Source of the DNA: Gammaproteobacteria bacterium
GTDB taxonomy: Bacteria; Pseudomonadota; Gammaproteobacteria; Eutrophobiales; Eutrophobiaceae
Reading direction: 5' to 3'
Assembly: GCA_021773235.1 (NCBI GenBank)
Contig: JAJFKL010000048.1
Location: 44,687-108,686 of the forward strand
DNA length: 64,000 nucleotides
Shown here: positions 1-64,000 of the stretch, one piece after another
Layout of the letters: each line of letters opens with the position of its first letter
Position numbering within the stretch: position 1 is the first letter of the stretch
Notes under the pieces: model-generated
Database searches by the model: none
What the model saw: the letters and a program-made list of their open reading frames with translations, nothing else
Told to the model about the DNA's origin: nothing
Program-made: the position numbers and the translations under genes

Positions 1-206
1 TGCTTCTTGATAACCATGTCTATACCCCTCCTGATATCCGGTTTGATAATCACTACAACCCGTTGCTAATAAGCAGAATATTAAGCCTATTTTAATTTTT
101 GAAGTCATTAGCAATTCAATCCTGCTGCATTGGTTGTAATAATTTTTGACAATTCAGAAAACCAGCTCGTATAGCGACACAATCTGTTCTACTATTTTTT
201 TGACAC

Positions 207-701
207 TTAAACTTGAGCAAGTAATGCGTCAGCGCTACTAGCATCACACGCTAATATGCTTTCTTCTACATTCACTGTAGTCACTACGCCGTCATCAACA
301 ATCATTGAATAACGCTCTGATCGAACACCAAGCCCAAAGTCAGCGAGATCCAGGTTAAGACCTATTGCATTTGTAAAAGCCGCTGTTGGATCACAAAGCA
401 TTTGAATGTTGTCGCCAACACCTTGAGCTTTTGCCCAAGCATCCATAACAAAAGGGTCGTTGATTGAAATACAAACTACGGCATCAACACCTTTCCCAAG
501 TAAGGAATCAGCTACTTTCACAAAACCGGGTAAATGATCAGCAGAACAAACTGGCGTATACGCACCAGGCAAACCAAAAACGGCTACTTTTTTCCCCTTA
601 AAGATTTCATCAGTCGTACTAGTACGAACATCAATCTCAGAATCCGGTCCCATCCACATAAATGAACTTGCCGGGATACTATCCCCTGCTTTAATCGCCA
701 T
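207..701 (-). CDS. Peroxiredoxin (Prx5-like, AhpC/TSA superfamily)
   Basis: 164-aa ORF. FGLPGAYTPVCS peroxidatic-Cys motif and Prx5-type length and layout. Confidence 0.85.
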   Translation of the reverse strand: MAIKAGDSIPASSFMWMGPDSEIDVRTSTTDEIFKGKKVAVFGLPGAYTPVCSADHLPGFVKVADSLLGKGVDAVVCISINDPFVMDAWAKAQGVGDNIQMLCDPTAAFTNAIGLNLDLADFGLGVRSERYSMIVDDGVVTTVNVEESILACDASSADALLAQV

Positions 702-961
702 AACCAGTGCCTCAATATTGTGTAAATCGGACTGTCAGGATAGGAGCCGCACCAATAAATGTCTATCAGTTTTGACTGAGTCTAAATACGACCATATTCA
801 TCAATATATTCAATATGTTATAACTATAGTTATTGACCTTGTTTCTTTATGAGCAGTGTTTATTGATATGATCTCCCGAAACTAATTCATTCCTGATTTT
901 CAATCGTTATAATACCTGTATCTTAAATTTGGCTAATTCACTGTCATAGCAGGAAATAAAT

Positions 962-1873
962 ATGAAATACGACAATATTCTACAAACGATTGGTAACACC
1001 CCCCACATTTCCATCAACAACCTATTTCGAGACGATATTGAAGTCTGGATGAAAACGGAGAGTTTTAATCCATGCAGTAGTATTAAAGATCGTATTGCAA
1101 AAGCGATGATTGAGGATGCTGAAACTAAAGGTTTAATCAATAAAGACACCGTCATTATCGAACCAACTTCTGGCAATACCGGTATAGGTCTGGCTCTCGT
1201 CGCAGCGGTTAAGGGCTATCGTCTAATACTGACAATGCCAGAATCTATGTCTATTGAAAGACGTAAATACATGCAAGCACTCGGTGCAGAATTGGTCTTG
1301 ACTCCTAAAGAACTAGGAATGGGTGGCACTATCGCCAAGGCAATAGAGCTACTTGCTGAAAACCCAAATGGGTGGATGCCACAACAATTTGAAAACCCGG
1401 CAAATTCACAAGCTCATAGAGACACGACTGCTCAGGAAATTTTGGCTGATTTCCCCGATGGAATTGATTATATGATTACTGGCGTTGGCACTGGTGGACA
1501 CATCACTGGTTGTGCAGAGATATTAAAAGAAAATTTTCCAAACTTGAAAGTTCTTGCCGTTGAACCTGAAAAATCTCCCGTCATTAGCGGCGGTGAAAAA
1601 GGATTGCATCGATTGCAAGGTATCGGCGCTGGTTTTGTTCCCGATGTATTAAACGTTGATATTCTTGATGGAACAATACAAGTTTCTGAAGAAGACTCTT
1701 TTGATATGGCACGTCGATGCACAAAGGAAGAAGGCATCTTTATTGGAATCTCTTCTGGCGCAACATTAGCCGCTGTAAAACAAAAAGAAAATGACATTAC
1801 AGCAGGTAGTCGTGTCTTGATTTTTAGTTATGACTCTGGGGAACGCTATCTTTCGATCGAAGATTTATTCTAG
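962..1873 (+). CDS. cysK: Cysteine synthase A (O-acetylserine sulfhydrylase)
   Basis: 303 aa. PLP-Lys context [19 protein letters not shown] loop, [11 protein letters not shown]-terminal SGERYLS. Collinear with E. coli CysK as I remember it. Confidence 0.85.
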
Positions 1874-1896
1874 ACAAGTCACAAAGTAGTTAACGT

Positions 1897-2763
1897 GTGA
1901 ATACTGAATCACAAATCGAATTTCAAATTAAAGACTTACACAAGTCTTTCTCTGGAAATACGGTTTTAAACGGAATTGATTTAGAGCTCTTTAGCGGAGA
2001 GATGATTGCTATTGTTGGTGGCTCAGGATGCGGCAAAACCGTCCTGCTGAATTCAATATTGGGTCAATATGCCATCGATAAGGGCTGCATCCGTATATTG
2101 GATAGAACGCATGAGCTATGGGGATTAAAAAACCTTAGTGAATTTAGTGCGCTTGATATTGATGACATTCATAAACATTGGGGTGTCGTCTTTCAACGTA
2201 ACGCCCTCTTCTCAGGATCAGTTTATTTTAATATCGCATTGTGGCTAAAAGAAATCAAAGGATTGGAAGACGATGTCATAAAGCCAATTGCAGAACGCGC
2301 GTTAAAGTCAGTTAGCCTACCTATTGACGAACAATTTATGGAGAAAAGCAGTAACGAACTGTCTGGTGGCATGGCCAAGAGACTTGCAATAGCTCGTGCC
2401 ATATCAATGGACCCCTATGTTTTGTTTTATGATGAACCAACAACAGGACTCGATCCGACTAGTTCTACCAAGATTCATGAACTCATTTTTGACATCCATA
2501 ACAGTAAGCTGAAAGATGAATCGAAACGCACTTCAATAATAATAACCCATGATAAAGACTTACTAAGCCGCTTACGTCCAAGGACGATCATGCTACATCA
2601 TGGCAAGGTTCATTTTGATGGGGCTTTTGATGCATTTGAAAAATCACAGTCTGATGTGATTCGACCTTATTTTGAGATGATGCCCGTATTGCATAAAAAA
2701 AATAACGCAGAAATAGAAGTTGATACTAGTCAATATAAACGAAAAGGCTTATTAGTTGATTAA
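1897..2763 (+). CDS. ABC transporter ATP-binding protein (MlaF-like, no adjacent permease)
   Basis: GTG start. Walker A GGSGCGKT, signature LSGGMAKR, Walker B LFYDEPTTGLD. Confidence 0.8.
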   Translation: MNTESQIEFQIKDLHKSFSGNTVLNGIDLELFSGEMIAIVGGSGCGKTVLLNSILGQYAIDKGCIRILDRTHELWGLKNLSEFSALDIDDIHKHWGVVFQRNALFSGSVYFNIALWLKEIKGLEDDVIKPIAERALKSVSLPIDEQFMEKSSNELSGGMAKRLAIARAISMDPYVLFYDEPTTGLDPTSSTKIHELIFDIHNSKLKDESKRTSIIITHDKDLLSRLRPRTIMLHHGKVHFDGAFDAFEKSQSDVIRPYFEMMPVLHKKNNAEIEVDTSQYKRKGLLVD

Positions 2764-2843
2764 TCGTTGTTATTAAAATAACGAGACATCATTAAGACTT
2801 TCCGATCAGCATTAATTGCACTTCCTTGTGCAAACATAAACAA

Positions 2844-3233
2844 CTAAAAGAACTCCTTGTTTGTTCTCAATGAACTTATCCAAGGCTCGTCCCTAGGCAC
2901 CATTTCATTTTTTGGTTTTAGACACAAGCCCATTGCCAAGATATAAGCTAGTGTAGGATTGTCTAACTGATTTTTCCACACTAATTGAACTGCCTGAAAA
3001 GCACGATGTTTCATACTGTCTGTAATTGAAACAGCATTTATTGACTCCAGTAGATCCTGGAGCACAACACCATGTTTAAAGGTATTCGCAGCATGATAAG
3101 CATCATTTGCGAATAACTCACAAGACTGTGTTGTGTAGCTTCTCATGGTGTAATCAATTCCTTGTCCTTGCGCGGGCGAAGGGATGAATATTAACCAAAC
3201 TAATAAATTGGCAATTCTATATAAGTGTTTCAT
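2844..3233 (-). CDS. Hypothetical secreted protein
   Basis: 129-aa ORF with an N-terminal hydrophobic signal-like segment (LLVWLIFIPSPAQG). No family recognised. Confidence 0.45.
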   Translation of the reverse strand: MKHLYRIANLLVWLIFIPSPAQGQGIDYTMRSYTTQSCELFANDAYHAANTFKHGVVLQDLLESINAVSITDSMKHRAFQAVQLVWKNQLDNPTLAYILAMGLCLKPKNEMVPRDEPWISSLRTNKEFF

Positions 3234-3299
3234 TTTACTATCTCATTACTTATGAGCCTCCTGTTGTTTTACGGTTTTTACGTTTAGAACTCTGTTTCC

Positions 3300-3450
3300 T
3301 TTTGTCAGTCGCTCTTCTGCATGGCCCAGACCAGCTTCTCGACCTCACGGTCTCACCTTCTCCATGTAGCCGCGACACTTGGACATCCTGTCCATCGTCC
3401 TGCATTGCTCTACTACGTCACATCCATGTGACTATGCGCGCTCTACCGCC
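3300..3450 (-). ncRNA. Candidate structured RNA: GGA-rich, possibly a Csr/Rsm-type sponge or a CsrA-targeted 5' leader of the 2844..3233 gene
   Basis: Local GC spike in an AT-rich genome. On the minus strand there are five A(N)GGA motifs (complements of plus tcc at 3361, 3386, 3391, 3398, 3423). Two sit in hairpin loops: GGACA-GGA-TGTCC (3381-3393) and TCACA-TGGA-TGTGA (3418-3431). Strand, ends and promoter are not resolved. Confidence 0.3.
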
Positions 3451-3453
3451 TAC

Positions 3454-3485
3454 AAAAAAAGGCCGTAGGTTTATCACCTGCGGCC
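3454..3485 (-). terminator. Rho-independent terminator (minus strand)
   Basis: 9-bp GC-rich stem GGCCGCAGG/CCTACGGCC followed by T7 on the minus strand (A-run 3454-3460 on plus). Confidence 0.7.
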
Positions 3486-3702
3486 TTCTTAAGAGTTACT
3501 CAAACCTAAACTATTAGATCAAATTATTACCCCACAGACACACAGATTTTATAAAGCTGTCGCACATGACTGTGCGATGCCAAATAAAATACTGTTTTTT
3601 CAGAGTTTTTGTTTTCATGAGGTTGCGATATTCTGCCTAATTTTAATAGTTATGAGGCTTAGTCATATATAAATCTGCAAAAGTTCATATTATTTTCTTT
3701 AT

Positions 3703-4635
3703 CTATGCTTTCTGTTTATCTTTATCTTCATCTTGAGTCACTCCATATTTCTCCCATAGCTCTTTAGCAAGGGCATGCCCTTCTTTTCGTTCGTCAACAG
3801 TCATATATGCTTCGATCTTATCGCGTAACTTCTCTGCTTGCTTATAACCTCCAGCAGCAACTATACCTACCCAGGCATATGCCTGAATAAAATCTTGTTC
3901 CACTTTAATGCCCTCGAAATACATTGCACCGAGATAATATTGTGCCATTATATTTTTTTGATATGCCGCATCAACAAACCATGTCATAGCCTCTATATCA
4001 TTCTGCGGAACACCCAAACCTTCCTGATACATATTAAGTAGATTTTTTTGAGAATTAAAAATACCTTGAGCTGCAGCTTTTCTATACCATTCTATTGCAA
4101 CAGTGTAATCTTGATTTATACCAAGGCCATTTTCGTACATAACACCTAAATCGTGCTGAGCACTAGCAGTCCCTTTCTCTGCAGCCTTGCGATACCATTT
4201 AGCCGCTTCTTTATAATCTTGTTTAACACCTATTCCATCATGAAACATATAACCCAAATTTGCTTCAGCTTCGGCATTACCTTGAACAGCAGCATTACGA
4301 GCCCATTTCAATGCAAGCCAATAATCACGCTTTACGCCAAGGCCGATAATATATAGCTGCGCTAATCTTATCTGTGATTCCGCCACTCCACCTTTTGCCG
4401 CCTTCTGGTACCATTCAGCCGCTTGAGCATAATCACGCTCAACGCCAAGTCCCCTTTCATAGATTAAACCAATATAGTTTTGAGCCATGCTATTGCCCGA
4501 CTCGGCAATTGGAGTCAATTTTTTAAGTGCCGTTTCATATTCATTTGCATGAAATGCTTCAGCCGCTATATCAAATTCTGATTGTCCACAGGCCGACAAA
4601 ACTAAAATCAATAATAAACAAATATGATTTTTCAT
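3703..4635 (-). CDS. Sel1-repeat (SLR/TPR-like) lipoprotein
   Basis: Lipobox LSAC-G. About 7 tandem about 36-aa Sel1 repeats (..A.WY.KAA.QG.A.AQ..LG.MY..G.GV..D..). Confidence 0.8.
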
Positions 4636-6305
4636 ATGACAAATAACGCGGCAATAATCGCAGCCATTAATAGATAATATGTGGTCGGTATAATTGTTTT
4701 ACGTATCAAGTTACCTTCTTGACCAGAAAGACCACATGTTGCTGAAGCAGCAACAATATTATGAATACAAATCATATTTCCAGCTGCACCACCTATCGCT
4801 TGTAAAGCAACAATTAGTAATGGCGATAACCCTGTTTTAATTCCGACGCCAAATTGAAACAAGGAGAACGTAAGATTACTAATAGTATTGCTCCCCGCAA
4901 TAAACGCACCTAATGCACCTATCGGCGCAGAGAATATTGGCCACGCCTGACCAGAAAATGATGCAATTGTTTGGGCTAATTCAATCGGCATACTCGCTAG
5001 TCCAGCAGAATTAATATCAGATTGAATAAATATACGTACCATAGGGACAGCAAAAATTAGTACAACAGCTGCATTTTTGAATGCTCTTGCAGTGCTTTTT
5101 ACAGCAGCAAAAACTTCAGGCTTTGACATTCGGTACAAGGGAAGACAAATAAGTGCAACTAAAATAAAAATACTACCTGGCAGATAAAGAAAATTAATTG
5201 AAGCATTAATATTAGTATTTAAGATTGTCGGTATTGATAGTTTGAAACCCGCTAAAAATGACTTAAAGGGCAATTCTGGTAAGCGCGTAATAACTAACAA
5301 AAAACCGATAAGTGCATATGGTAAACATGCTTTCCAAATTGGTATTGCTTTCTTATCTCCAGCAACTTCATGGACGGGCTCCGATGCTTTCCAGTTAGCC
5401 AACCAATCAGCCTTATCAGGAAACCGCCATACTTTTTCAGGTTGAAATAACCCGCGTTTAGCGGCTGTTGTCGTTGCAATTAAAGCAACAAGACCGCCAA
5501 TCAATGATGGAAATTCTGGGCCAAGCAGGTTTGCAAATACGGCATAAGGCACAACAAATGTTAAACCCGCAAATAATGCAAACTTCCAAACTTCAAATCC
5601 CTCTCGCCAACTACGATTTGTACCAAAAAAGCGAGTCAAGAGTGTGACTACAAATAAAGGTATGACAAAACCAATGCCTGCATGGATTAATGCTACTTTG
5701 CCACCGATCAAGAAAACAAGTTCATCTAATGATCCAATATGATCTTGCGTTGCTATATAAGCATCAACAATGGCTTGCCCAGCCAAACCATCGTGCACGC
5801 CTATTAATATTGGCGTGCCTGCAGCGCCAAATGATACCGGTGTACTTTGTATAATTAAGGCGCACATTACTGCTGCTAACGGAGGAAACCCTAAGACAAC
5901 TAATAATGGTCCTGCAACTGCAGCAGGCGTACCAAAACCGGACGCCCCTTCTATAAATGCACCGAAGGCCCATGCAATGATGATTACTTGTATTCTTGGG
6001 TCAGGAGATATTTGCGTAAACGCATTTCGAATTGTTGAAACAACGCCAGAGTGCACTAATACAAACAGTAGCAATAAGGCTCCAAAAACAATATAAAGAA
6101 CCTTTCCAGCTATGATTAATCCTTCAATGCTGGCAGCCGCTATCGTTACTGGTTCGACATGCCAATAAAACATGGCAAGTAAAACGGTAACGACGAGGCC
6201 AATAGGCATGGTTCGTTTCGCTGACCATTGCCAAATAACTAGCAATAAAAAAACAATAGCGAGTGGTGTAATAGCAATTAATGCAGACATCAGCGAATTG
6301 TACAA
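4632..6305 (-). CDS. L-lactate/glycolate permease family (LctP) transporter
   Basis: 557 aa, polytopic. [26 protein letters not shown] block collinear with E. coli LldP as recalled. ATGA overlap with the downstream Sel1 gene. Confidence 0.8.
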
Positions 6306-6356
6306 TTAAACCAAATATTTTTCCGATCTTATCAATAATCCTTCATAGGAGCGTTA

Positions 6357-6920
6357 TTAAGCAGTAACAAAATAGATAATATTCACAACAACGACAATTA
6401 AAATACCTATTGTGATTATTTTGACAGGGCTCTTGTTTTTTATCGTAGGTATTACCGGTACTGAACTCTGTTCATCAGCATCTTTATTATCAGGTTTTGG
6501 AACTTTATCTTTATTTAATTCTTCTTCTGGCTCTGTTTCTTCGAGTTCATCAGCTAATTCATGCTCTCTATTTTCAGAATATAGTCTGCAACACATCTCA
6601 CCAATAAGTTGCTCGCCGTTAGCACCCCAATAGACTTCAACACTTTCAGGTAGGTTGTTTTTATCGATATGGACTGAGGAATTGAATGTGGCCTTCAAAC
6701 TGTTTTCTACAACACCATAACCATAGATATAGAGTAATTCATCCGTTCCGGGAATTTTGATATGTAATTCATCTAGTAAGAGGTTTTGAGGCAGGGGTGG
6801 TTTTGTAGTAATGATGGCATCAATATCCCCGATTGCTTCGCCTTCACCGTGAATCAAACTGTCTTTAAACTCAAAGATGACGGTCTCGCCATCAATCGTA
6901 ACAGAATATTCTTTATCCAT
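6357..6920 (-). CDS. Hypothetical tail-anchored protein (acidic linker plus C-terminal TM helix)
   Basis: 187-aa ORF. C-terminal IITIGILIVVVVNIIYFV helix. No family recognised. Confidence 0.4.
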   Translation of the reverse strand: MDKEYSVTIDGETVIFEFKDSLIHGEGEAIGDIDAIITTKPPLPQNLLLDELHIKIPGTDELLYIYGYGVVENSLKATFNSSVHIDKNNLPESVEVYWGANGEQLIGEMCCRLYSENREHELADELEETEPEEELNKDKVPKPDNKDADEQSSVPVIPTIKNKSPVKIITIGILIVVVVNIIYFVTA

Positions 6921-6995
6921 TGAATTACCCCCGCCACATTGAGCAACAAAGCTATCATATTCTGTAGAACTACTTAAGGAGGTTTAAGAAAAATA

Positions 6996-8177
6996 TCACA
7001 ATTCAGCCGATTTTATTTGCTCCTTCATTTGCAATGCAGCAATTGCATAACCGCCATCAGCTGCATCTACAAAATGAAAATGTTCGCCTACTCGGTTGTC
7101 AATCATGCAGGTCATTAAGGCTGAATTTGAGACATGTATTCCGTAGACACATTCTTTATTAGTATATTTTTCTTTTAAATAAGCAACCAATTCTTCACGC
7201 TGCTTTTTTGTGCCCGAAATTACTTGTCGTAAGATACCATCAAATTTTTTGAAATCAGTATTACTAATTAATTCGGACTTATATGATCCCCAAGCTACTC
7301 CCGCGACATTCAATTTAAACGTCATGAATACCCATCCTAAGATATTTTGAATATATAACTTCACCCAATAATTTAAAATTGAAAATGTGCTTTCTTTGTG
7401 TGTTCTGACACTGACTTCATTTTTTAACTTGTTTATGTTGCTAGTTAAACTTAGGCCCGCTTCATGAACAGGTTGGCATTCATCATCAGCCCCATATATA
7501 TGTTGTATCTTTACAATAATATCATTGTAAATTTTTGACTCTTCATCTATTGAAGCTGCGAGAACCTTGACGATCAATGCAATCGTTTCGCCATGCTTGC
7601 TTGGTATGTTGTTCCAACGACATTCCAGGCCAGAGTAATCTGTCTTCGTCTCCTCACCCATATTCTCAAAACGGAATTGTTGCCCTGCTTTATCATCTTT
7701 GATTAGATTTTCTGCATACTCTATACCGCCACCGGAGAACGCAGCTTGAGTATAATGTTCGGACATTCTATAACGAGAAACCAAAACCTCATGTCCTGCA
7801 CTTCTAACAACCGCAATAGGAACAATACCAACTCTCAGGTTAAGACCGAATTGCTTTTCAGCCATGTACTTTGTTGCTATTAATGCTTTTTTTGCTTTTT
7901 CTACAAGACTAGCCGGGATACATAATGATGCTCCATCACCACCAAACATAGAAGGTAACAGAATAAGCGGGGAGATATTCTTTATAGCAGTTATAATTGA
8001 GACCCCTACAATATTAACGGCTTTATATTTTCCTGCCTTTATCGCACCGGTTGAATTCTGGATGTCTGCAGAAACAATCAACCAGTCATCAGGCAATTTT
8101 GAATACTTTGATAGAACAGATACAACTGAAAAATCAGCATGCACCGGGAGTTTCGAATAAAATTCATCTGAAGACAT
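6996..8177 (-). CDS. DUF3095-like protein (nucleotidyl-cyclase/GGDEF-like fold)
   Basis: 393 aa. N-terminal VSADIQNST...FGGDGASLCIP resembles the metal-binding strands of cyclase-fold proteins. Family assignment is from memory. Confidence 0.55.
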   Translation of the reverse strand: MSSDEFYSKLPVHADFSVVSVLSKYSKLPDDWLIVSADIQNSTGAIKAGKYKAVNIVGVSIITAIKNISPLILLPSMFGGDGASLCIPASLVEKAKKALIATKYMAEKQFGLNLRVGIVPIAVVRSAGHEVLVSRYRMSEHYTQAAFSGGGIEYAENLIKDDKAGQQFRFENMGEETKTDYSGLECRWNNIPSKHGETIALIVKVLAASIDEESKIYNDIIVKIQHIYGADDECQPVHEAGLSLTSNINKLKNEVSVRTHKESTFSILNYWVKLYIQNILGWVFMTFKLNVAGVAWGSYKSELISNTDFKKFDGILRQVISGTKKQREELVAYLKEKYTNKECVYGIHVSNSALMTCMIDNRVGEHFHFVDAADGGYAIAALQMKEQIKSAEL

Positions 8178-8306
8178 GCTGAATAATTATTGCAAATGAA
8201 CCGTATTTATACCATAAATTGAAAAATCGATCTGCAAGCACTCAACATTGTGAAACGACAATAGTTAAGATTGATGTAACAATTATAATCCAAACCCGGC
8301 AGACTT

Positions 8307-8320
8307 TTGATATAGATCAA
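8307..8320. promoter_or_regulatory. Perfect FNR/ANR-type box TTGAT-ATAG-ATCAA
   Basis: Exact match to TTGAT-N4-ATCAA in the divergent intergenic region between DUF3095 (start 8177) and DUF1538 (start 8418). Confidence 0.6.
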
Positions 8321-8417
8321 TTAGCTTAATTTTACGAATTTTATACTTTATATATAATGGGTGTCGTATCCAGTTACCCGTAATTGCTGTCAATAATTAT
8401 TAACTTAGAAATAAACC

Positions 8418-10196
8418 ATGCCTATATTAAAACATATCCGATTTGGTGCCTTCGTACGCGAGATTACAATGCACCAACAAGAGATCAGCTATAATGATTT
8501 GGCTCCAGAAATCAAACAAGACCAGGATGGTAATGATTTGGCTTATCGTCCGGGCAAACTTAAAGTGCGCTCAATTGATGTCTATCGTCTGGCACAACCC
8601 TATTTTAAGGTTCGTTTAATCGACCAAATAAAAGCTGTCTTACCATTAGCTGTTTATCTGATTTTATTTCAACTATTGATACTACGTCAGAATGTTACAG
8701 ATTCATGGGTTATTACAGCAGGTTTAATGTCCGTAATTTTTGGACTTATGTTTTTTATTGAAGGCTTAAAAGTTGGACTCATGCCTTTTGGTGAGACCAT
8801 AGGCAATATATTGCCATCAAAGGCGAGACTGGCAACTGTATTATTCATTGTCTTTTTGCTAGGTATAGGCGTTACATTTGCTGAGCCTGCTATAGGTGCA
8901 CTAAAAACAGCTGGCGCAATAGTCAATGTTGAACGTGCACCCTATTTATATTCATTATTAAACTCATGGTCAGAAGTGCTGGTGTTAATGGTTGGTATGG
9001 GTGTTGGTCTTGCCGCGGTTTTGGGAACACTCCGGTTTATTTATGGCTGGAGCTTAAAACCACTGATATACATGTCATTGATACCGACCATTGGTTTGAC
9101 AATCTATATAATGGGCGACAGTGAACTTAGCAAAATATTGGGTCTCGCATGGGATTGTGGTGCTGTAACTACCGGGCCTGTTACAGTGCCTCTAGTACTT
9201 TCACTAGGCATTGGTATTGCCACAGCCGCTGGCAAAGGCCGGTCATCGTTATCCGGGTTTGGCATTGTCACTCTCGCATCATTATTTCCTATCATCGCCG
9301 TTCAAATACTGGCTATTTTTGTTTCCTTTGCAGAAACACCCGAAATGATTATTAGTGAGGCTGCCTCTATCAGCAACTTATCAAACACCTTGAGTTGGCA
9401 CGAAACAACACCTTACGTTGAATTGCTATCCGGTATTCGCGCCATTGTTCCATTAGTATTATTTTTGATGTTTATACTCATTTATATACTTAAAGAGAAA
9501 ATCAAACATCCAGGCACCATTGCTTATGGAATTTCCCTGTCTGTAATAGGTATGATTATTTTCAATGTTGGCCTGAGCTATGGCTTGTCCAAGTTAGGAG
9601 GTCAGTCTGGTGGTCTAGTGCCTGGCGCCTTCACAAAGATCGAGCTTATCAGCGAATCACCTTTATATAACTTTGCATTAGGCATGTCGATTGCGCTTGC
9701 TTTTGCATGGATACTTGGTTTTGGCGCAACGCTGGCCGAGCCGGCATTAAACGCTTTAGGCATGACCGTGGAAAACCTGACTAATGGCGCTTTTAGAAAA
9801 AAGTTATTGATGCACGCTGTTTCGTTTGGTGTTGGCTGTGGTATAGCAATAGGCATCTTTAAAATTATATTTTCCATACCGATCGCCTACATTATTATCC
9901 CCGGTTATTTAATTGCTATCGTTTTGACATACTTTTCAACTGAAGAGTTTGTCAATATTGCCTGGGACAGTGCTGGCGTTACAACAGGCCCGGTAACTGT
10001 ACCTTTAGTGTTAGCGATGGGGTTAGGCTTTGGTGAAGCAGTTGGGGCGATAGAAGGCTTTGGTATTTTATCTATGGCATCAATTGGCCCAATCATTTCT
10101 GTTATGGCTACTGGCTTGTGGATACAATGGAAAGTTAACAAACGCCGAGAACGTGAAGATGAATTAGTTGAATCTCTTGAAGGAGTTGACTCATGA
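8418..10196 (+). CDS. DUF1538-family integral membrane protein (two fused DUF1538 halves)
   Basis: 592 aa, polytopic. The motif AWD(C/S)..VTTGPVTVPLVL..G.G occurs once in each half. The gene is followed by PII-like genes, as is typical for this family (from memory). Confidence 0.7.
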   Translation: MPILKHIRFGAFVREITMHQQEISYNDLAPEIKQDQDGNDLAYRPGKLKVRSIDVYRLAQPYFKVRLIDQIKAVLPLAVYLILFQLLILRQNVTDSWVITAGLMSVIFGLMFFIEGLKVGLMPFGETIGNILPSKARLATVLFIVFLLGIGVTFAEPAIGALKTAGAIVNVERAPYLYSLLNSWSEVLVLMVGMGVGLAAVLGTLRFIYGWSLKPLIYMSLIPTIGLTIYIMGDSELSKILGLAWDCGAVTTGPVTVPLVLSLGIGIATAAGKGRSSLSGFGIVTLASLFPIIAVQILAIFVSFAETPEMIISEAASISNLSNTLSWHETTPYVELLSGIRAIVPLVLFLMFILIYILKEKIKHPGTIAYGISLSVIGMIIFNVGLSYGLSKLGGQSGGLVPGAFTKIELISESPLYNFALGMSIALAFAWILGFGATLAEPALNALGMTVENLTNGAFRKKLLMHAVSFGVGCGIAIGIFKIIFSIPIAYIIIPGYLIAIVLTYFSTEEFVNIAWDSAGVTTGPVTVPLVLAMGLGFGEAVGAIEGFGILSMASIGPIISVMATGLWIQWKVNKRREREDELVESLEGVDS

Positions 10197-10558
10197 GTAA
10201 ACGCAATATCGTTGTATTAACCGATGTAGCATTAATAACGTGCATAATTCAAAAAGGATGCGCAGACACTATAGTAAAGGCTGCCCAAGATGGTGGTGCT
10301 CAAGGTGCAACTGTATTTTATGCGCGAGGCAGTGGCGTTAGAGAAAGGCTTGGCGTGCTCGGAATTGCTGTCGAAGTTGAAAAAGAAATTATCAATATTG
10401 TTGTTGCTACTGATCAAATTGATCGTATATTTGAAAAAATATATCTGGCGGGAAACCTTGATACGCCTGGCATGGGCTTCATGTATGTTACTCCTTTGGA
10501 AAAGGCCGCTACTTACATACCTACAGAAATTGCTGACAAACTTACTACGGAAGTTTAA
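10193..10558 (+). CDS. PII-like (GlnB superfamily) signal-transduction protein
   Basis: 121 aa. beta-alpha-beta/T-loop-like/beta-alpha-beta pattern (ITCIIQKG.AD.IV..A...GA.GATVF.ARG.G...EKEIINIVV). ATGA overlap with the DUF1538 gene. Confidence 0.65.
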   Translation: MSKRNIVVLTDVALITCIIQKGCADTIVKAAQDGGAQGATVFYARGSGVRERLGVLGIAVEVEKEIINIVVATDQIDRIFEKIYLAGNLDTPGMGFMYVTPLEKAATYIPTEIADKLTTEV

Positions 10559-10936
10559 GTGCCTAACAAACTAGAAAATTTGGAAACCATGGGGAACATT
10601 AAATTCTCTAACGACAAATTAATCACCTGCATATTACCAAAGGGCTTGGCTTCGCCAATTTTGAAAAAATTAAAAACTGAAAAAGGAATTGTCAGGACTA
10701 ATCTTAAATCGGCACGTGGCATGGGGAAAATCACACCCCTAGCCTATCGTGGTGCTGGCGAACAAGCGGAAAAAGACATGCTAAATGTTGTTGTAAATCA
10801 AGATGAAGCAGATGATATATTTTACTATATCTATGAAGAAGCAGATATAAACAGACCGCACGGTGGCGTTATATATATGCGCCAACTTGGACCATCAACA
10901 CCCTTTACACTCCCAGACTTGCCAGATGAAGAATAG
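10559..10936 (+). CDS. Second PII-like protein
   Basis: 125 aa. GTG start abuts the previous stop (TAAGTG). Same PII-like pattern (ITCILPKG.A..IL..L....G...........ARG.G...EKDMLNVVV). Confidence 0.6.
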   Translation: MPNKLENLETMGNIKFSNDKLITCILPKGLASPILKKLKTEKGIVRTNLKSARGMGKITPLAYRGAGEQAEKDMLNVVVNQDEADDIFYYIYEEADINRPHGGVIYMRQLGPSTPFTLPDLPDEE

Positions 10937-10950
10937 GTTTGTTGATAAGA

Positions 10951-11868
10951 CTATATTCTATGACACCGAAAGATAACTCCAGCATGAGGATCATTTAAGG
11001 GCGTGCCACCAAAGTAGATAGTGCCATGGTCTCCCAGCATTTCTTCCTCTCTATGTAATCGGATATTTCTCCCATTTGCAAAATAGACAGCCGTTCCATT
11101 TGTGCTATTGTCTTGTAAATGAAAAACCCCATGTCGATAGGTAATCTCCGCATGTGATTTTGAAGTAAAATTTCCATCGACACTAAGATCATTATTGTCA
11201 CCACGGCCAATCGTGCAATGGGTATGCTCTGAATCTAGTCTAATTTGTTTGTCACCGTAATCCAGCAGAAGTATTTTATGAGTTGCATCATCTTCAGCAA
11301 TAGCTGAAGGCAAACTACCGATTCTTGTTACCTCTTCTTCTTCTTCCCATGGGATGCCATAAACTTTTAGTTCACCATCCCAAGCATCAGCTTCTACAGA
11401 ATCAATGAATCGCGCGTTATATTTAAGCTCTTCTGGTAAGGCATCAATACTTTGGCTGCTGGTAAGAATTTCATCCTTTTTCGCAAGGTTGATAATCTGC
11501 TGTGCAATAATGGGAGCTTCACCTATGATCTCCTTACCCCTATACCGCACTGCACCATAATGCCAACCTATTTTGACATGTACTTCGCCGATACTAAATT
11601 TTCCTTGTTCACTGGCCAACTGAAGTGCTTCATGCATCGCTCTTGCTGCCATAGCGGCTTTGACTGGGTTTGGGAATTTACACATAGCCTCATCGCCAAT
11701 TGTTTTGACTACGTCACCATCTAGACTAGACGCTACATCTGATAATATAGCGATACAAGTTTCTATGTTTTGACGTGCAACTACATCACCATGTGTCTCA
11801 TAAATATGCGTACTTCCTGAAACATCTGCATACAATATAGCTAGTTTCTGAATTGTGTCATCCGACAT
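10951..11868 (-). CDS. Class III adenylate/guanylate cyclase domain fused to a C-terminal FHA domain
   Basis: LAILYADVSGST and KTIGDEAM metal-Asp motifs. The C-terminus CTIGRG..NDL.V.....S..HA.I......F.L.D.STNGT is a typical FHA domain. Confidence 0.8.
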   Translation of the reverse strand: MSDDTIQKLAILYADVSGSTHIYETHGDVVARQNIETCIAILSDVASSLDGDVVKTIGDEAMCKFPNPVKAAMAARAMHEALQLASEQGKFSIGEVHVKIGWHYGAVRYRGKEIIGEAPIIAQQIINLAKKDEILTSSQSIDALPEELKYNARFIDSVEADAWDGELKVYGIPWEEEEEVTRIGSLPSAIAEDDATHKILLLDYGDKQIRLDSEHTHCTIGRGDNNDLSVDGNFTSKSHAEITYRHGVFHLQDNSTNGTAVYFANGRNIRLHREEEMLGDHGTIYFGGTPLNDPHAGVIFRCHRI

Positions 11869-11928
11869 AGCAACACCTTCGCATTAATGAACATAGGCAA
11901 AGGTTAGCAATAATAGGATTTTGATTTA

Positions 11929-11942
11929 TTGATTCATATCAA
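11929..11942. promoter_or_regulatory. Perfect FNR/ANR-type box TTGAT-TCAT-ATCAA
   Basis: Centre about 67 nt upstream of the cyclase-FHA start codon (11868, minus strand). Confidence 0.6.
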
Positions 11943-11974
11943 AATATGTCATGAAAAAAAGACACTGTTATTTT

Positions 11975-12799
11975 TTATAATTGCAATTCGCTTAATCTTT
12001 TTGCTTCTGATGTATCAGGGTATTGATTTCGTAATAATAATGCATAGCTAGACACATCATCTTTAAAGTTGAGTTCTTTACATATTTGAATGCCTATCCA
12101 TAAACTCTTTGCGGTGTGTCTTGCATTCTCCTGATAACGTTTAAAATATTGATGTGCTAATTCGTAATCATTTCTAGTATAAGAAATATCAGCCATTTTG
12201 ATTAAGGCATGTGAAAAACGCGGGTTTTTGTTTAGTGCTTGTTTAAAATAGTCCTCGCCAATTTGCGGTTTTTCATCAAATACGCATAGCCCGGCATTAG
12301 TTAATGCTATTTCAGGCGAGTCATACAAAGGATTTTTTGCAGCATTTATAAACTGTGCCTCAGCTTCATCTCGCCTCCCATTACTACATAACAACAAACC
12401 ATAATTATTATGTGCTGATGAATTGGTCGAATCCAATGATAGTGATTCTTTAAAATTGTTCTCTGACTCAACTGGGTCTCCCAGGCGTTGATAAAGCAGA
12501 CCCAGGACATTATATGTTGGTGCATAATCGGACTTGGCCAGAAGTGATCGTTTCAACCTTGTCAGTGCATTTTCATAAGCACCTTGTTGCATGTATTCAA
12601 TACCAAGATTCATATTAGCAATCGCCACTTCGAGCGCTTGATCGGAACGATTTTTCTTTGGATTGTTTAAGTCTCTTTCAGCAGCATTGTAGGCCGCATT
12701 ATTAACTGTTTGCCCAACGGCTCCAACCAGAGCCATAGGGCCACAACCTGAAAGGAGTAACCCTGCTAGAATTAGTGTGAGAATACTCAAATACTTCAT
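11975..12799 (-). CDS. TPR lipoprotein, PilW/PilF-like type IV pilus biogenesis/stability protein
   Basis: Lipobox LSGC-G, then about 6 TPR repeats in 274 aa. Family call is by architecture only. Confidence 0.5.
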   Translation of the reverse strand: MKYLSILTLILAGLLLSGCGPMALVGAVGQTVNNAAYNAAERDLNNPKKNRSDQALEVAIANMNLGIEYMQQGAYENALTRLKRSLLAKSDYAPTYNVLGLLYQRLGDPVESENNFKESLSLDSTNSSAHNNYGLLLCSNGRRDEAEAQFINAAKNPLYDSPEIALTNAGLCVFDEKPQIGEDYFKQALNKNPRFSHALIKMADISYTRNDYELAHQYFKRYQENARHTAKSLWIGIQICKELNFKDDVSSYALLLRNQYPDTSEAKRLSELQL

Positions 12800-12888
12800 G
12801 TTTTATATTATAAAAGTAATTAGTATAAAATTAACAAACATAGCCTAAGTGTATCCTTAAATAATAGAAACATCACCGACTATGCAAT

Positions 12889-13395
12889 ATGACTAAATTT
12901 GTATTAAAAACATTCTTTATTTCTGCCGTATTGATTGGAGTTGGTTTTTACGTTAACTATCTCCTGACCGGCAATACACCAAACTTGGCCATACAAAAGC
13001 CCAGCATGCCTGATTTAAATCTTTCTAAAATATCTGAATCAGCAACAGATCTGTTAAATTTAAATGGAAAAGGCTCATCAGATACAAAATACTTATATAA
13101 ATGGCGTGATGCGAAAGGAATCATTCACTATACAAGTGAAAAACCTGCTGCGGATATTACCGTCGAAACCATTAAATTAAGTAGCGAAACAAATATCGTT
13201 CCCGCTGTTTCTTCAGAAGATACAAATCAAAATGCGCCGCAGATACAATTACCACAAGGTGTAAATGACGATAAATCGAATGCAAACCTCTACTCACCAC
13301 AGGGTATTGAGCAACTTTTTGATCAGGCAAATGACGTTAAAAACCTGATAAATGAGCACTACGACGATAAAAGCACAGCATCAGAACAACAATAA
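12889..13395 (+). CDS. DUF4124-domain protein
   Basis: N-terminal TM/signal segment. YKWRDAKGIIHYTSEKP matches the DUF4124 signature (Y.W.D..G..H.S..P). Confidence 0.55.
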   Translation: MTKFVLKTFFISAVLIGVGFYVNYLLTGNTPNLAIQKPSMPDLNLSKISESATDLLNLNGKGSSDTKYLYKWRDAKGIIHYTSEKPAADITVETIKLSSETNIVPAVSSEDTNQNAPQIQLPQGVNDDKSNANLYSPQGIEQLFDQANDVKNLINEHYDDKSTASEQQ

Positions 13396-13541
13396 ACTAT
13401 CTTTAATCAGGCGTTTTTATCATTTAAAACAGCTGAAACCTTAAAATTGACCTTAATTTATGGGCTTATGTCTAATAATCTCTAAACATCAGTCTTTATA
13501 GGCCGATAAAGATTGATATCCTAATATATATAGTGTGATTC

Positions 13542-13883
13542 ATGGAACAAGTCGCAGAACGCCGAAACAGACCTCGCCTATCGATAGTCGAAGAGGTATT
13601 TGAGCAAGACTCAGGTCGTTCACTTGGGCATACCGGTGATTTGAATGCATATGGGATGATGCTAATAGGAAAGACTGATTTTCCCATTGGAGAAAAAACA
13701 CGCGTCAGTCTCGATATACCTAATGGACTAGACAACAAGATAAGAATCTCATTAACTGCTCAATGTCGGTGGAGCGAACCACATTTAGACACCCCATTTT
13801 ATAACTCTGGCTTTCGTTTTATTTACAATACAGAGTTCGATATAGAATACATCGAGACATTATTTTTCGCCCTGTCTAATTAA
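13542..13883 (+). CDS. PilZ-domain protein (putative c-di-GMP receptor)
   Basis: 113 aa. RRNRPR (RxxxR) followed about 25 aa later by DLNAYGM (D/N-x-S-x-x-G-like). Confidence 0.5.
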   Translation: MEQVAERRNRPRLSIVEEVFEQDSGRSLGHTGDLNAYGMMLIGKTDFPIGEKTRVSLDIPNGLDNKIRISLTAQCRWSEPHLDTPFYNSGFRFIYNTEFDIEYIETLFFALSN

Positions 13884-13974
13884 CAACCCCCGCTTTCAAT
13901 AAGAAAATAAATTTGATGCGATGCATTAAATTTATAACTTATATTAATTTTTAAGATTCATATTTTTCCAAGCT

Positions 13975-13988
13975 TTGATCCAGATCAA
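13975..13988. promoter_or_regulatory. Perfect FNR/ANR-type box TTGAT-CCAG-ATCAA upstream of hemN
   Basis: Centre about 67 nt upstream of the hemN TTG start. hemN is a classical FNR/Anr target. Confidence 0.7.
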
Positions 13989-14048
13989 GGTATTTACAAT
14001 ATATTCGATTTATCTTACCTCCACTCAGAAATTTACTTGGCTTAAGCA

Positions 14049-15440
14049 TTGAAACAATCTATTACCTTCAATAAAGAATTAATTAATCGATACAACCAGT
14101 TAGGACCAAGATACACATCCTACCCCGCTGCAACTCAATTCAGCGAAGAGTTTGGAATCAAGGATTATTGTCAGGTTATTAAAGATTCTAACGAAGATTT
14201 ATTACCCAAGCCTTTATCCATCTATATACACTTACCCTTTTGTAATACGGTCTGTTTCTATTGTGCTTGTAATAAAATAATTACTGCTAATCGCAACCGC
14301 AGCATTCCCTACCTGGAAGACTTGCATAAAGAGATTAATATACAAGGCCCATTGTTCGACAATGACCGTATCGTAAATCAGCTACATTGGGGTGGCGGGA
14401 CACCCACTTTCATATCACATGACCAAATGACCGGTTTGATGAGCGTGATAAAGAAGAATTTCACTTTGCTTGATGATGATACTGGTGAATACTCCATTGA
14501 AATCGACCCTCGAGAAGTTAAAACAGAAACAATCCACCTATTAAGAAACCTTGGTTTTAATCGAATGAGTATTGGCGTGCAGGATTTTGATCCTCAGGTA
14601 CAAAACGCAGTCAATCGAAACCAGACCTATGAACAAACAAACAATGTTTTTAATGAAGCTCGAAAGCATGGGTTTCATTCAATCAATATAGACTTGATAT
14701 ATGGACTTCCAAAACAAACTCCACGCACATTCTGCAACACAATCAGCAAAATCATTGAGATGAGTCCTGATCGAATTGCGGTATATAATTATGCTCACCT
14801 TCCTCATTTATTCAAAACACAGCGCCAGATAAAAGATGAAGATTTACCAAGCCCCAGTGAGAAACTTGAAATCCTTGGTGAATCAATCCAATCACTTCAA
14901 GATGCTGGTTATGTTTATATCGGCATGGATCATTTTGCTAAACCTGATGATGAATTAGCTGTCGCACAACGAAAAGGCAATTTATATCGTAACTTTCAAG
15001 GGTATTCTACAAATGCCAGCTGTGATGTCATTGGTTTTGGCATTACTGCTATTAGCAAAATAAGTAATTCATACTCGCAAAATATTCGTACGCTAGAGGA
15101 ATATCACAGCGCCTTAGAAAAAAACAAAACACCTCTACTTCGCGGATATAAATTAAGTAATGATGACGAGCTTAGAAGAGAAGTGATATCAAAGTTAATT
15201 TGTCACTTCCAAATCGAGTTTCGTGTGATTGAAGACCTGTTCAAAATAGATTTTTCTAATTATTTCTCAAAGGAAATAGAACTATTAGCAGATATGCAAA
15301 AAGATGAATTATTAATAATTAATAAAAACGCAATTGAAATATTACCTGCAGGCAGATTCCTGATAAGAAATATCTGTTCTGTTTTCGATATCTATCTAGA
15401 CAGAGAAAAAAGCAATAACAACTTCTCTAAAATGATCTAA
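14049..15440 (+). CDS. hemN: Oxygen-independent coproporphyrinogen III oxidase (radical SAM)
   Basis: TTG start gives an N-terminus collinear with E. coli HemN (..YN..GPRYTSYP). Radical-SAM motif CNTVCFYCAC. 463 aa. Confidence 0.9.
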   Translation: MKQSITFNKELINRYNQLGPRYTSYPAATQFSEEFGIKDYCQVIKDSNEDLLPKPLSIYIHLPFCNTVCFYCACNKIITANRNRSIPYLEDLHKEINIQGPLFDNDRIVNQLHWGGGTPTFISHDQMTGLMSVIKKNFTLLDDDTGEYSIEIDPREVKTETIHLLRNLGFNRMSIGVQDFDPQVQNAVNRNQTYEQTNNVFNEARKHGFHSINIDLIYGLPKQTPRTFCNTISKIIEMSPDRIAVYNYAHLPHLFKTQRQIKDEDLPSPSEKLEILGESIQSLQDAGYVYIGMDHFAKPDDELAVAQRKGNLYRNFQGYSTNASCDVIGFGITAISKISNSYSQNIRTLEEYHSALEKNKTPLLRGYKLSNDDELRREVISKLICHFQIEFRVIEDLFKIDFSNYFSKEIELLADMQKDELLIINKNAIEILPAGRFLIRNICSVFDIYLDREKSNNNFSKMI

Positions 15441-15464
15441 ACCATTAACTAAAACATTAAAAAA

Positions 15465-16223
15465 ATGCTTACCATTCCAAATATCAACAAAGAACAAATC
15501 GAACAATTCAAAAAAGATGGCTTTCTAATTATTAAAAACGGTTTTGACACAAAAGAAACCGTCATGATTGAATCTTGGGCAACAGAACTTGCCGACATGC
15601 CGGAAAAAACTGGTGCTCATTGGGTATACCATGAAAAAAGCAAGATAGACCCCGAGCTAGAGCTGATCAATCGCATAGAAAATATTTCTCCATTTCATGA
15701 AGGTTTTGCTGAATTAAGTGATGCGCTTAAACATCCTATGGCACAATTATTTGATGAAGAGGCTGCTCTTTTTAAAGAAAAAATAAATTTCAAAATGCCT
15801 GGCGGGGATGGATTCAAGCCACACCAAGACTCGCAGGCTGGCTGGCAAGATTACGCAGACTATTTCATTAGTGTATTAGTCTGTATTGATGATGCAAACA
15901 TAGAAAATGGTTGCTTGCAGATGGTATCTGGGTTTCAGAACAAGGGCCTGTTTCGAGAATGGGAACCTCTTACAGAACAAGATATGGCGGACATGGATTT
16001 TGTACATTACCCAACCAAACCTGGGGATATTGTATTCTTTGATTGTTATACACCTCATGCATCTGAACCAAATTTGACGGACACAACACGACGGCTTTAT
16101 TTCGCAACATATAATAAGTTATCTGAAGGTGAGCATTTGAAGAAATATTATGACGATAAATATAAAAACTTTCCTCCTGACATCGATCGAGAAGTTGGCA
16201 AGGAATATGTCTTTCGAGTTTAA
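15465..16223 (+). CDS. Phytanoyl-CoA dioxygenase (PhyH) family Fe(II)/2-oxoglutarate oxygenase
   Basis: 252 aa. HQD (HxD) facial-triad motif in FKPHQDSQAGW and distal His in YTPHAS. Paralogue of 18185..18952. Confidence 0.7.
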   Translation: MLTIPNINKEQIEQFKKDGFLIIKNGFDTKETVMIESWATELADMPEKTGAHWVYHEKSKIDPELELINRIENISPFHEGFAELSDALKHPMAQLFDEEAALFKEKINFKMPGGDGFKPHQDSQAGWQDYADYFISVLVCIDDANIENGCLQMVSGFQNKGLFREWEPLTEQDMADMDFVHYPTKPGDIVFFDCYTPHASEPNLTDTTRRLYFATYNKLSEGEHLKKYYDDKYKNFPPDIDREVGKEYVFRV

Positions 16224-16461
16224 TTACACGTCATAAAAGATTCAGCTTAAATCACAAGGCAAAGACCTTGCTATATAACTATTTCTAAGGAACAGATAAA
16301 ATACTTAGAAATTCAGGTCAGGAGATCAGCTGATAAAACTTATAATCAATAGTGATAAGCATTTTTTATCGTGTTTATTTCCAGATAAACCCAGAGATTT
16401 ACCTTTTCGTTTAAGCATACGTATCTTAAGCCGTGCACTACACATTCTCGCTGCCGGCGTA

Positions 16462-16776
16462 TTGCTTGGCGGACATATATTCAATCAAACAGAAGCCGTC
16501 CTGGAACCTTGGTTATGGACTACTGTGGTCACCGGGTTAATCATATTGCTCACCGATCTCCATTCAAGTTTAGCCATATTGTTTGAAGTACGAGGCATAG
16601 CCATAATATTTAAAATAGCCTTATTACTTTTAATACCCCTATTTTGGGAAGAACGCATCACTCTTTTAGTTTGCGTATTGCTTATTGGAGCCATCAGCAG
16701 CCATTTACCAAAACGATACCGCCATAAAACATTCGTCATTATTGAGCATAAACATTCGGAATGCCGCAATAGTTAA
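16462..16776 (+). CDS. Small integral membrane protein (start probably further upstream, see findings)
   Basis: Hydrophobic ORF. The frame stays open back to 16309 with no ATG/GTG/TTG. AGGAG at 16320-16324 lies 5 nt before an in-frame CTG at 16330. Confidence 0.45.
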   Translation: MLGGHIFNQTEAVLEPWLWTTVVTGLIILLTDLHSSLAILFEVRGIAIIFKIALLLLIPLFWEERITLLVCVLLIGAISSHLPKRYRHKTFVIIEHKHSECRNS

Positions 16777-16850
16777 CACCCTCTTTCCTTTGCAATCTAA
16801 TTAACTAGAATCCTTATGCATTCAATAAACAATAAGAGAATTAAGAATCT

Positions 16851-17357
16851 ATGCTTGTAGATATAATACATAAACAGCATTTAGACTTACGAGAACTATT
16901 TGCACAACATCAAGAGGCACTTTTACAAGGTCACTTTGAAGATGCAATGACACAATTATCTAACTTCAATCAATGTCATCAGTCTCATGCAAAACTAGAA
17001 GAACGTTATCTCTTCCCATTATTTTCAGAGATAAAACATCAAAGCAAATGGAATGTAAGCCTTTATATTAAAGAGCATGAAAAAATAGAACGCCTGTTTG
17101 AAAATATTAGCAAAGATGTAAGCTGGCTGAGCGAACAAAGCCTGTCTGAATCTCAATTACGCAGAAATATTATCGCTCTGTTAGATAAAGAAAAAACATT
17201 CAAAGGTCTGACAGAACATCACGAAGAACGTGAAGAAGAAGCAATGCTAAAAGAACTAGATGAGCAATTGGAACCATCGCTAATAAAAGAACTTGTTTCA
17301 GATTTAAAATTTACCTGGATAGAAGTAATCGCTTTAATAAAATCAGCTAACTACTAA
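16851..17357 (+). CDS. Hemerythrin-like (HHE cation-binding) domain protein
   Basis: 168 aa with repeated H-x3-E / H..H motifs (HQSHAKLEE, KEHEKIE, EHHEEREEE). Confidence 0.5.
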   Translation: MLVDIIHKQHLDLRELFAQHQEALLQGHFEDAMTQLSNFNQCHQSHAKLEERYLFPLFSEIKHQSKWNVSLYIKEHEKIERLFENISKDVSWLSEQSLSESQLRRNIIALLDKEKTFKGLTEHHEEREEEAMLKELDEQLEPSLIKELVSDLKFTWIEVIALIKSANY

Positions 17358-17435
17358 ACGGTAATTTATTGCTGAAAATTGATTATCAGATATCAGGTAA
17401 TGCATGGAGCCCCATGATTTAAACAAGAACAGACA

Positions 17436-17999
17436 TTATGGTTCTATTGTTAGCACCTTATTGTTTATGTGGTTTTCCAAATCTGAATATTTTTCTTCAT
17501 ATACATTCCAGTTCAGAATTTTATTTAAATTTTTCTCAATTTTCTTATATTCACTCTCAACTGCAATTTTTTCCTGTTCAGACAATCCATTTTCCGCCAT
17601 CCGATAAAGGACATTGTCTTCTTTGAAAATATGCTGTCTGAGGAGTTGACAGTAGCTATATGCATTTTCATACAAGCTCTCTATATTTATGTTTACCACT
17701 GCATCAGCCATATTCTGAACATACATTCTTCCTTGTTCGTGCTCAGACAACATGACGGGCAATGGATTGCAATGTGATAGAACACCGGGTGCCTGCAAAT
17801 ATTGAAATAAAACATCTTCCTCTTTTGCATGATGATAGGTATCTACAAATTGCTGGATGAAACTGATAAAGTCTTGCGCTTTTTCCAGAAAAATATTTTC
17901 ACATCTGCTTGTCTTACTAAATTCAACATATCTTTCCAGTAAATCGAGATATTTTAAAATCATTTGATGTTCTTTCATGAGCTCACCTGTTACTTGCAT
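17436..17999 (-). CDS. Hemerythrin domain protein
   Basis: 187 aa. MKEHQ.I, YHHAKEEDVLF, LSEHEQG and RQHIFKEDNVL are the four His/Glu-bearing helices typical of hemerythrin-like domains. Confidence 0.65.
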   Translation of the reverse strand: MQVTGELMKEHQMILKYLDLLERYVEFSKTSRCENIFLEKAQDFISFIQQFVDTYHHAKEEDVLFQYLQAPGVLSHCNPLPVMLSEHEQGRMYVQNMADAVVNINIESLYENAYSYCQLLRQHIFKEDNVLYRMAENGLSEQEKIAVESEYKKIEKNLNKILNWNVYEEKYSDLENHINNKVLTIEP

Positions 18000-18086
18000 T
18001 TTATTAAATCCTGTTTAGTTTCATGAGAAGTTTTTTCATCCTAGACATTCATAATAATCCATATTTCACGATTAAAATTAAAATAT

Positions 18087-18100
18087 TTGATTTATATCAA
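18087..18100. promoter_or_regulatory. Perfect FNR/ANR-type box TTGAT-TTAT-ATCAA
   Basis: Lies between the divergent hemerythrin gene (start 17999) and PhyH gene (start 18185), about 90 nt from each start. Confidence 0.6.
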
Positions 18101-18184
18101 TAATATCTTTCCTGATTGAATGTATCTTTGCCCGTTTTATTAATTAAACATTTAACAAGTGAGATTACATAAGGAACATTTAAA

Positions 18185-18952
18185 ATGATTCTAAGTGATG
18201 AGCAAAAGAAAGAATTTAATGACAAGGGATTTATTATAATAAAATCCTTTTACAATGATGAAGAAATAAAAACAGTTTCTACATGGTTGGATGAATTACG
18301 CGATAAGACTCCTGTTGATGGTGAGGAAGCAAAGTATTACGAAAAAAGCTGTCTGAATGAAGAAAACATTCTTGTTCGGATCGAGCATATTCTGGGAAAA
18401 CATAATCCCGAGATGACCAATCTGTTGATTGGACAAAAAGCCAACGCATACCTTACCGATCTATTTGATGAACCAGCCGTCCTATTTAAGGAGAAAGCAA
18501 ATTTCAAGCTTCCCGGATGTCGAGCAGATAAACTCCATCAGGATCAGGCCGCCGGTTGGAACGCCTACGGTAGTTTTTACATTACCATGGGTGTTATTGT
18601 CGACGAGAACAGGAAAGATAATGCTGCCGTGAGTTTCATGAATTCCGGAAACTACAAAAAAGAACTGATGGGTGAAGAATGGAAACCGTTGACAGAAGAC
18701 GATCCTCCTTACCAGCCCGAAGATGAATATATGTTACTAGAAGCCGATCCCGGCGACGTTATATTTTTCGACTCCTATGTTCCCCATGGTTCACCAGCGA
18801 ACACCGGTAACAAAGGCAGGAGAAATCTTTTTCTTACCTTCAACAAACAGTCTGAAGGAGATAAGAGAGAAACGTATTATGCCGATAAGTGGGCAATCTA
18901 TCCGCCAAATCAGGCAGATCATGCACGTACAGCAAAATCATTCCGCGTTTAA
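18185..18952 (+). CDS. Phytanoyl-CoA dioxygenase (PhyH) family Fe(II)/2-oxoglutarate oxygenase, paralogue 2
   Basis: 255 aa. LHQDQAAGW and YVPHGS motifs. Alignable along its whole length with 15465..16223; both end in FRV. Confidence 0.7.
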   Translation: MILSDEQKKEFNDKGFIIIKSFYNDEEIKTVSTWLDELRDKTPVDGEEAKYYEKSCLNEENILVRIEHILGKHNPEMTNLLIGQKANAYLTDLFDEPAVLFKEKANFKLPGCRADKLHQDQAAGWNAYGSFYITMGVIVDENRKDNAAVSFMNSGNYKKELMGEEWKPLTEDDPPYQPEDEYMLLEADPGDVIFFDSYVPHGSPANTGNKGRRNLFLTFNKQSEGDKRETYYADKWAIYPPNQADHARTAKSFRV

Positions 18953-19080
18953 TAATATGCTTTGTTGCCTCTCTGAGCCTTTCATGAGAGGCGCATAGCT
19001 TAATTTTATGCCGACAGTATCATAAGCCCTAGTAGAGAAGTACAAACAAAATCTGTATTACAAACACATCCAGGCAAACG

Positions 19081-20013
19081 CTGGCAGATTATGTAAATAC
19101 TTTTGGCCAATCTATCAAGACACGTTACGGCAAGCGTGTTCATAAGATTGCTATAGATGCGACGTTTACTTGTCCCAATCGTGACGGTAGCAAAGGACGT
19201 GGCGGTTGTAGTTTCTGTAACAATGCTTCATTCAGCCCAAACGGGCTTAAACCTGAATCAATTTCATCTCAAGTTGATGCAGGAAAAGCGGTCATTAAAA
19301 AACGTACCGGCGCCCTGCACTACATTGCTTATTTCCAGGCATATACCAATACCTATGGCAACATAGATGAACTTCGCTCTACATATGATCAGGCACTCAT
19401 CCAGGAAAACATAGTGGGACTTTCGGTGGGAACCCGACCAGATTGTGTGCCAGAACCTGTTCTTGAGTTACTAGCCGAATATCAGCAGCAAGGTTATGAA
19501 GTATGGCTTGAGCTTGGTTTGCAATCGAGCTTTGATGAGACACTTATACGCGTCAATCGCGGACATGATTATCAAGAATATTGTGACGCTGTTGATGCCG
19601 CACATCGTTATAATCTTAACGTATGCACACACCTTATGCTTGGGCTTCCCGGTGAAGATAAATCACATGCGCTGGTTACATTGAAACGCGTATTATCACA
19701 AGGTGTTGCAGGATTGAAAATACACCCATTACATATTGTAAAAGGCACACGATTGGCTAATGAGTGGCGAGCAAACGAATATATTCCACTCTCATACAAT
19801 GACTATATTGAAACAGTATGTGACATGATCGAATTAACGCCGATGGAGGTCGTTTATCATCGTTTAACTGGTACAGCGCCGGATAAAATCCTGCTGGCAC
19901 CTGCTTGGTGTGGTGAAAAATGGAACGTGTTGAATGGAATCATGAATGAACTAAAACAACGAGGCACAAACCAGGGCTTTCATGATATTGCGAATAATTT
20001 ATACCCCGTATAA
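19081..20013 (+). CDS. TIGR01212-family radical SAM protein (YhcC-like); start codon unresolved
   Basis: The frame is open from 19036. N-terminus ..YVNTFGQSIKTRYGKRVHKIAIDATFTCPNRDGSKGRGGCSFCN is collinear with E. coli YhcC as recalled. The first canonical start in frame is GTG 19414, which would delete the Fe-S motif. Confidence 0.7.
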   Translation: MADYVNTFGQSIKTRYGKRVHKIAIDATFTCPNRDGSKGRGGCSFCNNASFSPNGLKPESISSQVDAGKAVIKKRTGALHYIAYFQAYTNTYGNIDELRSTYDQALIQENIVGLSVGTRPDCVPEPVLELLAEYQQQGYEVWLELGLQSSFDETLIRVNRGHDYQEYCDAVDAAHRYNLNVCTHLMLGLPGEDKSHALVTLKRVLSQGVAGLKIHPLHIVKGTRLANEWRANEYIPLSYNDYIETVCDMIELTPMEVVYHRLTGTAPDKILLAPAWCGEKWNVLNGIMNELKQRGTNQGFHDIANNLYPV

Positions 20014-20027
20014 GTAATCATAGAAGA

Positions 20028-21206
20028 TTAATGACCTATTGCCGTTAACTGGTTCATGATAGCCCGTTTTACTGGCCAAATATTGTTGCCCAGTCTAAGC
20101 ATGGTTTTTCTCATCAATCTTGCCGATAACATTTCATTATTATTATACAAACGAACAATTCCATTCGTTGCCAGATATAGTGGATGCGATGCGCGTCGAT
20201 GTATTGAGTGATAGCTTTCCAATACTGCTGGCGAAGCAATATCAACACCTCGCTTCAATGCAGTCTTTATCTCCCTGGCAAGCGTATTTTGTCCTTTTAA
20301 CCCTAAATTAAACCCATGTGCGGTTACCGGATGCATACCGACAGCAGCATCACCAATCAATGCAAAACGATTTGACACAAACTTATCCGCATAAACAGCA
20401 ACAAGTGGATAAGGAAACCGTTCACCGATCAGTTTCATTTTACCTAGGCGATGCTTGAATTGATGAGAGATATCATTATTAAATTTTTCTTCACTTAAAT
20501 TTAGTATTTCATTGCATCTATCAGTTGGCGCAGTTATTACTATTGATGATTGATTTCCTGTAAGAGGTAAAACAGCAAGTGTTCTACCATAATGAAAACA
20601 TTCATAGGCAATATTGCCATGTGATTTCTCATGTTCCATTCGGCACACAATAACAACCTGACCAAAATCTCGCATGCTGGCAGACAAGCCCACTTTGCGA
20701 CGCGTTTCTGAAAACCGACTATCGGCAGCAACAACTAACGTAGCATCAATCGTTTCTCCATTAGATAGTACGACAGATGCACCTTGATTATTATTACTTA
20801 CAGACATGACAGAGGTATCAGTCGATAACTCAATATTCGATAGCGCATCTAGATTTTCATACAGTGCCTTACGAATTAAATGATTAGACACAAGATATCC
20901 TAATGCGTCATGACAGACTCTTTTATGATCAAAATGCAAGAAGTATGATGATGTGCCATCTAATACTCTCGCTTCCTTTATCGGCGAGATAGCATTAGAA
21001 GAAATTTGAGGCCATGCACCAATCTCATTTAATAACTTAACAGAGAGATGCGTTAATGCAATATCGCGCCCATCAAAAGCAGGATAAGCTAGGGATTCTT
21101 TAGATGACTTTTCAACAATTAACACATTCAAATCAGTGTTTGCAAGTGAACGAGCAAAACTCAGCCCCGCTGGACCTGCTCCAATTATAACAACATCGTA
21201 TTTCAT
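20028..21206 (-). CDS. FAD-dependent ubiquinone-biosynthesis hydroxylase, UbiH/UbiF/VisC/Coq6 family
   Basis: YDVVIIGAGPAGL Rossmann fingerprint. GDAAVGMHPVTAHGFNLG motif. 392 aa. Confidence 0.8.
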   Translation of the reverse strand: MKYDVVIIGAGPAGLSFARSLANTDLNVLIVEKSSKESLAYPAFDGRDIALTHLSVKLLNEIGAWPQISSNAISPIKEARVLDGTSSYFLHFDHKRVCHDALGYLVSNHLIRKALYENLDALSNIELSTDTSVMSVSNNNQGASVVLSNGETIDATLVVAADSRFSETRRKVGLSASMRDFGQVVIVCRMEHEKSHGNIAYECFHYGRTLAVLPLTGNQSSIVITAPTDRCNEILNLSEEKFNNDISHQFKHRLGKMKLIGERFPYPLVAVYADKFVSNRFALIGDAAVGMHPVTAHGFNLGLKGQNTLAREIKTALKRGVDIASPAVLESYHSIHRRASHPLYLATNGIVRLYNNNEMLSARLMRKTMLRLGNNIWPVKRAIMNQLTAIGH

Positions 21207-21282
21207 TTTAGTTTTCCTAATAATAATTTATTTTGTTAGCAATAATTTTTATCTACTTTTCAATTAAAACACTTACCGACAT

Positions 21283-21330
21283 GTGGTTGGCAAGAACCAA
21301 CTTGGTTCTTCATTGGTTTTAACCAACCAC
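21283..21330. repeat. Cluster of five TTGGTT/AACCAA hexamers forming nested inverted repeats
   Basis: GTGGTTGG(21283-90)...CCAACCAC(21323-30) encloses AAGAACCAA-c-TTGGTTCTT (21292-21310) and TTGGTT-tt-AACCAA. Confidence 0.5.
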
Positions 21331-21447
21331 TTGTTAACGGCAATTAGACTTAATCTAATAATATTTTTATTAAAATAGTGTTAGATAGTGTCTAAATTAA
21401 TTAAATAACTAACTTAATAGTTCAATTGTTAAGCCTAGACGATCATT

Positions 21448-21469
21448 AACTTTGATCTAGATCAAAGTT
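21448..21469. promoter_or_regulatory. 22-bp perfect palindrome containing a perfect FNR/ANR-type box (TTGAT-CTAG-ATCAA at 21452-21465)
   Basis: AACTTTGATCT/AGATCAAAGTT. Lies about 137 nt upstream of pqqA and about 250 nt upstream of the divergent ubiH-like gene. Confidence 0.6.
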
Positions 21470-21595
21470 ATTTGCATTAACTTATATAACGCCAAGTATT
21501 GGAACACACATTGCAAATTAGCTATTGTTGTTCGGATATTTATCGAATAATTAATAATGTATTTTAACTTATATTAAGACAAGAGGAGTTTTACT

Positions 21596-21670
21596 ATGCA
21601 ATGGGTTGATCCAGCTTATTGTGACTTGCGATTAGGTTTTGAAGTCACAGCATACGTTTACGTGCGCTAA
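21596..21670 (+). CDS. pqqA: PQQ precursor peptide PqqA (24 aa)
   Basis: MQWVDPAYCDLRLGFEVTAYVYVR closely resembles canonical PqqA (e.g. [23 protein letters not shown]) and keeps the E-x3-Y pair. GAGGAG Shine-Dalgarno about 7 nt upstream. Too small to appear in the ORF track. Confidence 0.85.
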   Translation: MQWVDPAYCDLRLGFEVTAYVYVR

Positions 21671-21760
21671 TTATAAAACCTGTATAAGGGAGAGTGACTG
21701 ACGCTATATTAGTCACTCTTCTTTTATTTTAATGAACATAAACACACGTTGTTTTTATTT

Positions 21761-22045
21761 ATGAACGAAACGATAACAATAGCTGCAGAGAATATTATTG
21801 AAATAAATCCCATGTATCTATTCCGATGGGAAGAACCACAACAAGCACACGTATTGCTATACCCCGAAGGTATTGTAAAAGTAAATGAAACGGGCGCTGA
21901 AATATTAAAACTCTGCAATGGAATTAAAACAGTTACAGAAATAATTTCTGAACTAAATGATAAATACAGCACAGACGTAACAGACAGCGTCAATAAATTT
22001 TTGGAGGTAGCCCATGCCAAAGGATGGATCAGAAGTAAGTCTTGA
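21761..22045 (+). CDS. pqqD: PQQ biosynthesis peptide chaperone PqqD
   Basis: About 94 aa. LYPEG.V.LNETGAEIL.LC.G..TV.EI...L motif pattern of PqqD. The ORF track starts at TTG 21749; ATG 21761 is more likely. Confidence 0.8.
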   Translation: MNETITIAAENIIEINPMYLFRWEEPQQAHVLLYPEGIVKVNETGAEILKLCNGIKTVTEIISELNDKYSTDVTDSVNKFLEVAHAKGWIRSKS

Positions 22046-23162
22046 TGGTTTAGGTATCCCAATGTGGCTTACCTTGGAGATGACATATCGATGTCCTCTT
22101 CATTGTCCTTGGTGCAGCAATCCTCTCGATTTTGATAAATTCAAAAATGAACTTTCAACCGATGATTGGAAACGCGTCCTACGTGAAGGTCGTGCTATGG
22201 GAGCTTTACAACTTGGGTTTACTGGTGGAGAACCCATGTTGCGCGATGATATAGAAGAACTCGTCGCCTATTCAACTGAACTCGGTTATTACGCTAACCT
22301 AATTACTTCCGGTATAGGTTTAACACCTGAACGTTTAAAGGCGATGAAAGATGGTGGCCTCAAGCAAATACAACTTAGTCTGCAATCAAGTGATCGTGAC
22401 ATCACCAATAAATTAGTTGGCGCTGATGTCTATGATCAAAAATTGTCAGTTGCTCATGAGATCAAGAGACAAGGTTTTCCAATGGTGTTAAATGTGCCTA
22501 TATGCAAACAGAATATTGGACAGACCAGAGATATTCTAGAATTAGCTGAAGAGCTTGGTGTTGAATATATTGAGTTTGCCAATATTCAGTATTACAACTG
22601 GGCACTTTTAAACCGTGCAGAGTTTTTGCCGACGAGAGAAGAAATCGAAGATGCCGAAGTGGCAGTTAAGGAAACCAGAGAACGTCTGGGTAAAAAAATG
22701 GAGATCTATTTTGTCATCCCGGATTATTTTGATGAACGTCCAAAGGCTTGTATGAATGGCTGGGGTGCTATTCATCTAACCATCGGTCCCGATGGTGCAG
22801 CACTTCCCTGTCAGGAAGCACGTATTATCAAAGGCTTTGAATTTCCCAGTGTTCTCGATCACTCACTGGATTGGATCTGGAATGAATCACCAGTATTCAA
22901 CGCATTCCGCGGCGAAGAATGGATGAAAGAACCTTGTCGAAGTTGTGATGAGAAAGAAAAGGATCATGGTGGTTGTCGTTGCCAGGCCCTTTTGTTGACT
23001 GGTGATGCCGCTAATACTGATCCTGTTTGTTCCAAGTCACCATTTCATGACTTAATTAAATCCAGTGTCGCTGAAACAACAAACGAACACAGAGTAGAAC
23101 GACCACTTGTGTATCGTAGAAAGGGAGCCATCACAACGGACTTTCTAGAAACAACAGAATGA
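22014..23162 (+). CDS. pqqE: PQQ biosynthesis radical SAM/SPASM enzyme PqqE
   Basis: WLTLEMTYRCPLHCPWCSNP (CxxxCxxC). C-terminal Cys-rich SPASM region (CRSCDEKEKDHGGCRCQA). 32-nt overlap with pqqD. Confidence 0.9.
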   Translation: MPKDGSEVSLDGLGIPMWLTLEMTYRCPLHCPWCSNPLDFDKFKNELSTDDWKRVLREGRAMGALQLGFTGGEPMLRDDIEELVAYSTELGYYANLITSGIGLTPERLKAMKDGGLKQIQLSLQSSDRDITNKLVGADVYDQKLSVAHEIKRQGFPMVLNVPICKQNIGQTRDILELAEELGVEYIEFANIQYYNWALLNRAEFLPTREEIEDAEVAVKETRERLGKKMEIYFVIPDYFDERPKACMNGWGAIHLTIGPDGAALPCQEARIIKGFEFPSVLDHSLDWIWNESPVFNAFRGEEWMKEPCRSCDEKEKDHGGCRCQALLLTGDAANTDPVCSKSPFHDLIKSSVAETTNEHRVERPLVYRRKGAITTDFLETTE

Positions 23163-23251
23163 AGCTGCCACATGAAACACTAGAAACTTCAGTTATTGCA
23201 GGAATCATCCTCACAATAGCATTGTTTGTATTGATTCGTGCATTAATTTGA
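23159..23251 (+). CDS. Candidate 30-aa single-TM micro-protein translationally coupled to pqqE
   Basis: Its ATG overlaps the pqqE stop (ATGA). Product: MKLPHETLETSVIAGIILTIALFVLIRALI. No homology evidence is available. Confidence 0.3.
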   Translation: MKLPHETLETSVIAGIILTIALFVLIRALI

Positions 23252-23390
23252 AGCAGTGATACATAAATTATGACCTATCCTCTATCCTCACTGTGGCACC
23301 GAAATATGTGATTGGTAACTTCCCATTTCAAACTTCACATTATTCTCGGTGCCACCATTTATTTAAATTATAAATTTTAGGAATTATTAA

Positions 23391-23885
23391 ATGACTCTTG
23401 CATTGATCTTAGATGTGATTGCCCGTTATTTACACATCATTAGTATTCTCGTCTGGATGGGACATAACTATGCCAATGTTATCCAGAACCCAACATTCAA
23501 ACCCGCGCAGCCATCAAATCGAGAAACAATGTCAGCAGCCATGAAACGTGAGCATGGGACGTTTCGTTATGCCTCGCTAGTCGCACTTGTGACTGGAATC
23601 TACATGCTTTGGTTTAGAGGTATGTTTTTAGATGCATTGACGCTATCAGGGCATGCTGTCGTTATGGGTGTCGGTGTATGGCTTGGGATTATTATGGTAC
23701 TCAATCTATGGTTTGTGCTTTGGCCACACCAGAAAAAAGTTCTGGGGTTTATTCCCGCTTCAGATGAAGAACGGATCCGCTGTTCGCGAATCACCTTCCT
23801 TTCTTCTCGTACCAATACAATATTATCCATTGCCACACTGTTTTTTATGATTAGTGGTGCTCATGGCATTGTCTTGTACCTCTAA
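23391..23885 (+). CDS. Integral membrane protein (about 4 TM), unknown family
   Basis: 164-aa hydrophobic ORF on the same strand as the pqq genes. AGGA-like Shine-Dalgarno upstream. Confidence 0.5.
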   Translation: MTLALILDVIARYLHIISILVWMGHNYANVIQNPTFKPAQPSNRETMSAAMKREHGTFRYASLVALVTGIYMLWFRGMFLDALTLSGHAVVMGVGVWLGIIMVLNLWFVLWPHQKKVLGFIPASDEERIRCSRITFLSSRTNTILSIATLFFMISGAHGIVLYL

Positions 23886-23903
23886 GACAAGAACGATCTA
23901 GCC

Positions 23904-24977
23904 GTGTTTAATTTTTCTTCCGGTCCTGCCATGTTGCCTAAGGAAGTGCTAGTTCAGGCGCAAGCAGAAATGCTGAACTGGAATGGCTCAGGCATGTCGG
24001 TAATGGAAATGCCATTTACTTGCGATGAATTTCAAAATATTGCGACGCAAGCACGGATCAATCTTAAATTATTATTAGACCTACCTGATAATTATCACAT
24101 CCTGTTTATGCAAGGCGGTGCATACGGGCACTTCTCTTTGTTGGCCATGAATCTATTAGGAAAAAACAAACAGGCCGATTACGCCCAAACGGGACATTGG
24201 TCAAGCAGAGCCATCAATGAAGCACAGCGTTATGGTGACATCAATATTGTTACGAGTTCAGTAGAGACCGGTTTTGATCACATACCTGAACAATCAAAAT
24301 GGGGGCTGAATAAAAAAGCAGCCTACTGCCATATTACATCTAATGAAACAGCAGATGGTGTACAGTTTCATTGGACACCAGGAACGGATAATATTCCATT
24401 AATCGCAGATGTGACATCAGACTTTTTAACTCGCAAAATTGATGTGCCCCAATATGGAATGCTCTATGCCAGTGCGCAAAAAAATATCGGTGCAGCAGGA
24501 TTAACTGTTGTTATTATACGAGATGATTTACTTGATCAAAGCATGGACATAACGCCAACAGTTTTTAATTATGGCGAACAAGCAAAAAATAATTCCAGGG
24601 TTAATACCTTACCAACGTACAGCATCTATATATCAGGACTCATCTTCAGATGGTTAATGGATCTTGGTGGTTTAGCTAAAATTGAGATCTTGAATAATAA
24701 AAAAGCTGAAGCACTTTATGCCGTCATTGATAATGATGAACAATACCAATGTGCTGTTAAGCCTGCGGCTCGTTCAAACGTTAACATTTGTTTTAATTTA
24801 ACTGATAGGTCATTGGAATCAGCCTTTCTTAAGGAAGCGACAAGCCTGGGTTTAATTAACCTAAAAGGACATGGCGCAAGAGGAGGCATTCGTGCCAGTC
24901 TTTATAACGCTATGCCGCAATCAGGCGTTGATGCATTGATAAGCTTTATGCAGGATTTTTCTGCAAAAAATGGATAA
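23904..24977 (+). CDS. serC: SerC-family (class V) aminotransferase; phosphoserine-aminotransferase-like but with a divergent substrate pocket
   Basis: GTG start. FNFSSGPAMLP N-terminus, PLP-Lys in YASAQKNIGAAGLT, C-terminal GGIRASLYNAMP. Residues I recall as phosphate ligands are substituted (see findings). Confidence 0.7.
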   Translation: MFNFSSGPAMLPKEVLVQAQAEMLNWNGSGMSVMEMPFTCDEFQNIATQARINLKLLLDLPDNYHILFMQGGAYGHFSLLAMNLLGKNKQADYAQTGHWSSRAINEAQRYGDINIVTSSVETGFDHIPEQSKWGLNKKAAYCHITSNETADGVQFHWTPGTDNIPLIADVTSDFLTRKIDVPQYGMLYASAQKNIGAAGLTVVIIRDDLLDQSMDITPTVFNYGEQAKNNSRVNTLPTYSIYISGLIFRWLMDLGGLAKIEILNNKKAEALYAVIDNDEQYQCAVKPAARSNVNICFNLTDRSLESAFLKEATSLGLINLKGHGARGGIRASLYNAMPQSGVDALISFMQDFSAKNG

Positions 24978-25785
24978 GCACGCCCTGCCCTCATTCCCGA
25001 TCAATATAATGGGGCTTGATTTTCCGAATCCAGTCGGGCTTGCCGCCGGTTTTGATCGTGATGGCAGTCAGATAAACAGTTTGAATAAAGCTGGTTTTGG
25101 TTTTATCGAGCTTGGCACTATTAATGTGAATTCCGAACTTGAATTTGATGATGAACTGGAAAACATTATTCGTAATTTAGAATATTCAAAAAATCAGCCT
25201 ACAAACCATGCGTTAGTTGGCATCAGTTTGGGAAGCTTAAGGGATGCTATTGATGAATATACTATTGCTGATTACCTTCAGGGAATGGAAAAATTTTGGC
25301 ATTATTCAGATTACATTGTAATCAACTTGAGTAGGCCAGGTAGCTCTGCACGTTCCGAAGTAAATAATAAAGAAGGTTTGCGTAGTCTATTACAAAAGAT
25401 CAAACAAGGTCATGTTGAACTTTGTGAAAAACAAGGCAAACATGTACCTATCATCACTAAGGTAGCAATAGAACACGAAGATAGAAAAACATTACCAGAA
25501 GCATTAAACATTGCTTATGAACAAGGGTTTGATGGTTTGTTAATAGCATTTGAACATTGGCCATCATCTGTCGATGTAATAACTACAGTGCGCGAAATTT
25601 CTGCATTGACAAATAAACTGCCACTGATCGTCGTTGGTGGTATTAAAACAGAAGATGAGGCATTACAAATATTAAATGCAGGAGCAAATCTTGTGCAGTG
25701 CTATAGCTTACTAGCTGATCAAGGGCCAACAAACGTAAAAAACATGGTCCGGGAACTAGCCCTAAAAACAAAAGAAAATCTATAG
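24970..25785 (+). CDS. Dihydroorotate-dehydrogenase-like TIM-barrel protein, truncated and degenerate
   Basis: MGLDFPNPVGLAAGFDRDG..GFGFIELGT and VVGGI....A.....GA.LVQ.YS blocks match class 2 PyrD. The N-terminal membrane helix and several catalytic blocks are absent. 8-nt overlap with the serC-like gene. Confidence 0.55.
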   Translation: MDKHALPSFPINIMGLDFPNPVGLAAGFDRDGSQINSLNKAGFGFIELGTINVNSELEFDDELENIIRNLEYSKNQPTNHALVGISLGSLRDAIDEYTIADYLQGMEKFWHYSDYIVINLSRPGSSARSEVNNKEGLRSLLQKIKQGHVELCEKQGKHVPIITKVAIEHEDRKTLPEALNIAYEQGFDGLLIAFEHWPSSVDVITTVREISALTNKLPLIVVGGIKTEDEALQILNAGANLVQCYSLLADQGPTNVKNMVRELALKTKENL

Positions 25786-25847
25786 TTTCTATACTGTTAA
25801 TGCGATTTCAAATAAACTAGAAGCAGAAACCATGAAGATCTAATTGA

Positions 25848-26555
25848 TTATGAACACTTGGAGTCGCCGCAGTTCAGACACGTCATACATCCATCCATCA
25901 TAATCGAAGCCTTGGTTAAACATTTTTTACACAACTCTGCATTCTCGGGATAGTCACTCTCGCTATCATTACTACCCGATAAACGTTGTTCATGTTCTGC
26001 ACGTTTTTCCTTAATGAATTCTTTCTGGTGCTCGTCCAGCCCATCTTTTTTAAGAAGACCAATCATACACAAATGGTTTTCCAAAACATCACCAATCTCA
26101 GCTACAAGTGAAGGCATAAACTTCCCGCCTTTTTTAAAGTAACCGCCTTGCGGATCAAACACCGAACGGAATTCTTCAACCAAAAAAGTAATATCGCCGC
26201 CTTTTCGAAATACAGCAGAAACGATTCGGGTCAACGCAAGGATCCATTGGTAGTGTTCCATATTTTTAGAGTTAATAAACATCTCAAACGGACGACGCAG
26301 TTCATGGTCTGTATCTGGATTCAGGATGACATCATTAATTGTGACATATAGAGCATGCTCAGATAAAGGCGTGGTGATCTTGTACGTTGAGCCTTGAAGC
26401 ATAGCTGGACGTTCCAACTTTTCATGCATCTGCACGACATTATTACTATCCTCTGCCCGTCGGTTCTTATGATTCTTTGCCGACAATGTTTCCTCAGCAT
26501 TATCTTTGACAACAGTATATTCGGTGATTTTTTTATCAATTTTAATCGTCATCAT
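25848..26555 (-). CDS. nrdJb: Class II ribonucleotide reductase, small C-terminal subunit (NrdJb-like)
   Basis: 235 aa, immediately downstream (11-nt gap) of nrdJa. Cys-rich tail CKKC...DGCMTCLNCGDSKCS. This architecture is known from Pseudomonas split NrdJ. Confidence 0.65.
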   Translation of the reverse strand: MMTIKIDKKITEYTVVKDNAEETLSAKNHKNRRAEDSNNVVQMHEKLERPAMLQGSTYKITTPLSEHALYVTINDVILNPDTDHELRRPFEMFINSKNMEHYQWILALTRIVSAVFRKGGDITFLVEEFRSVFDPQGGYFKKGGKFMPSLVAEIGDVLENHLCMIGLLKKDGLDEHQKEFIKEKRAEHEQRLSGSNDSESDYPENAELCKKCLTKASIMMDGCMTCLNCGDSKCS

Positions 26556-26566
26556 ATATCCCCTAA

Positions 26567-28729
26567 TTAAAACTTACCGTAATAACCTTCTTTCAAGGCA
26601 TCATACAGATTGGCAGCTGTATGAGTTTCTCCATCGTATTCAATTTCTTCATTCCCTTTTGTCTCAATGACATCACCATTTTCCAAAACAAATTTATAAT
26701 ATGTATTTTCCAGATCTTCTTCTTTAACCAACACACCTTGAAAAGCTTCTGGATTAAAACGAAAAGTGGTGCAACCCTTTAATCCTTGTTCATATGCATA
26801 ACGATAAATATCTTTAAAATTATCGTAATCATGTTCTGTTGACACATTGATTGTTTTAGAAATAGATGAATCAATCCATTTTTGTGCAGCCGCTTGAATA
26901 TCGACATGTTGCTTTGGTGTAATATAATCACTGGTTATAAAGTAATCGGGCAATTGCTCTTCTGTCTTTTCCGAGGTGGGTGATGCATCTCGATTTATCA
27001 ATTCACGATAAGCCAACAGCTCATAAGAAAAGACATCCACTTTCTCCTTGCTCTTTTTACCTTCGCGTATGATGTTACGTGAATAATGATGTGCGAAACT
27101 CGGTTCAATGCCATTACTCGCATTATTGGCAAGCGATAATGAGATCGTTCCCGTTGGCGCTATAGAACTATGGTGCGTATAACGCGCTCCCACTTTTTCT
27201 AATTCATCGATCAATTCAGGCTCTATCTCATTTATCTTTTGCATATAACGACTGTAACGCGTATGCAAGGTCGAACCTTTGACCTGCTGACCTAGTTGAT
27301 AACCATCGTCTTTCATCTCTGGCCTTAGGCGTAACATTTCGGCAGTGATTTCAAACATCTCATCCATAATCGGTGCTGGCCCTTTTTCTTTCGCCAATTC
27401 TAGTGCGACCTGCCAACCCGTTAGCGCCAGATTTTGACTCACGTCTTCAGTAAATTTTATTGCATCGGCATCACCGTATTTCATCTTCAACATGGTTAAT
27501 GTTGAACCAAGCCCAAGAAAGCCCATGCCGTGACGACGCTTACGTAATATTTCATTTTCTTGATCTGATAGCGGCAAGCCATTAATTTCAACAACATTGT
27601 CTAACATGCGTGAAAACACACGCACGACCTCATTAAACTTCTCCCAATCAAACTCGGCATTATCACTAAACGGTTCTGAAACAAAATTGGTTAAGTTGAT
27701 GGAACCCAGTAGACACGCACCATAAGGTGGTAATGGTTGTTCGCCACAAGGATTGGTCGCACGTACGTTTTCACAAAACCAGTTGTTGTTAAATTCATTG
27801 ACTCGGTCTATCAGGATAAATCCCGGTTCGGCATAATCATACGTGGAGGCCATGATTGCATCCCACAATCGACGTGCCGGCAGGGTCTTATGAATCCGAC
27901 ATGCCACCAGTCCTTCATCGTTAGATATATAGTTTTCTGAGACAGGCCAATCACTCCAAATAATTTTTTCTGTATCGTCAAGATCTAGGCCATACTCTTT
28001 TGTTTCTTTTTCTTGAATTGGAAATATGAGTTGCCACAAATCATCATTTTCAACCGCTTGCATGAATTTTTCTGAAATAAGTAAAGAAAGATTGAATTGT
28101 CTTAAACGACCGTCTTCACGCTTGGCGCGGATGAAATCAAGCACATCGGGATGACGTATATCAAATGTTGCCATTTGCGCACCACGCCGACCACCAGCAG
28201 AAGATATGGTAAAACACATCTTGTCATAGATATCCATGAAGGACATCGGACCTGAGGTGTAGGCCCCCGCCCCAGCCACAAAATCACCTCGTGGTCGCAG
28301 TGTCGAAAATTCATAGCCAATACCACAACCTGATTTTAAAGTAAGACCTGCCTGGTGTATTTTTTGTAGAATATCATCCATAGAATCATGAATTATCCCC
28401 GACACAGTACAGTTTATTGTCGAGGTATGTGGTTTATATTGATCTGCGCCAGCATTAGATATAATCCGTCCCGCCGGGATGGCACCATGCTGAAGTGCCC
28501 AAAGAAATTTCTCATACCAGTATTCACATTTTTCTTTATCTTGTTCGAGGTCAGAAAGCGCGCGAGCAATACGAATATAAGTATCATTTATATCCTTATC
28601 TATTGCGGTGCCATCTTTATATTTGAGACGGTATTTTTGATTCCATATATCGACTGAGGTGGATTGAAACGGGATAGTCTTTTCACCCTCGGAAAGATCC
28701 ACAATAGATTTTTCATCTTTAAGCATCAT
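26567..28729 (-). CDS. nrdJa: Class II (adenosylcobalamin-dependent) ribonucleotide reductase, large fragment (NrdJa-like)
   Basis: 720 aa. RNR catalytic block ATNPCGEQPLPPYGACLLGSINL. No class I R2 gene adjacent. Confidence 0.8.
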   Translation of the reverse strand: MMLKDEKSIVDLSEGEKTIPFQSTSVDIWNQKYRLKYKDGTAIDKDINDTYIRIARALSDLEQDKEKCEYWYEKFLWALQHGAIPAGRIISNAGADQYKPHTSTINCTVSGIIHDSMDDILQKIHQAGLTLKSGCGIGYEFSTLRPRGDFVAGAGAYTSGPMSFMDIYDKMCFTISSAGGRRGAQMATFDIRHPDVLDFIRAKREDGRLRQFNLSLLISEKFMQAVENDDLWQLIFPIQEKETKEYGLDLDDTEKIIWSDWPVSENYISNDEGLVACRIHKTLPARRLWDAIMASTYDYAEPGFILIDRVNEFNNNWFCENVRATNPCGEQPLPPYGACLLGSINLTNFVSEPFSDNAEFDWEKFNEVVRVFSRMLDNVVEINGLPLSDQENEILRKRRHGMGFLGLGSTLTMLKMKYGDADAIKFTEDVSQNLALTGWQVALELAKEKGPAPIMDEMFEITAEMLRLRPEMKDDGYQLGQQVKGSTLHTRYSRYMQKINEIEPELIDELEKVGARYTHHSSIAPTGTISLSLANNASNGIEPSFAHHYSRNIIREGKKSKEKVDVFSYELLAYRELINRDASPTSEKTEEQLPDYFITSDYITPKQHVDIQAAAQKWIDSSISKTINVSTEHDYDNFKDIYRYAYEQGLKGCTTFRFNPEAFQGVLVKEEDLENTYYKFVLENGDVIETKGNEEIEYDGETHTAANLYDALKEGYYGKF

Positions 28730-28893
28730 TAAAGTTTTATTAAAATAGATGCTGTCAAAATGAAGAGATGATTTTTTATTCTATGCATAAAATTAATCCT
28801 GATATGGTTATTGGATAATGATGTGCTCGACACATCATTTCTATACAGTAAAAGCTAAGCGACAACTCTAATTCATGAGGAGGGGTAATTAAC

Positions 28894-28907
28894 TTGATCT
28901 AAATCAA
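28894..28907. promoter_or_regulatory. Perfect FNR/ANR-type box TTGAT-CTAA-ATCAA upstream of nrdJa
   Basis: Centre about 171 nt upstream of the nrdJa start (28729, minus strand). Confidence 0.55.
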
Positions 28908-29183
28908 ATATTCAGGTTTATTAATAGCGAGTTAAAAAACTGTTAAAACAAAACCACCTGAACGTTATAAAATTTGACTCTGTCTAAACAGAAATTCTTT
29001 GAGGGTAACTTGCACCATCTATATCATGCGCGGCTACATTGTATTTTTCGAATGTTAAACTCCACATGTATCTACGCTAATCTAAACAATAAAATTCAGC
29101 CAGCGGTCAATTAGAGAAAAAAATTAAATCATTCCCGCCCGATATAGAGAGATGTGCCGAAAAGGCATATGTACTTAGAGTAT

Positions 29184-29216
29184 TAAAAAAGGGACTGATA
29201 TTACAATCAGTCCCTT
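29184..29216 (-). terminator. Rho-independent terminator of katG
   Basis: 11-bp stem AAGGGACTGAT/ATCAGTCCCTT followed by a T-run on the minus strand, about 60 nt after the katG stop. Confidence 0.8.
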
Positions 29217-29272
29217 TCTGTTTCCTAGAAAGCTACGTTTCAAAAGCTTTCAATTAACCTTCCAAATCAGAA

Positions 29273-31510
29273 TCAAAGATCAAAACGGTCAAGCTCCATT
29301 ACTTTAGTCCAAGCTTTAACAAAGTCGTTAACAAACTGCTTACTTCCATCGCTAGAAGCATAGGCTTCTGCCAATGATCGCAATTCAGAGTTTGAACCAA
29401 AGATAAGATCAACGGTTGTCGCCGTCCATTTGAGTTTTCCAGATGAACGATCAACCCCATCATAAACTCCAGAAGTTTTAGCTGACTTCTTCCACTGCGT
29501 CGACATATCGAGCAGATTTACAAAGAAATCATTGTTCAAGGTTCCTGGCTTATCGGTAAGCACACCGTGTTTACTCTGTCCGTTGTTAGCATTCAAAGTA
29601 CGCATGCCACCAACTAAAACCGTCATCTCTGGTACCGTCAATGTTAACAAGTCTGCCTTTTCGACTAACATTTCAGCAGGGTTTCCGTAAGTTCTATCAG
29701 TGTAGTAATTACGGAAAGCATCTGCAGTTGGCTCTAACCAAGCAAAAGACTTCTCATCGGTTTGCTTCTGAGAGGCGTCGGTACGACCCGCTGTAAACGG
29801 AACTTCGATACTATGCCCAGCTTTTTTAGCCGCTTCTTCAACAGCTGCATTACCAGCAATGACAATTGTATCAGCCAGAGAAACTTTCGCGCCGCCTTTA
29901 AGAGACTTGTTGAAATCCTTACGCACACCTTCAAGTTTTTTCAAGACCTTAGCAAGTTCCTTCGGACTATTTGCTGCCCAATCTTTTTGAGGAGCTAGTG
30001 CAACACGCGCACCGTTAGCACCACCGCGCATATCAGAACCACGGAAGCTAGAGGCCGATGCCCAGGCTGTTCTAACTAATTCTGGAATGCTTAACCCTGA
30101 CTTAAGGATCATGCTTTCAAGTATTTCAGCATCCGCATTACTGATTAAATTGTCACCTGCAGCAGGAACCGGGTCTTGCCAGATAAAAATTTCCTCTGGA
30201 ACGTCCGAACCAACATAGCGTGTACGAGGACCCAAGTCACGATGCGTCAATTTAAACCAAGCTTTAGCAAACGCCTGATCAAATGCTTTTGGATTTTTCA
30301 AAAAGCGTTCGGTTATTTCACGAAATCCAGTATCAGCCTTTAACGCCATGTCTGTTGTGAACATAATTGGCGCATGTCTTTTACCTGCTATGTGAGCATC
30401 AGGTACTAAACCTATCGCAGTTTCATCTGTTGGGATCCATTGAGTTGCACCAGCTGGGCTTTTCACTTTTTTCCATTCAAATCTCATCAGATTATCAAGA
30501 TAAAGTATAGACCAGGCAGTTGGTGTGGAAGACCATGCACCTTCAAGTCCACTGGTCATGGTATCTTCAGCATTACCTTTACCACACTTATTTTTCCAGC
30601 CAAAGCCTTGTTCTTCGACTGCTTCAGCAGCCGGTTCTGCACCGATACATTCACCCTTGTGAGCACCATGCGCTTTACCTAGTGTATGTCCACCAGCAAC
30701 CAATGCCACAATTTCTTCATCGTTCATTGCCATACGACCGAATGATAAACGCATACGTTCTGCCGCAAGGAGTGGATCGTGACTATGGTTTGGACCTTCC
30801 GGATTCACATAGATTAAACCCATCTGCACAGCAGCAAGTGGGTTTTCCAGTTTTCCATCTTTGCTGAAACGTTTATCAGCCTCCAACCACTTGGTTTCAG
30901 TACCCCAATAAGTGAGATCGGCTTCCCAATCATCTGCACGACCACCAGCAAAACCTAAGGTTTCAAAACCCATAGATTCCAGTGATACATTACCTGCCAA
31001 AATAATCAGATCGCCCCAAGAAACATTGCGGCCATATTTTTGCTTTATCGGCCATAATAATCGGCGTGCTTTATCAAGGTTGGCATTATCAGGCCAGCTG
31101 TTCTGTGGTTCTAAACGTGTCTGTCCTCCATCAGAACCGCCACGACCATCCATCGTACGGTAGGTACCAGAAGCATGCCATGCACCCCGAATCATTAAAC
31201 CACCATAATGACCCCAATCAGCAGGCCACCAGTCTTGAGATGTGGTCAATGTTTTCTCGATATCATCCTTTAGTGCCTTAAGGTCGACACTTTTGAATGC
31301 TTCAGCATAGTCAAAATCGCCGCCATAAGGGTTAGACGCAGGATCATGGGCTCGTAGCTGCTCAAGATTAAGCTTTTCAGGCCACCAATGTTCATTTGTC
31401 GTCCCAGTTGTTTGAGCTACCGCAAGATTTACGGAAAACGCAGTTGTTAATCCTAGCACTAACATGGCTATTCCAATCATAGTCACTAGATTTATTGTAT
31501 TTTTAAGCAT
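29273..31510 (-). CDS. katG: Catalase-peroxidase KatG with an N-terminal signal peptide
   Basis: 745 aa. [11 protein letters not shown] distal site, [16 protein letters not shown] (Met-Tyr-Trp adduct residues), duplicated peroxidase domains. N-terminus [33 protein letters not shown] looks like a Sec signal. Confidence 0.95.
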
Positions 31511-31580
31511 ATATACCTCCTGATAATTAGTTTGTATTCGTGAGTCAGCAGAATGTATGCCAGTATTTAGAATGAGTCTA

Positions 31581-31617
31581 ATTCTTAATAACTATTACAT
31601 TAATAGCTAATACCGAT
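31581..31617. promoter_or_regulatory. Candidate OxyR-type site upstream of katG
   Basis: ATTC-N7-CTAT-N7-ATAG-N7-CGAT compared with the tetrameric ATAG-N7-CTAT-N7-ATAG-N7-CTAT. The central two elements are perfect and the outer two are partial. Lies 70-105 nt upstream of the katG ATG. Confidence 0.35.
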
Positions 31618-32039
31618 AATGAATAATTGTTTTGGAGTAAATGATTATGAATGCTTCTATTGTGACTTCATGTAGACAGATTAGGTTGGTGGTAACCATG
31701 AAAATGGTTTATATGAACCATACCGTTTAGGTTATTTGCTACCCGCATATAAATTGAATGTAGGTCGCATCTGCTTAATTCTGAAAAGGATGTCTAGAGC
31801 GTAATTAATTATTAGAAAATGCTTAACTATCACCACTAATAAATTATTTCTAATTTATCATATTGATTAAGCACAAATAATTTGACGCCAATTTATGTTA
31901 TATAGAATTAAATATGTACAGTTATAAGCTTCCAGGATAAATCTTATTTGTAACAAACGATATTGATCTGACTAACCGGTACTGTATTCTACGCACTCTT
32001 TGCTCAACGAGTTTCATTTACCTTTAAAATATACACTTT

Positions 32040-32681
32040 ATGATTTCCCCTGCTTCCGACGGCATCTCTGAACTATGCGCTGATAATCTGCATTATGAAA
32101 TCAATGACAAATTGATTTTGGAAGGCGTTAGCTTCTCTGTGAAGTCCGGCGAAATGTTATTTATTGAAGGTAGCAATGGTAGTGGCAAAACAACCTTGTT
32201 GCGTATTCTTTCTGGATTGATGCAATCTGATGAAGGCAAGGTAAACTGGAACGGTAAAGACATAGAAGATGAACGTATTGAATATAATCAACAGCTGACC
32301 TATCTCGGACATAGCACAGGCGTCAAAGCTGAATTGAGTACATTGGAGAACATAAACTTCTTTTCTGCTCTTTCCGGCTTGCCGCAAAAAGAGAATGCTC
32401 AAACGGCAATGGAATGGGTCGGTTTAAAGGGTTATGAAGATAACCCGGGCAGACATTTATCTTATGGCCAACAACGTCGTATTGCATTAACGCGATTGTT
32501 GATGGAACCATCACAAATCTGGATCCTTGATGAACCCTTCGCCGGACTGGATAAAAAAATGATTAGTGCTTTAGAAACACGATTTAAAGAACATGTACAT
32601 GATGGTGGCTTACTAGTGTTAACAAGTCACCAGCATATTGAGTTAGATCAAGTAAATACTTCGCGCCTTCAGTTAGGATAG
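32040..32681 (+). CDS. ccmA: Cytochrome c maturation (System I) heme exporter ATPase CcmA
   Basis: Walker A GSNGSGKTT, signature LSYGQQRR, Walker B WILDEPFAGLD. First gene of a ccm operon. Confidence 0.85.
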   Translation: MISPASDGISELCADNLHYEINDKLILEGVSFSVKSGEMLFIEGSNGSGKTTLLRILSGLMQSDEGKVNWNGKDIEDERIEYNQQLTYLGHSTGVKAELSTLENINFFSALSGLPQKENAQTAMEWVGLKGYEDNPGRHLSYGQQRRIALTRLLMEPSQIWILDEPFAGLDKKMISALETRFKEHVHDGGLLVLTSHQHIELDQVNTSRLQLG

Positions 32682-32688
32682 ATACTCA

Positions 32689-33369
32689 ATGAATTATAGT
32701 AATACTTTCTTAGCCATGTTGTTTCGAGATCTTCGAATTGCCTTTCGGCAACGTGCAGAGATTATGTTACCCGTCATCTTTTTTGTCGTTGTTGTTAGTT
32801 TATTTCCTCTTGCGATCAGCCCTGATCCCACTGTTTTGAAAAGTATTGGCCCTGGCGTAATCTGGATCGCGGCCTTGTTATCAATTTTATTATCATTGCA
32901 AAGTTTGTTTCGCTCTGATTTTAACGATGGATCCATGGAGCAAATTTTATTGAGTCCATTCCCCGGATCATTATTGATGTTGGCGCGAATAGTCGCACAG
33001 TGGTGCGTAACCGGTTTACCATTAATTATTATTTCGCCTTTGTTAGGACTGTTATTACACCTCGACGCTCATGTTATTTTGGTTCTCTTTATTTCATTAT
33101 TATTAGGCGTGCCCTATTTAAATATGGTTGGTGCCATTGGTGTTGCATTGACCATAGGCTTAAGACAAGCAGGCGCATTGCTGTCGTTACTGGTTTTACC
33201 TTTATATGTACCCGTATTAATCTTTGGTAGTAATGCCGTTATCTCGGCAGCTAACGACTTGCCTTATAATGGACAATTATTATGGTTGGCTGCGCTATTA
33301 GTTATTGCAACGACACTGAGTCCATTTGTGATTAGTTCAGCCCTTAGAGTATCCTGTAGCTATAGATAG
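32689..33369 (+). CDS. ccmB: Heme exporter membrane protein CcmB
   Basis: 226 aa, polytopic. Position between ccmA and ccmC. Confidence 0.85.
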   Translation: MNYSNTFLAMLFRDLRIAFRQRAEIMLPVIFFVVVVSLFPLAISPDPTVLKSIGPGVIWIAALLSILLSLQSLFRSDFNDGSMEQILLSPFPGSLLMLARIVAQWCVTGLPLIIISPLLGLLLHLDAHVILVLFISLLLGVPYLNMVGAIGVALTIGLRQAGALLSLLVLPLYVPVLIFGSNAVISAANDLPYNGQLLWLAALLVIATTLSPFVISSALRVSCSYR

Positions 33370-33415
33370 ATTGATTGATAAGTTCATTATTAAACCTCGG
33401 AGAATTAAATAGAGC

Positions 33416-34171
33416 ATGTCTGTAAAAGATAAAGTTTGGTTGTGGTTCCACCGCATGGCATCACCAGCTTATTTTTATAAACTGGCAGGACAACTCTTGC
33501 CCTGGTCTATCGTCGCCACAATAATTTTAATGTTGATTGGTTTAGTTGGTGGTCTGGTATTTGCCCCTGCAGATTATCAACAAGGCGATGGTTTCAGAAT
33601 CATCTATGTACATGTCCCTGCAGCATGGATGTCAATGTTTGTATATATGGTCATGGCAGTTAACAGTGCTATATTTTTAATCTGGCATATTAAACTCTCT
33701 GATATTGTTGCTCGTTCCAGTGCCGTGATAGGCGCCTCATTTACATTTCTGGCATTAGTTACTGGTTCTATTTGGGGCAAACCTATGTGGGGGACATGGT
33801 GGGTTTGGGATGCCCGTTTAACCTCTGAGTTATTATTATTATTTTTATATCTGGGATATATCGGTCTACGTTCAGCCATTGATGACCGCCGTGTTGCAGG
33901 AAAAGCGGCTTCTATTCTGGCATTAGTCGGCGCAATAAATATTCCTATTATTCATTATTCTGTAATTTGGTGGAACACCTTGCATCAAGCACCCAGTGTT
34001 TCCAAATTTGATAACCCTTCTATTGAAATGAATATGTTAATTCCCTTATTGTGCATGGCGATTGCTTTTAAACTATTTTACCTCTGCATACTCTTAATTA
34101 ATTCGCGTTCTGAATTACTGGAACAGGAAAAACGTAGCAACTGGGTTAAAGAACTGGTGACATCCTCATGA
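33416..34171 (+). CDS. ccmC: Heme exporter/heme-handling protein CcmC
   Basis: WWD motif WGKPMWGTWWVWDARLTS. 251 aa. Confidence 0.9.
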   Translation: MSVKDKVWLWFHRMASPAYFYKLAGQLLPWSIVATIILMLIGLVGGLVFAPADYQQGDGFRIIYVHVPAAWMSMFVYMVMAVNSAIFLIWHIKLSDIVARSSAVIGASFTFLALVTGSIWGKPMWGTWWVWDARLTSELLLLFLYLGYIGLRSAIDDRRVAGKAASILALVGAINIPIIHYSVIWWNTLHQAPSVSKFDNPSIEMNMLIPLLCMAIAFKLFYLCILLINSRSELLEQEKRSNWVKELVTSS

Positions 34172-34332
34172 TCGAATTTCTTAAAATGGGCGGTTATGCC
34201 GCTTATGTTTGGTCATCCTATGGTATTGTTGCTGTCGTTTTGCTTCTGAATGGAATTTCTTCATGGCGGCGCTATCAAAGTTTACTGCTACGTCTCAAAC
34301 GATTACATGGTGAAAACAATAATGACACCTAA
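34168..34332 (+). CDS. ccmD: CcmD (54-aa single-TM protein)
   Basis: ATG overlaps the ccmC stop (ATGA). Product: MIEFLKMGGYAAYVWSSYGIVAVVLLLNGISSWRRYQSLLLRLKRL.. Canonical position and size. Not in the ORF track (under 60 aa). Confidence 0.7.
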   Translation: MIEFLKMGGYAAYVWSSYGIVAVVLLLNGISSWRRYQSLLLRLKRLHGENNNDT

Positions 34333-34777
34333 ACAAAAACAACGTTTTATTTTAATTAGCCTGTTGGTGGTTGGCCTTGGTGCAGGCATCGGTCTGGTAC
34401 TAATGGCATTAAATGAAAACATTAATTTATTCTTCACGCCTTCACAGGTTGTTGCAGGTGAAGTACCTCCCGATCAACGATTTCGTATTGGTGGCATGGT
34501 GACAGAGGATAGTGTTGAAAAACTTGATGGCGAATTAACTGTTCTGTTTAAACTCAATGATTCAGTCAAAGAAGTACAGCTTAAGTATGCCGGAATTTTG
34601 CCTGACCTGTTTCGTGAAGGACAAGGTATCGTTGCAGAAGGGAAATTGAATCAAGAAGGTGTTTTTATCGCTGATCAAGTATTAGCTAAACATGATGAAA
34701 ACTATATGCCGCCAGAAGTTGAACATGCATTAAAAGTAAGTGGTGGTGATTACTATAATAATGAGGCAAAAGAATGA
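34322..34777 (+). CDS. ccmE: Heme chaperone CcmE
   Basis: LAKHDENYMPPEV heme-binding His motif. The start at the MTPKQKQRF Met overlaps the ccmD end. The 34250 start in the ORF track would overlap ccmD. Confidence 0.9.
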   Translation: MTPKQKQRFILISLLVVGLGAGIGLVLMALNENINLFFTPSQVVAGEVPPDQRFRIGGMVTEDSVEKLDGELTVLFKLNDSVKEVQLKYAGILPDLFREGQGIVAEGKLNQEGVFIADQVLAKHDENYMPPEVEHALKVSGGDYYNNEAKE

Positions 34778-36756
34778 TCCCTGAATTAGGTCACTTTGCA
34801 CTAATCCTGGCGCTTGCTGTCGCATTAGTACAAGCCATTATCCCGGGAATGGGATTGTTACGTCGTCGTGTAGATTGGATGGCCGTTGCGAAGCCTGCGG
34901 CTATTATACAATTTGCCTTAGTATTATTCGCCTATGGAATACTGACCTATTCCTTCATCGTGCACGACTTTTCTGTGCTCTATGCAGCGAACACATCTAA
35001 TTCTGAACTGCCTTTAATTTATCGTATATCAGGCGTTTGGGGGGCTCATGAAGGCTCATTATTATTATGGGTTTTAATACTCAGTGCCTGGACCGCAATA
35101 CTGGCAATGTACAGTAAACATTACCCCGACGACATGACCGCGGGCGTTATTTCGGTATTAGGTTTTATCAGCATTGGTTTTTTGTTATTTAGTTTATTTA
35201 CATCGAATCCTTTTATTCGTCACTTCCCTGCTCCTATAGATGGAGGCGACCTAAATCCCTTATTGCAAGATCCGGTGATGGCAATACACCCGCCTATGCT
35301 TTATATGGGCTATGTCGGTTTTGCAGTACCATTTGCCTTTGCAATTGTGGCGTTGGTTCAGGGTAGGCTCGATACGGCCTGGGCACGTTGGGTACGTCCA
35401 TGGGCGCTAACAGCATGGGTCTGTTTAACGGGTGGCATTACTTTAGGAAGCTGGTGGGCCTATTACGAATTGGGTTGGGGCGGCTGGTGGTTCTGGGATC
35501 CTGTTGAAAACGCATCATTCATGCCGTGGTTAACAGGTACCGCATTAATTCACTCACTCGCTGTAACAGAAAAACGTCATGCTTTACGCAATTGGACTAT
35601 TTTGTTAGCTATTATCTGTTTTTCTTTAAGCTTGCTAGGAACATTCCTGGTGCGTTCCGGTGTATTAACATCGGTACATGCCTTTGCATCTGATCCTACC
35701 CGAGGTGTCTTTGTATTAGGCTTTCTAGGCTTGGTTGTCGGTATCTCTTTAAGTTTATTTGCCTATCGTGCCTGGCAATTACGAACGCTTACACCCTTTA
35801 GCTTGATCTCTCGAGAGATGGCCTTACTGACTAACAGTGTGCTTTTATTAGTCACGATGTTAACGGTGTTATTAGGCACACTATACCCATTGATACTGGA
35901 AGCATTGGGTGGCGGAAAAATATCTGTTGGACCGCCCTACTTTAGTCGTGTTTTTATTCCTCTAATGATCCCAGTGGTTTTCCTGGTCGCAGTCGGCTCT
36001 TTAATACGCTGGCGTGAAGATAGCCTCTCCACTCTGATTAAACAATTACGCACACCAGCTGTTCTTGCCGTTGTTTTTGCAAGCGTGTTATCACTTCTTC
36101 TTCCTGGGAAAGCGAGCTTAACAGCCTGGTTTGCACTACTGCTTACTTTCTGGGTTATCAATAGTTGTTTTGTGCAGTTACAACAACGATTACGACATTC
36201 TCAAAGTTTGATGCAAGGTTTAAGAAGAACACCGCGAGGATGGTATGGCATGATATTGGCTCATATTGGCCTAGGCTTTACTGTTGTCGGGATAGCGCTT
36301 TCCAGTGTTTATAGTCAGGAGCAAGACGTACACATGGTAAAAGGTGACGCTAGAACACTAGGCGAGTATCGCTTTGAGTTAGTGGACGTTGAAAGAATAA
36401 CCGGACCAAACTATCAAGCTGACATGGGCACAATTCGTATTTTCAAAAATGACACAGAATTAATGACTTTGCATCCAGAAAAACGTATTTATAACGTTCG
36501 CAAAAACATCATGACAGAAGCCGCTATCCATTCTAATTTGTTAAGAGATTTATATGTTTCTCTCGGCGAACAACGAAACGCTGTAACTGGCGCATGGTCA
36601 GTTCGGCTTTATTACAAACCCTTTATCTTATGGATTTGGTTGGGTGGACTTTTCATGGTCTTGGGTGGACTGCTAGCTGTAACGGACAAACGTTATCGTC
36701 TAGAAGTTAAACAAGAAAAAATTAAACTGGATGAAAATCATGTCACAGCCAGCTGA
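34774..36756 (+). CDS. ccmF: Cytochrome c heme lyase subunit CcmF
   Basis: 660 aa. WWD motif WGGWWFWDPVENASFMPW. Confidence 0.9.
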   Translation: MIPELGHFALILALAVALVQAIIPGMGLLRRRVDWMAVAKPAAIIQFALVLFAYGILTYSFIVHDFSVLYAANTSNSELPLIYRISGVWGAHEGSLLLWVLILSAWTAILAMYSKHYPDDMTAGVISVLGFISIGFLLFSLFTSNPFIRHFPAPIDGGDLNPLLQDPVMAIHPPMLYMGYVGFAVPFAFAIVALVQGRLDTAWARWVRPWALTAWVCLTGGITLGSWWAYYELGWGGWWFWDPVENASFMPWLTGTALIHSLAVTEKRHALRNWTILLAIICFSLSLLGTFLVRSGVLTSVHAFASDPTRGVFVLGFLGLVVGISLSLFAYRAWQLRTLTPFSLISREMALLTNSVLLLVTMLTVLLGTLYPLILEALGGGKISVGPPYFSRVFIPLMIPVVFLVAVGSLIRWREDSLSTLIKQLRTPAVLAVVFASVLSLLLPGKASLTAWFALLLTFWVINSCFVQLQQRLRHSQSLMQGLRRTPRGWYGMILAHIGLGFTVVGIALSSVYSQEQDVHMVKGDARTLGEYRFELVDVERITGPNYQADMGTIRIFKNDTELMTLHPEKRIYNVRKNIMTEAAIHSNLLRDLYVSLGEQRNAVTGAWSVRLYYKPFILWIWLGGLFMVLGGLLAVTDKRYRLEVKQEKIKLDENHVTAS

Positions 36757-37327
36757 TACTCAAACAACATCGCAAGAAAATAAACCAAAGCGCTGGGTTT
36801 ATCTTTTGCCATTGGGTCTGTTTGCCGTACTCATGGTGTTTTTCTTTTTTGGGCTTGGACTCAACCCCCGATTAATACCTTCACCTTTAATCGGCCAGCC
36901 AGCACCTGAGTTTTCATTGCCAAAACTAAGCAACCCTAATGAATTAATTCAGCATACGGATTTGAAAGGCGAAGTTAGTTTGTTAAATATTTGGGCAACG
37001 TGGTGTACCTCTTGTCGACAAGAACACCCTGTTTTGATGAAGATAGCTGAAAGCAAGGAAGTGCCTATCTATGGTTTATATTATAAAGACGTTCCTGAAC
37101 AAGGAGTCGTTTGGTTACAAAATTATGGAAATCCATACCTTGAAAATGCCGTAGATGAAGATGGGAAAGTCGGTATCGAATGGGGTGCTTATGGAACACC
37201 TGAAACATTTCTTCTCGATCGAGATGGAATTATTCGCTACAAGCACGTTGGCCCTATTAGCTGGCATGAATGGGAAACCAAATTACTACCTATGATCGAT
37301 TCATTAAGGAAGAATAATGATGTCTAG
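36731..37327 (+). CDS. ccmG: Thiol:disulfide oxidoreductase CcmG/DsbE
   Basis: N-terminal TM anchor. WATWCTSC thioredoxin CxxC motif and GAYGTPETFL block. An alternative start at 36740 is possible. Confidence 0.85.
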   Translation: MKIMSQPADTQTTSQENKPKRWVYLLPLGLFAVLMVFFFFGLGLNPRLIPSPLIGQPAPEFSLPKLSNPNELIQHTDLKGEVSLLNIWATWCTSCRQEHPVLMKIAESKEVPIYGLYYKDVPEQGVVWLQNYGNPYLENAVDEDGKVGIEWGAYGTPETFLLDRDGIIRYKHVGPISWHEWETKLLPMIDSLRKNNDV

Positions 37328-37787
37328 GCTTACTTGCTTGTGCCTATTGTTATTCTTTGTAACGACAGTCTCTGCAGAAATCGCTGGATTTCCATTTGAA
37401 AGCGAAGCACAAGAACAACGCTTTCGTGATCTATCGTCCGAACTTCGTTGTCTAGTTTGCCAAAATCAATCTCTGGCAGATTCTAATGCAGGCTTAGCTC
37501 AAGATCTTCGCTCAGAATTATATGAACAGGTTCTAACGGGCAATTCGAGTAATCAGATCATTAGCTTTATGACTGAGCGTTATGGTGATTTTATTTTGTA
37601 CAAACCCAGGTTTGCGACGAAAACATTATTTCTCTGGTTAGCACCTTTTCTCTTATTCATTGTCGGCGTTTTCTTTTTAATCAGGTTTAGCAAGCTTCGA
37701 AATCAAACTCAATCTATTGGCGCAACTGAAGAAGAATTACAAAAAATACGTGAACTGCTACAAGCAGAGGAAAAAGAAAATCAATGA
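37317..37787 (+). CDS. ccmH: Cytochrome c maturation protein CcmH
   Basis: LRCLVCQNQSLADS (LRCxxC) motif. 156 aa with a C-terminal TM helix. Confidence 0.85.
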   Translation: MMSRLTCLCLLLFFVTTVSAEIAGFPFESEAQEQRFRDLSSELRCLVCQNQSLADSNAGLAQDLRSELYEQVLTGNSSNQIISFMTERYGDFILYKPRFATKTLFLWLAPFLLFIVGVFFLIRFSKLRNQTQSIGATEEELQKIRELLQAEEKENQ

Positions 37788-39001
37788 CCTTCATCTTACT
37801 AACTCTGGCTATAGCAGTGATTGCGGTCTTATTTTTACTGTTGCCATTATTTTCAAAAAAAGGACAGCAATCTAAAGTAGAACGGGATGCCGTCAATATT
37901 CAAGCTGCAGCAACAAGACTTTCCGAATTGAAACTTGAATTAGAAAATGGGCTAATAAGCCAGGATAGATTCGATAATTACAAACTTGAGTTAGAAACAG
38001 CTGCGCTTGATGATTTACGCAATGACGCTTCATCTGAAACTCAAGAGCATAAAGGCAATAGAATATTAGCCGTCATAGTAGCACTGTTAGTACCCTTGCT
38101 TTCTATTGTCATATATCAGCAACTGGGGAATGAAGCCGCTTTTCACCCTGAATTACAAACTGATGAATCTGCCATAGCAAGTCAAGAAATTGAAAAAATG
38201 CTTGTCGCAGTAGAACAGGCAGTGAAGGAAAACCCGGATGACATAGAAGGAAGGATAGCCTTAGCGCAAGTTTATGTTGAATTAGAAAGATACAGTGACG
38301 CTGCAACTGTTTATCTTGAACTTATGAAACTGCGTCCTAACGATCCTGACGTACTGGTTAACTATGCTGAAGCGTTGGCACGTTCACATGGAAACCGTTT
38401 AACCGGAAAACCGACTGAATTATTAAACGAAGCTCTGGAGATAGAACCAAAACATGGGCGCGCACTTTGGCTCGCTGGGTTTGCCGAACAACAGGCTGAC
38501 AATAAAGAAGGCGCATTAGCACACTGGCGTCATCTACTTGCCGGCATGGAAGAAGGCTCAGAAGTACATAAACATCTTGAAAATTTAATTTCCGAACTGG
38601 AGAGCGGTACATCAGTCCCAGAAAACCACACTGCAGTTCAACAAAGTGATGTGCAACAATCCATTCAAGTGAAAGTTGCCTTATCATCGGAATTTCTGAC
38701 CAAAGTAGATCCAAATACAACTCTGTTTATTTATGCACGCGCGTCTGAAGGACCACCTATGCCGCTTGCAGTACATAAAGGTTTAGCTAAGGACCTTCCA
38801 ATCACTGTGACGCTTGATGACAGTATGGCGATGATGCCGCAAATGACGCTTTCTAGTTTTCCCAAAGTAATTGTCGGAGCCAGACTTTCTAGCAACGGGC
38901 AACCTCAGGGTCAGACAGGCGATTACGAAGGTTATTCAGATGCGATTGAGGTTTCAGCTAACCCCGTAGTGGATATCCTTATCAATTCGGTAAAACCTTG
39001 A
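37784..39001 (+). CDS. ccmI: Apocytochrome c chaperone CcmI (CycH), two-TM N-domain plus TPR domain
   Basis: TM1, charged loop, TM2, then TPR repeats. Last gene of the ccm operon. ATGA overlap with ccmH. Confidence 0.75.
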   Translation: MTFILLTLAIAVIAVLFLLLPLFSKKGQQSKVERDAVNIQAAATRLSELKLELENGLISQDRFDNYKLELETAALDDLRNDASSETQEHKGNRILAVIVALLVPLLSIVIYQQLGNEAAFHPELQTDESAIASQEIEKMLVAVEQAVKENPDDIEGRIALAQVYVELERYSDAATVYLELMKLRPNDPDVLVNYAEALARSHGNRLTGKPTELLNEALEIEPKHGRALWLAGFAEQQADNKEGALAHWRHLLAGMEEGSEVHKHLENLISELESGTSVPENHTAVQQSDVQQSIQVKVALSSEFLTKVDPNTTLFIYARASEGPPMPLAVHKGLAKDLPITVTLDDSMAMMPQMTLSSFPKVIVGARLSSNGQPQGQTGDYEGYSDAIEVSANPVVDILINSVKP

Positions 39002-39047
39002 TCATAAAGCTTTTATTTGCTGCAGTGCGATATTTCATTTAAAGCAA

Positions 39048-39089
39048 TGGTACCAAATATTAACAATATCTTGGTACTACTCTAGTACC
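39048..39089. promoter_or_regulatory. Direct repeat TGGTACCA-N16-TGGTACTA plus an adjacent inverted half-site (TAGTACC), upstream of haoA
   Basis: TGGTACCA 39048-55 and TGGTACTA 39072-79. GGTACTA-ctc-TAGTACC is a 7-bp inverted repeat (39073-39089). The identical 32-bp architecture recurs at 41906-41937. Confidence 0.6.
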
Positions 39090-39180
39090 TCTGTAAAGAC
39101 TAGTATCCCTGTAGGGTATCACTGAATTCTATATTCGGTGTTGTTGTGGCTTTGGTCCACAATCATTTAGGGGATAACAC

Positions 39181-40692
39181 ATGAGAATAATAAACTTAAT
39201 CAGTACCTTGCTGCTCTTATTGACTGCATCAGTCTATGCAAATGCCGCTACAGATACATATGATTATGGATCACTAAAGACAAAATATTATGCTGATCAT
39301 CCAGGGAAAGGTAAGTACGCCGATCTTTGGGAACCTATCCCTATCCAGCAATACTGGAACCCGATCACTTTTTACAAACCACCACAAACTATCAAAGGTG
39401 ATTTTAAAGCAGCTGAATGTGTTGCCTGTCACCAAGGTACAAGTCCTGGCTGGGTTCACGCATGGAAAGACAGCACACATGCTAATCTTGAAGAACTACG
39501 TGGCTTGCCAGCCAGCGATTCTCGTTTTTACAAAAAAGCAAAGCTAGAAGAAGTAGAAGCAGGACTGCAAAAACGTGGTGTACTCAAAAAAGGTCAAAAG
39601 CTCGCTGAAGTCGGTTGTATTGATTGTCATGGTGGCGTTGGTCAAGCATCACTTAAACATGATATAGACTTGCGTATGCCTGATCGAGCCGCTTGCGGTG
39701 AGTGTCATGTTCAGGAATTCGGCCAAGCCGAGGCTGAAAAAGAACAAAAGTGGCCGCAAGATCAATGGGGTGAAGGACACCCATCTCACGCAATGGACTG
39801 GAAGGCCAATGTAGAGACAGGTATCTGGGCAGGAATGTCACAACGAGAAGTCGCTCAAGGTTGTGATATGTGTCACTACCAACAAAACAAATGTGATGGC
39901 TGTCATACACGCCACACCTTCTCTGCCGCTGAAGCACGTAAACCTGAAGCTTGTGCAACCTGCCATAACGGTGTCGACCACAATGAATTTGAAGGTTATA
40001 TGTACTCCAAACATGGCGTGCTTTATGAAACCACAGGTAAAGCAGAATGGGATTTTGAAGTACAACTTAAAGATGCAATTGCAAAAGGTGGATATACCGC
40101 GCCTACATGTGCATGGTGTCACTTTGAATTCGAAGGTGAATTTTCACATAACTTAGTTCGCAAAGTACGTTGGGCATTTAACCCAACGCCTGCTATTGCA
40201 GACAACCTCGACCATCCCTGGTTCGAAAAACGCAAAGAAGCATGGATAGGCACTTGTGCTAACTGTCACTCTGCCCGTTTTTCTAAAGCATGGTTAGATA
40301 CTGCTGATAAAGGAACCATTCAAGGCTTGGCAGTTGAACAAGAAGCAAAACAGATTGTACAAAAATTGTATGACGATGGTTTGATGGTCGGTCAACAGAC
40401 TAACCGCCCTGCACCACCAAAACCTGAAAAGGACGGCCCAGGAGCATTCTTTGGGTTGTTCTTTGCTAAAGGAAATAATCCATCGTTCGTAGATCGTACC
40501 TACGCTGAGATGTGGGAACATGACTTGATCAAGCATTACAAAGGTCTGTTCCATGTCAATCCAGGAGGTTTCACCTACTCTGAAGGCTGGGCAAGACTGA
40601 TGCGTCGCTATGCAGAAATTCAGGATGCAAATACACAAATCAGAGAAATGGATGCCTTAAAGAAAAAGGTAGAAGCACTAAGCAATAAGTAA
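39181..40692 (+). CDS. haoA: Octaheme hydroxylamine oxidoreductase (HAO) family cytochrome c
   Basis: Signal peptide. Eight CxxCH motifs (CVACH, CIDCH, CGECH, CDMCH, CDGCH, CATCH, CAWCH, CANCH). 503 aa. C-terminal NPGGFTYSEGW contains a Tyr where I recall the P460 cross-linking Tyr of oxidative HAOs. Confidence 0.8.
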   Translation: MRIINLISTLLLLLTASVYANAATDTYDYGSLKTKYYADHPGKGKYADLWEPIPIQQYWNPITFYKPPQTIKGDFKAAECVACHQGTSPGWVHAWKDSTHANLEELRGLPASDSRFYKKAKLEEVEAGLQKRGVLKKGQKLAEVGCIDCHGGVGQASLKHDIDLRMPDRAACGECHVQEFGQAEAEKEQKWPQDQWGEGHPSHAMDWKANVETGIWAGMSQREVAQGCDMCHYQQNKCDGCHTRHTFSAAEARKPEACATCHNGVDHNEFEGYMYSKHGVLYETTGKAEWDFEVQLKDAIAKGGYTAPTCAWCHFEFEGEFSHNLVRKVRWAFNPTPAIADNLDHPWFEKRKEAWIGTCANCHSARFSKAWLDTADKGTIQGLAVEQEAKQIVQKLYDDGLMVGQQTNRPAPPKPEKDGPGAFFGLFFAKGNNPSFVDRTYAEMWEHDLIKHYKGLFHVNPGGFTYSEGWARLMRRYAEIQDANTQIREMDALKKKVEALSNK

Positions 40693-40804
40693 ACTGATTA
40701 TTGCTTAACCCCATACAACAGGTAACAAGGATGTTACCCTGTGCATGGGATCTATCAGTTTTAGTATTCCTCTAAAACTTCACACATCACATATTCTTAT
40801 AAAA

Positions 40805-41884
40805 ATGCTATCTATTAAAAAACAACATGCTTTCATACGCACAACCATACTGTCAGGCATTGTTCTGGCAATAGCTATTTCAGGTTTGGTCTACATTATT
40901 AATTCAAACAAACCAGAACAAGCTAATTTAATTAATGACGACATTACGGAACCTGAAAGTAAGATATTCACCATAACAACATCATCAGATATAGAAAAAT
41001 TATCTTCTTTAAATCCCTTTTTCAAAATTAATTCTATTGAGACATATCATATTTCTCTTGAAGAGAACGACTCACACGATCTCTCTGTAGCGACATACAC
41101 TGATGGTCAAGGTGAAGATAAGAAAGCTATCATCTATCTACCTGATGCAGATGATAATGCCACGGATGGTGAGTCTACTACCGACAAAGCTAAAAAAGCT
41201 TTTTCATCTGCAGACAAATCATCACATTATCGTTATGAAAAATGGCTAGCAACTTCAGAAGCTATAAAAAAATACACAAATGAACAATCTTTGTTTGTTT
41301 CATATTGGGATAACGCACAAAAAATTCATTTATTCACCGGACGCGAAACATGGATAACCAGCCCGGATAAAAATGCTTACAGTTCACCAGCAGAGCAAGC
41401 ATTATGGGAATCAGTAGCGGGTGGTTTTGATACCGATGGAAAGCTTTCTAAATTCAGTGAGTATTTATTGCAAGATATGGATACAGCGATTACTGAATTA
41501 AAAAAAGAATTATCTGATGAAAGAGAGTCTTATATAGTAGTAAGTAATGATGACCTTGCGCATGTTCAGGAAATTGCTGCGCTTACTGGGCAAGGATTGC
41601 CATTGGAAACCAAGCTATTCCCTGCCGCCGCAGAATTACATAATAGTATTTCTAAAGTGAAAGAATGGGCTAAAGAAGGAAATGGCACTGGAAGCTATTT
41701 AGTGCAACCGATGTCAGAAAAATTTAATCGTGTTTGGCGTGTCACTGATAAATCATTTGAAGATTCCTTATTGGTACGATTGCTACCCTTTACATCCTCG
41801 TTAGATAGACCATTTGATAAAACAAAGTTGGTATACCAATCTGATTGGGGCGCTTATATTAGTATCTACCAACTGATTAATTGA
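40805..41884 (+). CDS. haoB: HaoB-like N-terminally anchored protein (orf2 position downstream of haoA)
   Basis: Called by position and architecture only (single N-terminal TM, about 360 aa). Start taken at Met 40805 rather than 40745. Confidence 0.5.
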   Translation: MLSIKKQHAFIRTTILSGIVLAIAISGLVYIINSNKPEQANLINDDITEPESKIFTITTSSDIEKLSSLNPFFKINSIETYHISLEENDSHDLSVATYTDGQGEDKKAIIYLPDADDNATDGESTTDKAKKAFSSADKSSHYRYEKWLATSEAIKKYTNEQSLFVSYWDNAQKIHLFTGRETWITSPDKNAYSSPAEQALWESVAGGFDTDGKLSKFSEYLLQDMDTAITELKKELSDERESYIVVSNDDLAHVQEIAALTGQGLPLETKLFPAAAELHNSISKVKEWAKEGNGTGSYLVQPMSEKFNRVWRVTDKSFEDSLLVRLLPFTSSLDRPFDKTKLVYQSDWGAYISIYQLIN

Positions 41885-41905
41885 TATTTTAATCGCTGTA
41901 CGCAT

Positions 41906-41937
41906 TGGTACCATAAACAAAACAACCATTGGTACTA
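41906..41937. promoter_or_regulatory. Direct repeat TGGTACCA-N16-TGGTACTA upstream of the MocR-type regulator gene
   Basis: TGGTACCA 41906-13 and TGGTACTA 41930-37. Lies about 66 nt upstream of the GTG start at 42004. Same half-sites and spacing as 39048-39079. Confidence 0.6.
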
Positions 41938-42003
41938 TCAATTATCGAATTAGACCTGATATATTAGAACCATCATCATTAATGTTATGCATGCAATGTA
42001 GGG

Positions 42004-43497
42004 GTGACATTTGTGCAAATTTCAATAAGTCTGGATTCTAATAGCGAACATTCTTTACAAAATCAGGTGTTCGAATCGATTCGAGAACAGATTTTAAGCG
42101 GTCATCTAAAATCAGGCATGCTAATGCCATCCACTCGCATATTAAATGAACAGCTAAGTGTATCTCGCAATACCATCATCCTCGCCTACGACAGATTAAT
42201 CGCAGAAGGTTATTTATTTTCTAAAAAGACGGTCGGCACATTCGTCAACCCTAATCTGCCGGAAGATTCATTGATGTTAATGGACGAAAACTCCAAAAAC
42301 ACAATTAAACGTGTACAAGATAAAGAAAAATCTACGCCCAAAAGACATCCTGTCGCATTTCAAGGCCGTGTTCAGGCATTGTTCAATCCTTATAGAGAAA
42401 AATTAGACGTTGATTTTTGGGTAGGAAGACCGGACCCACAATCCTTCCCTATCAATATCTGGCGTCAGCTTACTTTAAAGAACCTATCTCACTCAGGTTC
42501 GAGTATGACTGAATACCATGATCCTGCAGGCATTTACGATTTACGTAAAGCAATCGCTGATCATCTTCGACCAGCTAGAGGTATTGAATGTAGTCCGGAG
42601 CAGATCATTATAGTGAATGGCATTCAAGAGGCTCTTAATGTGGTCTCACGCGTCTTGATAAAACAAGACACCCCAGCGGTAATGGAGTGCCCCTGCTACC
42701 AAGGCGCTGCTTATGTATTAGAAAGTTATGGCGCAAAATTACACCCAGTGCCTGTTGATAGTGAGGGGCTTGATGTAAATCTATTGCCTGACAAAGAAAC
42801 TGCGCTAGCCTATGTCACACCATCGCATCAATATCCTCTAGGCGCTACCTTGCCGTTGGAACGGCGAGTGCGTTTACTTGATTGGGCCAGAGATACAGGT
42901 GCCTATATTGTTGAAGATGATTACGATAGTGATTTCCGTCATCAAGGCTCTCCTTTAACGGCCGTCGCAGGTCAGGACAGATACGGTTATGTGATTTATA
43001 TGGGGACCTTCTCAAAATCTATTGGTGCAGCTTTGCGCCTAGGCTATATGGTTATGCCTGAAGAATTGGTTGAGCCTGCAAGAACAGCCAAAGCTCTCAT
43101 GGATAACGGTCACGCCTGGTTAGATCAGGCTGTAATGATGGAATTCATAACAAGCGGCGCTTACCTTAAACACCTACGTTGTATCAGGCGTACATATTTA
43201 AGTCGACGAGATACTTTGATACAAGAACTTCAAAATAACTTTGGTGATGTACAATTATCAGGCTTGGAGGGTGGCATGCATCTGGTTTGGCATTTACCAG
43301 AATCTCTGCCTGAGGCTAAAGAAGTTCAACAAGTTGCACAAGATGCTGGAGTAGGCATTTATTCCTTACCGGCAGCGGCAGCACATGATTTTGGTAAAAA
43401 AGGCTACCGTGAACGTGCACTGCTATTCGGTTACTCATCAACTACTGAAGACCAAATCCGTGACGGTATTGCAAGGATTTCTAACGCATTAAAATGA
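42004..43497 (+). CDS. MocR-family regulator (GntR wHTH fused to a PLP-dependent aminotransferase-like domain)
   Basis: N-terminal GntR HTH (LPSTRILNEQLSVSRNTIILAYDRLIAEGYL). Fold-type I aminotransferase domain with PLP-Lys in YMGTFSKSIG. 497 aa. Confidence 0.85.
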   Translation: MTFVQISISLDSNSEHSLQNQVFESIREQILSGHLKSGMLMPSTRILNEQLSVSRNTIILAYDRLIAEGYLFSKKTVGTFVNPNLPEDSLMLMDENSKNTIKRVQDKEKSTPKRHPVAFQGRVQALFNPYREKLDVDFWVGRPDPQSFPINIWRQLTLKNLSHSGSSMTEYHDPAGIYDLRKAIADHLRPARGIECSPEQIIIVNGIQEALNVVSRVLIKQDTPAVMECPCYQGAAYVLESYGAKLHPVPVDSEGLDVNLLPDKETALAYVTPSHQYPLGATLPLERRVRLLDWARDTGAYIVEDDYDSDFRHQGSPLTAVAGQDRYGYVIYMGTFSKSIGAALRLGYMVMPEELVEPARTAKALMDNGHAWLDQAVMMEFITSGAYLKHLRCIRRTYLSRRDTLIQELQNNFGDVQLSGLEGGMHLVWHLPESLPEAKEVQQVAQDAGVGIYSLPAAAAHDFGKKGYRERALLFGYSSTTEDQIRDGIARISNALK

Positions 43498-43659
43498 CAG
43501 TAGCAGTACATTAGTTATTTTCTCTTCTGAATATCTATCACGGTCCTTTCTCCACAGGATCGACTTAGGCTATACTTCGCATCCAAATTGAAATAGGGGC
43601 ATTTATCTCCAGCAACAAATCTATTTCATTAGCTGCAAAAATAAACAAAATCAGGTTAT

Positions 43660-44631
43660 ATGTTTAAAGAGAAATCAACGTCACAAAAGATAATAATAAT
43701 CATATTAGTATTGCTGTTATCTGTATTCGCTATTGGACTATACCAGTACTTAACCCAACCTGAGTTTGTTGAACAGGTAACTCTTTTAGAAGAGTTAAGT
43801 TCAGCTGATTCTGATGAAGAGAAAGCAGCTTCTGTAGAAAAAATGTTAGTACATCTTGAGCAAAGACTGCTCAACAACCCAGATGATGCTGAAAGTTGGC
43901 TAATCCTAGTCAATTCTTATACTACCCTTGAACGCTACGATGATGCCTTAAGAGCTATCGAAAACTTATATCGAATTAAAGGAAAAGATTCATCAGTCAT
44001 GTTCCGATATGCCGATATCATGTCCATGGTTAACAATGGACGCTTTAAAGGTAAGCCAACTGAATTAATTGATGAAGCGCTGCTCATTGACCCAACAAAT
44101 AAAAATGGCCTTTGGTTAGCGGGACTTGCAGCGATACAGAATGCGGATATTAAAAAAGCACTAAAACATTGGCAACAACTTCATGGTCTATTTGATGAAA
44201 ACTCAGAGTCGCAACTGAAAATAAAACACTATATAGACTTGGCACGTGAACAATTAGTTGAAACAGACACAGAGCCTGCCAATGATTTAGCGCTTCATGT
44301 TGATGTTAGCCTGTCAAAAACTTTATTAAATGAAGCCGACGAAGATGATGATGTCTTTATTTATGCAAAGGCCATTGATGAATCGCTTATGCCGTTAGCA
44401 GTTATGCGTAAAAAAGTGAGCGACCTTCCCCTGCAAGTGATACTTAACGACTCAATGGCACTGATATCCACAAATAAATTATCTGATCACAAACAGATCC
44501 AGCTTATTGCCAGAGTATCAAAAAGTGGTAATGTCAAAACAACTCCTGGGGACCTCATTGGCATCCTCGACTTAGTTCCAACTAAACTATATTTACCCGT
44601 CAAGTTGGTAATCGATGATGTAGCTCAATAA
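43660..44631 (+). CDS. CcmI-like TPR protein (paralogue of the CcmI C-terminal domain, single TM anchor)
   Basis: Alignable with the TPR and C-terminal region of CcmI at 37784..39001 (e.g. GKPTEL..EAL.I.P....LWLAG.A; FIYA.A......PLAV......LP..V.L.DSMA). Lacks the two-TM N-domain. Confidence 0.6.
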   Translation: MFKEKSTSQKIIIIILVLLLSVFAIGLYQYLTQPEFVEQVTLLEELSSADSDEEKAASVEKMLVHLEQRLLNNPDDAESWLILVNSYTTLERYDDALRAIENLYRIKGKDSSVMFRYADIMSMVNNGRFKGKPTELIDEALLIDPTNKNGLWLAGLAAIQNADIKKALKHWQQLHGLFDENSESQLKIKHYIDLAREQLVETDTEPANDLALHVDVSLSKTLLNEADEDDDVFIYAKAIDESLMPLAVMRKKVSDLPLQVILNDSMALISTNKLSDHKQIQLIARVSKSGNVKTTPGDLIGILDLVPTKLYLPVKLVIDDVAQ

Positions 44632-44762
44632 GAGCCAATGATTGCTGATATAAAGGACAATTCCACCTAAATAATCTTCACAATCTACCGATATAGTCAT
44701 TACCGGTATTTATATTTCTTATAAATAATAATAAAAATGACGAATTCTTGAGAGAGTAATTG

Positions 44763-45536
44763 ATGTGTGAATTATTAGGATTGTGTGCAAATGAGCCTGC
44801 AGACATACGTTTCAGCTTCTCGGGCTTAAAACAGCGCGGAGGAAAAACTGGCATTCATAAAGATGGCTGGGGCATAAGCCTCTATGAAGGCAAAGCAAGT
44901 CGAACCTTTCATGATCCAGAATCCAGTGCAACATCAGAAATGGCTCATTTTTTTCAAAGCACACCTATCAAAAGCAAAATTATCATCAGTCATATAAGGC
45001 AGGCAAATCGCGGTCGAGTCTGCCTCGAAAATACTCACCCATTCAGTCGAGAATTATGGGGTTGTGACTGGGTCTTCGCGCATAACGGACAATTGACAGG
45101 CATTAAAAAAACGCCTCTTCAATTTTATCGTCCTATAGGGACAACAGATAGTGAGTACGCCTTTTGTTATATGATGGATAAAATAAGAGGAGAGTTTCCA
45201 CGCCGTCCAAATAGTAAGAAAAAACTCTGGTCATTTATTGAGTCAACAGCAAGAGAAATAAATCAATTTGGCGTTTTCAGCTTTTTGCTCAGCGACTCAC
45301 GTTTTATGTATGCTTATTGCAGCAACAAAATGTGTTGGGTGACACGTCAATACCCTTTTGGTGAGGCGCGTTTAGTTGATACTGGAGAAGTAATCGACTT
45401 TAGTACTAAGCTCTCAAAAGATGAGGTTGTTACCGTGATCGCCTCTTCCGCCCTAACAGATAATGAACATTGGCAATGCATGGAAAAAGGTGAATTTAGA
45501 GTCTTTAACAACGGCAGGTCAAATCGTTTATCTTGA
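44763..45536 (+). CDS. Class II (Ntn) glutamine amidotransferase, YafJ-like
   Basis: Met-Cys N-terminus (MCELLG). HIRQAN.G......THPF and AHNG motifs. Confidence 0.75.
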   Translation: MCELLGLCANEPADIRFSFSGLKQRGGKTGIHKDGWGISLYEGKASRTFHDPESSATSEMAHFFQSTPIKSKIIISHIRQANRGRVCLENTHPFSRELWGCDWVFAHNGQLTGIKKTPLQFYRPIGTTDSEYAFCYMMDKIRGEFPRRPNSKKKLWSFIESTAREINQFGVFSFLLSDSRFMYAYCSNKMCWVTRQYPFGEARLVDTGEVIDFSTKLSKDEVVTVIASSALTDNEHWQCMEKGEFRVFNNGRSNRLS

Positions 45537-45678
45537 GTCATTATCAAATAAGAAAAGACCGAAAAAAGCATATCATTATGCTAATATTATATTCTAGTGG
45601 ACGTCATACACAGTATTGTAAATGACAATTTATATTCCCTACACACCAGCCAACAAACAAGAAAAGGCGCTAAAATAA

Positions 45679-47307
45679 TTGCGTTATTTAAAAAACAATT
45701 CTTTAAAAAAAATAGCATTAATTATGCTAATTTTTATAATTAATTCACTTTATACAAATCAATCAACGGCTGAAGAATTAAAAGAAGTAAGACTGCAATT
45801 AAAATGGCGCCATCAATTTCAATTCGCAGGATATTATGCTGCTATTGAAAAGGGTTTTTATCATGATGTTGGTTTACGAGTGTTATTAAGTGAACCTAGT
45901 ATTGATGAAAACCCTATAGAAACTGTAACCTCAGGGGCTGCTGATTTCGGAATTGCTGGCGCAGATCTTATAATGCACAGAGAAGATGGTGCAACTATAG
46001 TAGCCTTGGGAGTATTATACCAACATTCACCTACAGCACTGATTGTTAAAAACTCGATCAACACACTACACGATCTTTTGGGGAAACGCGTGGCGCTTGA
46101 ATCTAGTTCAGCCGAACTTCTAGCCATGTTTCAAAACGAAAATATCGATGTTCATACACAACTTGAATTAGTACCGCACATATACAGCGTAGATGAGTTA
46201 TTGTCTGGTGATATAGATGCACTCTCCATCTATACAACAGATGAACCATATCTTTTACAACAAGCTGGTGTCGAATATCATATTTTCTCTCCTCGCGCAG
46301 CCGGCATTGACTTCTACGGAGACACTCTTTTTACAATGGCTAACACCATTAAAAAATCACCAAAAATAGTTGCGGACTTTAGACAAGCATCTCTAAAAGG
46401 GTGGCAGTACGCACTGAGTCATCAGGATGAAATAGTTGATTTGATTCTAAGTAAATATAGCCAACGTCATAGCCGAGAGCATTTGTTTTTTGAAGCAGAA
46501 AAGATGACTGCGTTAATTCGCCCAGATCTACTTGAAATAGGTTACATGCATAAAGGTCGATGGCAACACATGATAGATACTTTTCGCTCAGTGGGGATGT
46601 TAGACCGAAAAATCGATCTTGATAAATTCATATACTCACTAAAAAGTCGAGACCTTACAAAGCTGTATACTTTTATGATTATTATCACAGTCGCATTGCT
46701 TATTGTTACAGTTGTCGCCCTATTGATTTTTCGTTTGAATTCTAAACTTAAACTTCAGATTGAAAAAAAGATTTTACTAGAGCAAGAACTTCGTAATCTT
46801 GCATACACCGATCCTTTATCAGGATGCGCCAACAGACGCGCTCTAATAGAACACTTAACTGCAGAACTTTCACGCATTAAAAGGCATGAAGATGAAAGCG
46901 CATTATTAATTTGTGATCTTGATAAATTTAAGGAGTTTAATGACCTTTACGGTCATCTATGTGGAGACGAAGCAATCCGTCATTTCTCTAAAACAGTCCA
47001 ATCTATCCTTCGCCCAAGTGACATATTAGGCCGATCAGGTGGAGATGAATTTATTATTTTATTACCTGCCACTAGTCTGACTGGTGCCGATAATTTCGCA
47101 ACACGGTTACTAAAAGAACTTGAACATAAACCAGTTTCTTTTGACAACAAAGAACACCCTTTAACAGTTAGTATAGGTATTACTGATATTCATGCTGAAG
47201 ATTCCGTAGACGATATTATTTTGAGAGCGGATAAAGCAATGTATCTTTCAAAAGAATCTGGGCGAAACACTTTTAGTTCCAGTAAAAAGCCTATACATAA
47301 GTCTTAG
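45679..47307 (+). CDS. Diguanylate cyclase with a periplasmic NMT1/SsuA-like solute-binding domain
   Basis: Signal/TM segment, about 300-aa binding-protein-like domain, TM, then a GGDEF domain (RSGGDEFIILL). TTG start. Confidence 0.8.
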   Translation: MRYLKNNSLKKIALIMLIFIINSLYTNQSTAEELKEVRLQLKWRHQFQFAGYYAAIEKGFYHDVGLRVLLSEPSIDENPIETVTSGAADFGIAGADLIMHREDGATIVALGVLYQHSPTALIVKNSINTLHDLLGKRVALESSSAELLAMFQNENIDVHTQLELVPHIYSVDELLSGDIDALSIYTTDEPYLLQQAGVEYHIFSPRAAGIDFYGDTLFTMANTIKKSPKIVADFRQASLKGWQYALSHQDEIVDLILSKYSQRHSREHLFFEAEKMTALIRPDLLEIGYMHKGRWQHMIDTFRSVGMLDRKIDLDKFIYSLKSRDLTKLYTFMIIITVALLIVTVVALLIFRLNSKLKLQIEKKILLEQELRNLAYTDPLSGCANRRALIEHLTAELSRIKRHEDESALLICDLDKFKEFNDLYGHLCGDEAIRHFSKTVQSILRPSDILGRSGGDEFIILLPATSLTGADNFATRLLKELEHKPVSFDNKEHPLTVSIGITDIHAEDSVDDIILRADKAMYLSKESGRNTFSSSKKPIHKS

Positions 47308-47404
47308 TTAAATTATGTTATTCTGAATTATATGACATAGCTCTTATGAATGAGAGCTAACATGCGTTTTACTATCCGAAAACCTAACCATAGACCAGAT
47401 TAAA

Positions 47405-47620
47405 ATGAAAGACGTTGAATTATTAAAAGAACCAGTTGAATTGTATAAAATACTCAAATTTGAAGGAATGGTTACAAGTGGTGGAGAAGCTAAAAATGCA
47501 ATATCTGATGGGCAAGTCACTGTTAATGGAATAATAGAAACACAGAAACGAAAAAAGATTGTTTCAGGCGACATCATAGAATTTGGTACGGAAAAAATTC
47601 GTTTACAATTAAAACAATAA
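47405..47620 (+). CDS. ybcJ: S4-like RNA-binding protein YbcJ
   Basis: 71 aa. L...G...SGGEAK..I..G.V.VNG..ET.KR.K...GD.I.F pattern. Confidence 0.7.
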   Translation: MKDVELLKEPVELYKILKFEGMVTSGGEAKNAISDGQVTVNGIIETQKRKKIVSGDIIEFGTEKIRLQLKQ

Positions 47621-47722
47621 TACTTAAAGGAACACCAACAGTTTTAATTAAGCTCCATATTTTATATTAAGTGACAATGTTATTTTTTAGCATGTTCCTT
47701 TGAATTAAATCAGGAATTATCC

Positions 47723-48232
47723 ATGAATAATAATGATGTATTACGTCGAATCCGCTTTGTTTTCGACTTTAACGATTCCAAGATGATTGCCATCTTCAAG
47801 CAGGCAGAACACGATGTTACGCGCGCACAAATTAGTGACTGGTTAAAAAAAGATGACGATCCTAGCTACCAAGAATGCACCGACATAATGTTAGCAATCT
47901 TTTTAAATGGGTTTATTAATGAGAAGCGCGGTAAGAAAGAAGGCCCTCAGGCTGTTCCAGAAGAAAAATTAACGAACAATATTGTTTTTAATAAGATAAA
48001 AATCGCATTAAACCTTAAGGCAGAAGATGTATTGATTATTCTTGAGTCATCTGAACTTCGTATTAGCAAACATGAGTTAAGTGCTTTTTTTCGCAAACCC
48101 GGTCATAAACATTACCGGGATTGTAAAGATCAGATATTACGTAACTTTCTTAATGGCTTGCAGCATAAATACAGGGAAGCTTCTGAAGCTACACCCGCTT
48201 TTGAATGGAAACAAACCTCTAGTGATGAGTGA
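47723..48232 (+). CDS. DUF1456 (YehS-like) protein
   Basis: 169 aa, two-repeat layout starting NNNDVLRRIRFVFDF. Family is from memory. Confidence 0.6.
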   Translation: MNNNDVLRRIRFVFDFNDSKMIAIFKQAEHDVTRAQISDWLKKDDDPSYQECTDIMLAIFLNGFINEKRGKKEGPQAVPEEKLTNNIVFNKIKIALNLKAEDVLIILESSELRISKHELSAFFRKPGHKHYRDCKDQILRNFLNGLQHKYREASEATPAFEWKQTSSDE

Positions 48233-48239
48233 GATAAGT

Positions 48240-48650
48240 ATGGCTAATAATATATTGGAAGAATCACTTACTCCTGGTTTTTATGAGACTGACGCTTTAG
48301 GCCACATCAATAATACCGTCGTTCCAATGTGGTTTGAGAAAGCCCGAACACCGCTATTCAAAATTTTTACACCCGATCTTGATCCAAAAAAATGGGAGTT
48401 AATTCTTGCAAAAATAGAAGTGGAATATATGCGCGAACTTGATTATCGCATAATAGTCTCCATCAGAACGGGTATACAACATATTGGCAATAGTTCTTTT
48501 TTGATTCGTCAGGAATTATTTCAGGATAAAATACTGGCTGCTCGTGGGCTTACCACTTTAGTACGGTTCGATCACAACAACAAAAAATCACAAGCACTCA
48601 CTAAAGAATTACGCAGTGAATTAGAAAGATATTATTGGCCCATAGACTAA
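48240..48650 (+). CDS. Hotdog-fold acyl-CoA thioesterase (4HBT/YbgC-like)
   Basis: 136 aa from Met 48240. YETDALGHINN catalytic-Asp motif. The upstream part of the 48081 ORF overlaps the preceding gene. Confidence 0.7.
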   Translation: MANNILEESLTPGFYETDALGHINNTVVPMWFEKARTPLFKIFTPDLDPKKWELILAKIEVEYMRELDYRIIVSIRTGIQHIGNSSFLIRQELFQDKILAARGLTTLVRFDHNNKKSQALTKELRSELERYYWPID

Positions 48651-48758
48651 GGTATTTGATAATACGTAATCAGCATTAATAATATTGCTTAGTTAATTCG
48701 TATTAACGATAATATTTAATTTTATAATCATTTAAACAAGCGGGTAGATCATAGTCCT

Positions 48759-50423
48759 ATGGCTCAATACGTATATACCATGAATGGTGTGGGTAAAATA
48801 GTTCCACCAAAACGCCAAATACTTAAAGACATCTATCTTTCATTTTTTCCTGGCGCCAAGATTGGAGTATTAGGTTTAAATGGTGCTGGCAAATCAACTT
48901 TGCTCAAAATTATGGCGGGACTTGATACCGATATTATTGGTGAAGCCTACCCTATGCCGGATATCAAGATCGGTTATCTTCCCCAGGAACCGCAACTCGA
49001 CTCTGATAAAGATGTTCGCGGCAATGTTGAAGATGGCCTACGAGAACCGCTGGACGCTTTGGCTGGATTAACCGAAGTTTATGCTGCCTATGCCGATGCA
49101 GATGCAGATTTTGATGCTCTGGCAAAGAAACAAGAACAATTTGAGAGCATTGTAGCGGCATGGGATGCTGAAAACCTGGAAACCACGCTAGAAATAGCGG
49201 CAGATGCCCTACGTTTACCGCCCTGGGATGCCTCTATTGATACGCTTTCAGGTGGTGAGAGACGCCGAGTTGCTTTGTGTCGTTTGTTATTGTCACGTCC
49301 TGATATGTTGTTATTAGACGAGCCAACTAACCACCTCGATGCTGAGTCTGTCTATTGGTTGGAACGCTTTTTGGCTGATTTTAACGGTACTGTAGTTGCG
49401 GTAACTCATGACCGTTACTTTCTTGATAATGTTGCTGGCTGGATACTAGAATTGGATCGTGGCGAAGGTATCCCCTTTGAAGGTAATTATTCACAATGGC
49501 TCGAGAATAAAGAACAACGTCTTCAAACTGAAGAAAAGGTTGAATCAGCAAGACAAAAAGCCATAAAACAAGAATTGGAATGGGTCCGAACTGCCCCTAA
49601 AGGTCGTCATGCAAAAAGTAAGGCGCGACTTAGTCGGTTTGATGAGATGAGTTCACAAGATTTCCAGAAACGAAGCGAAACCAACGAAATTTATATTCCA
49701 CCTGGCCCACGATTGGGTAATTCTGTTATTGAGCTTACCAATGTTAATAAAGCATTCGATGATAAATTATTGTATGAAAATTTGAATCTTAATATTCCAA
49801 CAGGTGCTGTCGTTGGCATTATTGGTGGTAATGGAGCAGGTAAATCTACCCTATTTCGTATGATCGCAGGAATGGACAAACCTGACAGCGGCGAAATAAA
49901 GCTTGGTGAAACAGTTCAAGTCGCCTTCGTAGAACAAAGCCGTGAAAGTCTTGATGATAAGAAAACTGTTTGGGAGGCTATTTCTGATGGTCTCGACAAC
50001 ATCGCTATTGGTAATTATGAAATTAATTCACGAGCTTATGTTGGACGTTTCAATTTTAAAGGTACAGATCAACAGAAAACCGTAGGTAATCTATCTGGCG
50101 GTGAACGTGGTCGATTACATCTAGCTCATACTTTGAAGCAAGGTGCGAATGTATTGCTTCTTGATGAGCCCTCAAATGATCTTGATATTGAAACTTTACG
50201 CGCTTTGGAAGAAGCGATACTTGCCTTCCCCGGTTGTGTCCTCGTTATATCTCATGATCGCTGGTTTCTTGATCGCATCGCGTCTCATATTCTTGCATTT
50301 GAAGATGATGGTGAAGTTGTGTTTCTGGAAGGCGACTTTACTGAATATCATCAAGACTTTCTAAATCGTAAAGGTAATGACGCACAGCCAAAACGAATGA
50401 GATACAAACGTTTAAAGACCTAG
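48759..50423 (+). CDS. ettA: Energy-dependent translational throttle protein EttA (ABC-F)
   Basis: 554 aa. N-terminus MAQYVYTMNGV.K. Two ABC cassettes (GLNGAGKST/LSGGERRR and GGNGAGKST/LSGGERGR). No TM domain. Confidence 0.9.
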   Translation: MAQYVYTMNGVGKIVPPKRQILKDIYLSFFPGAKIGVLGLNGAGKSTLLKIMAGLDTDIIGEAYPMPDIKIGYLPQEPQLDSDKDVRGNVEDGLREPLDALAGLTEVYAAYADADADFDALAKKQEQFESIVAAWDAENLETTLEIAADALRLPPWDASIDTLSGGERRRVALCRLLLSRPDMLLLDEPTNHLDAESVYWLERFLADFNGTVVAVTHDRYFLDNVAGWILELDRGEGIPFEGNYSQWLENKEQRLQTEEKVESARQKAIKQELEWVRTAPKGRHAKSKARLSRFDEMSSQDFQKRSETNEIYIPPGPRLGNSVIELTNVNKAFDDKLLYENLNLNIPTGAVVGIIGGNGAGKSTLFRMIAGMDKPDSGEIKLGETVQVAFVEQSRESLDDKKTVWEAISDGLDNIAIGNYEINSRAYVGRFNFKGTDQQKTVGNLSGGERGRLHLAHTLKQGANVLLLDEPSNDLDIETLRALEEAILAFPGCVLVISHDRWFLDRIASHILAFEDDGEVVFLEGDFTEYHQDFLNRKGNDAQPKRMRYKRLKT

Positions 50424-50472
50424 AATAATTTAATAGTGCCATCAAATTACCTCGCTATATCGAAAACATGCA

Positions 50473-51297
50473 ATGGGATACAATGTGAACATGGATGACA
50501 AGAGCAATATTATTACCCGCTTTAACGCTATGGATAGTGCGCCTGTCGAGATCTCTACGAGTCATGGTGAGATCGTCTGCTATTCGAACAGATCACCAAA
50601 GAAAGACACACCAAATGAAGATGCCTTAGCCGTTATTCCTGTCGATGAAAAGTCAACAATATTAGTTGTTGCTGATGGTCTTGGCGGAATGCCTGCTGGT
50701 GAACAAGCTTCACAACTTATGGTTGAATGTTTAATAGCATCAGTAAGCAACATCAAGTCGTCTGTGCGTGAAGCTATATTAAATGGTATTGATGAGGCTA
50801 ATAAAACAATTTTAGACATGAAAACCGGAGCAGGCACTACTGTTTCTATAGCTGAAGTATCAGGAAACACATTGAGAACATACCATGCGGGTGATTCTCT
50901 TATATTACTCACCAGTGATTATGGCGATGTTAAATACCAGACGCTCTCTCATTCGCCAATAGGCTACGCACAAATATGCGGCGCGCTTGATCAAGAACAA
51001 GCCATGAGGCATCCAGAACGCAACTTGATATCTAATTATGTAGGTTGCAACGACATGCATATAAATATTGGCCCTATCATTGAACTAGCACCGCATGACA
51101 CGATTATACTTTCGAGTGATGCCTTGTCAGATAACCTTTATGAACAAGAGATCTGTGAGTTTATACGAAAAGGAGCTTTGCTCCATGGCATTAAAGAATT
51201 GATTGTACAGTGCAATCTTAATATGAACGAACCACTTTCCGACCGACGTTGTCATCCTGATGATTTCACGCTAGTAAGCTTTAGACAAAACACCTAA
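50473..51297 (+). CDS. PP2C-family Ser/Thr protein phosphatase
   Basis: NEDALAV, VADGLGGMPAGEQAS and SSDALSD motifs. Confidence 0.8.
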   Translation: MGYNVNMDDKSNIITRFNAMDSAPVEISTSHGEIVCYSNRSPKKDTPNEDALAVIPVDEKSTILVVADGLGGMPAGEQASQLMVECLIASVSNIKSSVREAILNGIDEANKTILDMKTGAGTTVSIAEVSGNTLRTYHAGDSLILLTSDYGDVKYQTLSHSPIGYAQICGALDQEQAMRHPERNLISNYVGCNDMHINIGPIIELAPHDTIILSSDALSDNLYEQEICEFIRKGALLHGIKELIVQCNLNMNEPLSDRRCHPDDFTLVSFRQNT

Positions 51298-51393
51298 TCA
51301 ATAGTCACGCTTTTTAACGCTTATAATATTTATAACGATAACAAGTTACTTGTTTTCGTGCGTATTCTGTATTTTAAAACGATGACGTGATAA

Positions 51394-51420
51394 CCCCCCG
51401 TGACTGATTCACGCGGGGGG
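51394..51420 (+). terminator. GC-rich hairpin, probable terminator after the PP2C gene
   Basis: CCCCCCGTG-actgatt-CACGCGGGGGG followed by TTGTGT. An adjacent second inverted repeat GTCACT-gat-AGTGAC lies at 51423-51437. Confidence 0.45.
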
Positions 51421-51893
51421 TTGTGTCACTGATAGTGACATTACAGGAGTGATGACACCCTTAACTAAAAGTATAGATCAAATTTAAATATTATCAGGAA
51501 TAAATTTATATTAATCGCCTTGATGTTTAAGGTATTCGCTAAACAATTTAATAAGTTCTTGAAATAACTAGACTCTTAAATAGATAAATTAAATTGATTG
51601 CAATCACATTATTATAAAATTCAATTTAACCCGACAAATGTATATTTTAAGATGAATAATAACCTGCGTATTGTGTTACTTATAAATCGCAGATTTGGAA
51701 ATACAATTTGATAAAGGACAAGTACGCATGGCGAATAGTCAGGTAGACTCTGCACCTACTTAGCATAAAACAGACAAACAAAAAACCATGCGAACCTATT
51801 ATATATCAATGACTTATAATTATATAATCAATGGTTTACATGTGCGATTTAGCCAAATTATGTCATTTTGTAATATTCCCCTATAATCGCGCG

Positions 51894-52325
51894 ATGCATT
51901 TTTTCCGCAAGCTATTCACCAACAAAAAACTGAGCAGCATCCTGCTTTTTGGCTTGCTCTTACGCTCGTTGATTGCAACTGGATTCATGTTAGATACCAG
52001 TCCAGCGGATGGTAGGTTTTTATCAATTGTTGTCTGCGAGGGACCTGCCAGCATTAATGCCATAGCGGGTTTATCAGAACAATCTAATCAACATGACCAC
52101 CATCAGCAACATGAAAATCATGAAGATGATCATGAAGCACAAGACCATAGTTTCACTGCTTGTAACTTTTGGTCATCAAGCAGCCAAACGTTATTAGCAA
52201 ATCTATTATTCTTTGATGCTACAAATAAAAAATTAACGAGTGAAGTAGTCGTTTATCAGACACAGTTCATACACCATTACTCAAGTAACTCCCGTTTAAC
52301 ACGCGCACCCCCATCTCTTAGCTGA
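51894..52325 (+). CDS. DUF2946-like small secreted/anchored protein with a His-rich tract
   Basis: Start taken at MHFFRKLF... N-terminal hydrophobic helix. HDHHQQHENHEDDHEAQDH tract and conserved-looking Cys residues. Lies immediately upstream of a TonB-dependent receptor, as is typical for DUF2946 (from memory). Confidence 0.5.
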   Translation: MHFFRKLFTNKKLSSILLFGLLLRSLIATGFMLDTSPADGRFLSIVVCEGPASINAIAGLSEQSNQHDHHQQHENHEDDHEAQDHSFTACNFWSSSSQTLLANLLFFDATNKKLTSEVVVYQTQFIHHYSSNSRLTRAPPSLS

Positions 52326-52419
52326 TTCAAATAATTTGTTTTATGTGGTCCTGTCCATCAGGACGATTCGTTTAAGCGAACATGCATATTGAATAACAAC
52401 AGTTTAGAGAGTAATTATA

Positions 52420-54543
52420 ATGAGTAAATCAAAGACTTTTATTGTCTGCACCATATGTGCGACCTTATTTAATACATCGACAGCTTTGGCAGAACACCCC
52501 GAAGTCATGCCTGAATTAACTGTCCCGGGAGATTTTGATCCTGGTTTTAATCATTCCTATATTAATCTCGAGGAAATACAATCAGGCGTAATCGGAACTT
52601 CCGAATTAATGCGCAAAGTGCCTGGTGGTAATGTTAATGATAACGGCTCGATCAGTGGCCAAACTCAATATCGTGGAATGTTTGGCACACGTATGAACGT
52701 TAGAGTTGATGGCACCTATATAAACTCGGGTGGCCCAAACTGGATGGACCCACCGCTTCATTATGCTCCAAAAATGCTATTGGAATCTTTCGAAGTCGAG
52801 CGTGGTATTGCGCCGGTAAGTTCAGGCACTGGTATTGGTGGATATGTCAAAGCTAAAACAAAATCAAGCAAGTTTACGAATACTGATGAATTTGAATTTC
52901 ATGGTGATATCGGCATTGGCGGTCATAGTGTTGATGATGGTTATAATCTGGGTGGACTATTAGCTTACTCAAACAATAAACACCGGTTCCATGTTCTTGG
53001 AAGTCGTGATGATGGTGGTGATCTTGAGTTTGGTGATGGCGAAATCAAAGGTAGTGGTCATGAGAGAGATAACTATGGCATCGGTTATGGCTTTCACACT
53101 GGTAATCATGAATTTGCATTGAATTTTCGTCACCAAGATACCGGAAGATCAGGTACCCCAGCTCTCCCTCTTGATATCGGGTTTTTAGATACGGAATTAT
53201 TTAACGCAAAATTCAATACTCAGTGGAACAATATTGCCATTGAAACACACATCAACTATACCGATGTAGGTCACCAGATGGATAATTTCACCTTACGGCC
53301 AGCACCAGATTTTTTTACTCCGGGCGGGACGACAGATCGTCGAATAGTTAATGCAACTAGTGACAGTATTGTTTATTCATTAAAAGGTACTCTGCCTATC
53401 GCAAAAGGTAATGTAACCGTTGGTTTTGATACACATATGAATGAACATGATTCTACTGTTCTAGATCCCGATCAGGCTTCATTTTTCGTCACTAATTTCA
53501 ATAATGTTGAAAATGATCAATACAGCATATTTCTTGAAACGCAACAACAACTGAGCCAACGTTTTGGTCTGGAATTAGGTGTTCGTTATACGCGCGTTGA
53601 GATGGATGCCGATGATGTAAGTGCAATTGTAACACCTGCAGGGACAGCTGGGCCTACGGCTATGCTAAGCACCGCATTCAATAACTCCGATCGCAGCCAA
53701 GAAGACAACAATGTTGACTGGGTTGCTGAACTCGATTTTAAAATGACTGATCATATATCGGTGGAGCTAGGAGTCGCACGTAAAACACGATCGCCTTATT
53801 ACTTGGAACGTTATCTGTGGATTCCATTGGAGGTCAATGCCGGGCTGGGTGATGGTAACAGCTATGTTGGTGACGTAAACCTCGACCCAGAAGTTTCCCA
53901 TCAAGTTGAGTTAGGTTTTAATTTGCATCATCATCATTACTACTTTTCACCGCGCGTCTTTTACCGATCAGTAGATGATTATATTCAGGGCTCAGCAGCT
54001 ACTAACGCGGCCGTTCTCACTGTCGCAGGCCTAAACAGTGAAACGTCACCATTAATATTTTCAAATGTTGATGCAGAACTTTATGGGGCAGATGCAGCGT
54101 GGGGATATGCGTTCAATACACAATGGCGCTTAGATAGTGTAATAAGCTATATCAGAGGTAAACGTAGAGATATCGATGATGACCTTTACCGTATCTCGCC
54201 ATTGAATAGCAGTCTTGCTCTAACTCATGAACGTGCAACATGGTCAGCAACAATCGAAGGTGTTTTTGTAGCTAAGCAGAACAATATTTCAAATACGATT
54301 GTTACCAGTGAAACAAGAACAAATAATTCTGCGACTTCCGGATATGCATTAATGAATATCTCAGGTCAATGGAAGCCAACACATTCACTAAGGTTTAATG
54401 TGGGTGTGGAAAATGTATTGGATAAAAATTACACCAATCATCTTAGTGGGTTCAATCGTAACAGTGGTAGTGATGTAACAGTTGGATCTAGACTTCCTGG
54501 ATTGGGTCGTAATTTATTTGCCGCTATTAGTTACTCTTGGTGA
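52420..54543 (+). CDS. TonB-dependent outer-membrane receptor (OprC/NosA-like metal receptor suspected)
   Basis: Signal peptide, plug-like N-terminal region, about 700 aa of beta-rich sequence, C-terminal ...NLFAAISYSW with a terminal aromatic residue. Confidence 0.85.
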   Translation: MSKSKTFIVCTICATLFNTSTALAEHPEVMPELTVPGDFDPGFNHSYINLEEIQSGVIGTSELMRKVPGGNVNDNGSISGQTQYRGMFGTRMNVRVDGTYINSGGPNWMDPPLHYAPKMLLESFEVERGIAPVSSGTGIGGYVKAKTKSSKFTNTDEFEFHGDIGIGGHSVDDGYNLGGLLAYSNNKHRFHVLGSRDDGGDLEFGDGEIKGSGHERDNYGIGYGFHTGNHEFALNFRHQDTGRSGTPALPLDIGFLDTELFNAKFNTQWNNIAIETHINYTDVGHQMDNFTLRPAPDFFTPGGTTDRRIVNATSDSIVYSLKGTLPIAKGNVTVGFDTHMNEHDSTVLDPDQASFFVTNFNNVENDQYSIFLETQQQLSQRFGLELGVRYTRVEMDADDVSAIVTPAGTAGPTAMLSTAFNNSDRSQEDNNVDWVAELDFKMTDHISVELGVARKTRSPYYLERYLWIPLEVNAGLGDGNSYVGDVNLDPEVSHQVELGFNLHHHHYYFSPRVFYRSVDDYIQGSAATNAAVLTVAGLNSETSPLIFSNVDAELYGADAAWGYAFNTQWRLDSVISYIRGKRRDIDDDLYRISPLNSSLALTHERATWSATIEGVFVAKQNNISNTIVTSETRTNNSATSGYALMNISGQWKPTHSLRFNVGVENVLDKNYTNHLSGFNRNSGSDVTVGSRLPGLGRNLFAAISYSW

Positions 54544-54559
54544 TTTCAATGTCACTACT

Positions 54560-54595
54560 AAACAAAGCTGTCAAATGAGTTTGACAGCTTTGTTT
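54560..54595. terminator. Bidirectional terminator hairpin between convergent genes
   Basis: Perfect 16-bp stem AAACAAAGCTGTCAAA-tgag-TTTGACAGCTTTGTTT. Confidence 0.7.
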
Positions 54596-54638
54596 CTATT
54601 GCTAGAATGTAAATAAGATTGTCACGCTTTAGAGAAAT

Positions 54639-55490
54639 TTATGCTTTCGCATTAATCTTTATATGCCAAGGCTCGTAGCGCACACCAAGTTTATTATCTG
54701 CTGGATAACGCAGTTGAAGATATCCCATTTCTGAAAGTCGTTTATATACATCTGTCTCAGTAAAGGTTCCCGTGAAATTCAACTTTCCGTAACCTTTTTG
54801 TCCAACATCAAAATCACCATTGCCATGAAATGAGTATCCTGGAGGAGCAAGGGATCGGGAGGCAAGAGAAAGATTCCCTTCACTGCTGTGAACTTTGTTA
54901 AGAAATAATAAAAACTGCTTCATGACACTGCGAATTCCAGAAGTCAGGATAACCTGATCTCCCAATTCTTTTTTTATGTCATCAAATATTTCAATTGATC
55001 TTTCCTTGTAAAGATAATTTCCGCTGTGCGGTATTTTGATAACATCTTTCTTTTTTACTTGATCGGTTATTTCTTTTAGAGGTTTTTGACCCAGAAAACC
55101 GTATAGCTGACCATCTTCATAAAAGGTTAGCTCCATAAATTGGAGTTCTTGTTTCGTAAATTCCCCAACTCTGGAATAATTACGTGCGAGAGACAGACCA
55201 TCGGTAAAATTTAATATATTAAAATTACCATGCCCAACCAGTTTCTGTAGGCGCCTAAGACGTAATACCGTAGATTCAAATGTCTCGTACTGTTCATCAT
55301 CGAGCAGCACGTCATCATCATGGACCTTATTAAAGTTGTGAATTTTCTGCAAATAATCTTTGAGTTCATCTTCCGGGTATGCTTTTTTACCAGCAAAATA
55401 ACCCTGAACAGTGTTTGCGGTTATTTTCGGAGCAATACCAAGTCCGAAAACACCTAAACCCATAGTTTTTACTAAATGCCTTCTCTTCAT
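54639..55490 (-). CDS. Peptidase M15 (VanY/D-Ala-D-Ala carboxypeptidase-like) with a Tat-type signal
   Basis: MKRRHLVKTMGLGVFGLG twin-Arg leader. SGIRS, SFHGNGDFD and EPWH zinc-site motifs. Confidence 0.7.
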   Translation of the reverse strand: MKRRHLVKTMGLGVFGLGIAPKITANTVQGYFAGKKAYPEDELKDYLQKIHNFNKVHDDDVLLDDEQYETFESTVLRLRRLQKLVGHGNFNILNFTDGLSLARNYSRVGEFTKQELQFMELTFYEDGQLYGFLGQKPLKEITDQVKKKDVIKIPHSGNYLYKERSIEIFDDIKKELGDQVILTSGIRSVMKQFLLFLNKVHSSEGNLSLASRSLAPPGYSFHGNGDFDVGQKGYGKLNFTGTFTETDVYKRLSEMGYLQLRYPADNKLGVRYEPWHIKINAKA

Positions 55491-55999
55491 ACGCTTAAAT
55501 ATTAAGGTTTGTTGTTCTTATTTATAGTCGTCAGCATAGCAGTTTTTTTCTTTTATTAAACGAAGAAAAACTAAGCCGAAAAACATTGCTAAATACAGTT
55601 CTTCTCGGTTTCTATGCGCCAAAATCATGTCTATTAATGGTTTGTACAGCAATTATTATTCCTATAACTATATGTCGGCATAATTTAATCAAGTATCAAC
55701 CCGATTGCGATAGATATAAATGAATATAGATAGACATTTTTCGGGTCGATATCATTGGATTCAAGAAATTAAAGATCACACGTGAGTTCTAATGAGCTAA
55801 AAATAACAAATATTACTCAAATATCAGTTAATTCAGGGTAATGGATGTGAGCAATTTTTAATTTATATTTAATCCATAAAGCTCATCAAAAGAATCTTTT
55901 TGTCATTAAATACAATGAGATATGTATTTTATGGCTGTTTTGATGTTCAGTAAAAGTTAGTTTAGTATTTCTACTCTGCGACTTAATACTTAGACAGCA

Positions 56000-56027
56000 T
56001 TGTGCGCTGCACAAATTTGTTTATACT
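56000..56027 (+). promoter_or_regulatory. Candidate phaC promoter (-35 TTGTGC, -10 TATACT) overlapped by the inverted repeat TTGTGC-gct-GCACAA
   Basis: 16-nt spacer between the hexamers. The palindrome at 56000-56014 lies about 45 nt upstream of the phaC ATG. Confidence 0.35.
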
Positions 56028-56059
56028 GCGTGGCTGAAATCTAAAGGAAGGGTGTAATT

Positions 56060-57808
56060 ATGTTTTCTGGCGAGACTGTAGAACTACTCAAAAAAATATC
56101 AGATTCTCATCTTGAGATGACGAACAAATTTCTCAATGCGGGTCTGGACAACTTAAATAAGACAAGCCCCACTCTATTCAAACCTGAAGTTATTGATGAA
56201 TTAAGAGATAAAATTAATAAATCGACATCAATAAGCCAAGATAATATTCAATTATTTAATGACCATCTGAAGCTCTTTCAATACGCAGTTTCTAAATCTA
56301 TGGGCATGGAAGCTGACAGGGTAATCTCTCCCGATAAGGCAGACAGGCGTTTTTCTGACGAGTCATGGAATGAAAATATTGCTTTTGATTATATAAAACA
56401 ATTTTATTTGCTGAGTTCCAAATACATACTTAACACGGGCCTTGAAAACAAACAGGTCGATAAAAAATATGCTCAAGAAATCGATTTCTATACTCAACAA
56501 AGTATAGATGCATTATCCCCTAGTAATTTTGCTGTAACTAATCCCACAGTTATAAAAGAAACCATTGATAGTAAAGGTGAGAACCTTGTTAATGGAATCA
56601 AGGCACTGTTCGAAGATTTAGTGCGTGGTAAAGGGCAAAGACTATCGACTAAAATGACAGATACTGATTCATTTGAAATTGGTAAAAATATAGCCACAAC
56701 ACCAGGTAAGGTTGTATTCCAGAATGAATTAATCCAACTTATTCAATATACACCGACGACCAAAACAGTATTTGAGACACCCCTTCTTATTGTGCCACCA
56801 TGGATAAACAAGTTTTACATTCTTGATCTAAGAGAAGAAAACAGCTTTATCAAATGGGCCGTTGATCAAGGACATACTGTCTTTGTTATTTCCTGGAAGA
56901 ATCCAGATGCGAGCTATGCTGACACCAAGTTTGAAGACTATATGTTAAATGGTGTTCTAACTGCTGTAGATCAAGTCAAACAAGAAACGGGCAATAATGA
57001 TGTTAACGCTGTTGGTTATTGCATAGGTGGCACCTTGCTTGCCGCGACAAATGCCTATCTTGCAAGTAAACGACGTAAACCTATCAAGTCCGCTACCTAT
57101 TTCACCACCCTAGTCGACTTTGAAGAACCTGGTGATTTAGGAGTATTCATATCTGAAGAAAAACTAGATTCACTAGATAGTGAAATGGAAAAAGAGGGTT
57201 TTCTAGATGGGTCGTCAATGGCAACTGTATTCAACATGTTGCGCGCAAATGATCTTATATGGCCTTTCTTTATTAATAACTATTTATTAGGTAAAGAACC
57301 TACTGCTTTTGACTTGCTTTACTGGAATTCAGATTCAACACGTATGCCAGCAAAAGCACATAGTTACTATCTTCGAAATTGTTATCTAAATAATTTATTA
57401 CGCGAACCTGGTGGCATTGAATTGAATGGCACACCCATCGATCTTCGAAAGATAAAGATCCCGACTTATTTTGTCTCTACGCGAGAGGACCATATAGCGC
57501 CGTGGAAATCGACTTACGAAGGCGCTCGGTTGATGTCTGGACCTACTCGATTCGTCTTAGGTGGCTCAGGGCATATTGCAGGAATTATAAATCCACCCGT
57601 AAAAAACAAATATAATTATTGGACCAATAATGAAATTGAAAACGATCCAGATAACTGGTTAGATAACGCCAAGAGTAATGAAGGATCATGGTGGGTTGAC
57701 TGGCAAAAATGGATTAAAACGAAATCAGGTAAAAAAATTTCCGCGCGTAAGCCGGGAGAGAACCTTAAGGCAATAGAAGATGCGCCTGGCAGCTATGTAA
57801 AAGAGTGA
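56060..57808 (+). CDS. phaC: Class I poly(3-hydroxyalkanoate) synthase PhaC
   Basis: 582 aa. Lipase-box GYCIGG with catalytic Cys. alpha/beta-hydrolase C-terminal half with conserved His (GGSGHIAG). Confidence 0.9.
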   Translation: MFSGETVELLKKISDSHLEMTNKFLNAGLDNLNKTSPTLFKPEVIDELRDKINKSTSISQDNIQLFNDHLKLFQYAVSKSMGMEADRVISPDKADRRFSDESWNENIAFDYIKQFYLLSSKYILNTGLENKQVDKKYAQEIDFYTQQSIDALSPSNFAVTNPTVIKETIDSKGENLVNGIKALFEDLVRGKGQRLSTKMTDTDSFEIGKNIATTPGKVVFQNELIQLIQYTPTTKTVFETPLLIVPPWINKFYILDLREENSFIKWAVDQGHTVFVISWKNPDASYADTKFEDYMLNGVLTAVDQVKQETGNNDVNAVGYCIGGTLLAATNAYLASKRRKPIKSATYFTTLVDFEEPGDLGVFISEEKLDSLDSEMEKEGFLDGSSMATVFNMLRANDLIWPFFINNYLLGKEPTAFDLLYWNSDSTRMPAKAHSYYLRNCYLNNLLREPGGIELNGTPIDLRKIKIPTYFVSTREDHIAPWKSTYEGARLMSGPTRFVLGGSGHIAGIINPPVKNKYNYWTNNEIENDPDNWLDNAKSNEGSWWVDWQKWIKTKSGKKISARKPGENLKAIEDAPGSYVKE

Positions 57809-57909
57809 ATGGCAGATTAAATCTTTTTAGATTCATTAAGAGATGAATATCAATGGTGGTTTTGAAATAGGCACCATCTCTTGAATAATTACATGTGGAG
57901 AAATTAATA

Positions 57910-58191
57910 ATGGCAAAAGCAAATGCACGACATATTCTAGTTGATAATGAAGACCAATGCGCATCACTTAAACAACAAATTGAAGATGGTGCTGATTTCG
58001 CGGAAGTCGCAAAAGAACATTCAAGCTGTCCATCTGGTCGTAGTGGCGGAGACTTGGGTGAATTTGGCCCAGGGCAAATGGTAAAAGAATTCGATGAAGT
58101 CGTGTTTAGTGGTGAACTAAATACAGTTCACGGCCCTGTCAAAACTCAATTTGGTTATCACTTGTTGGAAATCACAAATAGAGAAGATTAA
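57910..58191 (+). CDS. ppiC: Parvulin-type peptidyl-prolyl isomerase PpiC
   Basis: 93 aa from MAKANARHILV. ...CPSGRSGGDLGEFGPGQMVKEFD...TQFGYHLLE is collinear with E. coli PpiC as recalled. Confidence 0.85.
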   Translation: MAKANARHILVDNEDQCASLKQQIEDGADFAEVAKEHSSCPSGRSGGDLGEFGPGQMVKEFDEVVFSGELNTVHGPVKTQFGYHLLEITNRED

Positions 58192-58266
58192 AAGTTAATA
58201 TTATTTATTAACAATGCTGTTTTGAAGGTCTCAGCGTTAACCTGAGATCTTCAGTCATATAAGTTA

Positions 58267-59379
58267 TTATTTCTCAGGTTTAATCCGATACAACTTTCCT
58301 CTAGTGTCATCGTTTATAAAATAAAGAAAACCATCCAGCCCTTGCTGAATTTCTCTTATTCGTCCGAAGTCACCATCAAGCAATCTTTCTTCTTTAATAA
58401 CGCTATTCTTCTTCATTTCTAATCTAGCCAACTGGCCAAACACCAATGAACTCACGAATGCATCACCCTTCCATGCGGGAAACTTATCGCCCGTATAAAA
58501 CATGAGGCTAGAGGTAGCAATAGAAGGTATCCAGTGATGAACTGGCTGCGCCATTCCTTCCTTTTCTGTGCCCTCGCCTATCTTTGTTCCGATAACATAA
58601 TTCACACCATAAGTAATAACCGGCCAACCGTAGTTAACACCGGGTTTCATTAAGTTAAGTTCATCGCCACCTTGCGGTCCATGTTCTATTGTCCAGACAT
58701 CGCCTGTTTCTGGATGCATCGCGATTCCCTGCATATTACGATTGCCGTAGGTATAAATTTCTGGTTTTGCATTGGGGTTTTTAACGAAAGGATTATCTTC
58801 TGGCACTGAACCGTCTTTATTAATATGGATAAGCGAACCGGCATGATCGTTTAAATCTTGTGCGCGATCTTTATCGCCGCGATCACCTAGCGTTATAAAC
58901 AAACTACCATCTTTAGCAAACAATAACCGTGAACCAAAGTGATGCCCGGTGTTTGATTTTGGTGATAACTTAAAAATAACTTTTGTATCTTTTAATTCGT
59001 TGCCAATAAGTTTTCCTTTAACTACTTCGGTACCGACACCACCTTTGCCTTTTGCGGAATAGCTTAAATAGATTATTTGATTATTTTTGTAATCTGGATC
59101 AAGTGCGATGTCGAGTAAACCACCCTGTCCTTTTTCTTTTATCTTTGGCAAACCTGTTACTGGCTTTGATAGTTTTCCATTATTAACTATTCGTAATCGT
59201 CCTGGTTTTTCTGTGACTAAGATTCGACCATCAGGCAAAAAATCAACCGCCCAAGGATGTTCTAATCCATCGACAACTGTTTCTATGGTGAAGTTATGTT
59301 TTTCTGAAGTAATCGTTTCAGCTGACAGCGTGAAACTAAGGAATAGTAATGAGAGAGAGATAAGCATTTTTTTATTCAT
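58267..59379 (-). CDS. PQQ-dependent soluble aldose/sorbosone dehydrogenase (YliI-like beta-propeller)
   Basis: Signal peptide. HPWAVDFLPDGRILVTEKPGRLRIV and HFGSRL.F..DG.L motifs. 370 aa. Confidence 0.8.
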   Translation of the reverse strand: MNKKMLISLSLLFLSFTLSAETITSEKHNFTIETVVDGLEHPWAVDFLPDGRILVTEKPGRLRIVNNGKLSKPVTGLPKIKEKGQGGLLDIALDPDYKNNQIIYLSYSAKGKGGVGTEVVKGKLIGNELKDTKVIFKLSPKSNTGHHFGSRLLFAKDGSLFITLGDRGDKDRAQDLNDHAGSLIHINKDGSVPEDNPFVKNPNAKPEIYTYGNRNMQGIAMHPETGDVWTIEHGPQGGDELNLMKPGVNYGWPVITYGVNYVIGTKIGEGTEKEGMAQPVHHWIPSIATSSLMFYTGDKFPAWKGDAFVSSLVFGQLARLEMKKNSVIKEERLLDGDFGRIREIQQGLDGFLYFINDDTRGKLYRIKPEK

Positions 59380-59436
59380 GTTCTTTCCTATTCATGGCCT
59401 ATTTATGGCATTCACCTTTAATTCTTTACCAGACTA

Positions 59437-60414
59437 TTAAGGTTTCTCTGCTACGAGAATAGCACGCGTTGGCGCAGGATGTCCTTCTATGGTTTTGTTA
59501 CTATCTTCTTTGTCCAAAAAATCACTTAAAGATTCATAAATCATCCAATCCGTTTGTCGTTGTTCTTCCGCTGTCGTTTTTGTTACATCTACAATTCGTG
59601 CATTAATGAAGCCGACATCCTCTGCCCACTGAGTTAACAAACTACAACTTGGAATTGACCAAACATTCCTCATCTTTGAATAGCGTCCATCAGGATTCAA
59701 CGCTACGCGTTCATCAGACTCTATCACTAAGGTTTCTAGTACTAATTCACCACCTGACTTGAGGCAGTTCATTAATTGAGTCATATGTTCGGCTGGATCA
59801 CGGCGATGATAGATAACCCCCATGGAAAATACGGTATCAAAATTTAATTGCGACTTAGGTAACTCTTGAACTCCTAGAGGAATAATATCGATATTGGCAT
59901 CAGGCAGGTATTTTTTAACTGCCGAGAATTGCATGATGAATAATAGCGTTGGATCCATGCCGACAACATACTTGGCGTTCTCTCCTATCATGCGCCAACC
60001 GTAATAACCGTTACCGCAACCGATATCCAATACCATTCTGTTTTCTAATGGTTTGATTTGACCTTTTAATCGATTCCACTTTAAATTCGAACGCCACTCC
60101 GTATCGATATCGATTCCAAATAAATCAAACGGTCCTTTGCGCCATGGCATTAAATCTTTTAGCTGTTCTTTTATTTCAGCTTGCTGTTCATTTTTACATT
60201 CTGATTCCGAACCAACAGTGACACTGTCTAAATTTAAATCAATGCTAACATCGGAAATTATTGGAAGGTTGTCTACTGCTGACTTCCATCGTGGATAATC
60301 ACCGTGATTAATATTAGAGTAATATTCAAATAGTTGTGTTTCAAGCAAGCTTGACCACTCTTGCATTTCATTTCCATTAAGCACTTCTAATAATCTTTTG
60401 TAACTCATTACCAA
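59437..60414 (-). CDS. cmoB: tRNA U34 carboxymethyltransferase CmoB
   Basis: 325 aa. PWRKGPF and LDIGCGNGYY motifs. Lies directly downstream of cmoA. Confidence 0.9.
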   Translation of the reverse strand: MVMSYKRLLEVLNGNEMQEWSSLLETQLFEYYSNINHGDYPRWKSAVDNLPIISDVSIDLNLDSVTVGSESECKNEQQAEIKEQLKDLMPWRKGPFDLFGIDIDTEWRSNLKWNRLKGQIKPLENRMVLDIGCGNGYYGWRMIGENAKYVVGMDPTLLFIMQFSAVKKYLPDANIDIIPLGVQELPKSQLNFDTVFSMGVIYHRRDPAEHMTQLMNCLKSGGELVLETLVIESDERVALNPDGRYSKMRNVWSIPSCSLLTQWAEDVGFINARIVDVTKTTAEEQRQTDWMIYESLSDFLDKEDSNKTIEGHPAPTRAILVAEKP

Positions 60415-60418
60415 TAAA

Positions 60419-61135
60419 CTACTTAACAGCGATCAATGAAATAAAATTAAAACACTTTAACCAAACAAAGGTATTTTCAAAGCCACTATCATTAACACGC
60501 TTAATATGCGTTTCTATGGTTTCAGGAATTAGTACATCTTCTAATGCTTCTCGTTTACTTGCTATTTCCAGCTTGTCGTAACCGTTTAATGATTTCATAT
60601 GGTGATGCAAATTATTCATGGTTTCGTTTTCTGCATCATCATCAAACGTAATTTTTTCAGATAGGATTAAAACACCGCCGGGTAAGAGTCCGTTATAGAT
60701 CTTCTCTAACAAACTTTTGCGTTGCTCTAGTGGAATAAACTGCAAGGTAAAATTCATTACAACAACTGAAGCATTGTTGATTTCAGTATCGGCAAGATCT
60801 TCAACTCTAAATTCGATATTCTTTTCTTCATTAGCAATCGTTTCAACACAAGCATCAATCATTGCTTGTGAATTATCTACCGCAATGATACTGCATTTTT
60901 TATTTTTTAAGCCTTGTTGTATCGCAAGACTGACTGCGCCAAGTGAACAACCCAGATCGTAAACATTGGTCCCTTCTTGTACATATTCATCAGCCATCAC
61001 ACTGATCATCGAGATCGTTAGCGGATAACCGGGAACTGATCGCTCAATCATATCGGGAAATACATCGACAACGCGTTTATTAAACTCGAAAGGTTTAACC
61101 GGTTCGTCTTTTGAACGATAAATTGTATCTTTCAT
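60419..61135 (-). CDS. cmoA: Carboxy-S-adenosyl-L-methionine synthase CmoA
   Basis: 238 aa. FDERVAEVFPDMI-like N-terminus (FNKRVVDVFPDMIERSVPGY). YDLGCSLG SAM motif. Confidence 0.9.
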   Translation of the reverse strand: MKDTIYRSKDEPVKPFEFNKRVVDVFPDMIERSVPGYPLTISMISVMADEYVQEGTNVYDLGCSLGAVSLAIQQGLKNKKCSIIAVDNSQAMIDACVETIANEEKNIEFRVEDLADTEINNASVVVMNFTLQFIPLEQRKSLLEKIYNGLLPGGVLILSEKITFDDDAENETMNNLHHHMKSLNGYDKLEIASKREALEDVLIPETIETHIKRVNDSGFENTFVWLKCFNFISLIAVK

Positions 61136-61136
61136 A

Positions 61137-61787
61137 CTATATCGCGGGAAAATAGACAGGTGATTGTTCTGGCAGCCATTGGTCGTATTTCTTCATGCAG
61201 CCTTGAAACAAGTCTGTTTTTTCAATGTTAGAAAACCATTTTTTAAGTAAATCATACGGACTAGCCTTAAACCAATCTAAATCCACCATTGCAAACTGGC
61301 GAATAAATGGAAAGATAGCCATATCCACAAATGAGATTTTATTTCCCAGTAAGGCAACCCCTTTGTTCTCACTTAATTGTTTTTCTATAAGTTTTAAGAA
61401 GCTTTCGGCATTTTCGCGATAGTATTCTTGTGAGTGCTCTGGATATCCAACATGGTATTTGTATCGATCCAGAAAGTGTTTAAACTCGTTGTCGTTATAG
61501 TCGATCAAATACTGACTCTGCGACTCGTCTTCATTACACCATTCATCAGGATCATTTATATTCAACGCCCAACGCATGACATCAATGCTTTGTTCAATGA
61601 CTTTTTTTTCCGACGTTAATAACACCGGCACGGTACCTTTATCAGACAATAGCAACATCGATTCAGGCTTATCTTTCAAAACAACTTCTCTAAGCTCGCA
61701 CTTTATATTTGCCTGAGATATTGCCAGTCGTGCACGCATCGCATACGGACAGCGTCTAAAAGAATATAGGACAGGATAAGTTTCCAT
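61137..61787 (-). CDS. Glutathione S-transferase-like protein (thioredoxin-fold N-domain)
   Basis: YSFRRCPYAMRARLAI...GTVPVL pattern of GST N-terminal domains. 216 aa. 1-nt gap to cmoA. Confidence 0.65.
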   Translation of the reverse strand: METYPVLYSFRRCPYAMRARLAISQANIKCELREVVLKDKPESMLLLSDKGTVPVLLTSEKKVIEQSIDVMRWALNINDPDEWCNEDESQSQYLIDYNDNEFKHFLDRYKYHVGYPEHSQEYYRENAESFLKLIEKQLSENKGVALLGNKISFVDMAIFPFIRQFAMVDLDWFKASPYDLLKKWFSNIEKTDLFQGCMKKYDQWLPEQSPVYFPAI

Positions 61788-61801
61788 TACTAAGTGATGA
61801 A

Positions 61802-62755
61802 TTATTTAGACTGTACGTTTTCGCCGATATGTTGTTCATTACGTTGTTCAGCTAATTCGACTTGCTTCTGCCGCTCACCAAAGTTTGAGCGTTGTTCTGC
61901 TGTTGTTTCATTTATACATCGCGGACATGACACACCCTCAACGTAATCTTCTGATTGCATTTCTTCATCTGATATCGGACGACGGCAGGCAAAACATTGT
62001 TTATAACTGCCTTCTGCTAGTTCATGATCAACTGAAACACGGGAGTCAAAGACAAAGCATTCACCTTCCCAAAGGCTTTCTTCTGAATCAACTTCCTCAA
62101 GATATTTTAGAATGCCGCCATTCAATTGATAAACTTCATCAAACCCCTGCTCTTTCATATAAGCACAGGCTTTTTCGCATCGTATGCCGCCGGTGCAAAA
62201 CATCGCTACCTTTTTATTTTTTTCAGTATCCAGTTCTTGCTTTACATAATCAGGGAATTCACGGAAATTTGTTGTGTCCGGTGAAACGGCATTTTTGAAA
62301 GAACCAATTTGATATTCATATTCATTACGTGTATCGATCACTAATACATCAGGATCACTGATCAGCGCATTCCAGTCTTTCGGTTCGACACGTACTTCAG
62401 CGGTATCTATCGGCTTGATATTAGGCTGTCCCATCGTCACGATTTCTTTTTTCAGTTTCACCTTAGTCCTATGGAATGGAATCTCATCAGCATAAGATTC
62501 CTTGTACTCAAGATCCGCCAATCGTTCATCTGATTTCATAAAACCCAATAGTTGGTCTATGGCATTACGTGACCCGGCGAGAGTGCCGTTCAGACCTTCT
62601 TCTGCCAATAACAAAGTCCCATAAATGTGTCTTTCCCGGCAAAATGACAACACAATAGGCTGCATTGCCTCATAGTCATCAAGCCGGACAAATTTATACA
62701 TCGCCACAATTACATATTGTTCTGTCATCTCTTTTTTACTTCGTGTTTTATTCAA
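61802..62755 (-). CDS. trhO: tRNA uridine(34) hydroxylase TrhO (YceA/UPF0176 rhodanese protein)
   Basis: MYKFV.L......R......C.....[14 protein letters not shown]-domain. Rhodanese loop [11 protein letters not shown]-terminal Cys cluster. Confidence 0.8.
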
Positions 62756-62758
62756 AAA

Positions 62759-64000
62759 TCAGTTGGTGTTAGTAGAGGGACTATTATACATAAGAATATG
62801 TTGAATTAACTCATCTGCTGGCAAAGGGCGGCTTAAAAAGAAACCCTGTGCCTCATCACAGTTTATCGCATTAAGATAGTCATATTGCGCCTTGGTCTCA
62901 ACCCCTTCCGCTACAACTTTTAAATCCAGGTTATGTGCCAATGCGAGTATTGCCTTTGTGATAGACGCCGAATCATCATCCAGATGAATATTATCTATAA
63001 AAGACTTATCAATTTTTAACTTATTAAATGGTATTTTTTGAAGATATGTCATAGAGGAATACCCTGTACCAAAATCATCAATACAGATACCCAGACCATA
63101 ATCCCTGAATTTATTTAGTAAAGTTATCGTCTTGGAAAAATCTTCAATCGTTATAGACTCTGTAATCTCAAGCTCAATTGAACTTGGGTTAGCTCCAGTT
63201 TCTTCTATAATACTGACCATTTTCTCATATAGTTGCGGTTGCCTAAATTGATCTGCAGAGACATTAACGGCTACGTTTAAATCTATTCCTTTATCACGCC
63301 ATGCTTTATTCTGCATACATGCAGTTCGCATTACCCAATAACCGATGCTTACAATTAGCCCTGTTTCTTCAGCCAATGGGATAAAATCCGCTGGAGAAAC
63401 AAACCCGTGTTCAGGATGTTTCCATCTAGCTAAGGCTTCTACATCATAAATCATGCAATCACGAAGATTTATTTTTGGTTGGTAATACAATTCCAGTTGC
63501 CCTTCTTCTAACGCATGCCTTAAATCATTCTCCAATTCAAGACGTGCCAATGTCTCTTTGTTCTGCTGTTTTTGATAAAATTGATAGTTGCCGGAGGATA
63601 TGTTCTTTGCTTCATACATCGCTGCATCAGCATTTTTCAGAAGGTCGTTAAAATTATTTGCATCTCGTGGATAAATTGCAATACCAATACTTGGGCTAAT
63701 ATAAAACTCACGGCCATTAATAACTATAGGCCGCGACATCATTTCAATAATCCGATCAGATAGCGTACTTGTTTGTTCATCAACTTCCTCATTACTAATA
63801 TCAGAAACTATTACTGTAAACTCATCGCCACCAAATCGTGAAACAGAATCACACGAGCGCACGCACTTTAAAAGCACGTTCGAAACCTCAACCAATAATT
63901 GATCACCAATCACATGCCCTAAGGAATCATTAACGCTTTTAAATCTATCTAGATCAATAAATAGTACGGCAACATTCAATTCTTTGCGTTTTGCACGTTC
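62759..64000 (-). CDS. GGDEF-EAL c-di-GMP signalling protein (N-terminus lies outside the window)
   Basis: The frame is open to the window edge. GGDEF domain (FGGDEFTVIV) followed by an EAL domain (EALARW, DDFGTGYSS). 3-nt gap to trhO. Confidence 0.85.
   Translation of the reverse strand, partial: ERAKRKELNVAVLFIDLDRFKSVNDSLGHVIGDQLLVEVSNVLLKCVRSCDSVSRFGGDEFTVIVSDISNEEVDEQTSTLSDRIIEMMSRPIVINGREFYISPSIGIAIYPRDANNFNDLLKNADAAMYEAKNISSGNYQFYQKQQNKETLARLELENDLRHALEEGQLELYYQPKINLRDCMIYDVEALARWKHPEHGFVSPADFIPLAEETGLIVSIGYWVMRTACMQNKAWRDKGIDLNVAVNVSADQFRQPQLYEKMVSIIEETGANPSSIELEITESITIEDFSKTITLLNKFRDYGLGICIDDFGTGYSSMTYLQKIPFNKLKIDKSFIDNIHLDDDSASITKAILALAHNLDLKVVAEGVETKAQYDYLNAINCDEAQGFFLSRPLPADELIQHILMYNSPSTNTN

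Follow-up and report, generated by a model that had tools for sequence, protein, structure and literature searches.

Does a DUF1538 membrane protein encoded together with two PII-like proteins, and flanked by two genes assigned to the nucleotidyl-cyclase fold, represent a transporter under PII control, and what signal would such a system read? Few signal processors are as widespread as the PII proteins; to our knowledge, AmtB-GlnK and SbtA-SbtB are the only PII-transporter partnerships understood mechanistically. The locus lies in a 64,000-nucleotide stretch of gammaproteobacterial DNA, here called the window (Table 1). The positions given in the initial annotation hold for each of the five genes, for the ATGA overlap and for the two perfect FNR boxes; that annotation proposed a transporter gated by PII-like proteins and cyclic nucleotides and induced at low oxygen. 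On balance, the observed gene order, homologies, conservation and promoter architecture point to a cation/proton transporter that is gated by PII proteins and induced when oxygen is low as the probable function, a reading in which we infer the interaction, the gating, the substrate and the ligand.

Table 1. Features of the DUF1538/PII-like locus in window coordinates
Feature	Position	Strand or placement	Remark
187-aa protein, C-terminal hydrophobic anchor	6357-6920	-	No Pfam match; conserved DUF3095 companion
DUF3095 protein, 393 aa, divergent from cassette	6996-8177	-	Pfam E 1e-127
Perfect FNR box TTGATATAGATCAA	8307-8320	Upstream of cassette	Predicted activator site of cassette promoter
-10-like hexamer TATACT	8342-8347	+	Read from sequence, 21 nt past FNR box
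Fused DUF1538-DUF1538 membrane protein, 592 aa	8418-10196	+	Two PF07556 stretches
PII-like protein 1, 121 aa	10193-10558	+	Pfam P-II 36.1 bits, gathering score 25
PII-like protein 2, 125 aa, GTG start	10559-10936	+	Pfam P-II 19.1 bits, under gathering score
Class III cyclase-homology domain + FHA protein, 305 aa, convergent with cassette	10951-11868	-	Pfam Guanylate_cyc + FHA
Perfect FNR box TTGATTCATATCAA	11929-11942	61 nt upstream of cyclase-FHA start codon	

A conserved three-gene cassette

The core of the locus consists of three genes, coding for the fused DUF1538-DUF1538 protein, PII-like protein 1 and PII-like protein 2. The open reading frames and junctions first described for them were all recovered: the start codon of PII-like 1 lies on the stop codon of the transporter gene (ATGA, 10193-10196), and the two PII-like genes meet at a TAA-GTG junction (10556-10561). 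The true start of PII-like 2 may be the ATG at 10589, because its homologues are mostly 110–120 aa long and the first ~10 residues are unconserved; this start would give a 115-aa protein and a 30-nt gap, with no direct abutment of the two genes.

Both PII genes lie 3' of the transporter gene, with PII-like 1 adjoining it directly, in 72 of 75 fused-type loci, a set that spans 57–98% identity and forms 69 clusters at 90%. The median gap within these cassettes is -4 nt, and the three genes recur together in unrelated genomic contexts. The wider DUF1538 family is present in 85 of the 301 genomes sampled in the class (28%). At split-type loci, a PII-like gene directly follows the second DUF1538 gene in 58 of 60 cases, and a CBS-pair gene comes next in 46 of 59; DUF1538/PII-like pairing is also present at loci from Bacilli and Flavobacteriales. 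The fused cassette is a variant of this much wider arrangement of split UmpA/UmpB, PII-like and CBS genes. In both types, a divergent PII-like gene dedicated to the transporter comes immediately after the membrane gene or genes. The fused type differs in that the membrane genes are joined and a second PII paralogue takes the place of the CBS-pair gene, and the window's lineage in addition has an FNR promoter and cyclase-fold neighbors. No paper that mentions the pairing with PII was found when the full-text literature was searched for DUF1538 and UmpAB, and the transporter-PII partnership seems to be undescribed.

The fused DUF1538 protein and its substrate

The N-terminal half of the fused protein is UmpA-like and the C-terminal half UmpB-like. 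PF07556 matches the protein in two stretches (362 bits), and in a profile search of the genome each half scores 182–188 bits, with a cut-off of 22.6. The NCBIfam pair NF041627/NF041628 gives 205.6 bits for UmpA over residues 67-301 (equivalog cut-off 490) and 160.8 bits for UmpB over residues 337-577 (equivalog cut-off 500); by these scores the protein is a member of the DUF1538/UmpAB family and not a UmpAB equivalog. More than 8000 fused DUF1538 homologues were found.

The statement in the initial annotation that no function is known for DUF1538 is contradicted by these models, which match both halves, and by UmpAB of Halomonas zhaodongensis, a two-component DUF1538 Na+(Li+,K+)/H+ antiporter that gave E. 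coli KNabc tolerance to Na+ and Li+ and showed antiport in everted vesicles (PMC5484666). The published ump clone stopped after umpB, so that any PII partner lay outside that study (PMC5484666). The functional assignment of UmpAB comes from one heterologous-complementation study, the sole experimental datum for the family.

The window's protein and UmpAB share a Pfam family, align over the full length of UmpA and UmpB, and have AEP and D-x-G-x-V-T-T-x-x-x-T-V-P motifs in common. Unlike UmpAB, however, the window's subunits are fused in one 592-aa chain that scores far under the equivalog cut-offs and carries a conserved, cytoplasmic N-terminal extension of ~65 aa, specific to its clade. Each half contains AEP and (W)D(C/S)xxVTTGPVTVP motifs, and the carboxylates within them, the AEP Glu and the WD Asp, are conserved in both halves of split and fused clades alike. 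Both halves of the fused protein read VTTGP, whereas the split-type clade, to which H. zhaodongensis UmpAB presumably belongs, reads VTTST; the substrate of the fused protein may therefore differ.

The main alternative on this point, unlikely though by no means far-fetched, is that the protein carries something other than Na+, K+ or H+, such as an anion, bicarbonate or a small metabolite, and that the antiport of UmpAB is a side activity or specific to the split clade. Similarity to UmpAB at the family level only, and a conserved motif in which two positions in each half depart from the split type, would fit this alternative. So would the AlphaFold2 (AF2) model of the transporter, of moderate quality (pLDDT 69.5), for which no match was found among solved folds, known cation/proton antiporters included; the six CPA-type Na+/H+ exchanger genes already in the host genome; and the varied neighbors of the DUF1538 family, which indicate no single substrate. 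Against it, the only activity demonstrated for the family is cation/proton antiport (PMC5484666), the conserved membrane carboxylates of the two halves fit a coupling of cations to protons, and P-type cation ATPase genes adjoin the cassette in several loci. The bicarbonate variant is further disfavored: RuBisCO was not found in the host's 81%-complete genome and the protein has no similarity to SbtA, so a role in carbon concentration or dissolved inorganic carbon (DIC) uptake is unlikely. The analogy with SbtA and DIC uptake drawn in the initial annotation is unlikely to apply in this host for the first of these reasons.

Two divergent PII-like proteins

Profile evidence places both small proteins in the PII superfamily (PF00543). 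Searched against the PDB, the PII-like 1 profile retrieves canonical PII proteins only (best E 1e-6), and the PII-like 2 profile likewise retrieves PII proteins (best E 1e-5), with 9p1x_H as the best match and 9p1x_G also listed. In hhalign, PII-like 2 matches the PII-like 1 family at a probability of 99.6% (E 2.7e-24); on this profile comparison it is a clear paralogue of PII-like 1 despite its sub-cut-off Pfam score.

The PII-like 1 family has an invariant T-loop, G-x-G-V-R-E-R-L-G, and an invariant loop D-T-P-G-M-G; the R-E-R of the T-loop is nearly invariant. The T-loop (G-V-R-E-R-L-G) is shorter than in canonical PII proteins, and the loop D-T-P-G-M-G-F stands where these have G-D-G-K. 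Equivalents of the canonical ATP/2-OG ligands R38, Q39, K90, R101 and R103 are absent, including the C-terminal Arg residues, whereas the glycines equivalent to G35, G37, G87 and G89 and the equivalent of K58 are kept. A canonical GlnB/GlnK identity was rejected, as the proteins do not have the full ATP/2-OG site (R38, Q39, K58, G87-D-G-K90, R101, R103) with T-loop Tyr51; true GlnB/K genes are located elsewhere in the genome, separate from the PII-like pair. An SbtB-type identity was also rejected, since SbtB chains are absent from the PDB matches of both profiles at E<=1 and the adjacent membrane protein belongs to DUF1538.

Two known arrangements can be compared with this pair. First, NifI1 and NifI2 are paralogous PII proteins encoded in tandem, and as a hetero-oligomer they act on nitrogenase; PDB entry 9p1x holds two different P-II family chains and is here likened to them. 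The tandem paralogous genes are shared with the window, but the NifI target is nitrogenase and not a transporter, and the homology is at the superfamily level only. Second, in SbtA-SbtB and AmtB-GlnK, a transporter gene is co-transcribed with a gene of the PII superfamily, as here. In the described PII-transporter mechanism, the T-loop acts as a ‘valve plug’ by docking on the transporter's cytoplasmic face (bioRxiv 10.1101/2023.08.10.552651). Unlike these systems, the window has two PII paralogues where they have one, its PII-like profiles give no match to SbtB, and its membrane protein has no sequence similarity to SbtA or AmtB.

Predicted control by oxygen

Perfect TTGAT-N4-ATCAA sites number six in the window, against 0.33 expected from shuffles, and 40 in the genome, against ~7.5 expected; hemN and the class II RNR gene each have an FNR box upstream. 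The genome encodes two FNR-type regulators with the Cys cluster C-X2-C-X5-C...C and an E--SR recognition helix. The inferred transcription start lies ~41 nt downstream of the center of the TTGATATAGATCAA box, a class II FNR geometry that faces the DUF1538 operon. Of 79 loci, 9 have a box ahead of the cassette, against 0.55 expected. Conservation of the box at this place was seen in L001-3, L017/18, L005, L020/23, L032 and L161 (perfect in all except L161, which has one mismatch). In every lineage having the box, a hexamer TATACT, TATAAT, TATATA or CATAAT follows at a spacing of 21 nt, and five lineages that differ in their flanking genes share this fixed arrangement. By its sequence, the cassette promoter is a predicted FNR/Anr class II promoter. 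The low-oxygen induction first proposed for the locus is supported for the window's lineage by the FNR orthologues and the conserved spacing. Most fused-type lineages do not have the box, so oxygen control is not a property of the family.

The TTGATTCATATCAA box, with TAACCT 22 nt downstream of it on the minus strand, is kept in L001-3 and L021. The cyclase-FHA gene that follows it occurs only in these same lineages; L017 has neither box nor gene.

Cyclase-fold neighbors

The description of DUF3095 as cyclase-like agrees with its high-confidence AF2 model (pLDDT 91.8, pTM 0.89), which resembles PDB structures of class III cyclase domains. Foldseek probabilities are 0.98–1.0 against AC9, AC8, Cya2, Rv1900c and CyaC. 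The soluble C1-C2 domains of AC9 and AC8 are matched at E 2e-4 over ~480 columns, and Cya2 and Rv1900c at a probability of 1.0 with an rmsd of 3.5–4 Å. The prediction is thus of one chain with two cyclase-homology-fold domains in tandem. Its model superposes on the AC9/AC8 tandem and on single cyclase domains; unlike for the mammalian C1-C2 pseudo-heterodimer, however, no cyclase similarity was detected by sequence searches, and the likeness is one of predicted fold alone. D38 and D81, at both metal Asp positions, are invariant. DUF3095 lies beside the cassette only in relatives whose identity is ~85% or higher; in L162 and L163 the two are unlinked. Next to DUF3095, homologues of the 187-aa protein are encoded in L001, at 75% identity, and in L161, at 77% over 124 aa.

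The cyclase-FHA protein matches Guanylate_cyc (PF00211; 36.1 bits, cut-off 21.9) and FHA (44.3 bits) in Pfam, and its best PDB match is Ma1120 (E 4e-10). Bacterial class III cyclases such as Ma1120 are its closest known counterparts; aligned to Ma1120, it keeps the two metal Asp (D15, D59) and a Lys (K55). Unlike in Ma1120, GEAPIIAQQ replaces GDxVNxAxR, with loss of the catalytic Asn and Arg that stabilize the transition state, and the specificity Asp is replaced by Glu. Judged by the six residues of a class III catalytic site (two metal Asp, a Lys and an Asp/Thr for the base, an Asn and an Arg for the transition state), the protein is probably a member of the fold and not an autonomous enzyme. 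A canonical paralogue with GDAVNVAARM is encoded elsewhere in the genome (C26:77051-77956).

It is quite unlikely that the PII-like proteins are cyclic-nucleotide receptors, as SbtB is for cAMP, with the flanking cyclase-fold proteins making the gating ligand. Several observations argue for this possibility. First, in 6 of 69 dereplicated lineages the fused cassette has a class III cyclase gene next to it, and these genes are unrelated in architecture: CHD-FHA in the window, FHA-GAF-CHD in L066 and L049 (convergent, directly after PII-2), CHASE2-CHD in L005 and L019, and GAF-GAF-PAS-CHD in the L051 cluster. With 1–2 cyclase genes per Mb, an assumed background rate, 0.5–0.9 would be expected (Poisson P 9e-6 to 4e-4, in a test designed after the data were seen), and the enrichment contrasts with the 934 kb surrounding 60 split-type loci, which contain no cyclase gene. 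Second, DUF3095, with its predicted cyclase fold and invariant metal positions, adjoins the cassette across an inversion, being divergent in the window and co-directional in L161. Third, FNR boxes precede both the cassette and the cyclase-FHA gene. Against this possibility, the two flanking genes are confined to close relatives, no cyclase is found near ~90% of the fused-type lineages or at any sampled split-type locus, and L017, at 83% identity and with the same right-hand synteny, has neither cyclase-fold gene. The window's own cyclase domain has lost the catalytic Asn and Arg, with the canonical paralogue sited elsewhere, and the failure of the PII-like profiles to match SbtB also counts against it. 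Of what was first proposed, then, the dedicated PII-like partners are supported, with linkage that is near-universal in the neighborhood survey, and cyclic-nucleotide gating is weak.

A more elaborate version is a long shot: the fused transporter and the two PII paralogues would form a hetero-oligomeric PII gate reading a cyclic nucleotide produced by its neighbors. DUF3095 would then represent a new cyclase of C1-C2 type in a single chain, and the degenerate cyclase-FHA protein the regulatory half of a heterodimer with the canonical C26 paralogue. The cassette-adjacent FHA domains (CHD-FHA, and FHA-GAF-CHD in L066/L049) would dock on phosphorylated Thr, in the PII T-loop or in the transporter's conserved N-terminal extension.

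Proposed function and significance

It is very improbable that the PII-like proteins are co-expressed sensors that act elsewhere, for example on soluble enzymes or on the cyclase-fold proteins: canonical PII proteins do act on many soluble targets, and a search for natural PII-DUF1538 fusions gave only one possible case (one ORF, on a 2.2-kb contig), but adjacency to the membrane protein is near-obligate and translationally coupled across phyla and rearrangements while other neighbors vary, as is typical of subunits of one complex (cf. amtB-glnK and sbtA-sbtB).

In the favored reading of a PII-gated cation/proton transporter, the 592-aa protein would be a single-chain form of the two-subunit UmpAB/DUF1538 secondary transporter, most likely exchanging monovalent cations for protons, and would be made from one operon with the two paralogous PII-like proteins. 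By analogy with GlnK-AmtB and SbtB-SbtA, the latter may form trimers, possibly mixed, that dock on the cytoplasmic face of the transporter via their conserved T-loops. A bound small-molecule effector, in a site that is rebuilt relative to canonical PII, would decide whether they open or plug the transporter. Given its class II FNR-activated promoter, the operon should be made when oxygen is scarce, as should the neighboring hemN, class II RNR and PQQ genes. DUF3095 and the FNR-controlled, catalytically degenerate cyclase-FHA protein are lineage-specific additions outside the conserved machine, which may feed a nucleotide signal into it.

The DUF1538/UmpAB family, which 28% of the sampled genomes of the class contain and which extends to several other phyla, is almost always accompanied by its own divergent PII-like protein. 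To this the window adds a clade in which a second PII paralogue has replaced the second sensor (CBS), a clear and conserved predicted FNR class II promoter, and the only hint so far of a link between DUF1538/PII and nucleotide cyclases. If confirmed, the pairing would be the third between PII proteins and a transporter, and would help to work out how a transporter family without a solved fold is regulated and perhaps what it truly carries. If the hetero-oligomeric gate also proved true, it would constitute a pathway outside cyanobacteria that leads from low oxygen through cNMP/phospho-Thr and PII to ion transport.

Conservation of the transporter-PII cassette

The ORF map agrees with the five-gene arrangement of the initial annotation, its Pfam domains are confirmed, and the ATGA overlap and TAA-GTG abutment described at the cassette junctions are both read in the sequence. 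The PII-2 start is ambiguous: GTG 10559 abuts the preceding stop, and ATG 10589, which gives a 115-residue protein, is equally plausible because homologues are mostly 110–120 residues long and the first ~10 residues are not conserved. The host is a 2.87-Mb MAG (81% complete; the window lies on its contig C43) from a biofilm metagenome, and its closest relatives in public databases, titled ‘Thiotrichaceae bacterium UBA973’ and ‘marine bacterium B5-7’, come from uncultured Gammaproteobacteria. A search for transcripts of the operon and promoter finds the window’s sequence in DNA metagenome runs only.

Features of the window, of other contigs of its genome (C18, C26, C34) and of fetched loci (L numbers)
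Feature	Position	Strand	Remarks
187-aa protein, C-terminal hydrophobic tail	6357-6920	-	No Pfam match; kept beside DUF3095
DUF3095 gene	6996-8177	-	Pfam E 1e-127
FNR box upstream of cassette	8307-8320
Transporter, 592 aa, two DUF1538 stretches	8418-10196	+	Pfam
PII-1, 121 aa	10193-10558	+	P-II match above Pfam’s gathering score
PII-2, 125 aa from GTG 10559	10559-10936	+	P-II match, sub-threshold
Guanylate_cyc and FHA protein	10951-11868	-	Pfam
FNR box upstream of cyclase-FHA gene	11929-11942
FNR paralogue	C34:9718-10485		Full Cys cluster; perfect box at C34:9342
FNR paralogue	C18:18036-18761		Full Cys cluster; perfect box at C18:17856
CHD-FHA paralogue	C26:77051-77956	-	Canonical (GDAVNVAARM)
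FHA-GAF-CHD gene	L066:10172-11800	-	Directly after PII-2, convergent
FHA-GAF-CHD gene	L049:10486-11460	-	Directly after PII-2, convergent
Decayed cassette	L054:5493-6558
~900-aa gene beside cassette	L161:3349-6036	-	P-type cation ATPase (Pfam)

The conserved unit is the transporter with PII-1 and PII-2. These three genes recur in unrelated contexts across the fused-type loci surveyed by tblastn and phmmer, which comprise 9 genome loci, 80 of ~560 metagenome loci and several long contigs. Among the matches listed, both PII genes follow the transporter in 72 of the 75 loci whose downstream sequence reaches 800 bp, and the median gap between transporter and PII-1 is -4 nt. L099 is arguably a 73rd such locus, its second small gene scoring as PII-1-like rather than PII-2. 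The exceptions are L054 and L096; in the decayed L054 cassette PII-1 is cut off after ~50 residues, and an inserted membrane-anchored GGDEF gene occupies the place of the PII genes.

DUF1538 is present in 85 of 301 genomes (28%) sampled across the window’s class, mostly as split UmpA/UmpB-like pairs, and the window’s cassette is therefore a variant of a very widespread one. In the split type a ~116-aa PII-like gene directly follows the second membrane gene in 58 of 60 fetched loci, and a ~135-aa CBS-pair gene comes next in 46 of 59, usually with a 4-nt overlap; loci of Bacilli and Flavobacteriales follow the same logic of pairing. The window departs from this arrangement in having one fused membrane gene and, where the split type has the CBS protein, a second PII paralogous to the first (hhalign 99.6%, E 3e-24). 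The class sample contains one further genome from the host’s genus, 100% complete, and it lacks any DUF1538, so the cassette is patchy even among close relatives. A search with a concatenated PII and DUF1538 query, scored on the PII part, also returned one 553-aa ORF with both P-II and DUF1538 domains (P0245) on a 2.2-kb metagenomic contig. This ORF could be a natural fusion of a rare kind or the product of a frameshift error, and a single possibly artefactual ORF is unusable as Rosetta-stone evidence of interaction.

Transporter family and substrate

The initial annotation knew of no function for DUF1538, but the family member UmpAB has published antiport activity (PMC5484666). With UmpAB of Halomonas zhaodongensis, E. 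coli KNabc regained tolerance of Na+/Li+ and of alkaline conditions, and everted vesicles displayed Na+(Li+,K+)/H+ antiport; the clone stopped after umpB, and the study therefore covered no PII partner (PMC5484666). Papers on cable bacteria use UmpAB as a salt-adaptation marker. The NCBIfam UmpA and UmpB models match residues 67–301 (206 bits) and 337–577 (161 bits) of the window’s transporter, both far below the equivalog cut-off. The motifs AEP and (W/Y)D(S/C)GxVTTxxxTVP are kept in both halves, and split-type proteins share them at 95% conservation or more, although VTTST in the split type reads VTTGP in the fused clade. The AlphaFold2 (AF2) model of the transporter is moderate (pLDDT 69.5, pTM 0.73). 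It has no match in the PDB (best E 0.1, TM at most 0.17), a sequence search of the PDB likewise finds nothing, and any fold assignment or mechanistic analogy was dropped on these grounds.

Genes upstream of 60 split-type loci are heterogeneous; they include a few genes for P-type cation ATPases, for Na:Ala symporters and for QRPTase, and offer at most a weak hint of a cation substrate. Genes of ~900 aa adjoin DUF1538 cassettes in several unrelated loci (L161, L159, L130, L141, L150 and L152); Pfam identifies the L161 gene and the two that flank the cassette in L159 as P-type cation ATPases. Pfam tallies put such ATPases at 3 of 60 upstream neighbours and 1 of 59 downstream ones, a weak hint of cation homeostasis. 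For the transporter, cation/proton exchange is the best reading at hand, though not a secure one for the fused clade. The sub-cut-off model matches and the VTTGP variant leave some room for a different substrate, while the conserved carboxylates of the shared motifs suit cation/proton coupling; a different substrate is unlikely, yet a reading to be taken seriously. No RuBisCO was found in the 81%-complete genome, and a carbon-concentrating role is therefore unlikely.

Cyclase-fold neighbours

The initial annotation proposed gating by cyclic nucleotides, from cyclase-fold genes on both sides of the cassette. Its description of DUF3095 as cyclase-like is borne out. Sequence and profile searches of the PDB give no matches for DUF3095, and a full-text search found no literature on it. 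A confident AF2 model (24 sequences; pLDDT 91.8, pTM 0.89) can be superposed on the soluble C1-C2 tandems of AC9 and AC8 as well as on the single cyclase domains Cya2, Rv1900c and CyaC (probability ~1.0, rmsd 3.5–4.7 Å). Like the mammalian C1-C2 pair, DUF3095 is, by a high-confidence prediction, a single-chain tandem of two cyclase-homology domains (CHDs). The invariant D38 and D81 lie at both metal-Asp positions, the C-terminal half carries the conserved motifs NTDFKKFDGxLR and HxHFxD...GGY, and DUF3095 may be an unrecognised nucleotidyl cyclase. DUF3095 and its conserved 187-aa companion adjoin the cassette in L161, where DUF3095 is co-directional with it, DUF3095 is probably adjacent in other relatives of 85–91% identity that share contigs, and more distant DUF3095 genes show no linkage. 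The companion lies next to DUF3095 in L001 and L161 (75–77% identity) and may be a membrane-anchored partner of it.

Alignment of the cyclase-FHA protein to Ma1120 and Pfam-verified cyclase domains shows D15, D59 and K55 conserved; GEAPIIAQQ stands in place of GDxVNxAxR, a change that removes the transition-state Asn and Arg. A degenerate protein here and a canonical CHD-FHA paralogue on C26 would suit an asymmetric heterodimer in which one site is active and the other regulatory. L001-3 and L021 are the only loci in which DUF3095 and cyclase-FHA both lie beside the cassette. Unrelated class III cyclase genes also occur there: L066 and L049, with 77% identical transporters, carry a gene of the same position and FHA/cyclase content in the opposite domain order; a CHASE2-CHD gene adjoins the cassette in L005 and L019, and a GAF-GAF-PAS-CHD gene does so in the L051 cluster. 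This recurrence of FHA and cyclase proteins with differing domain orders is notable. Cyclases were scored with a profile from Pfam-verified cyclase domains and GGDEF neighbours were not counted; an iterated profile drifted into GGDEF domains and was replaced. Among the matches listed, class III cyclases lie beside 6 of 69 fused clusters, across a dereplicated 457 kb of flanking sequence, with 0.5–0.9 expected (P 9e-6 to 4e-4, in a post hoc test with an assumed background rate). The 934 kb around split-type loci contains no class III cyclase, and L017 (83% identity), which shares the pilW-DUF4124-PilZ-hemN-PhyH synteny, lacks both DUF3095 and the cyclase-FHA gene. Cyclic-nucleotide gating is improbable.

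PII-like proteins

In PDB searches by single sequence and by profile, PII-1 and PII-2 match only canonical PII proteins; SbtB does not appear at E of at most 1 and PstA-like chains are reached only at E ~0.2, so that neither an SbtB-like nor a PstA-like identity is supported. Compared with GlnB, the pair keeps the T-loop-base and B-loop glycines and the K58 equivalent, lacks equivalents of R38, Q39, K90, R101 and R103, and has the loop D-T-P-G-M-G. The T-loop of the PII-1 family, G-x-G-V-R-E-R-L-G, is almost invariant. The top PDB match of the PII-2 profile, 9p1x, has two different P-II family chains and resembles in this the NifI1/NifI2 hetero-oligomer, a lead towards possible mixed PII-1/PII-2 trimers. 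Two ordinary GlnB/K genes lie elsewhere in the genome. The cassette pair keeps its place behind the transporter; that the pair acts on other targets is very improbable.

Oxygen control

Both FNR boxes reported beside the cassette are perfect TTGAT-N4-ATCAA sites. The window holds six perfect boxes (0.33 expected) and the genome 40 (~7.5 expected). Elsewhere in the window, boxes stand ahead of hemN, a class II ribonucleotide reductase, a PhyH gene and a PQQ cassette, so that the boxes are part of a real anaerobic regulon. The genome encodes a CRP and two FNR-type regulators, each with a C-X2-C-X5-C...C cluster and an E--SR recognition helix. Perfect boxes lie ~180–380 bp upstream of each regulator gene, which suggests that both are autoregulated.

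Among the matches listed, 9 of 79 fused loci, in five lineages, carry a box upstream of the cassette, compared with 0.55 expected; it is perfect in L001-3, L017/18, L005, L020/23 and L032, and the L161 box has one mismatch. A -10-like hexamer (TATACT, TATAAT, TATATA or CATAAT) begins exactly 22 nt past the box in every case, at a fixed 21-nt spacing. This spacing places the box centre ~41 nt upstream of the inferred start (near 8354–8355 in the window), a predicted class II FNR geometry facing the DUF1538 operon. The boxed lineages differ in flanking genes, and the box is thus maintained with the cassette. It is missing from most of the marine fused clade and has been lost from L021 (91% identity), and with so few boxed loci FNR control was rejected as a family trait.

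Proposed role

On balance, the cassette probably encodes an FNR-induced, single-chain cation/proton transporter of the UmpAB type, gated by a dedicated PII-like pair that senses a small molecule. FNR would induce the cassette, binding of a small-molecule effector by PII-1 and PII-2 would gate the transporter, and the cyclase-fold genes would be lineage-specific accessories. Six CPA-type exchangers are already present in the genome, and the cassette would therefore be a conditional addition to them. In a full-text search, the literature on DUF1538 or UmpAB does not treat PII, and the PII literature sampled concerns AmtB-GlnK and SbtA-SbtB. The pairing of DUF1538 with PII therefore appears undescribed, and it is a new instance of an already known principle.

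Follow-up and report, generated by a model that had tools for sequence, protein, structure and literature searches.

The window, i.e. the whole 64-kb stretch of DNA analysed here and part of a 113-kb contig, contains a run of seven genes on the plus strand, below termed the cassette, that begins with three pqq genes; all the gene elements named in the initial annotation lie where it had placed them. The pqqA gene (21596..21670) encodes a 24-aa precursor, MQWVDPAYCDLRLGFEVTAYVYVR, scoring above the cut-offs of both PF08042 (38.4 bits) and TIGR02107 (30.6 bits), with Glu16 and Tyr20 in an unbroken E-x3-Y motif (...GFEVTAY...), and hence is the textbook PqqA it had been taken for. The consensus W.DPAYCDLRLGFEVTAYVYVR of cassette-type PqqA recurs among the relatives, and these peptides have conserved traits of their own, a Cys ahead of the DLRLGFEVTAY core and a VYVR tail. 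Directly downstream of pqqA we observed a terminator- or attenuator-like stem-loop with a T-run (21686..21724), detected both by the terminator scan (16 pairs, tail TATTTTAATG) and by the inverted-repeat search; a like arrangement is visible in one relative (L004), and canonical PQQ operons also have a hairpin after pqqA.

The next two genes are pqqD and pqqE, as the initial annotation had it. The first (21761..22045; TIGR03859, 87.9 bits at a cut-off of 46; PF05402) encodes the peptide chaperone, 94 aa long from the ATG, with an alternative TTG start at 21749; the second (22014..23162) encodes the radical-SAM/SPASM PqqA peptide cyclase (TIGR02109, 498.5 bits at a cut-off of 381) and has a 354-bit match to the Methylobacterium PqqE of known structure (6C8V). 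The two genes overlap by 32 nt, likewise in the relatives. Thus, PqqA, PqqD and PqqE all score above PQQ-specific equivalog models, and share with the canonical pqqABCDE(F) systems of Klebsiella, Pseudomonas and Methylobacterium the E-x3-Y precursor, the PqqD chaperone and the PqqE cyclase.

Unlike the canonical operons, the cassette has no pqqB, pqqC or protease gene and carries four other genes after pqqE. Neither pqqB nor pqqC was found between pqqA and pqqD/pqqE, in agreement with the initial annotation, or anywhere else in the 64-kb window by tblastn probes and by Pfam scans of all large ORFs, and no protease gene was found in the operon or the window. The tblastn probes were validated by their detection of real pqqB and pqqC in four other loci (L055, L061, L088, L093).

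The first of the additional genes (23159..23251) encodes a 30-aa single-helix membrane peptide, MKLPHETLETSVIAGIILTIALFVLIRALI, whose start codon shares bases with the stop of pqqE (ATGA). This micro-ORF, pointed out already in the initial annotation, is a real gene: an HMM finds it in 80 of 83 loci, its conservation at the protein level spans loci with a GC content of the upstream region from about 26 to 73%, and in four loci (L003, L007, L008, L012) it has already been called as a gene. It is followed by a hairpin (23293..23355) with the invariant loop motif AACTTCCCATTTCA, for which an alignment of seven loci gives 16 predicted pairs, four of them with compensatory changes; this hairpin is seen only in the closest clade of the window.

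The fifth gene (23391..23885) encodes the 164-aa protein for which four transmembrane segments had been predicted, and its AF2 model (pLDDT 88.7) indeed has four long helices. A partial match to PF06181 (43.6 bits) assigns it to DUF989, as a short form, and the four helices are the counterparts of I, II, V and VI in the catalytic domain of PuuD, an integral-membrane cytochrome c urate oxidase; no solved structural relative of the model was found. The residues invariant in 79 sequences include H15, H25, H55, H158, R12, R53, E54, R59, R128, R133, R140, M102 and M153. In PuuD the DUF989 core is catalytic, and urate is oxidised without production of H2O2 (PMC4562309). The window protein shares the conserved membrane core with PuuD, but it has four helices instead of eight, lacks the C-terminal cytochrome c domain, corresponding to the "short variant" of PMC4562309, and resides in another gene context, paired with the conserved 30-aa peptide. 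Like PuuD, it probably also oxidises a carboxylated or N-heterocyclic substrate with O2 not being the direct acceptor.

The sixth gene (23904..24977) encodes a paralogue of SerC, a PLP-dependent aminotransferase, which only slightly exceeds the TIGR01364 cut-off (452.8 bits vs. 443.6). In the numbering of E. coli SerC, the PLP-binding and alpha-carboxylate residues W102, T153, D174, Q197, K198, T240, H328 and R335 are retained and invariant in the SerC-like copies. The phosphate in E. coli SerC is bound by His41, Arg42 and Arg329, plus Arg77; in the cassette copies His41 is replaced by Phe in 76 cases out of 76, Arg is absent from positions 42 and 77 throughout, and R329 is Pro, Gly, Ser or Ala in nearly all (in the window, the residues at positions 41, 42, 77 and 329 are Phe, Thr, Tyr and Gly). 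Thus, the substitutions in the substrate pocket noticed in the initial annotation hold for the whole set, and the pocket as predicted from these residues has lost its phosphate site and is remodelled at its distal, phosphate/gamma-carboxylate end.

The last gene (24970..25785), overlapping the previous one by 8 nt, encodes a short-form DHODH-like TIM-barrel protein that scores below every NCBIfam PyrD cut-off. Its AF2 model (pLDDT 91.6) is structurally closest to E. coli DHODH (1F76, TM 0.77). It shares with class 2 PyrD the barrel and the FMN-binding residues, A62/G63, N172, K217 and G296/G297 being invariant in the DHODH-like copies, so that it is probably FMN-binding; in contrast to PyrD, it lacks Asn111, catalytic Ser175, Asn177 and Asn246, as well as the N-terminal quinone-site helices. 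Ser175 is retained in only 4 of 71 copies, and none of the 71 has the orotate-binding Asn111 loop or the region of Asn246, both being deleted; in the window Ser175 is replaced by Arg and Asn177 by Gly. The degenerate character ascribed to this protein is therefore borne out. The N-terminal quinone-site domain is present in three relatives (L004, L002, L005), but is missing in the window, where two stop codons close the frame 11 codons ahead of the ATG; short and long forms are both common, the short ones being frequent in the same clade. The family is small (24 clusters at E<=1e-30), and true PyrD proteins align to it in three pieces only. The altered active sites of the SerC-like and DHODH-like proteins run through the whole clade, which shows both to be specialised paralogues rather than housekeeping enzymes. 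In databases the three larger proteins are named "urate hydroxylase PuuD", "phosphoserine aminotransferase" and "dihydroorotate dehydrogenase", names that the analysis flags as systematic misannotation.

Conservation of the downstream gene order in relatives, proposed in the initial annotation as a check, was found throughout: among the best 80 matches of PqqE in species-representative genomes of Gamma-, Beta- and Alphaproteobacteria (62-94% identity), the order pqqE, short DUF989, SerC-like, DHODH-like, and likewise the whole order from pqqA onwards, is kept in all 80 loci as far as the contig reaches, the flanks being unrelated. The order is also held, again with unrelated flanks, in all six metagenomic loci inspected. 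Hence a functional link of the downstream genes with pqqADE is strongly supported by the comparison of loci, and the overlaps and abutments of genes in the cassette suggest translational coupling. Since the best 80 matches are all of the cassette type, the cassette PqqE forms a set of its own. The window copy belongs to a gammaproteobacterium that is uncultured, low in GC and of marine or sediment origin, and the closest genome match of its PqqE is a MAG from the Guaymas Basin (94% identity).

In the four loci mentioned above (L055, L061, L088, L093) pqqB and pqqC adjoin the cassette. In L055, L088 and L093 the cassette pqqE is the only one detected in the stretch examined; therefore the same cross-linked intermediate would feed PQQ, and the layout is as two alternative late branches on one early module would look.

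Upstream of pqqA there is an FNR/ANR/DNR-type box, TTGATCTAGATCAA (21452-21465), matching the FNR consensus perfectly and starting 144 bp 5' of the pqqA ATG. It lies within a perfect palindrome, described initially as 22 bp long; the position, the box and the perfect symmetry stand, but the length is 24 bp (21447..21470), with two fully (100%) complementary 12-nt arms in the inverted-repeat search. In every close relative with upstream sequence to hand the box is at -128 to -144. Of 77 loci, 26 have a perfect box ahead of pqqA, compared with about one expected (0.015 per 400 bp), and another 15 have a box with one mismatch. The window contains six perfect boxes, all intergenic, vs. 0.33 expected by chance; of the other five, one precedes hemN and another the class II RNR gene.

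At least one anaerobic-marker gene is a neighbour of the cassette in 37 of 86 loci, ubiUV, nar, nos and nrdD being frequent; ubiU/ubiV are within 10 kb in 21 of the 86, and in Methylophaga nitratireducenticrescens the cassette is situated between narGHJI and nosRZDFYL with nrdD. In the closest relatives a ubiUVT-ubiD block stands 5' of the cassette; the window lacks it and has the O2-dependent ubiM in its place. The cassette appears to be switched on at low oxygen, and for this reason it is a good candidate for PQQ synthesis without oxygen. A parallel, by analogy, is the O2-independent ubiquinone pathway of UbiU, UbiV and UbiT, whose genes are physically adjacent to the cassette in the 21 loci just mentioned: there, too, late enzymes under FNR-type control replace O2-dependent hydroxylases in the synthesis of a quinone cofactor. 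The protein families, however, are unrelated, and the UbiUVT route has been shown experimentally, whereas that of the cassette is a candidate.

In the canonical pathway, PqqB is an iron/O2 hydroxylase and PqqC an O2-consuming eight-electron oxidase, and yet PQQ-dependent dehydrogenases are used without oxygen by denitrifying methylotrophs. PQQ synthesis is currently stated to need O2 (PMC11102522). That a short variant of DUF989 adjoins PqqD/PqqE was already shown by Doniselli et al. in 2015 (Suppl. Fig. S13 of PMC4562309), and section 2.9 of PMC12423496 (2025) names a cluster "pqqAED-puuD-serC-pyrD" of Hyphomicrobium denitrificans and other denitrifiers, proposes O2-independent PQQ synthesis for it, and reports co-regulation of the Hyphomicrobium denitrificans cluster Hden_0548-0553 with denitrification genes. 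According to these passages, the denitrifier cluster has the gene set, the order and the three atypical proteins in common with the window; the association with an anaerobic or denitrification regulon would likewise be shared, given the FNR box and the hemN and class II RNR neighbours in the window. The passages on pqq mention neither the gene of the 30-aa peptide nor the FNR box or the active-site signatures. Of the initial suggestion that alternative tailoring enzymes form an undescribed variant of the pathway, the first part is sustained as regards the linkage to pqqADE (80/80 loci) and the specialised active sites, while "undescribed" does not hold in view of PMC4562309 and these passages of PMC12423496.

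We propose that the region is a single FNR-controlled operon of seven genes making PQQ or its immediate precursor at low oxygen, a reading that we consider evenly balanced between right and wrong. By homology, PqqA would be presented by PqqD to PqqE, which would make the oxygen-independent carbon-carbon cross-link between Glu and Tyr, and a protease would then free the cross-linked pair. For all the chemistry after PqqE we infer that PqqB and PqqC are replaced by enzymes sending electrons to the respiratory chain rather than to O2. The relationship of the DUF989 core with the catalytic membrane core of PuuD suggests an oxidase role: together with the 30-aa peptide it may oxidise or hydroxylate the phenol ring with oxygen derived from water, and a polycarboxylate substrate would be well matched to its invariant Arg-rich face, which the topology published for PuuD places on the cytoplasmic side. 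The DHODH-like flavoprotein may perform N-C(COOH)-CH2 desaturations, aromatising the pyrroline and tetrahydropyridine rings by the same bond chemistry that turns dihydroorotate into orotate. Least clear is the step of the SerC-like enzyme: its predicted pocket, with the glutamate/2-oxoglutarate scaffold retained and the distal part enlarged and uncharged, would fit a glutamate bearing the tyrosine ring on its gamma carbon, but it is not obvious where the pathway would call for an aminotransferase, since both amino nitrogens are kept in PQQ.

Several observations weigh against this proposal. A perfect box is present in only about a third of the loci; the hosts all appear to be facultative aerobes; the window DHODH-like protein lacks the class 2 quinone-site helices; the window has ubiM where the closest relatives have the ubiUVT-ubiD block; and the cassette is without a linked protease gene. 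Instead of replacing PqqB and PqqC, the three proteins could also cooperate with them where they are adjacent. Worded more strongly, namely that the cassette is a self-sufficient O2-independent route from PqqA to PQQ and the sole PQQ pathway of this marine gammaproteobacterial lineage, in a genome without pqqB and pqqC, with DUF989 and its 30-aa subunit as a new membrane oxidase and repurposed DHODH-fold and SerC-fold enzymes in place of PqqB and PqqC, the proposal seems unlikely to us.

The initial annotation had considered a split pathway, with pqqB and pqqC elsewhere. In an ordinary pathway of this kind the serC and pyrD genes would be unrelated housekeeping genes and, like the membrane protein gene, chance neighbours of pqqE. 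The narrow excess of the SerC-like score over the equivalog cut-off and the database names would agree with it, but linkage in all 80 best loci from three classes, loss of the SerC phosphate-pocket residues in 76 of 76 copies, loss of the catalytic and orotate-binding elements of DHODH with scores below all PyrD cut-offs, and the gene overlaps leave this ordinary form highly improbable; chance neighbourhood of the downstream genes is contradicted by the conservation data. A presence of pqqB and pqqC elsewhere in the genome would by itself be compatible with alternative tailoring enzymes. They would then do the late chemistry with trace O2 if the extra proteins and the peptide were helpers, bringing electrons from the quinone pool to PqqE at low oxygen or handling, salvaging or exporting PQQ or its intermediates. 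Adjacency of pqqB/pqqC in four loci, the canonical pqqABCDE carried by all the organisms given in the passages of PMC12423496, and the very set of a membrane protein, a flavoprotein and, in the long forms, a quinone-site domain would fit such a role. We nevertheless think it unlikely, as electron supply is an ill-fitting role for a PLP aminotransferase whose pocket is remodelled in a substrate-like manner and the DUF989 core is catalytic in PuuD (PMC4562309); moreover, a DHODH-like barrel that keeps the FMN residues and has its substrate side rebuilt points to a new substrate, not to lost catalysis.

The aminotransferase is better accommodated if the cross-linked Glu-Tyr yields another product, as PQQ itself needs no such enzyme. 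This product could be a cofactor or metabolite of quinone or quinoline type, related to PQQ or deaminated, and the aminotransferase would then remove or move one amino group. The consistent remodelling of the distal SerC-like pocket, the particular traits of the cassette PqqA and the separate set of cassette PqqE, to which the best 80 matches all belong, are in line with that. On the other hand, PqqA, PqqD and PqqE exceed the PQQ-specific models, the sole pqqE detected in L055, L088 and L093 is the cassette one accompanied by pqqB/pqqC, and we know of no alternative product of the cassette; we regard a different product as unlikely as well.

For PQQ synthesis independent of O2 the cassette is the sole concrete candidate at the gene level, and its basis in the literature is one speculative paragraph. 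The universal linkage to a distinct PqqE clade, the seventh gene, absent from the pqq passages of that paper, the rebuilt SerC and DHODH active sites, the enrichment of FNR boxes, the adjacency of ubiUV, nar, nos and nrdD, and the loci where pqqB/pqqC and the new genes share one pqqE make of this speculation a hypothesis that names its genes and residues and can be sharply tested. If true, it would imply a new family of membrane oxidases and two cases of enzyme repurposing, and would alter how genomes are read for PQQ-dependent metabolism in anoxic habitats. A gene of the GSDH family, the PQQ-dependent sugar dehydrogenase family, is present both in the window and in one relative (L005), and the window copy is a possible user of PQQ.

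All features of the cassette are located on the plus strand between 21.4 and 25.8 kb of the window. The products of pqqA (21596-21670; MQWVDPAYCDLRLGFEVTAYVYVR), pqqD (21761-22045) and pqqE (22014-23162) score above the cut-offs of PQQ-specific Pfam and NCBIfam models, and PqqE aligns over its full length to the solved Methylobacterium enzyme. A terminator scan yielded a stem-loop with a T-run (21686-21724) between pqqA and pqqD. The following genes are situated as the initial annotation had described them: a 30-aa micro-ORF (23159-23251) with an ATG that runs into the stop codon of pqqE, a gene for a 164-aa membrane protein of the DUF989 family (23391-23885), a SerC-like gene (23904-24977) and a DHODH-like gene (24970-25785), the latter two overlapping by 8 nt. 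The oxygen-requiring late genes pqqB and pqqC gave no match in the 64-kb window, either with tblastn probes that detect real pqqB and pqqC in four other loci or in Pfam scans of all large ORFs, confirming the earlier observation that pqqA, pqqD and pqqE occur here without pqqB and pqqC between them. The palindrome with an FNR box reported upstream of pqqA is present and perfect (21447-21470, containing TTGATCTAGATCAA; inverted-repeat search), its length being 24 bp rather than 22 bp.

Six PqqE homologues on long contigs (90, 81, 78, 74, 69 and 69% identity) have the identical gene order pqqA-D-E, DUF989, Aminotran_5, DHO_dh, while the flanks of these inspected loci are wholly different. When one genome per species was scanned with the window PqqE, the 80 best loci (62-94% identity) had the DUF989, SerC-like and DHODH-like genes downstream of pqqE wherever the locus was sufficiently long; hence the order conservation that had been proposed for checking does hold, and these PqqE proteins form a clade defined by the cassette. 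The carriers are Gammaproteobacteria (Guaymas Basin MAGs, Methylophagaceae, Thiotrichaceae), Betaproteobacteria (Methylotenera, Methylophilaceae, Novimethylophilus, Thauera, Azoarcus, Aromatoleum, Dechloromonas, Denitromonas, Methyloversatilis, Hydrogenophaga) and also Alphaproteobacteria. The downstream genes belong with the pqq genes, and the possibility that they are chance neighbors is very remote.

The initial annotation had considered the arrangement a possible undescribed variant of the pathway. The observation is real and this reading was close, but the cluster had already been noticed: a supplementary figure of Doniselli et al. (PMC4562309, 2015) has a short DUF989 variant adjoining PqqD/PqqE, and the pqq-related passages of a 2025 paper (PMC12423496) describe "pqqAED-puuD-serC-pyrD" in six denitrifiers, one of them Hyphomicrobium denitrificans. 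According to these passages, each of the organisms also has a canonical pqq operon, the H. denitrificans cluster shares its regulation with genes for denitrification and anaerobic ubiquinone synthesis, and oxygen-independent PQQ synthesis is offered as a speculation; the same passages make no mention of the micro-ORF. We found no experimental characterization of the cluster in the literature beyond this figure and this proposal, and a 2024 paper still describes oxygen as necessary for PQQ synthesis (PMC11102522). The cassette in the window is a further instance of a cluster noticed earlier, and the value of the finding is that anaerobic PQQ synthesis becomes directly testable.

In four loci, pqqB and pqqC are situated within 10 kb of the cassette. 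In the homologous locus L055 the genes pqqB-C-A-D-E-DUF989-serC-like-DHODH-like lie on one strand; in L093 pqqE-DUF989-serC-like-DHODH-like is followed by pqqB-C-A-D; and L088 contains pqqA-B-C and pqqA-D on the opposite strand, the two pqqA genes being different; all three are unusual pqq gene orders. For each of these loci the sequence retrieved showed a single pqqE, so the same early module can accompany both late gene sets, which fits two alternative late branches. We give about an even chance to the cassette being an oxygen-independent late PQQ pathway. If, alternatively, the cassette made a different product, one pqqE would hardly be expected to serve both pqqB/pqqC and the cassette, as it seems to in L055, L088 and L093; the shared early module counts against an unrelated product, and we regard this alternative as unlikely. 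The same module is compatible with cooperation of both late sets; that the additional proteins of the cassette are helpers seems to us equally improbable.

Under the oxygen-independent pathway, PqqD and PqqE would form the Glu-Tyr cross-link, and a protease encoded outside the cassette would free the cross-linked pair. The DUF989 protein, together with the small peptide, could then carry out an oxidation or hydroxylation of the ring in which the oxygen comes from water and the electrons enter the membrane chain, and the DHODH-like flavoprotein could perform the N-C(COOH)-CH2 desaturations, aromatizing both new rings. The SerC-like enzyme would act on the amino-acid end that stems from glutamate, and its enlarged pocket would house an aryl group on the gamma carbon. 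The scheme is least convincing at this aminotransferase step, as PQQ retains both nitrogens.

The SerC-like protein is approximately 45% identical to E. coli SerC and scores only slightly over the SerC equivalog cut-off. In 76 cassette copies W102, T153, D174, Q197, K198, T240, H328 and R335 (E. coli numbering) are invariant, while His41 is always replaced by Phe, the positions of Arg42 and Arg77 never carry Arg, and Arg329 has given way to Pro, Gly, Ser or Ala in almost every copy. In E. coli SerC these four residues bind the phosphate of the substrate or, when glutamate is bound, its gamma-carboxylate. The description of a SerC-family PLP enzyme with substituted pocket residues is therefore borne out, and from the changed residues we infer that this is an aminotransferase-fold enzyme with an altered side-chain pocket and not a phosphoserine aminotransferase. 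A second class-V aminotransferase in the homologous locus L002 was considered as the housekeeping SerC and rejected (17% identity to E. coli SerC).

The DHODH-like protein scores under every PyrD cut-off, and its predicted structure is a TIM barrel (pLDDT 91.6), the nearest structure being E. coli DHODH (TM 0.77). The putative FMN contacts A62/G63, N172, K217 and G296/G297 are retained, the catalytic Ser175 is present in just four of 71 copies, that of the window not among them, and all 71 have lost the Asn111 loop and the Asn246 segment. These features agree with the degenerate DHODH-like barrel noted at the outset. The proteins form a small separate family, to which true PyrD proteins align in three pieces only. 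The window protein (271 aa) lacks the N-terminal helices seen in the homologous loci L004, L002 and L005; it is not a degenerate one-off, as other proteins of this short type (255-273 aa) exist both within its clade and outside it.

The DUF989 protein matches PF06181 in its middle part only. Its predicted structure consists of four long helices (pLDDT 88.7), as expected from the four transmembrane segments assigned earlier, and corresponds in type to the "short variant" for which Doniselli et al. list the PuuD helices I, II, V and VI, PuuD being a membrane urate oxidase working without H2O2 release (PMC4562309). The residues invariant in 79 sequences comprise four His (15, 25, 55, 158), two Met, three Trp and seven Arg/Glu; if the topology published for PuuD applies, the charged ones would mostly be cytoplasmic. 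The invariant His and Met make heme or metal binding a tentative proposal, a structure search with the model having given no solved relative (all E>1). In databases the proteins of relatives carry misleading names (P0134, P0151, P0167; P0393, P0396; P0489), the short DUF989 protein being called "urate hydroxylase PuuD", while "dihydroorotate dehydrogenase" and "hypothetical protein" are both in use for the DHODH-like one; comparison of residues indicates that the two enzyme names are wrong for cassette proteins.

An HMM built from 40 copies of the micro-ORF detected it in 80 of 83 loci, its start mostly overlapping the pqqE stop codon in the loci compared. The protein sequence is conserved from low-GC to high-GC loci (window, MKLPHETLETSVIAGIILTIALFVLIRALI; L008, MKLPHETPAGTVLAGALLTIILALTVRFLIGA; L035, MKTPFDTATGTIVLGLLLTLGLFLIVRWLVLGA; L089, MRHPYDTARGTIALGIVLTLVLAALVRLLAG). 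The micro-ORF is the seventh cassette gene, and its product, a predicted single-helix membrane peptide, is plausibly a DUF989 subunit. The stretch that separates it from the DUF989 gene contains a hairpin (23293-23355, +) with the invariant loop AACTTCCCATTTCA, common to the seven closest loci with some compensatory stem changes and with no Rfam match; a role in the processing or stability of the mRNA is possible.

Regulatory boxes and gene neighborhoods suggest a link of the cassette to low oxygen. Every close relative for which the region preceding pqqA could be read has a perfect FNR consensus 128-144 bp ahead of that gene. Across the whole set, 26 of 77 loci have a perfect box upstream of pqqA and 15 more have one with a single mismatch, the background rate being 0.015 per 400 bp. 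The window contains six perfect TTGAT-N4-ATCAA boxes versus 0.33 expected (at 8307, 11929, 13975, 18087, 21452 and 28894), all intergenic and all within 8-29 kb; downstream of them are a DUF1538/P-II operon, FHA/cyclase, hemN, a divergent hemerythrin/PhyH pair, pqqA and a class II ribonucleotide reductase. This region looks like a local cluster of putative FNR-regulon operons. The oxygen-independent ubiquinone hydroxylase genes ubiU/ubiV occur within 10 kb of the cassette in 21 of 86 loci, and at least one anaerobic-marker neighbor in 37 of 86; in Methylophaga nitratireducenticrescens the cassette is flanked by narGHJI and nosRZDFYL together with nrdD. For the same organism a c-di-GMP riboswitch adjoining a pqqA gene is tabulated (PMC12530212); no riboswitch was detected upstream of the window pqqA, the window having no Rfam matches even at E<=1.

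In the closest relatives (L004, L015, L016, L019) a YhcC-like gene and then ubiU-ubiV-ubiT-ubiD immediately precede pqqA. The window has a YhcC-like radical-SAM gene (19138-20013, +), sharing 82% identity with that of L004 from end to end, with GTT at the position that aligns to residue 1 of the L004 protein and no canonical start codon upstream of the Cys motif; the ubiUVTD block is absent, and the oxygen-dependent ubiM gene (20028-21206, -) is found instead.

The class II (B12-dependent) ribonucleotide reductase is apparently split into a 720-aa catalytic ORF (26567-28729, -) and a 235-aa ORF with the C-terminal TSCPD domain (25848-26555, -). The window also encodes a GSDH-family protein (58267-59379, -; PF07995, 448 bits); as this family comprises soluble PQQ-dependent glucose/sorbosone dehydrogenases, it is a possible PQQ user, and the locus L005 has a homologue at a distance of 5 kb from the cassette. 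The region 32040-44631 (+) contains an operon for cytochrome c maturation, ccmABCEFGH, which is complete, then a gene for a 503-aa multi-heme cytochrome (PF13447, 486 bits) and, farther downstream, a second CcmH/CycH-like gene (43660-44631, +).

Follow-up and report, generated by a model that had tools for sequence, protein, structure and literature searches.

Which protein controls the genes of hydroxylamine oxidation, and to what signal does it respond? Hydroxylamine oxidoreductase (HAO) holds the central, energy-yielding position in bacterial ammonia oxidation and is the main hydroxylamine detoxifier in methanotrophs, and hao transcripts respond to both ammonia and hydroxylamine. No regulator of hao is described in the literature that could be searched here. 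In the stretch of gammaproteobacterial DNA analysed by us (64 kb; the window below), haoA and haoB are followed by a gene encoding a MocR-family regulator, and a 32-bp element of the same type precedes haoA and the regulator gene. We consider it distinctly probable that these elements are operators of the regulator, which would activate haoAB and repress its own gene in response to a signal that is probably linked to hydroxylamine.

Genes of the hao locus

Judged by its eight CxxCH haem motifs, the P460 cross-link tyrosine and the presence of haoB downstream, the product of haoA is a true oxidising-type HAO. It matches N. europaea HAO (4FAS) with 587 bits, its Tyr466 aligns with the cross-link Tyr467 of that enzyme, and it has a signal peptide. 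The Pfam domain HaoB_nitrify is present in orthologues of the haoB product. The original gene calls were borne out by the match to HAO, by that to TIGR04392, and by the GntR and aminotransferase domains of the regulator with their PLP lysine. Genes for ccmFGH/cycH, a second cycH-like protein and a GATase_4 protein are neighbours of haoAB in the window. The first GTG of the regulator open reading frame is at position 42004; the likely true start is GTG 42013, because orthologues have 494 aa and begin with MQxxIxLD.

Table 1. Features of the hao locus, with positions in the window.
Feature	Position	Strand	Description
haoA, octahaem hydroxylamine oxidoreductase, oxidising type	39181-40692	+	PF13447, E 3e-146
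haoB, HAO-associated membrane protein	40745-41884	+	TIGR04392 haoB_nitrify, 186 bits, slightly below the cutoff of 200
MocR-family regulator, proposed hao regulator	42004-43497	+	GntR winged helix-turn-helix and aminotransferase-like PLP domain; PF00392, PF00155
haoA operator, predicted (site 1)	39048-39079	+	TGGTACCA-AATATTAACAATATCT-TGGTACTA; box 1 39048-39055, box 2 39072-39079
Regulator-gene operator, predicted (site 2)	41906-41937	+	TGGTACCA-TAAACAAAACAACCAT-TGGTACTA; box 1 41906-41913, box 2 41930-41937
Inverted half-site TAGTACC	39083-39089	-	GGTACTA-ctc-TAGTACC at 39073-39089; lineage-specific
Predicted -10 TAGTAT, haoA promoter	39101-39106	+	21 nt after box 2; putative
Predicted -10 TATATT and third box TAGAACCA, regulator gene	41960-41972	+	41960-41965 and 41965-41972, overlapping, at the predicted transcription start

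Two 32-bp elements in the window

The arrangement TGGTACCA-N16-TGGTACTA occurs exactly twice in the window, with identical 8-mers and spacing, at the positions and with the exact sequence that had been predicted. The spacers, taken originally to be the same A/T-rich stretch, agree in length and composition but not in sequence, as only 6 of their 16 bases are identical. Box 1 (TGGTACCA) is a palindrome on its own. The end of site 1 is 102 nt from the haoA ATG, close to the predicted distance of about 100 nt, and that of site 2 is 66 nt from the first GTG of the regulator gene, as predicted, and 75 nt from the likely start.

With up to three mismatches allowed, a pattern scan of the window matched these two places only. 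It returned four matches, since each of the two sites also matches the opposite strand, versus 0.36 expected by chance, and none of 100 shuffles reached four. The hexamer TGGTAC alone is not enriched in the window (21 observed vs. 19 expected); the signal, therefore, is the bipartite arrangement.

The additional inverted half-site predicted at haoA is indeed present, but not as a conserved feature: it is kept in the relative of 94% identity (L081), replaced by TAGCCTA in L082 and absent from L083, having been lost in the relatives of 85% and 71% identity. Because it is retained in the 94% relative only, it is probably not a part of the operator. The candidate half-sites near 41772, 41828 and 41866 were rejected, as all of them lie within the haoB coding sequence; the one at 41828 (TTGGTATACCAA) is in addition mutated in the close relative L081.

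Conservation of the sites and of the hao-regulator linkage

Genome-collection matches listed for the regulator, together with its closest relatives from protein look-ups, comprise 43 clade loci. In 20 of them, which belong to four deep branches, the relatives of the regulator (42-96% identity) adjoin haoA; one flank is short or missing in five of the remaining 23. The haoA-linked loci include those of Nitrosococcus, Ca. Nitrosoglobus, Nitrosovibrio, Methylocystis, Sedimenticola and Burkholderiales, and the gene arrangement varies among them (haoAB-mocR, haoAB-cycAB-mocR, mocR followed by haoA, divergent, convergent). The original prediction proposed to look in relatives for the linkage and for the motif: the linkage recurs in alpha-, beta- and gammaproteobacteria, in three gene orders, and the motif is conserved before haoA, cycA and the regulator gene.

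A relaxed form of the site, TGGNNCCA-N16-TGGNNCTW (TGGnnCCA-N16-TGGnnCTw), is present 39 times in 1.56 Mb of the clade loci, compared with 0.25 times (at most 2) in shuffled sequences. When the spacing was varied from 8 to 26, 39 sites were obtained with N16, four with N15, and two or fewer with each other spacing. The majority of the relaxed sites (24 of 39) stand immediately before haoA or the regulator gene in the same orientation, and three further ones precede cycA (L001, L007 and L032). Upstream of haoA, the boxes with their 16-nt spacing were identified in 18 related loci, in which the spacers have diverged. Upstream of the regulator gene, co-oriented sites that are perfect or have one mismatch are present in 14 related loci, mostly 59-73 nt before the start codon, and L085 and L012 have two-mismatch sites at the same position. 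The hao-linked loci L007 and L083 have no recognisable site before the regulator gene, and L034 ends at the hao promoter, which makes this promoter unreadable. In the phylogenetic footprint, the boxes are unchanged in relatives of 94%, 85%, 75% and 71% identity, while spacers and flanks differ. Box 2 variants seen among the loci include TGGACCTA and TGGTCCTA.

Could such repeats match by chance, represent a generic dispersed repeat, or be promoters of the sigma-54 type (TGGCAC-N5-TTGC)? The exact 32-bp pattern has at least 120 matches in public metagenome contigs, of which three are beside hao or mocR; the matches include coding tandem repeats, and two of them added true sites (L114 and L169). 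Such scattered matches correspond to what chance would yield, in so large a collection, for a pattern of 16 bases, and are little informative as to specificity. In the window and the related loci, on the other hand, it is only at hao, cycA and mocR promoters that the site is located, and its 16-nt spacing is strict; a generic repeat or chance origin was rejected on the basis of the window scan, the shuffles and the spacer-length scan. As to sigma-54, the TGGCAC variants of the boxes resemble a -24 element, and L028 (TGGTACTTGGTTTGC) fits such a promoter, but it is the sole one that does: neither the window sites nor most other ones have the -12 TTGC, and this assignment was rejected as well. 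We regard explanations of this kind as extremely improbable. The two elements are almost certainly binding sites of the adjacent regulator, as indicated by their sequence and context. The predicted control of haoAB and of its own gene by the MocR protein is strongly supported at the level of comparative genomics by the recurrent linkage and by the conserved sites of exact spacing before haoA, cycA and the regulator gene.

Roughly half of the clade members show no hao linkage within the available flanks, and similar sites precede other genes there. In sister subclades, sites of the same type are located before genes for amino-acid permeases, a molybdopterin oxidoreductase (molybdoenzyme), a NirC-like transporter, and cupin and ABM proteins. 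Therefore, both the box type and the clade extend beyond hao.

Promoter layout and direction of regulation

The co-oriented boxes, conserved across loci with their starts 24 bp apart, have the layout of operators of the MocR/GabR type. MocR regulators are described as binding direct repeats two to three helical turns apart, activating the neighbouring genes and repressing their own (PMC5320631). By analogy to GabR, PdxR and TauR, a head-to-tail dimer would place its two winged-helix domains on TGGnnCCA and TGGnnCTw. Because box 2 at haoA occupies the -35 position with a -10-like hexamer 21 nt downstream, the regulator would most likely activate haoAB transcription; in ammonia oxidisers it may also activate cycAB via a second, internal site. 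The consensus scan revealed no sigma-70 promoter with a -35 element at haoA, which, together with the -10-like hexamer after box 2, agrees with a site for an activator. This -10 is putative, as the hexamer is a weak match to the consensus. At the equal offset, relatives have TACTAT, TATTAT or TATCAT, and TAnnnT follows box 2 at offset 21-22 in 16 of 38 perfect sites, with three or fewer occurrences at any other offset.

At the regulator gene, the box pair is accompanied by a third box, which starts 35 bp beyond the start of box 2. Between offsets 0 and 59 from box 2, the motif T[AG]GnnCCA was found exclusively at 27 nt, in six perfect sites, five of which are regulator-gene promoters; in L085 and L015 the third box is visible by eye. 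Its position over the -10 and start region fits autorepression, and it is likely an autorepression box. Autorepression is the most likely role of this layout, if the dimer does not instead switch between box pairs depending on the PLP state.

The opposite sign, with haoAB repressed by the regulator and released by the signal, seems unlikely to us. Certain MocR proteins do act as repressors, such as EnuR/EhuR and PtsJ (NCBIfam names; PMC8739950), and the transcription starts considered here are predicted ones. However, the site at haoA precedes the predicted -10 without covering it and replaces the missing -35, as it does in many loci, and a box over the -10/start region is present only at the promoter of the regulator itself. 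Four haoA 5' leader sequences gave weak support (-3.6 kcal/mol) for a conserved secondary structure.

The regulator protein

The N-terminal part of the regulator (residues 19-81; PF00392, E 3e-15) is a GntR-type winged helix-turn-helix domain that aligns with residues 2-80 of GabR, and its C-terminal part is an aminotransferase-like domain of fold type I (PF00155, E 8e-25). The best match of solved structure is GabR of Bacillus subtilis (PDB 4N0B and 5T4J; 230 bits), which has the same order of domains. The alignment with GabR indicates that the PLP-binding motif is intact: Lys338, in GTFSKS, corresponds to the PLP lysine Lys312 of GabR, and the PLP-contacting residues R345, Y232 and D305/Y307 correspond to R319, Y205 and D279/Y281. 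The PLP lysine and the PLP-contacting residues are invariant across 31 orthologues. The proteins differ in the carboxylate pocket, where GabR R207 is replaced by the invariant Gly234 and the R430 region by Ala457/458, His114 being outside the aligned stretch. They also differ in their targets, gabTD in one case and hao in the other, and no gabT or gabD is present among the window genes near the regulator. GabR binds direct repeats, activates the adjoining operon from the -35 region upon formation of an external aldimine between PLP and the effector, and represses its own gene (PMC11669113; PMC5320631).

The NCBIfam model with the top score for the regulator is the PdxR equivalog NF052282 (431 bits vs. 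a cutoff of 320), and orthologues are named PdxR in public records. This might suggest that the protein regulates vitamin B6 biosynthesis and stands beside hao incidentally. Nonetheless, pdxST, pdxK and pdxH are absent from the vicinity of the regulator, both in the window and in the flanks of the gene-listed orthologous loci, where the neighbours are hao, cyc and P460 genes. The sites precede haoA, cycA and the regulator gene, and no pdx gene is among the predicted targets. The linkage survives rearrangement across three proteobacterial classes. As pdx genes are not linked, the PdxR identity was rejected, and we consider it very unlikely; the label in public records appears to be a systematic mis-annotation. 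The mode of action of genuine PdxR proteins (Bacillus clausii, Corynebacterium, Listeria; PDB 7PQ9) is nevertheless of interest here, as they use three boxes, choose between them differently in the apo and holo forms, and activate transcription in the apo form (PMC5320631). Possibly, PdxR may serve as a template for the three-box promoter of our regulator and for a mechanism in which PLP is stripped by hydroxylamine.

TauR of Rhodobacter capsulatus, a proteobacterial MocR activator, has direct repeats CTGGACYTAA as its binding sites (PMC5320631). Its box nearly equals the box 2 variants listed above; its targets are taurine genes, none of which are linked to the regulator here. The ATACCA repeats of GabR are set much farther apart than the TGGTAC-type boxes with their 16-nt spacer.

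A possible hydroxylamine signal

The only function common to the genes linked to the regulator is the handling of hydroxylamine, as they comprise haoAB, cycAB and, in gamma ammonia oxidisers, the gene of cytochrome P460. Hydroxylamine, or something that follows closely from it, is probably the inducing signal and would act on the PLP bound by the regulator. It could do so in two ways: by formation of a PLP-oxime that mimics an external aldimine, or by stripping of PLP to give the apo-form. Sensing through a PLP-oxime is chemically plausible, and GabR was shown to be stripped of PLP by hydroxylamine in vitro (PMC11669113). The loss of the carboxylate-binding arginines of GabR from the regulator also fits the idea of hydroxylamine sensing. 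We propose, as a possibility that we hold with some doubt, that this MocR clade is a dedicated cytoplasmic sensor of hydroxylamine, in which NH2OH attacks the internal aldimine of PLP and the resulting oxime or cofactor loss switches the dimer between box pairs, turning on hao, as well as cycAB and P460 genes where present, in ammonia-oxidising bacteria, methanotrophs and heterotrophic nitrifiers. The regulator is a cytoplasmic protein, and HAO has its place of action in the periplasm; sensing of this kind therefore needs NH2OH in the cytoplasm.

It is quite possible that the same operators respond to another effector, be it an amino compound forming an external aldimine, as in GabR, or PLP sufficiency or nitrogen status. 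All characterised effectors of MocR proteins are amines, amino acids or PLP (PMC5320631). Since sites of sister subclades, which have the same box type, precede the permease, molybdopterin oxidoreductase, NirC-like transporter and cupin/ABM genes, hydroxylamine is not the sole candidate. In Nitrosococcus oceani, the orthologue of the regulator, Noc0891 ('GntR'), is encoded between cytL and haoA, and haoB, cycB and cytL are upregulated 6-11 fold with either NH4+ or NH2OH (PMC3772326), in line with the operator model proposed here; the authors attributed this response to energy or redox status. Ammonia induction of haoAB in a methanotroph (PMC13111605) is likewise in line with the model. Another effector, in turn, is disfavoured by the replaced carboxylate residues and by the shared function of the linked genes.

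Our search of the literature for MocR, GntR or PdxR proteins in connection with hao or hydroxylamine gave no description of this regulon, and returned only DnfR of the dirammox pathway and a table entry for Noc0891. The recurrence of the hao-mocR pairing and of the site in ammonia oxidisers, methanotrophs and other Proteobacteria points to a MocR-type regulator of hao that is previously undescribed in the literature searchable here. DnfR of Alcaligenes faecalis JQ135 (dnfT1RT2ABCD) is the closest precedent, being a MocR-type protein encoded in a hydroxylamine-centred cluster. It is reportedly an activator whose box, TGGTCTGT, would be similar to box 2 described here, and we know of no DnfR system outside Alcaligenes. 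Multiple binding sites of DnfR and its control over transcription of the dirammox cluster are described (Xu et al. 2022 and 2023, cited in PMC12575085 and PMC9136411), and its effector is still unreported (PMC11440038), which leaves room for an effector other than hydroxylamine in the present case as well. The likeness has its limits, as DnfR governs the production of hydroxylamine from glutamine or ammonia by a diiron N-oxygenase pathway and not an octahaem HAO; the neighbours in the window include no dnf-like genes.

If hydroxylamine is sensed as proposed, the regulator would be the first known transcriptional hydroxylamine sensor, and no earlier regulator is known for the core module of hydroxylamine oxidation in bacterial nitrification. 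It would also represent a new use of PLP and a new sensing chemistry, with the cofactor itself as the chemical receptor, and might provide a biosensor part for an intermediate of the nitrogen cycle that is hard to measure.

A comparison of residues between hao-linked and unlinked regulators is confounded by phylogeny, and its sole outcome is a clade-wide feature: all members of the clade (at least 42% identity) have ECPCYQGAA where distant MocR proteins have xGAR. The regulator, operator and promoter layout predicted here recur in the cultivated Nitrosococcus oceani, N. halophilus, Ca. Nitrosoglobus terrae, Nitrosovibrio sp. Nv4, Methylocystis spp., Sedimenticola selenatireducens and Comamonas badia.

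Paired elements and genes at the locus

The two elements that the original prediction placed in front of haoA and of the adjacent MocR-family regulator gene are present there, with identical boxes and spacing. The further claim, that they have the same 16-nt spacer, holds for its length; the spacer sequences are alike at 6 of 16 bases, and "identical" therefore applies to the boxes and spacing only. Box 1 (TGGTACCA) is a palindrome. A search for copies at unrelated places in the 64-kb window found no third one matching with up to three mismatches. The bipartite-pattern scan of the window listed four matches, which are the two sites matching on both strands, vs. 0.36 expected, and none of 100 shuffles gave as many. 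As the TGGTAC hexamer by itself occurs in the window at chance level (21 found vs. 19 expected), the unusual feature is its pairing at a fixed distance.

Sequence comparisons identify the haoA product as a true hydroxylamine oxidoreductase (HAO): it scores 587 bits against Nitrosomonas europaea HAO (4FAS), keeps the P460 cross-link tyrosine in the alignment to 4FAS, and contains eight CxxCH motifs and a signal peptide. The next ORF is haoB, with a score slightly below the cutoff of the haoB model TIGR04392. The third ORF encodes the regulator, which has GntR and aminotransferase domains and all those defining features of the MocR family that are open to a sequence test. Its best match among solved structures is GabR, whose PLP lysine K312 corresponds to K338 of the regulator in an alignment in which PLP-contacting residues are also kept. 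Since its orthologues are of 494 aa and begin with MQxxIxLD, translation probably begins at the GTG at 42013 and not at 42004. An identity with GabR was rejected because the pocket residues, box sequence, and neighbours all differ. The regulator also passes the NCBIfam PdxR cutoff; this "equivalog" model (cutoff 320 bits) takes in the hao-linked clade at about 430 bits, as noted for the window regulator and two homologues (P0066 and P0101). Records from nitrifiers and Sedimenticola are consequently named as pyridoxine-biosynthesis regulators without support from gene context. No vitamin B6 genes were found beside the regulator, and the PdxR name in public records is thus probably a mis-annotation.

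Features of the hao-regulator locus and of related loci (L-numbers) fetched for comparison
Feature	Locus	Position	Details
cycH/ccmI, full-length	window	37784-39001	405 aa
Site 1, upstream of haoA	window	39048-39079	TGGTACCA-AATATTAACAATATCT-TGGTACTA
haoA 5' leader	window	39107-39180	two small hairpins
First leader hairpin	window	39120-39140	flagged terminator-like
haoA	window	39181-40692	503-aa ORF; PF13447, E 3e-146
Site 2, upstream of regulator gene	window	41906-41937	TGGTACCA-TAAACAAAACAACCAT-TGGTACTA
Third box, regulator gene's own promoter	window	41965-41972	TAGAACCA
Regulator gene	window	42004-43497	plus strand
Second, shorter cycH-like paralogue	window	43660-44631	323 aa
haoA site	Nitrosovibrio		TGGTACCA-N16-TGGCGCTA
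haoA site	N. halophilus		TGGTGCCA-N16-TGGTCCTA
haoA site	Methylocystis		TGGCGCCA-N16-TGGTCCTT
haoA site	Burkholderiales		TGGCACCA-N16-TGGTACTT
haoA site	Sedimenticola		TGGTACCA-N16-TGGTCCTT
Perfect site between haoB and cycA	L001	8480-8511	ammonia-oxidiser-type cluster
Perfect site between haoB and cycA	L007	8257-8288	ammonia-oxidiser-type cluster
Perfect site between haoB and cycA	L032	8398-8429	ammonia-oxidiser-type cluster
NirC-like transporter	L017	7362-8177	site target
Cupin	L017	20511-20960	site target
Truncated cycB-like remnant	L086	6574-6813	minus strand
573-aa ORF	L086	8789-10510	after regulator gene
Methylocystis membrane peptide	L004	9479-9787	minus strand
Methylocystis membrane peptide	L008	9463-9726	minus strand
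Methylocystis membrane peptide	L009	4852-5139	minus strand
Methylocystis membrane peptide	L024	9500-9730	minus strand
Tandem repeats	L105	2000-2560	metagenome contig
Tandem repeats	L153	840-1080	metagenome contig

Conservation of the sites and of gene linkage

Related loci carry this bipartite element, its inner bases varying, in front of haoA and the regulator gene. The relaxed pattern TGGNNCCA-N16-TGGNNCTW was found 39 times in 1.56 Mb (window and loci), while composition-preserving shuffles averaged 0.25 and never exceeded 2; when the spacer was varied from 8 to 26 nt, there were 39 occurrences at 16 nt, four at 15 nt, and at most two at each other length. The anticipated co-occurrence with hao and the regulator gene is borne out by 24 of the 39 sites, which are co-oriented with and at most 350 nt upstream of either gene. 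Three others lie between haoB and cycA, confirmed as cytochrome c554, and predict a separately regulated internal cycAB promoter; the majority of the rest are just upstream of the regulator gene, facing a divergent neighbour. In close relatives, the boxes are unchanged amid diverged spacers and flanks, as would be expected where a protein binds. The predicted autoregulation by the MocR protein and its control of haoAB are well supported by this conservation, and we consider it very probable that the bipartite elements are the regulator's operators and that the regulon is correctly assigned. Multiple exact matches to the 32-bp pattern also arise from 12-/24-nt tandem repeats rich in TGGTAC/GGAGTAGTACCA in two metagenome contigs (L105, L153); these look like repetitive coding sequence, unrelated to hao.

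Homologues of 53-96% identity to the regulator include those of Nitrosococcus halophilus, N. watsonii, Ca. Nitrosacidococcus, Ca. Nitrosoglobus, Sedimenticola, and Thioalkalicoccus; the genome-collection scan has, among the matches listed, further ones (40-57%) in Nitrosospira, Nitrosovibrio, Methylocystis, Hyphomicrobium, Xanthobacter, and several Burkholderiales. Linkage to hao, scored by a HaoA search of fetched loci and from gene lists of further contigs, recurs in 20 of 43 clade members (at least 42% identity; among the matches listed), on four deep branches of a neighbour-joining tree; for 5 of the 23 unlinked members, flanking DNA on one side is short or missing. Gene order varies: haoA-haoB-mocR in close relatives (94%, 85%, and 71% identity), haoA-haoB-cycA-cycB-mocR in Nitrosovibrio Nv4 and two MAGs, haoA-haoB-cycA-cycB divergent from a mocR that is itself followed by cytochrome P460 in N. 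halophilus and Ca. N. terrae, mocR divergent from haoAB in Sedimenticola, haoA directly downstream of mocR and co-oriented with it in four Burkholderiales-type loci (L025, L027, L035, L036), haoA on the strand opposite to mocR (L028, L034), and convergent mocR and hao in Methylocystis. The N. oceani orthologue, Noc0891, appears only as "GntR" in an expression table, between cytL and haoA (PMC3772326). In L086, another of the unlinked members, with a 60%-identical regulator, none of the hao genes lies within 7 kb, and a truncated cycB-like remnant adjoins the regulator gene; the 573-aa ORF there is without Pfam or NCBIfam match. Nitrosospira orthologues are on contigs of about 2 kb (L003, L005) or at a contig end (L006), with breaks right beside the gene, as would be expected if it abuts the multi-copy hao-cyc cluster, collapsed by assemblers.

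Promoter layout and predicted mechanism

In 16 of 38 perfect sites, a -10-like TAnnnT lies 21-22 nt past box 2, and at any other offset it lies in at most three; at haoA the window has TAGTAT, and relatives have TACTAT, TATTAT, or TATCAT. As neither window region contains a sigma-70 promoter with a -35 in the consensus scan, box 2 appears to take the place of the -35 element, where activators usually bind, an arrangement also known for GabR. Binding of a regulator dimer to boxes 1 and 2 would thereby activate haoAB. Among perfect sites, T[AG]GnnCCA is confined to an offset of exactly 27 nt past box 2; of its six cases, five belong to regulator promoters, and two more were seen by eye. This third box overlaps the predicted -10 and start region of the regulator promoter, which would fit autorepression or a cofactor-dependent change of box pairs such as that described for PdxR (PMC5320631). 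In the well-established model of the MocR family, a head-to-tail dimer on direct repeats activates neighbouring genes, represses its own gene, and reads its signal via the PLP aldimine (PMC5320631, PMC11669113); all the anatomy of the hao locus fits this model. The extra inverted half-site pointed out earlier at haoA is conserved no further than the 94% relative. The second leader hairpin of haoA, TTGTGG...CCACAA, just precedes the ribosome-binding site and is replaced at the same position by ATGGT...ACCAT in the 94% and 85% relatives (L081, L082), a weakly supported observation from four sequences.

Candidate effector and regulon

Direct sensing of hydroxylamine by the regulator is possible rather than probable. 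Its handling is the only function common to the linked genes (HAO, its acceptors c554 and cM552, and cytochrome P460). In the alignment, Gly and Ala stand in place of the carboxylate-binding R207 and R430 of GabR, and an ECPCYQGAA motif is common to the whole clade. In vitro, GabR loses its PLP when treated with hydroxylamine, albeit at 50 mM (PMC11669113); in N. oceani, ammonium and hydroxylamine induce haoB, cycB, and cytL to the same extent (PMC3772326), and haoAB is ammonia-induced in a methanotroph accumulating hydroxylamine (PMC13111605). Against this effector, HAO itself is periplasmic, and the same box type (TGGnnCCA-N16-TGGnnCTw) precedes genes other than hao in sister subclades: amino-acid permeases (L011, L016), molybdopterin oxidoreductase (L021, L023, L031), the NirC-like transporter and cupin of L017, and ABM and cupin proteins (L029). 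It also precedes Pyridox_ox_2 in L062. Several targets of the non-hao-linked relatives are related to nitrogen oxyanions.

The nearest functional precedent, likened by function, is DnfR, the MocR regulator of the Alcaligenes dirammox cluster, which makes and oxidises hydroxylamine with enzymes unrelated to HAO (PMC12575085, PMC9136411). No description of a hao-MocR regulon was found in the literature searched, and the text and searched supplement of a large comparative study of MocR regulons do not mention hao, hydroxylamine, or nitrifiers. The finding is a predicted new regulon of an already known family of regulators. What raises its interest above the average is that HAO is the core enzyme of bacterial nitrification and that the prediction can be tested in cultivated organisms.

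The genes ccmF, G, H and cycH (cytochrome c maturation) are upstream of the hao cassette, which lies between the full-length cycH/ccmI and the shorter downstream paralogue, likewise in L081 and L082; ccmF also adjoins hao-mocR in L015, L032, L034, and L114. Judging from this neighbourhood, the cassette may have been inserted into a ccm operon or may be functionally linked to haem maturation. The Methylocystis loci encode, divergently from the regulator gene, a small conserved membrane peptide with a single helix (core M-x-L-A-N-S-K/R-I-V-P-x-A-F-W-x-G-F-L-A-L-G); the peptide gene has a perfect site of its own in front of it, TGGCGCCA-N16-TGGCGCTT.
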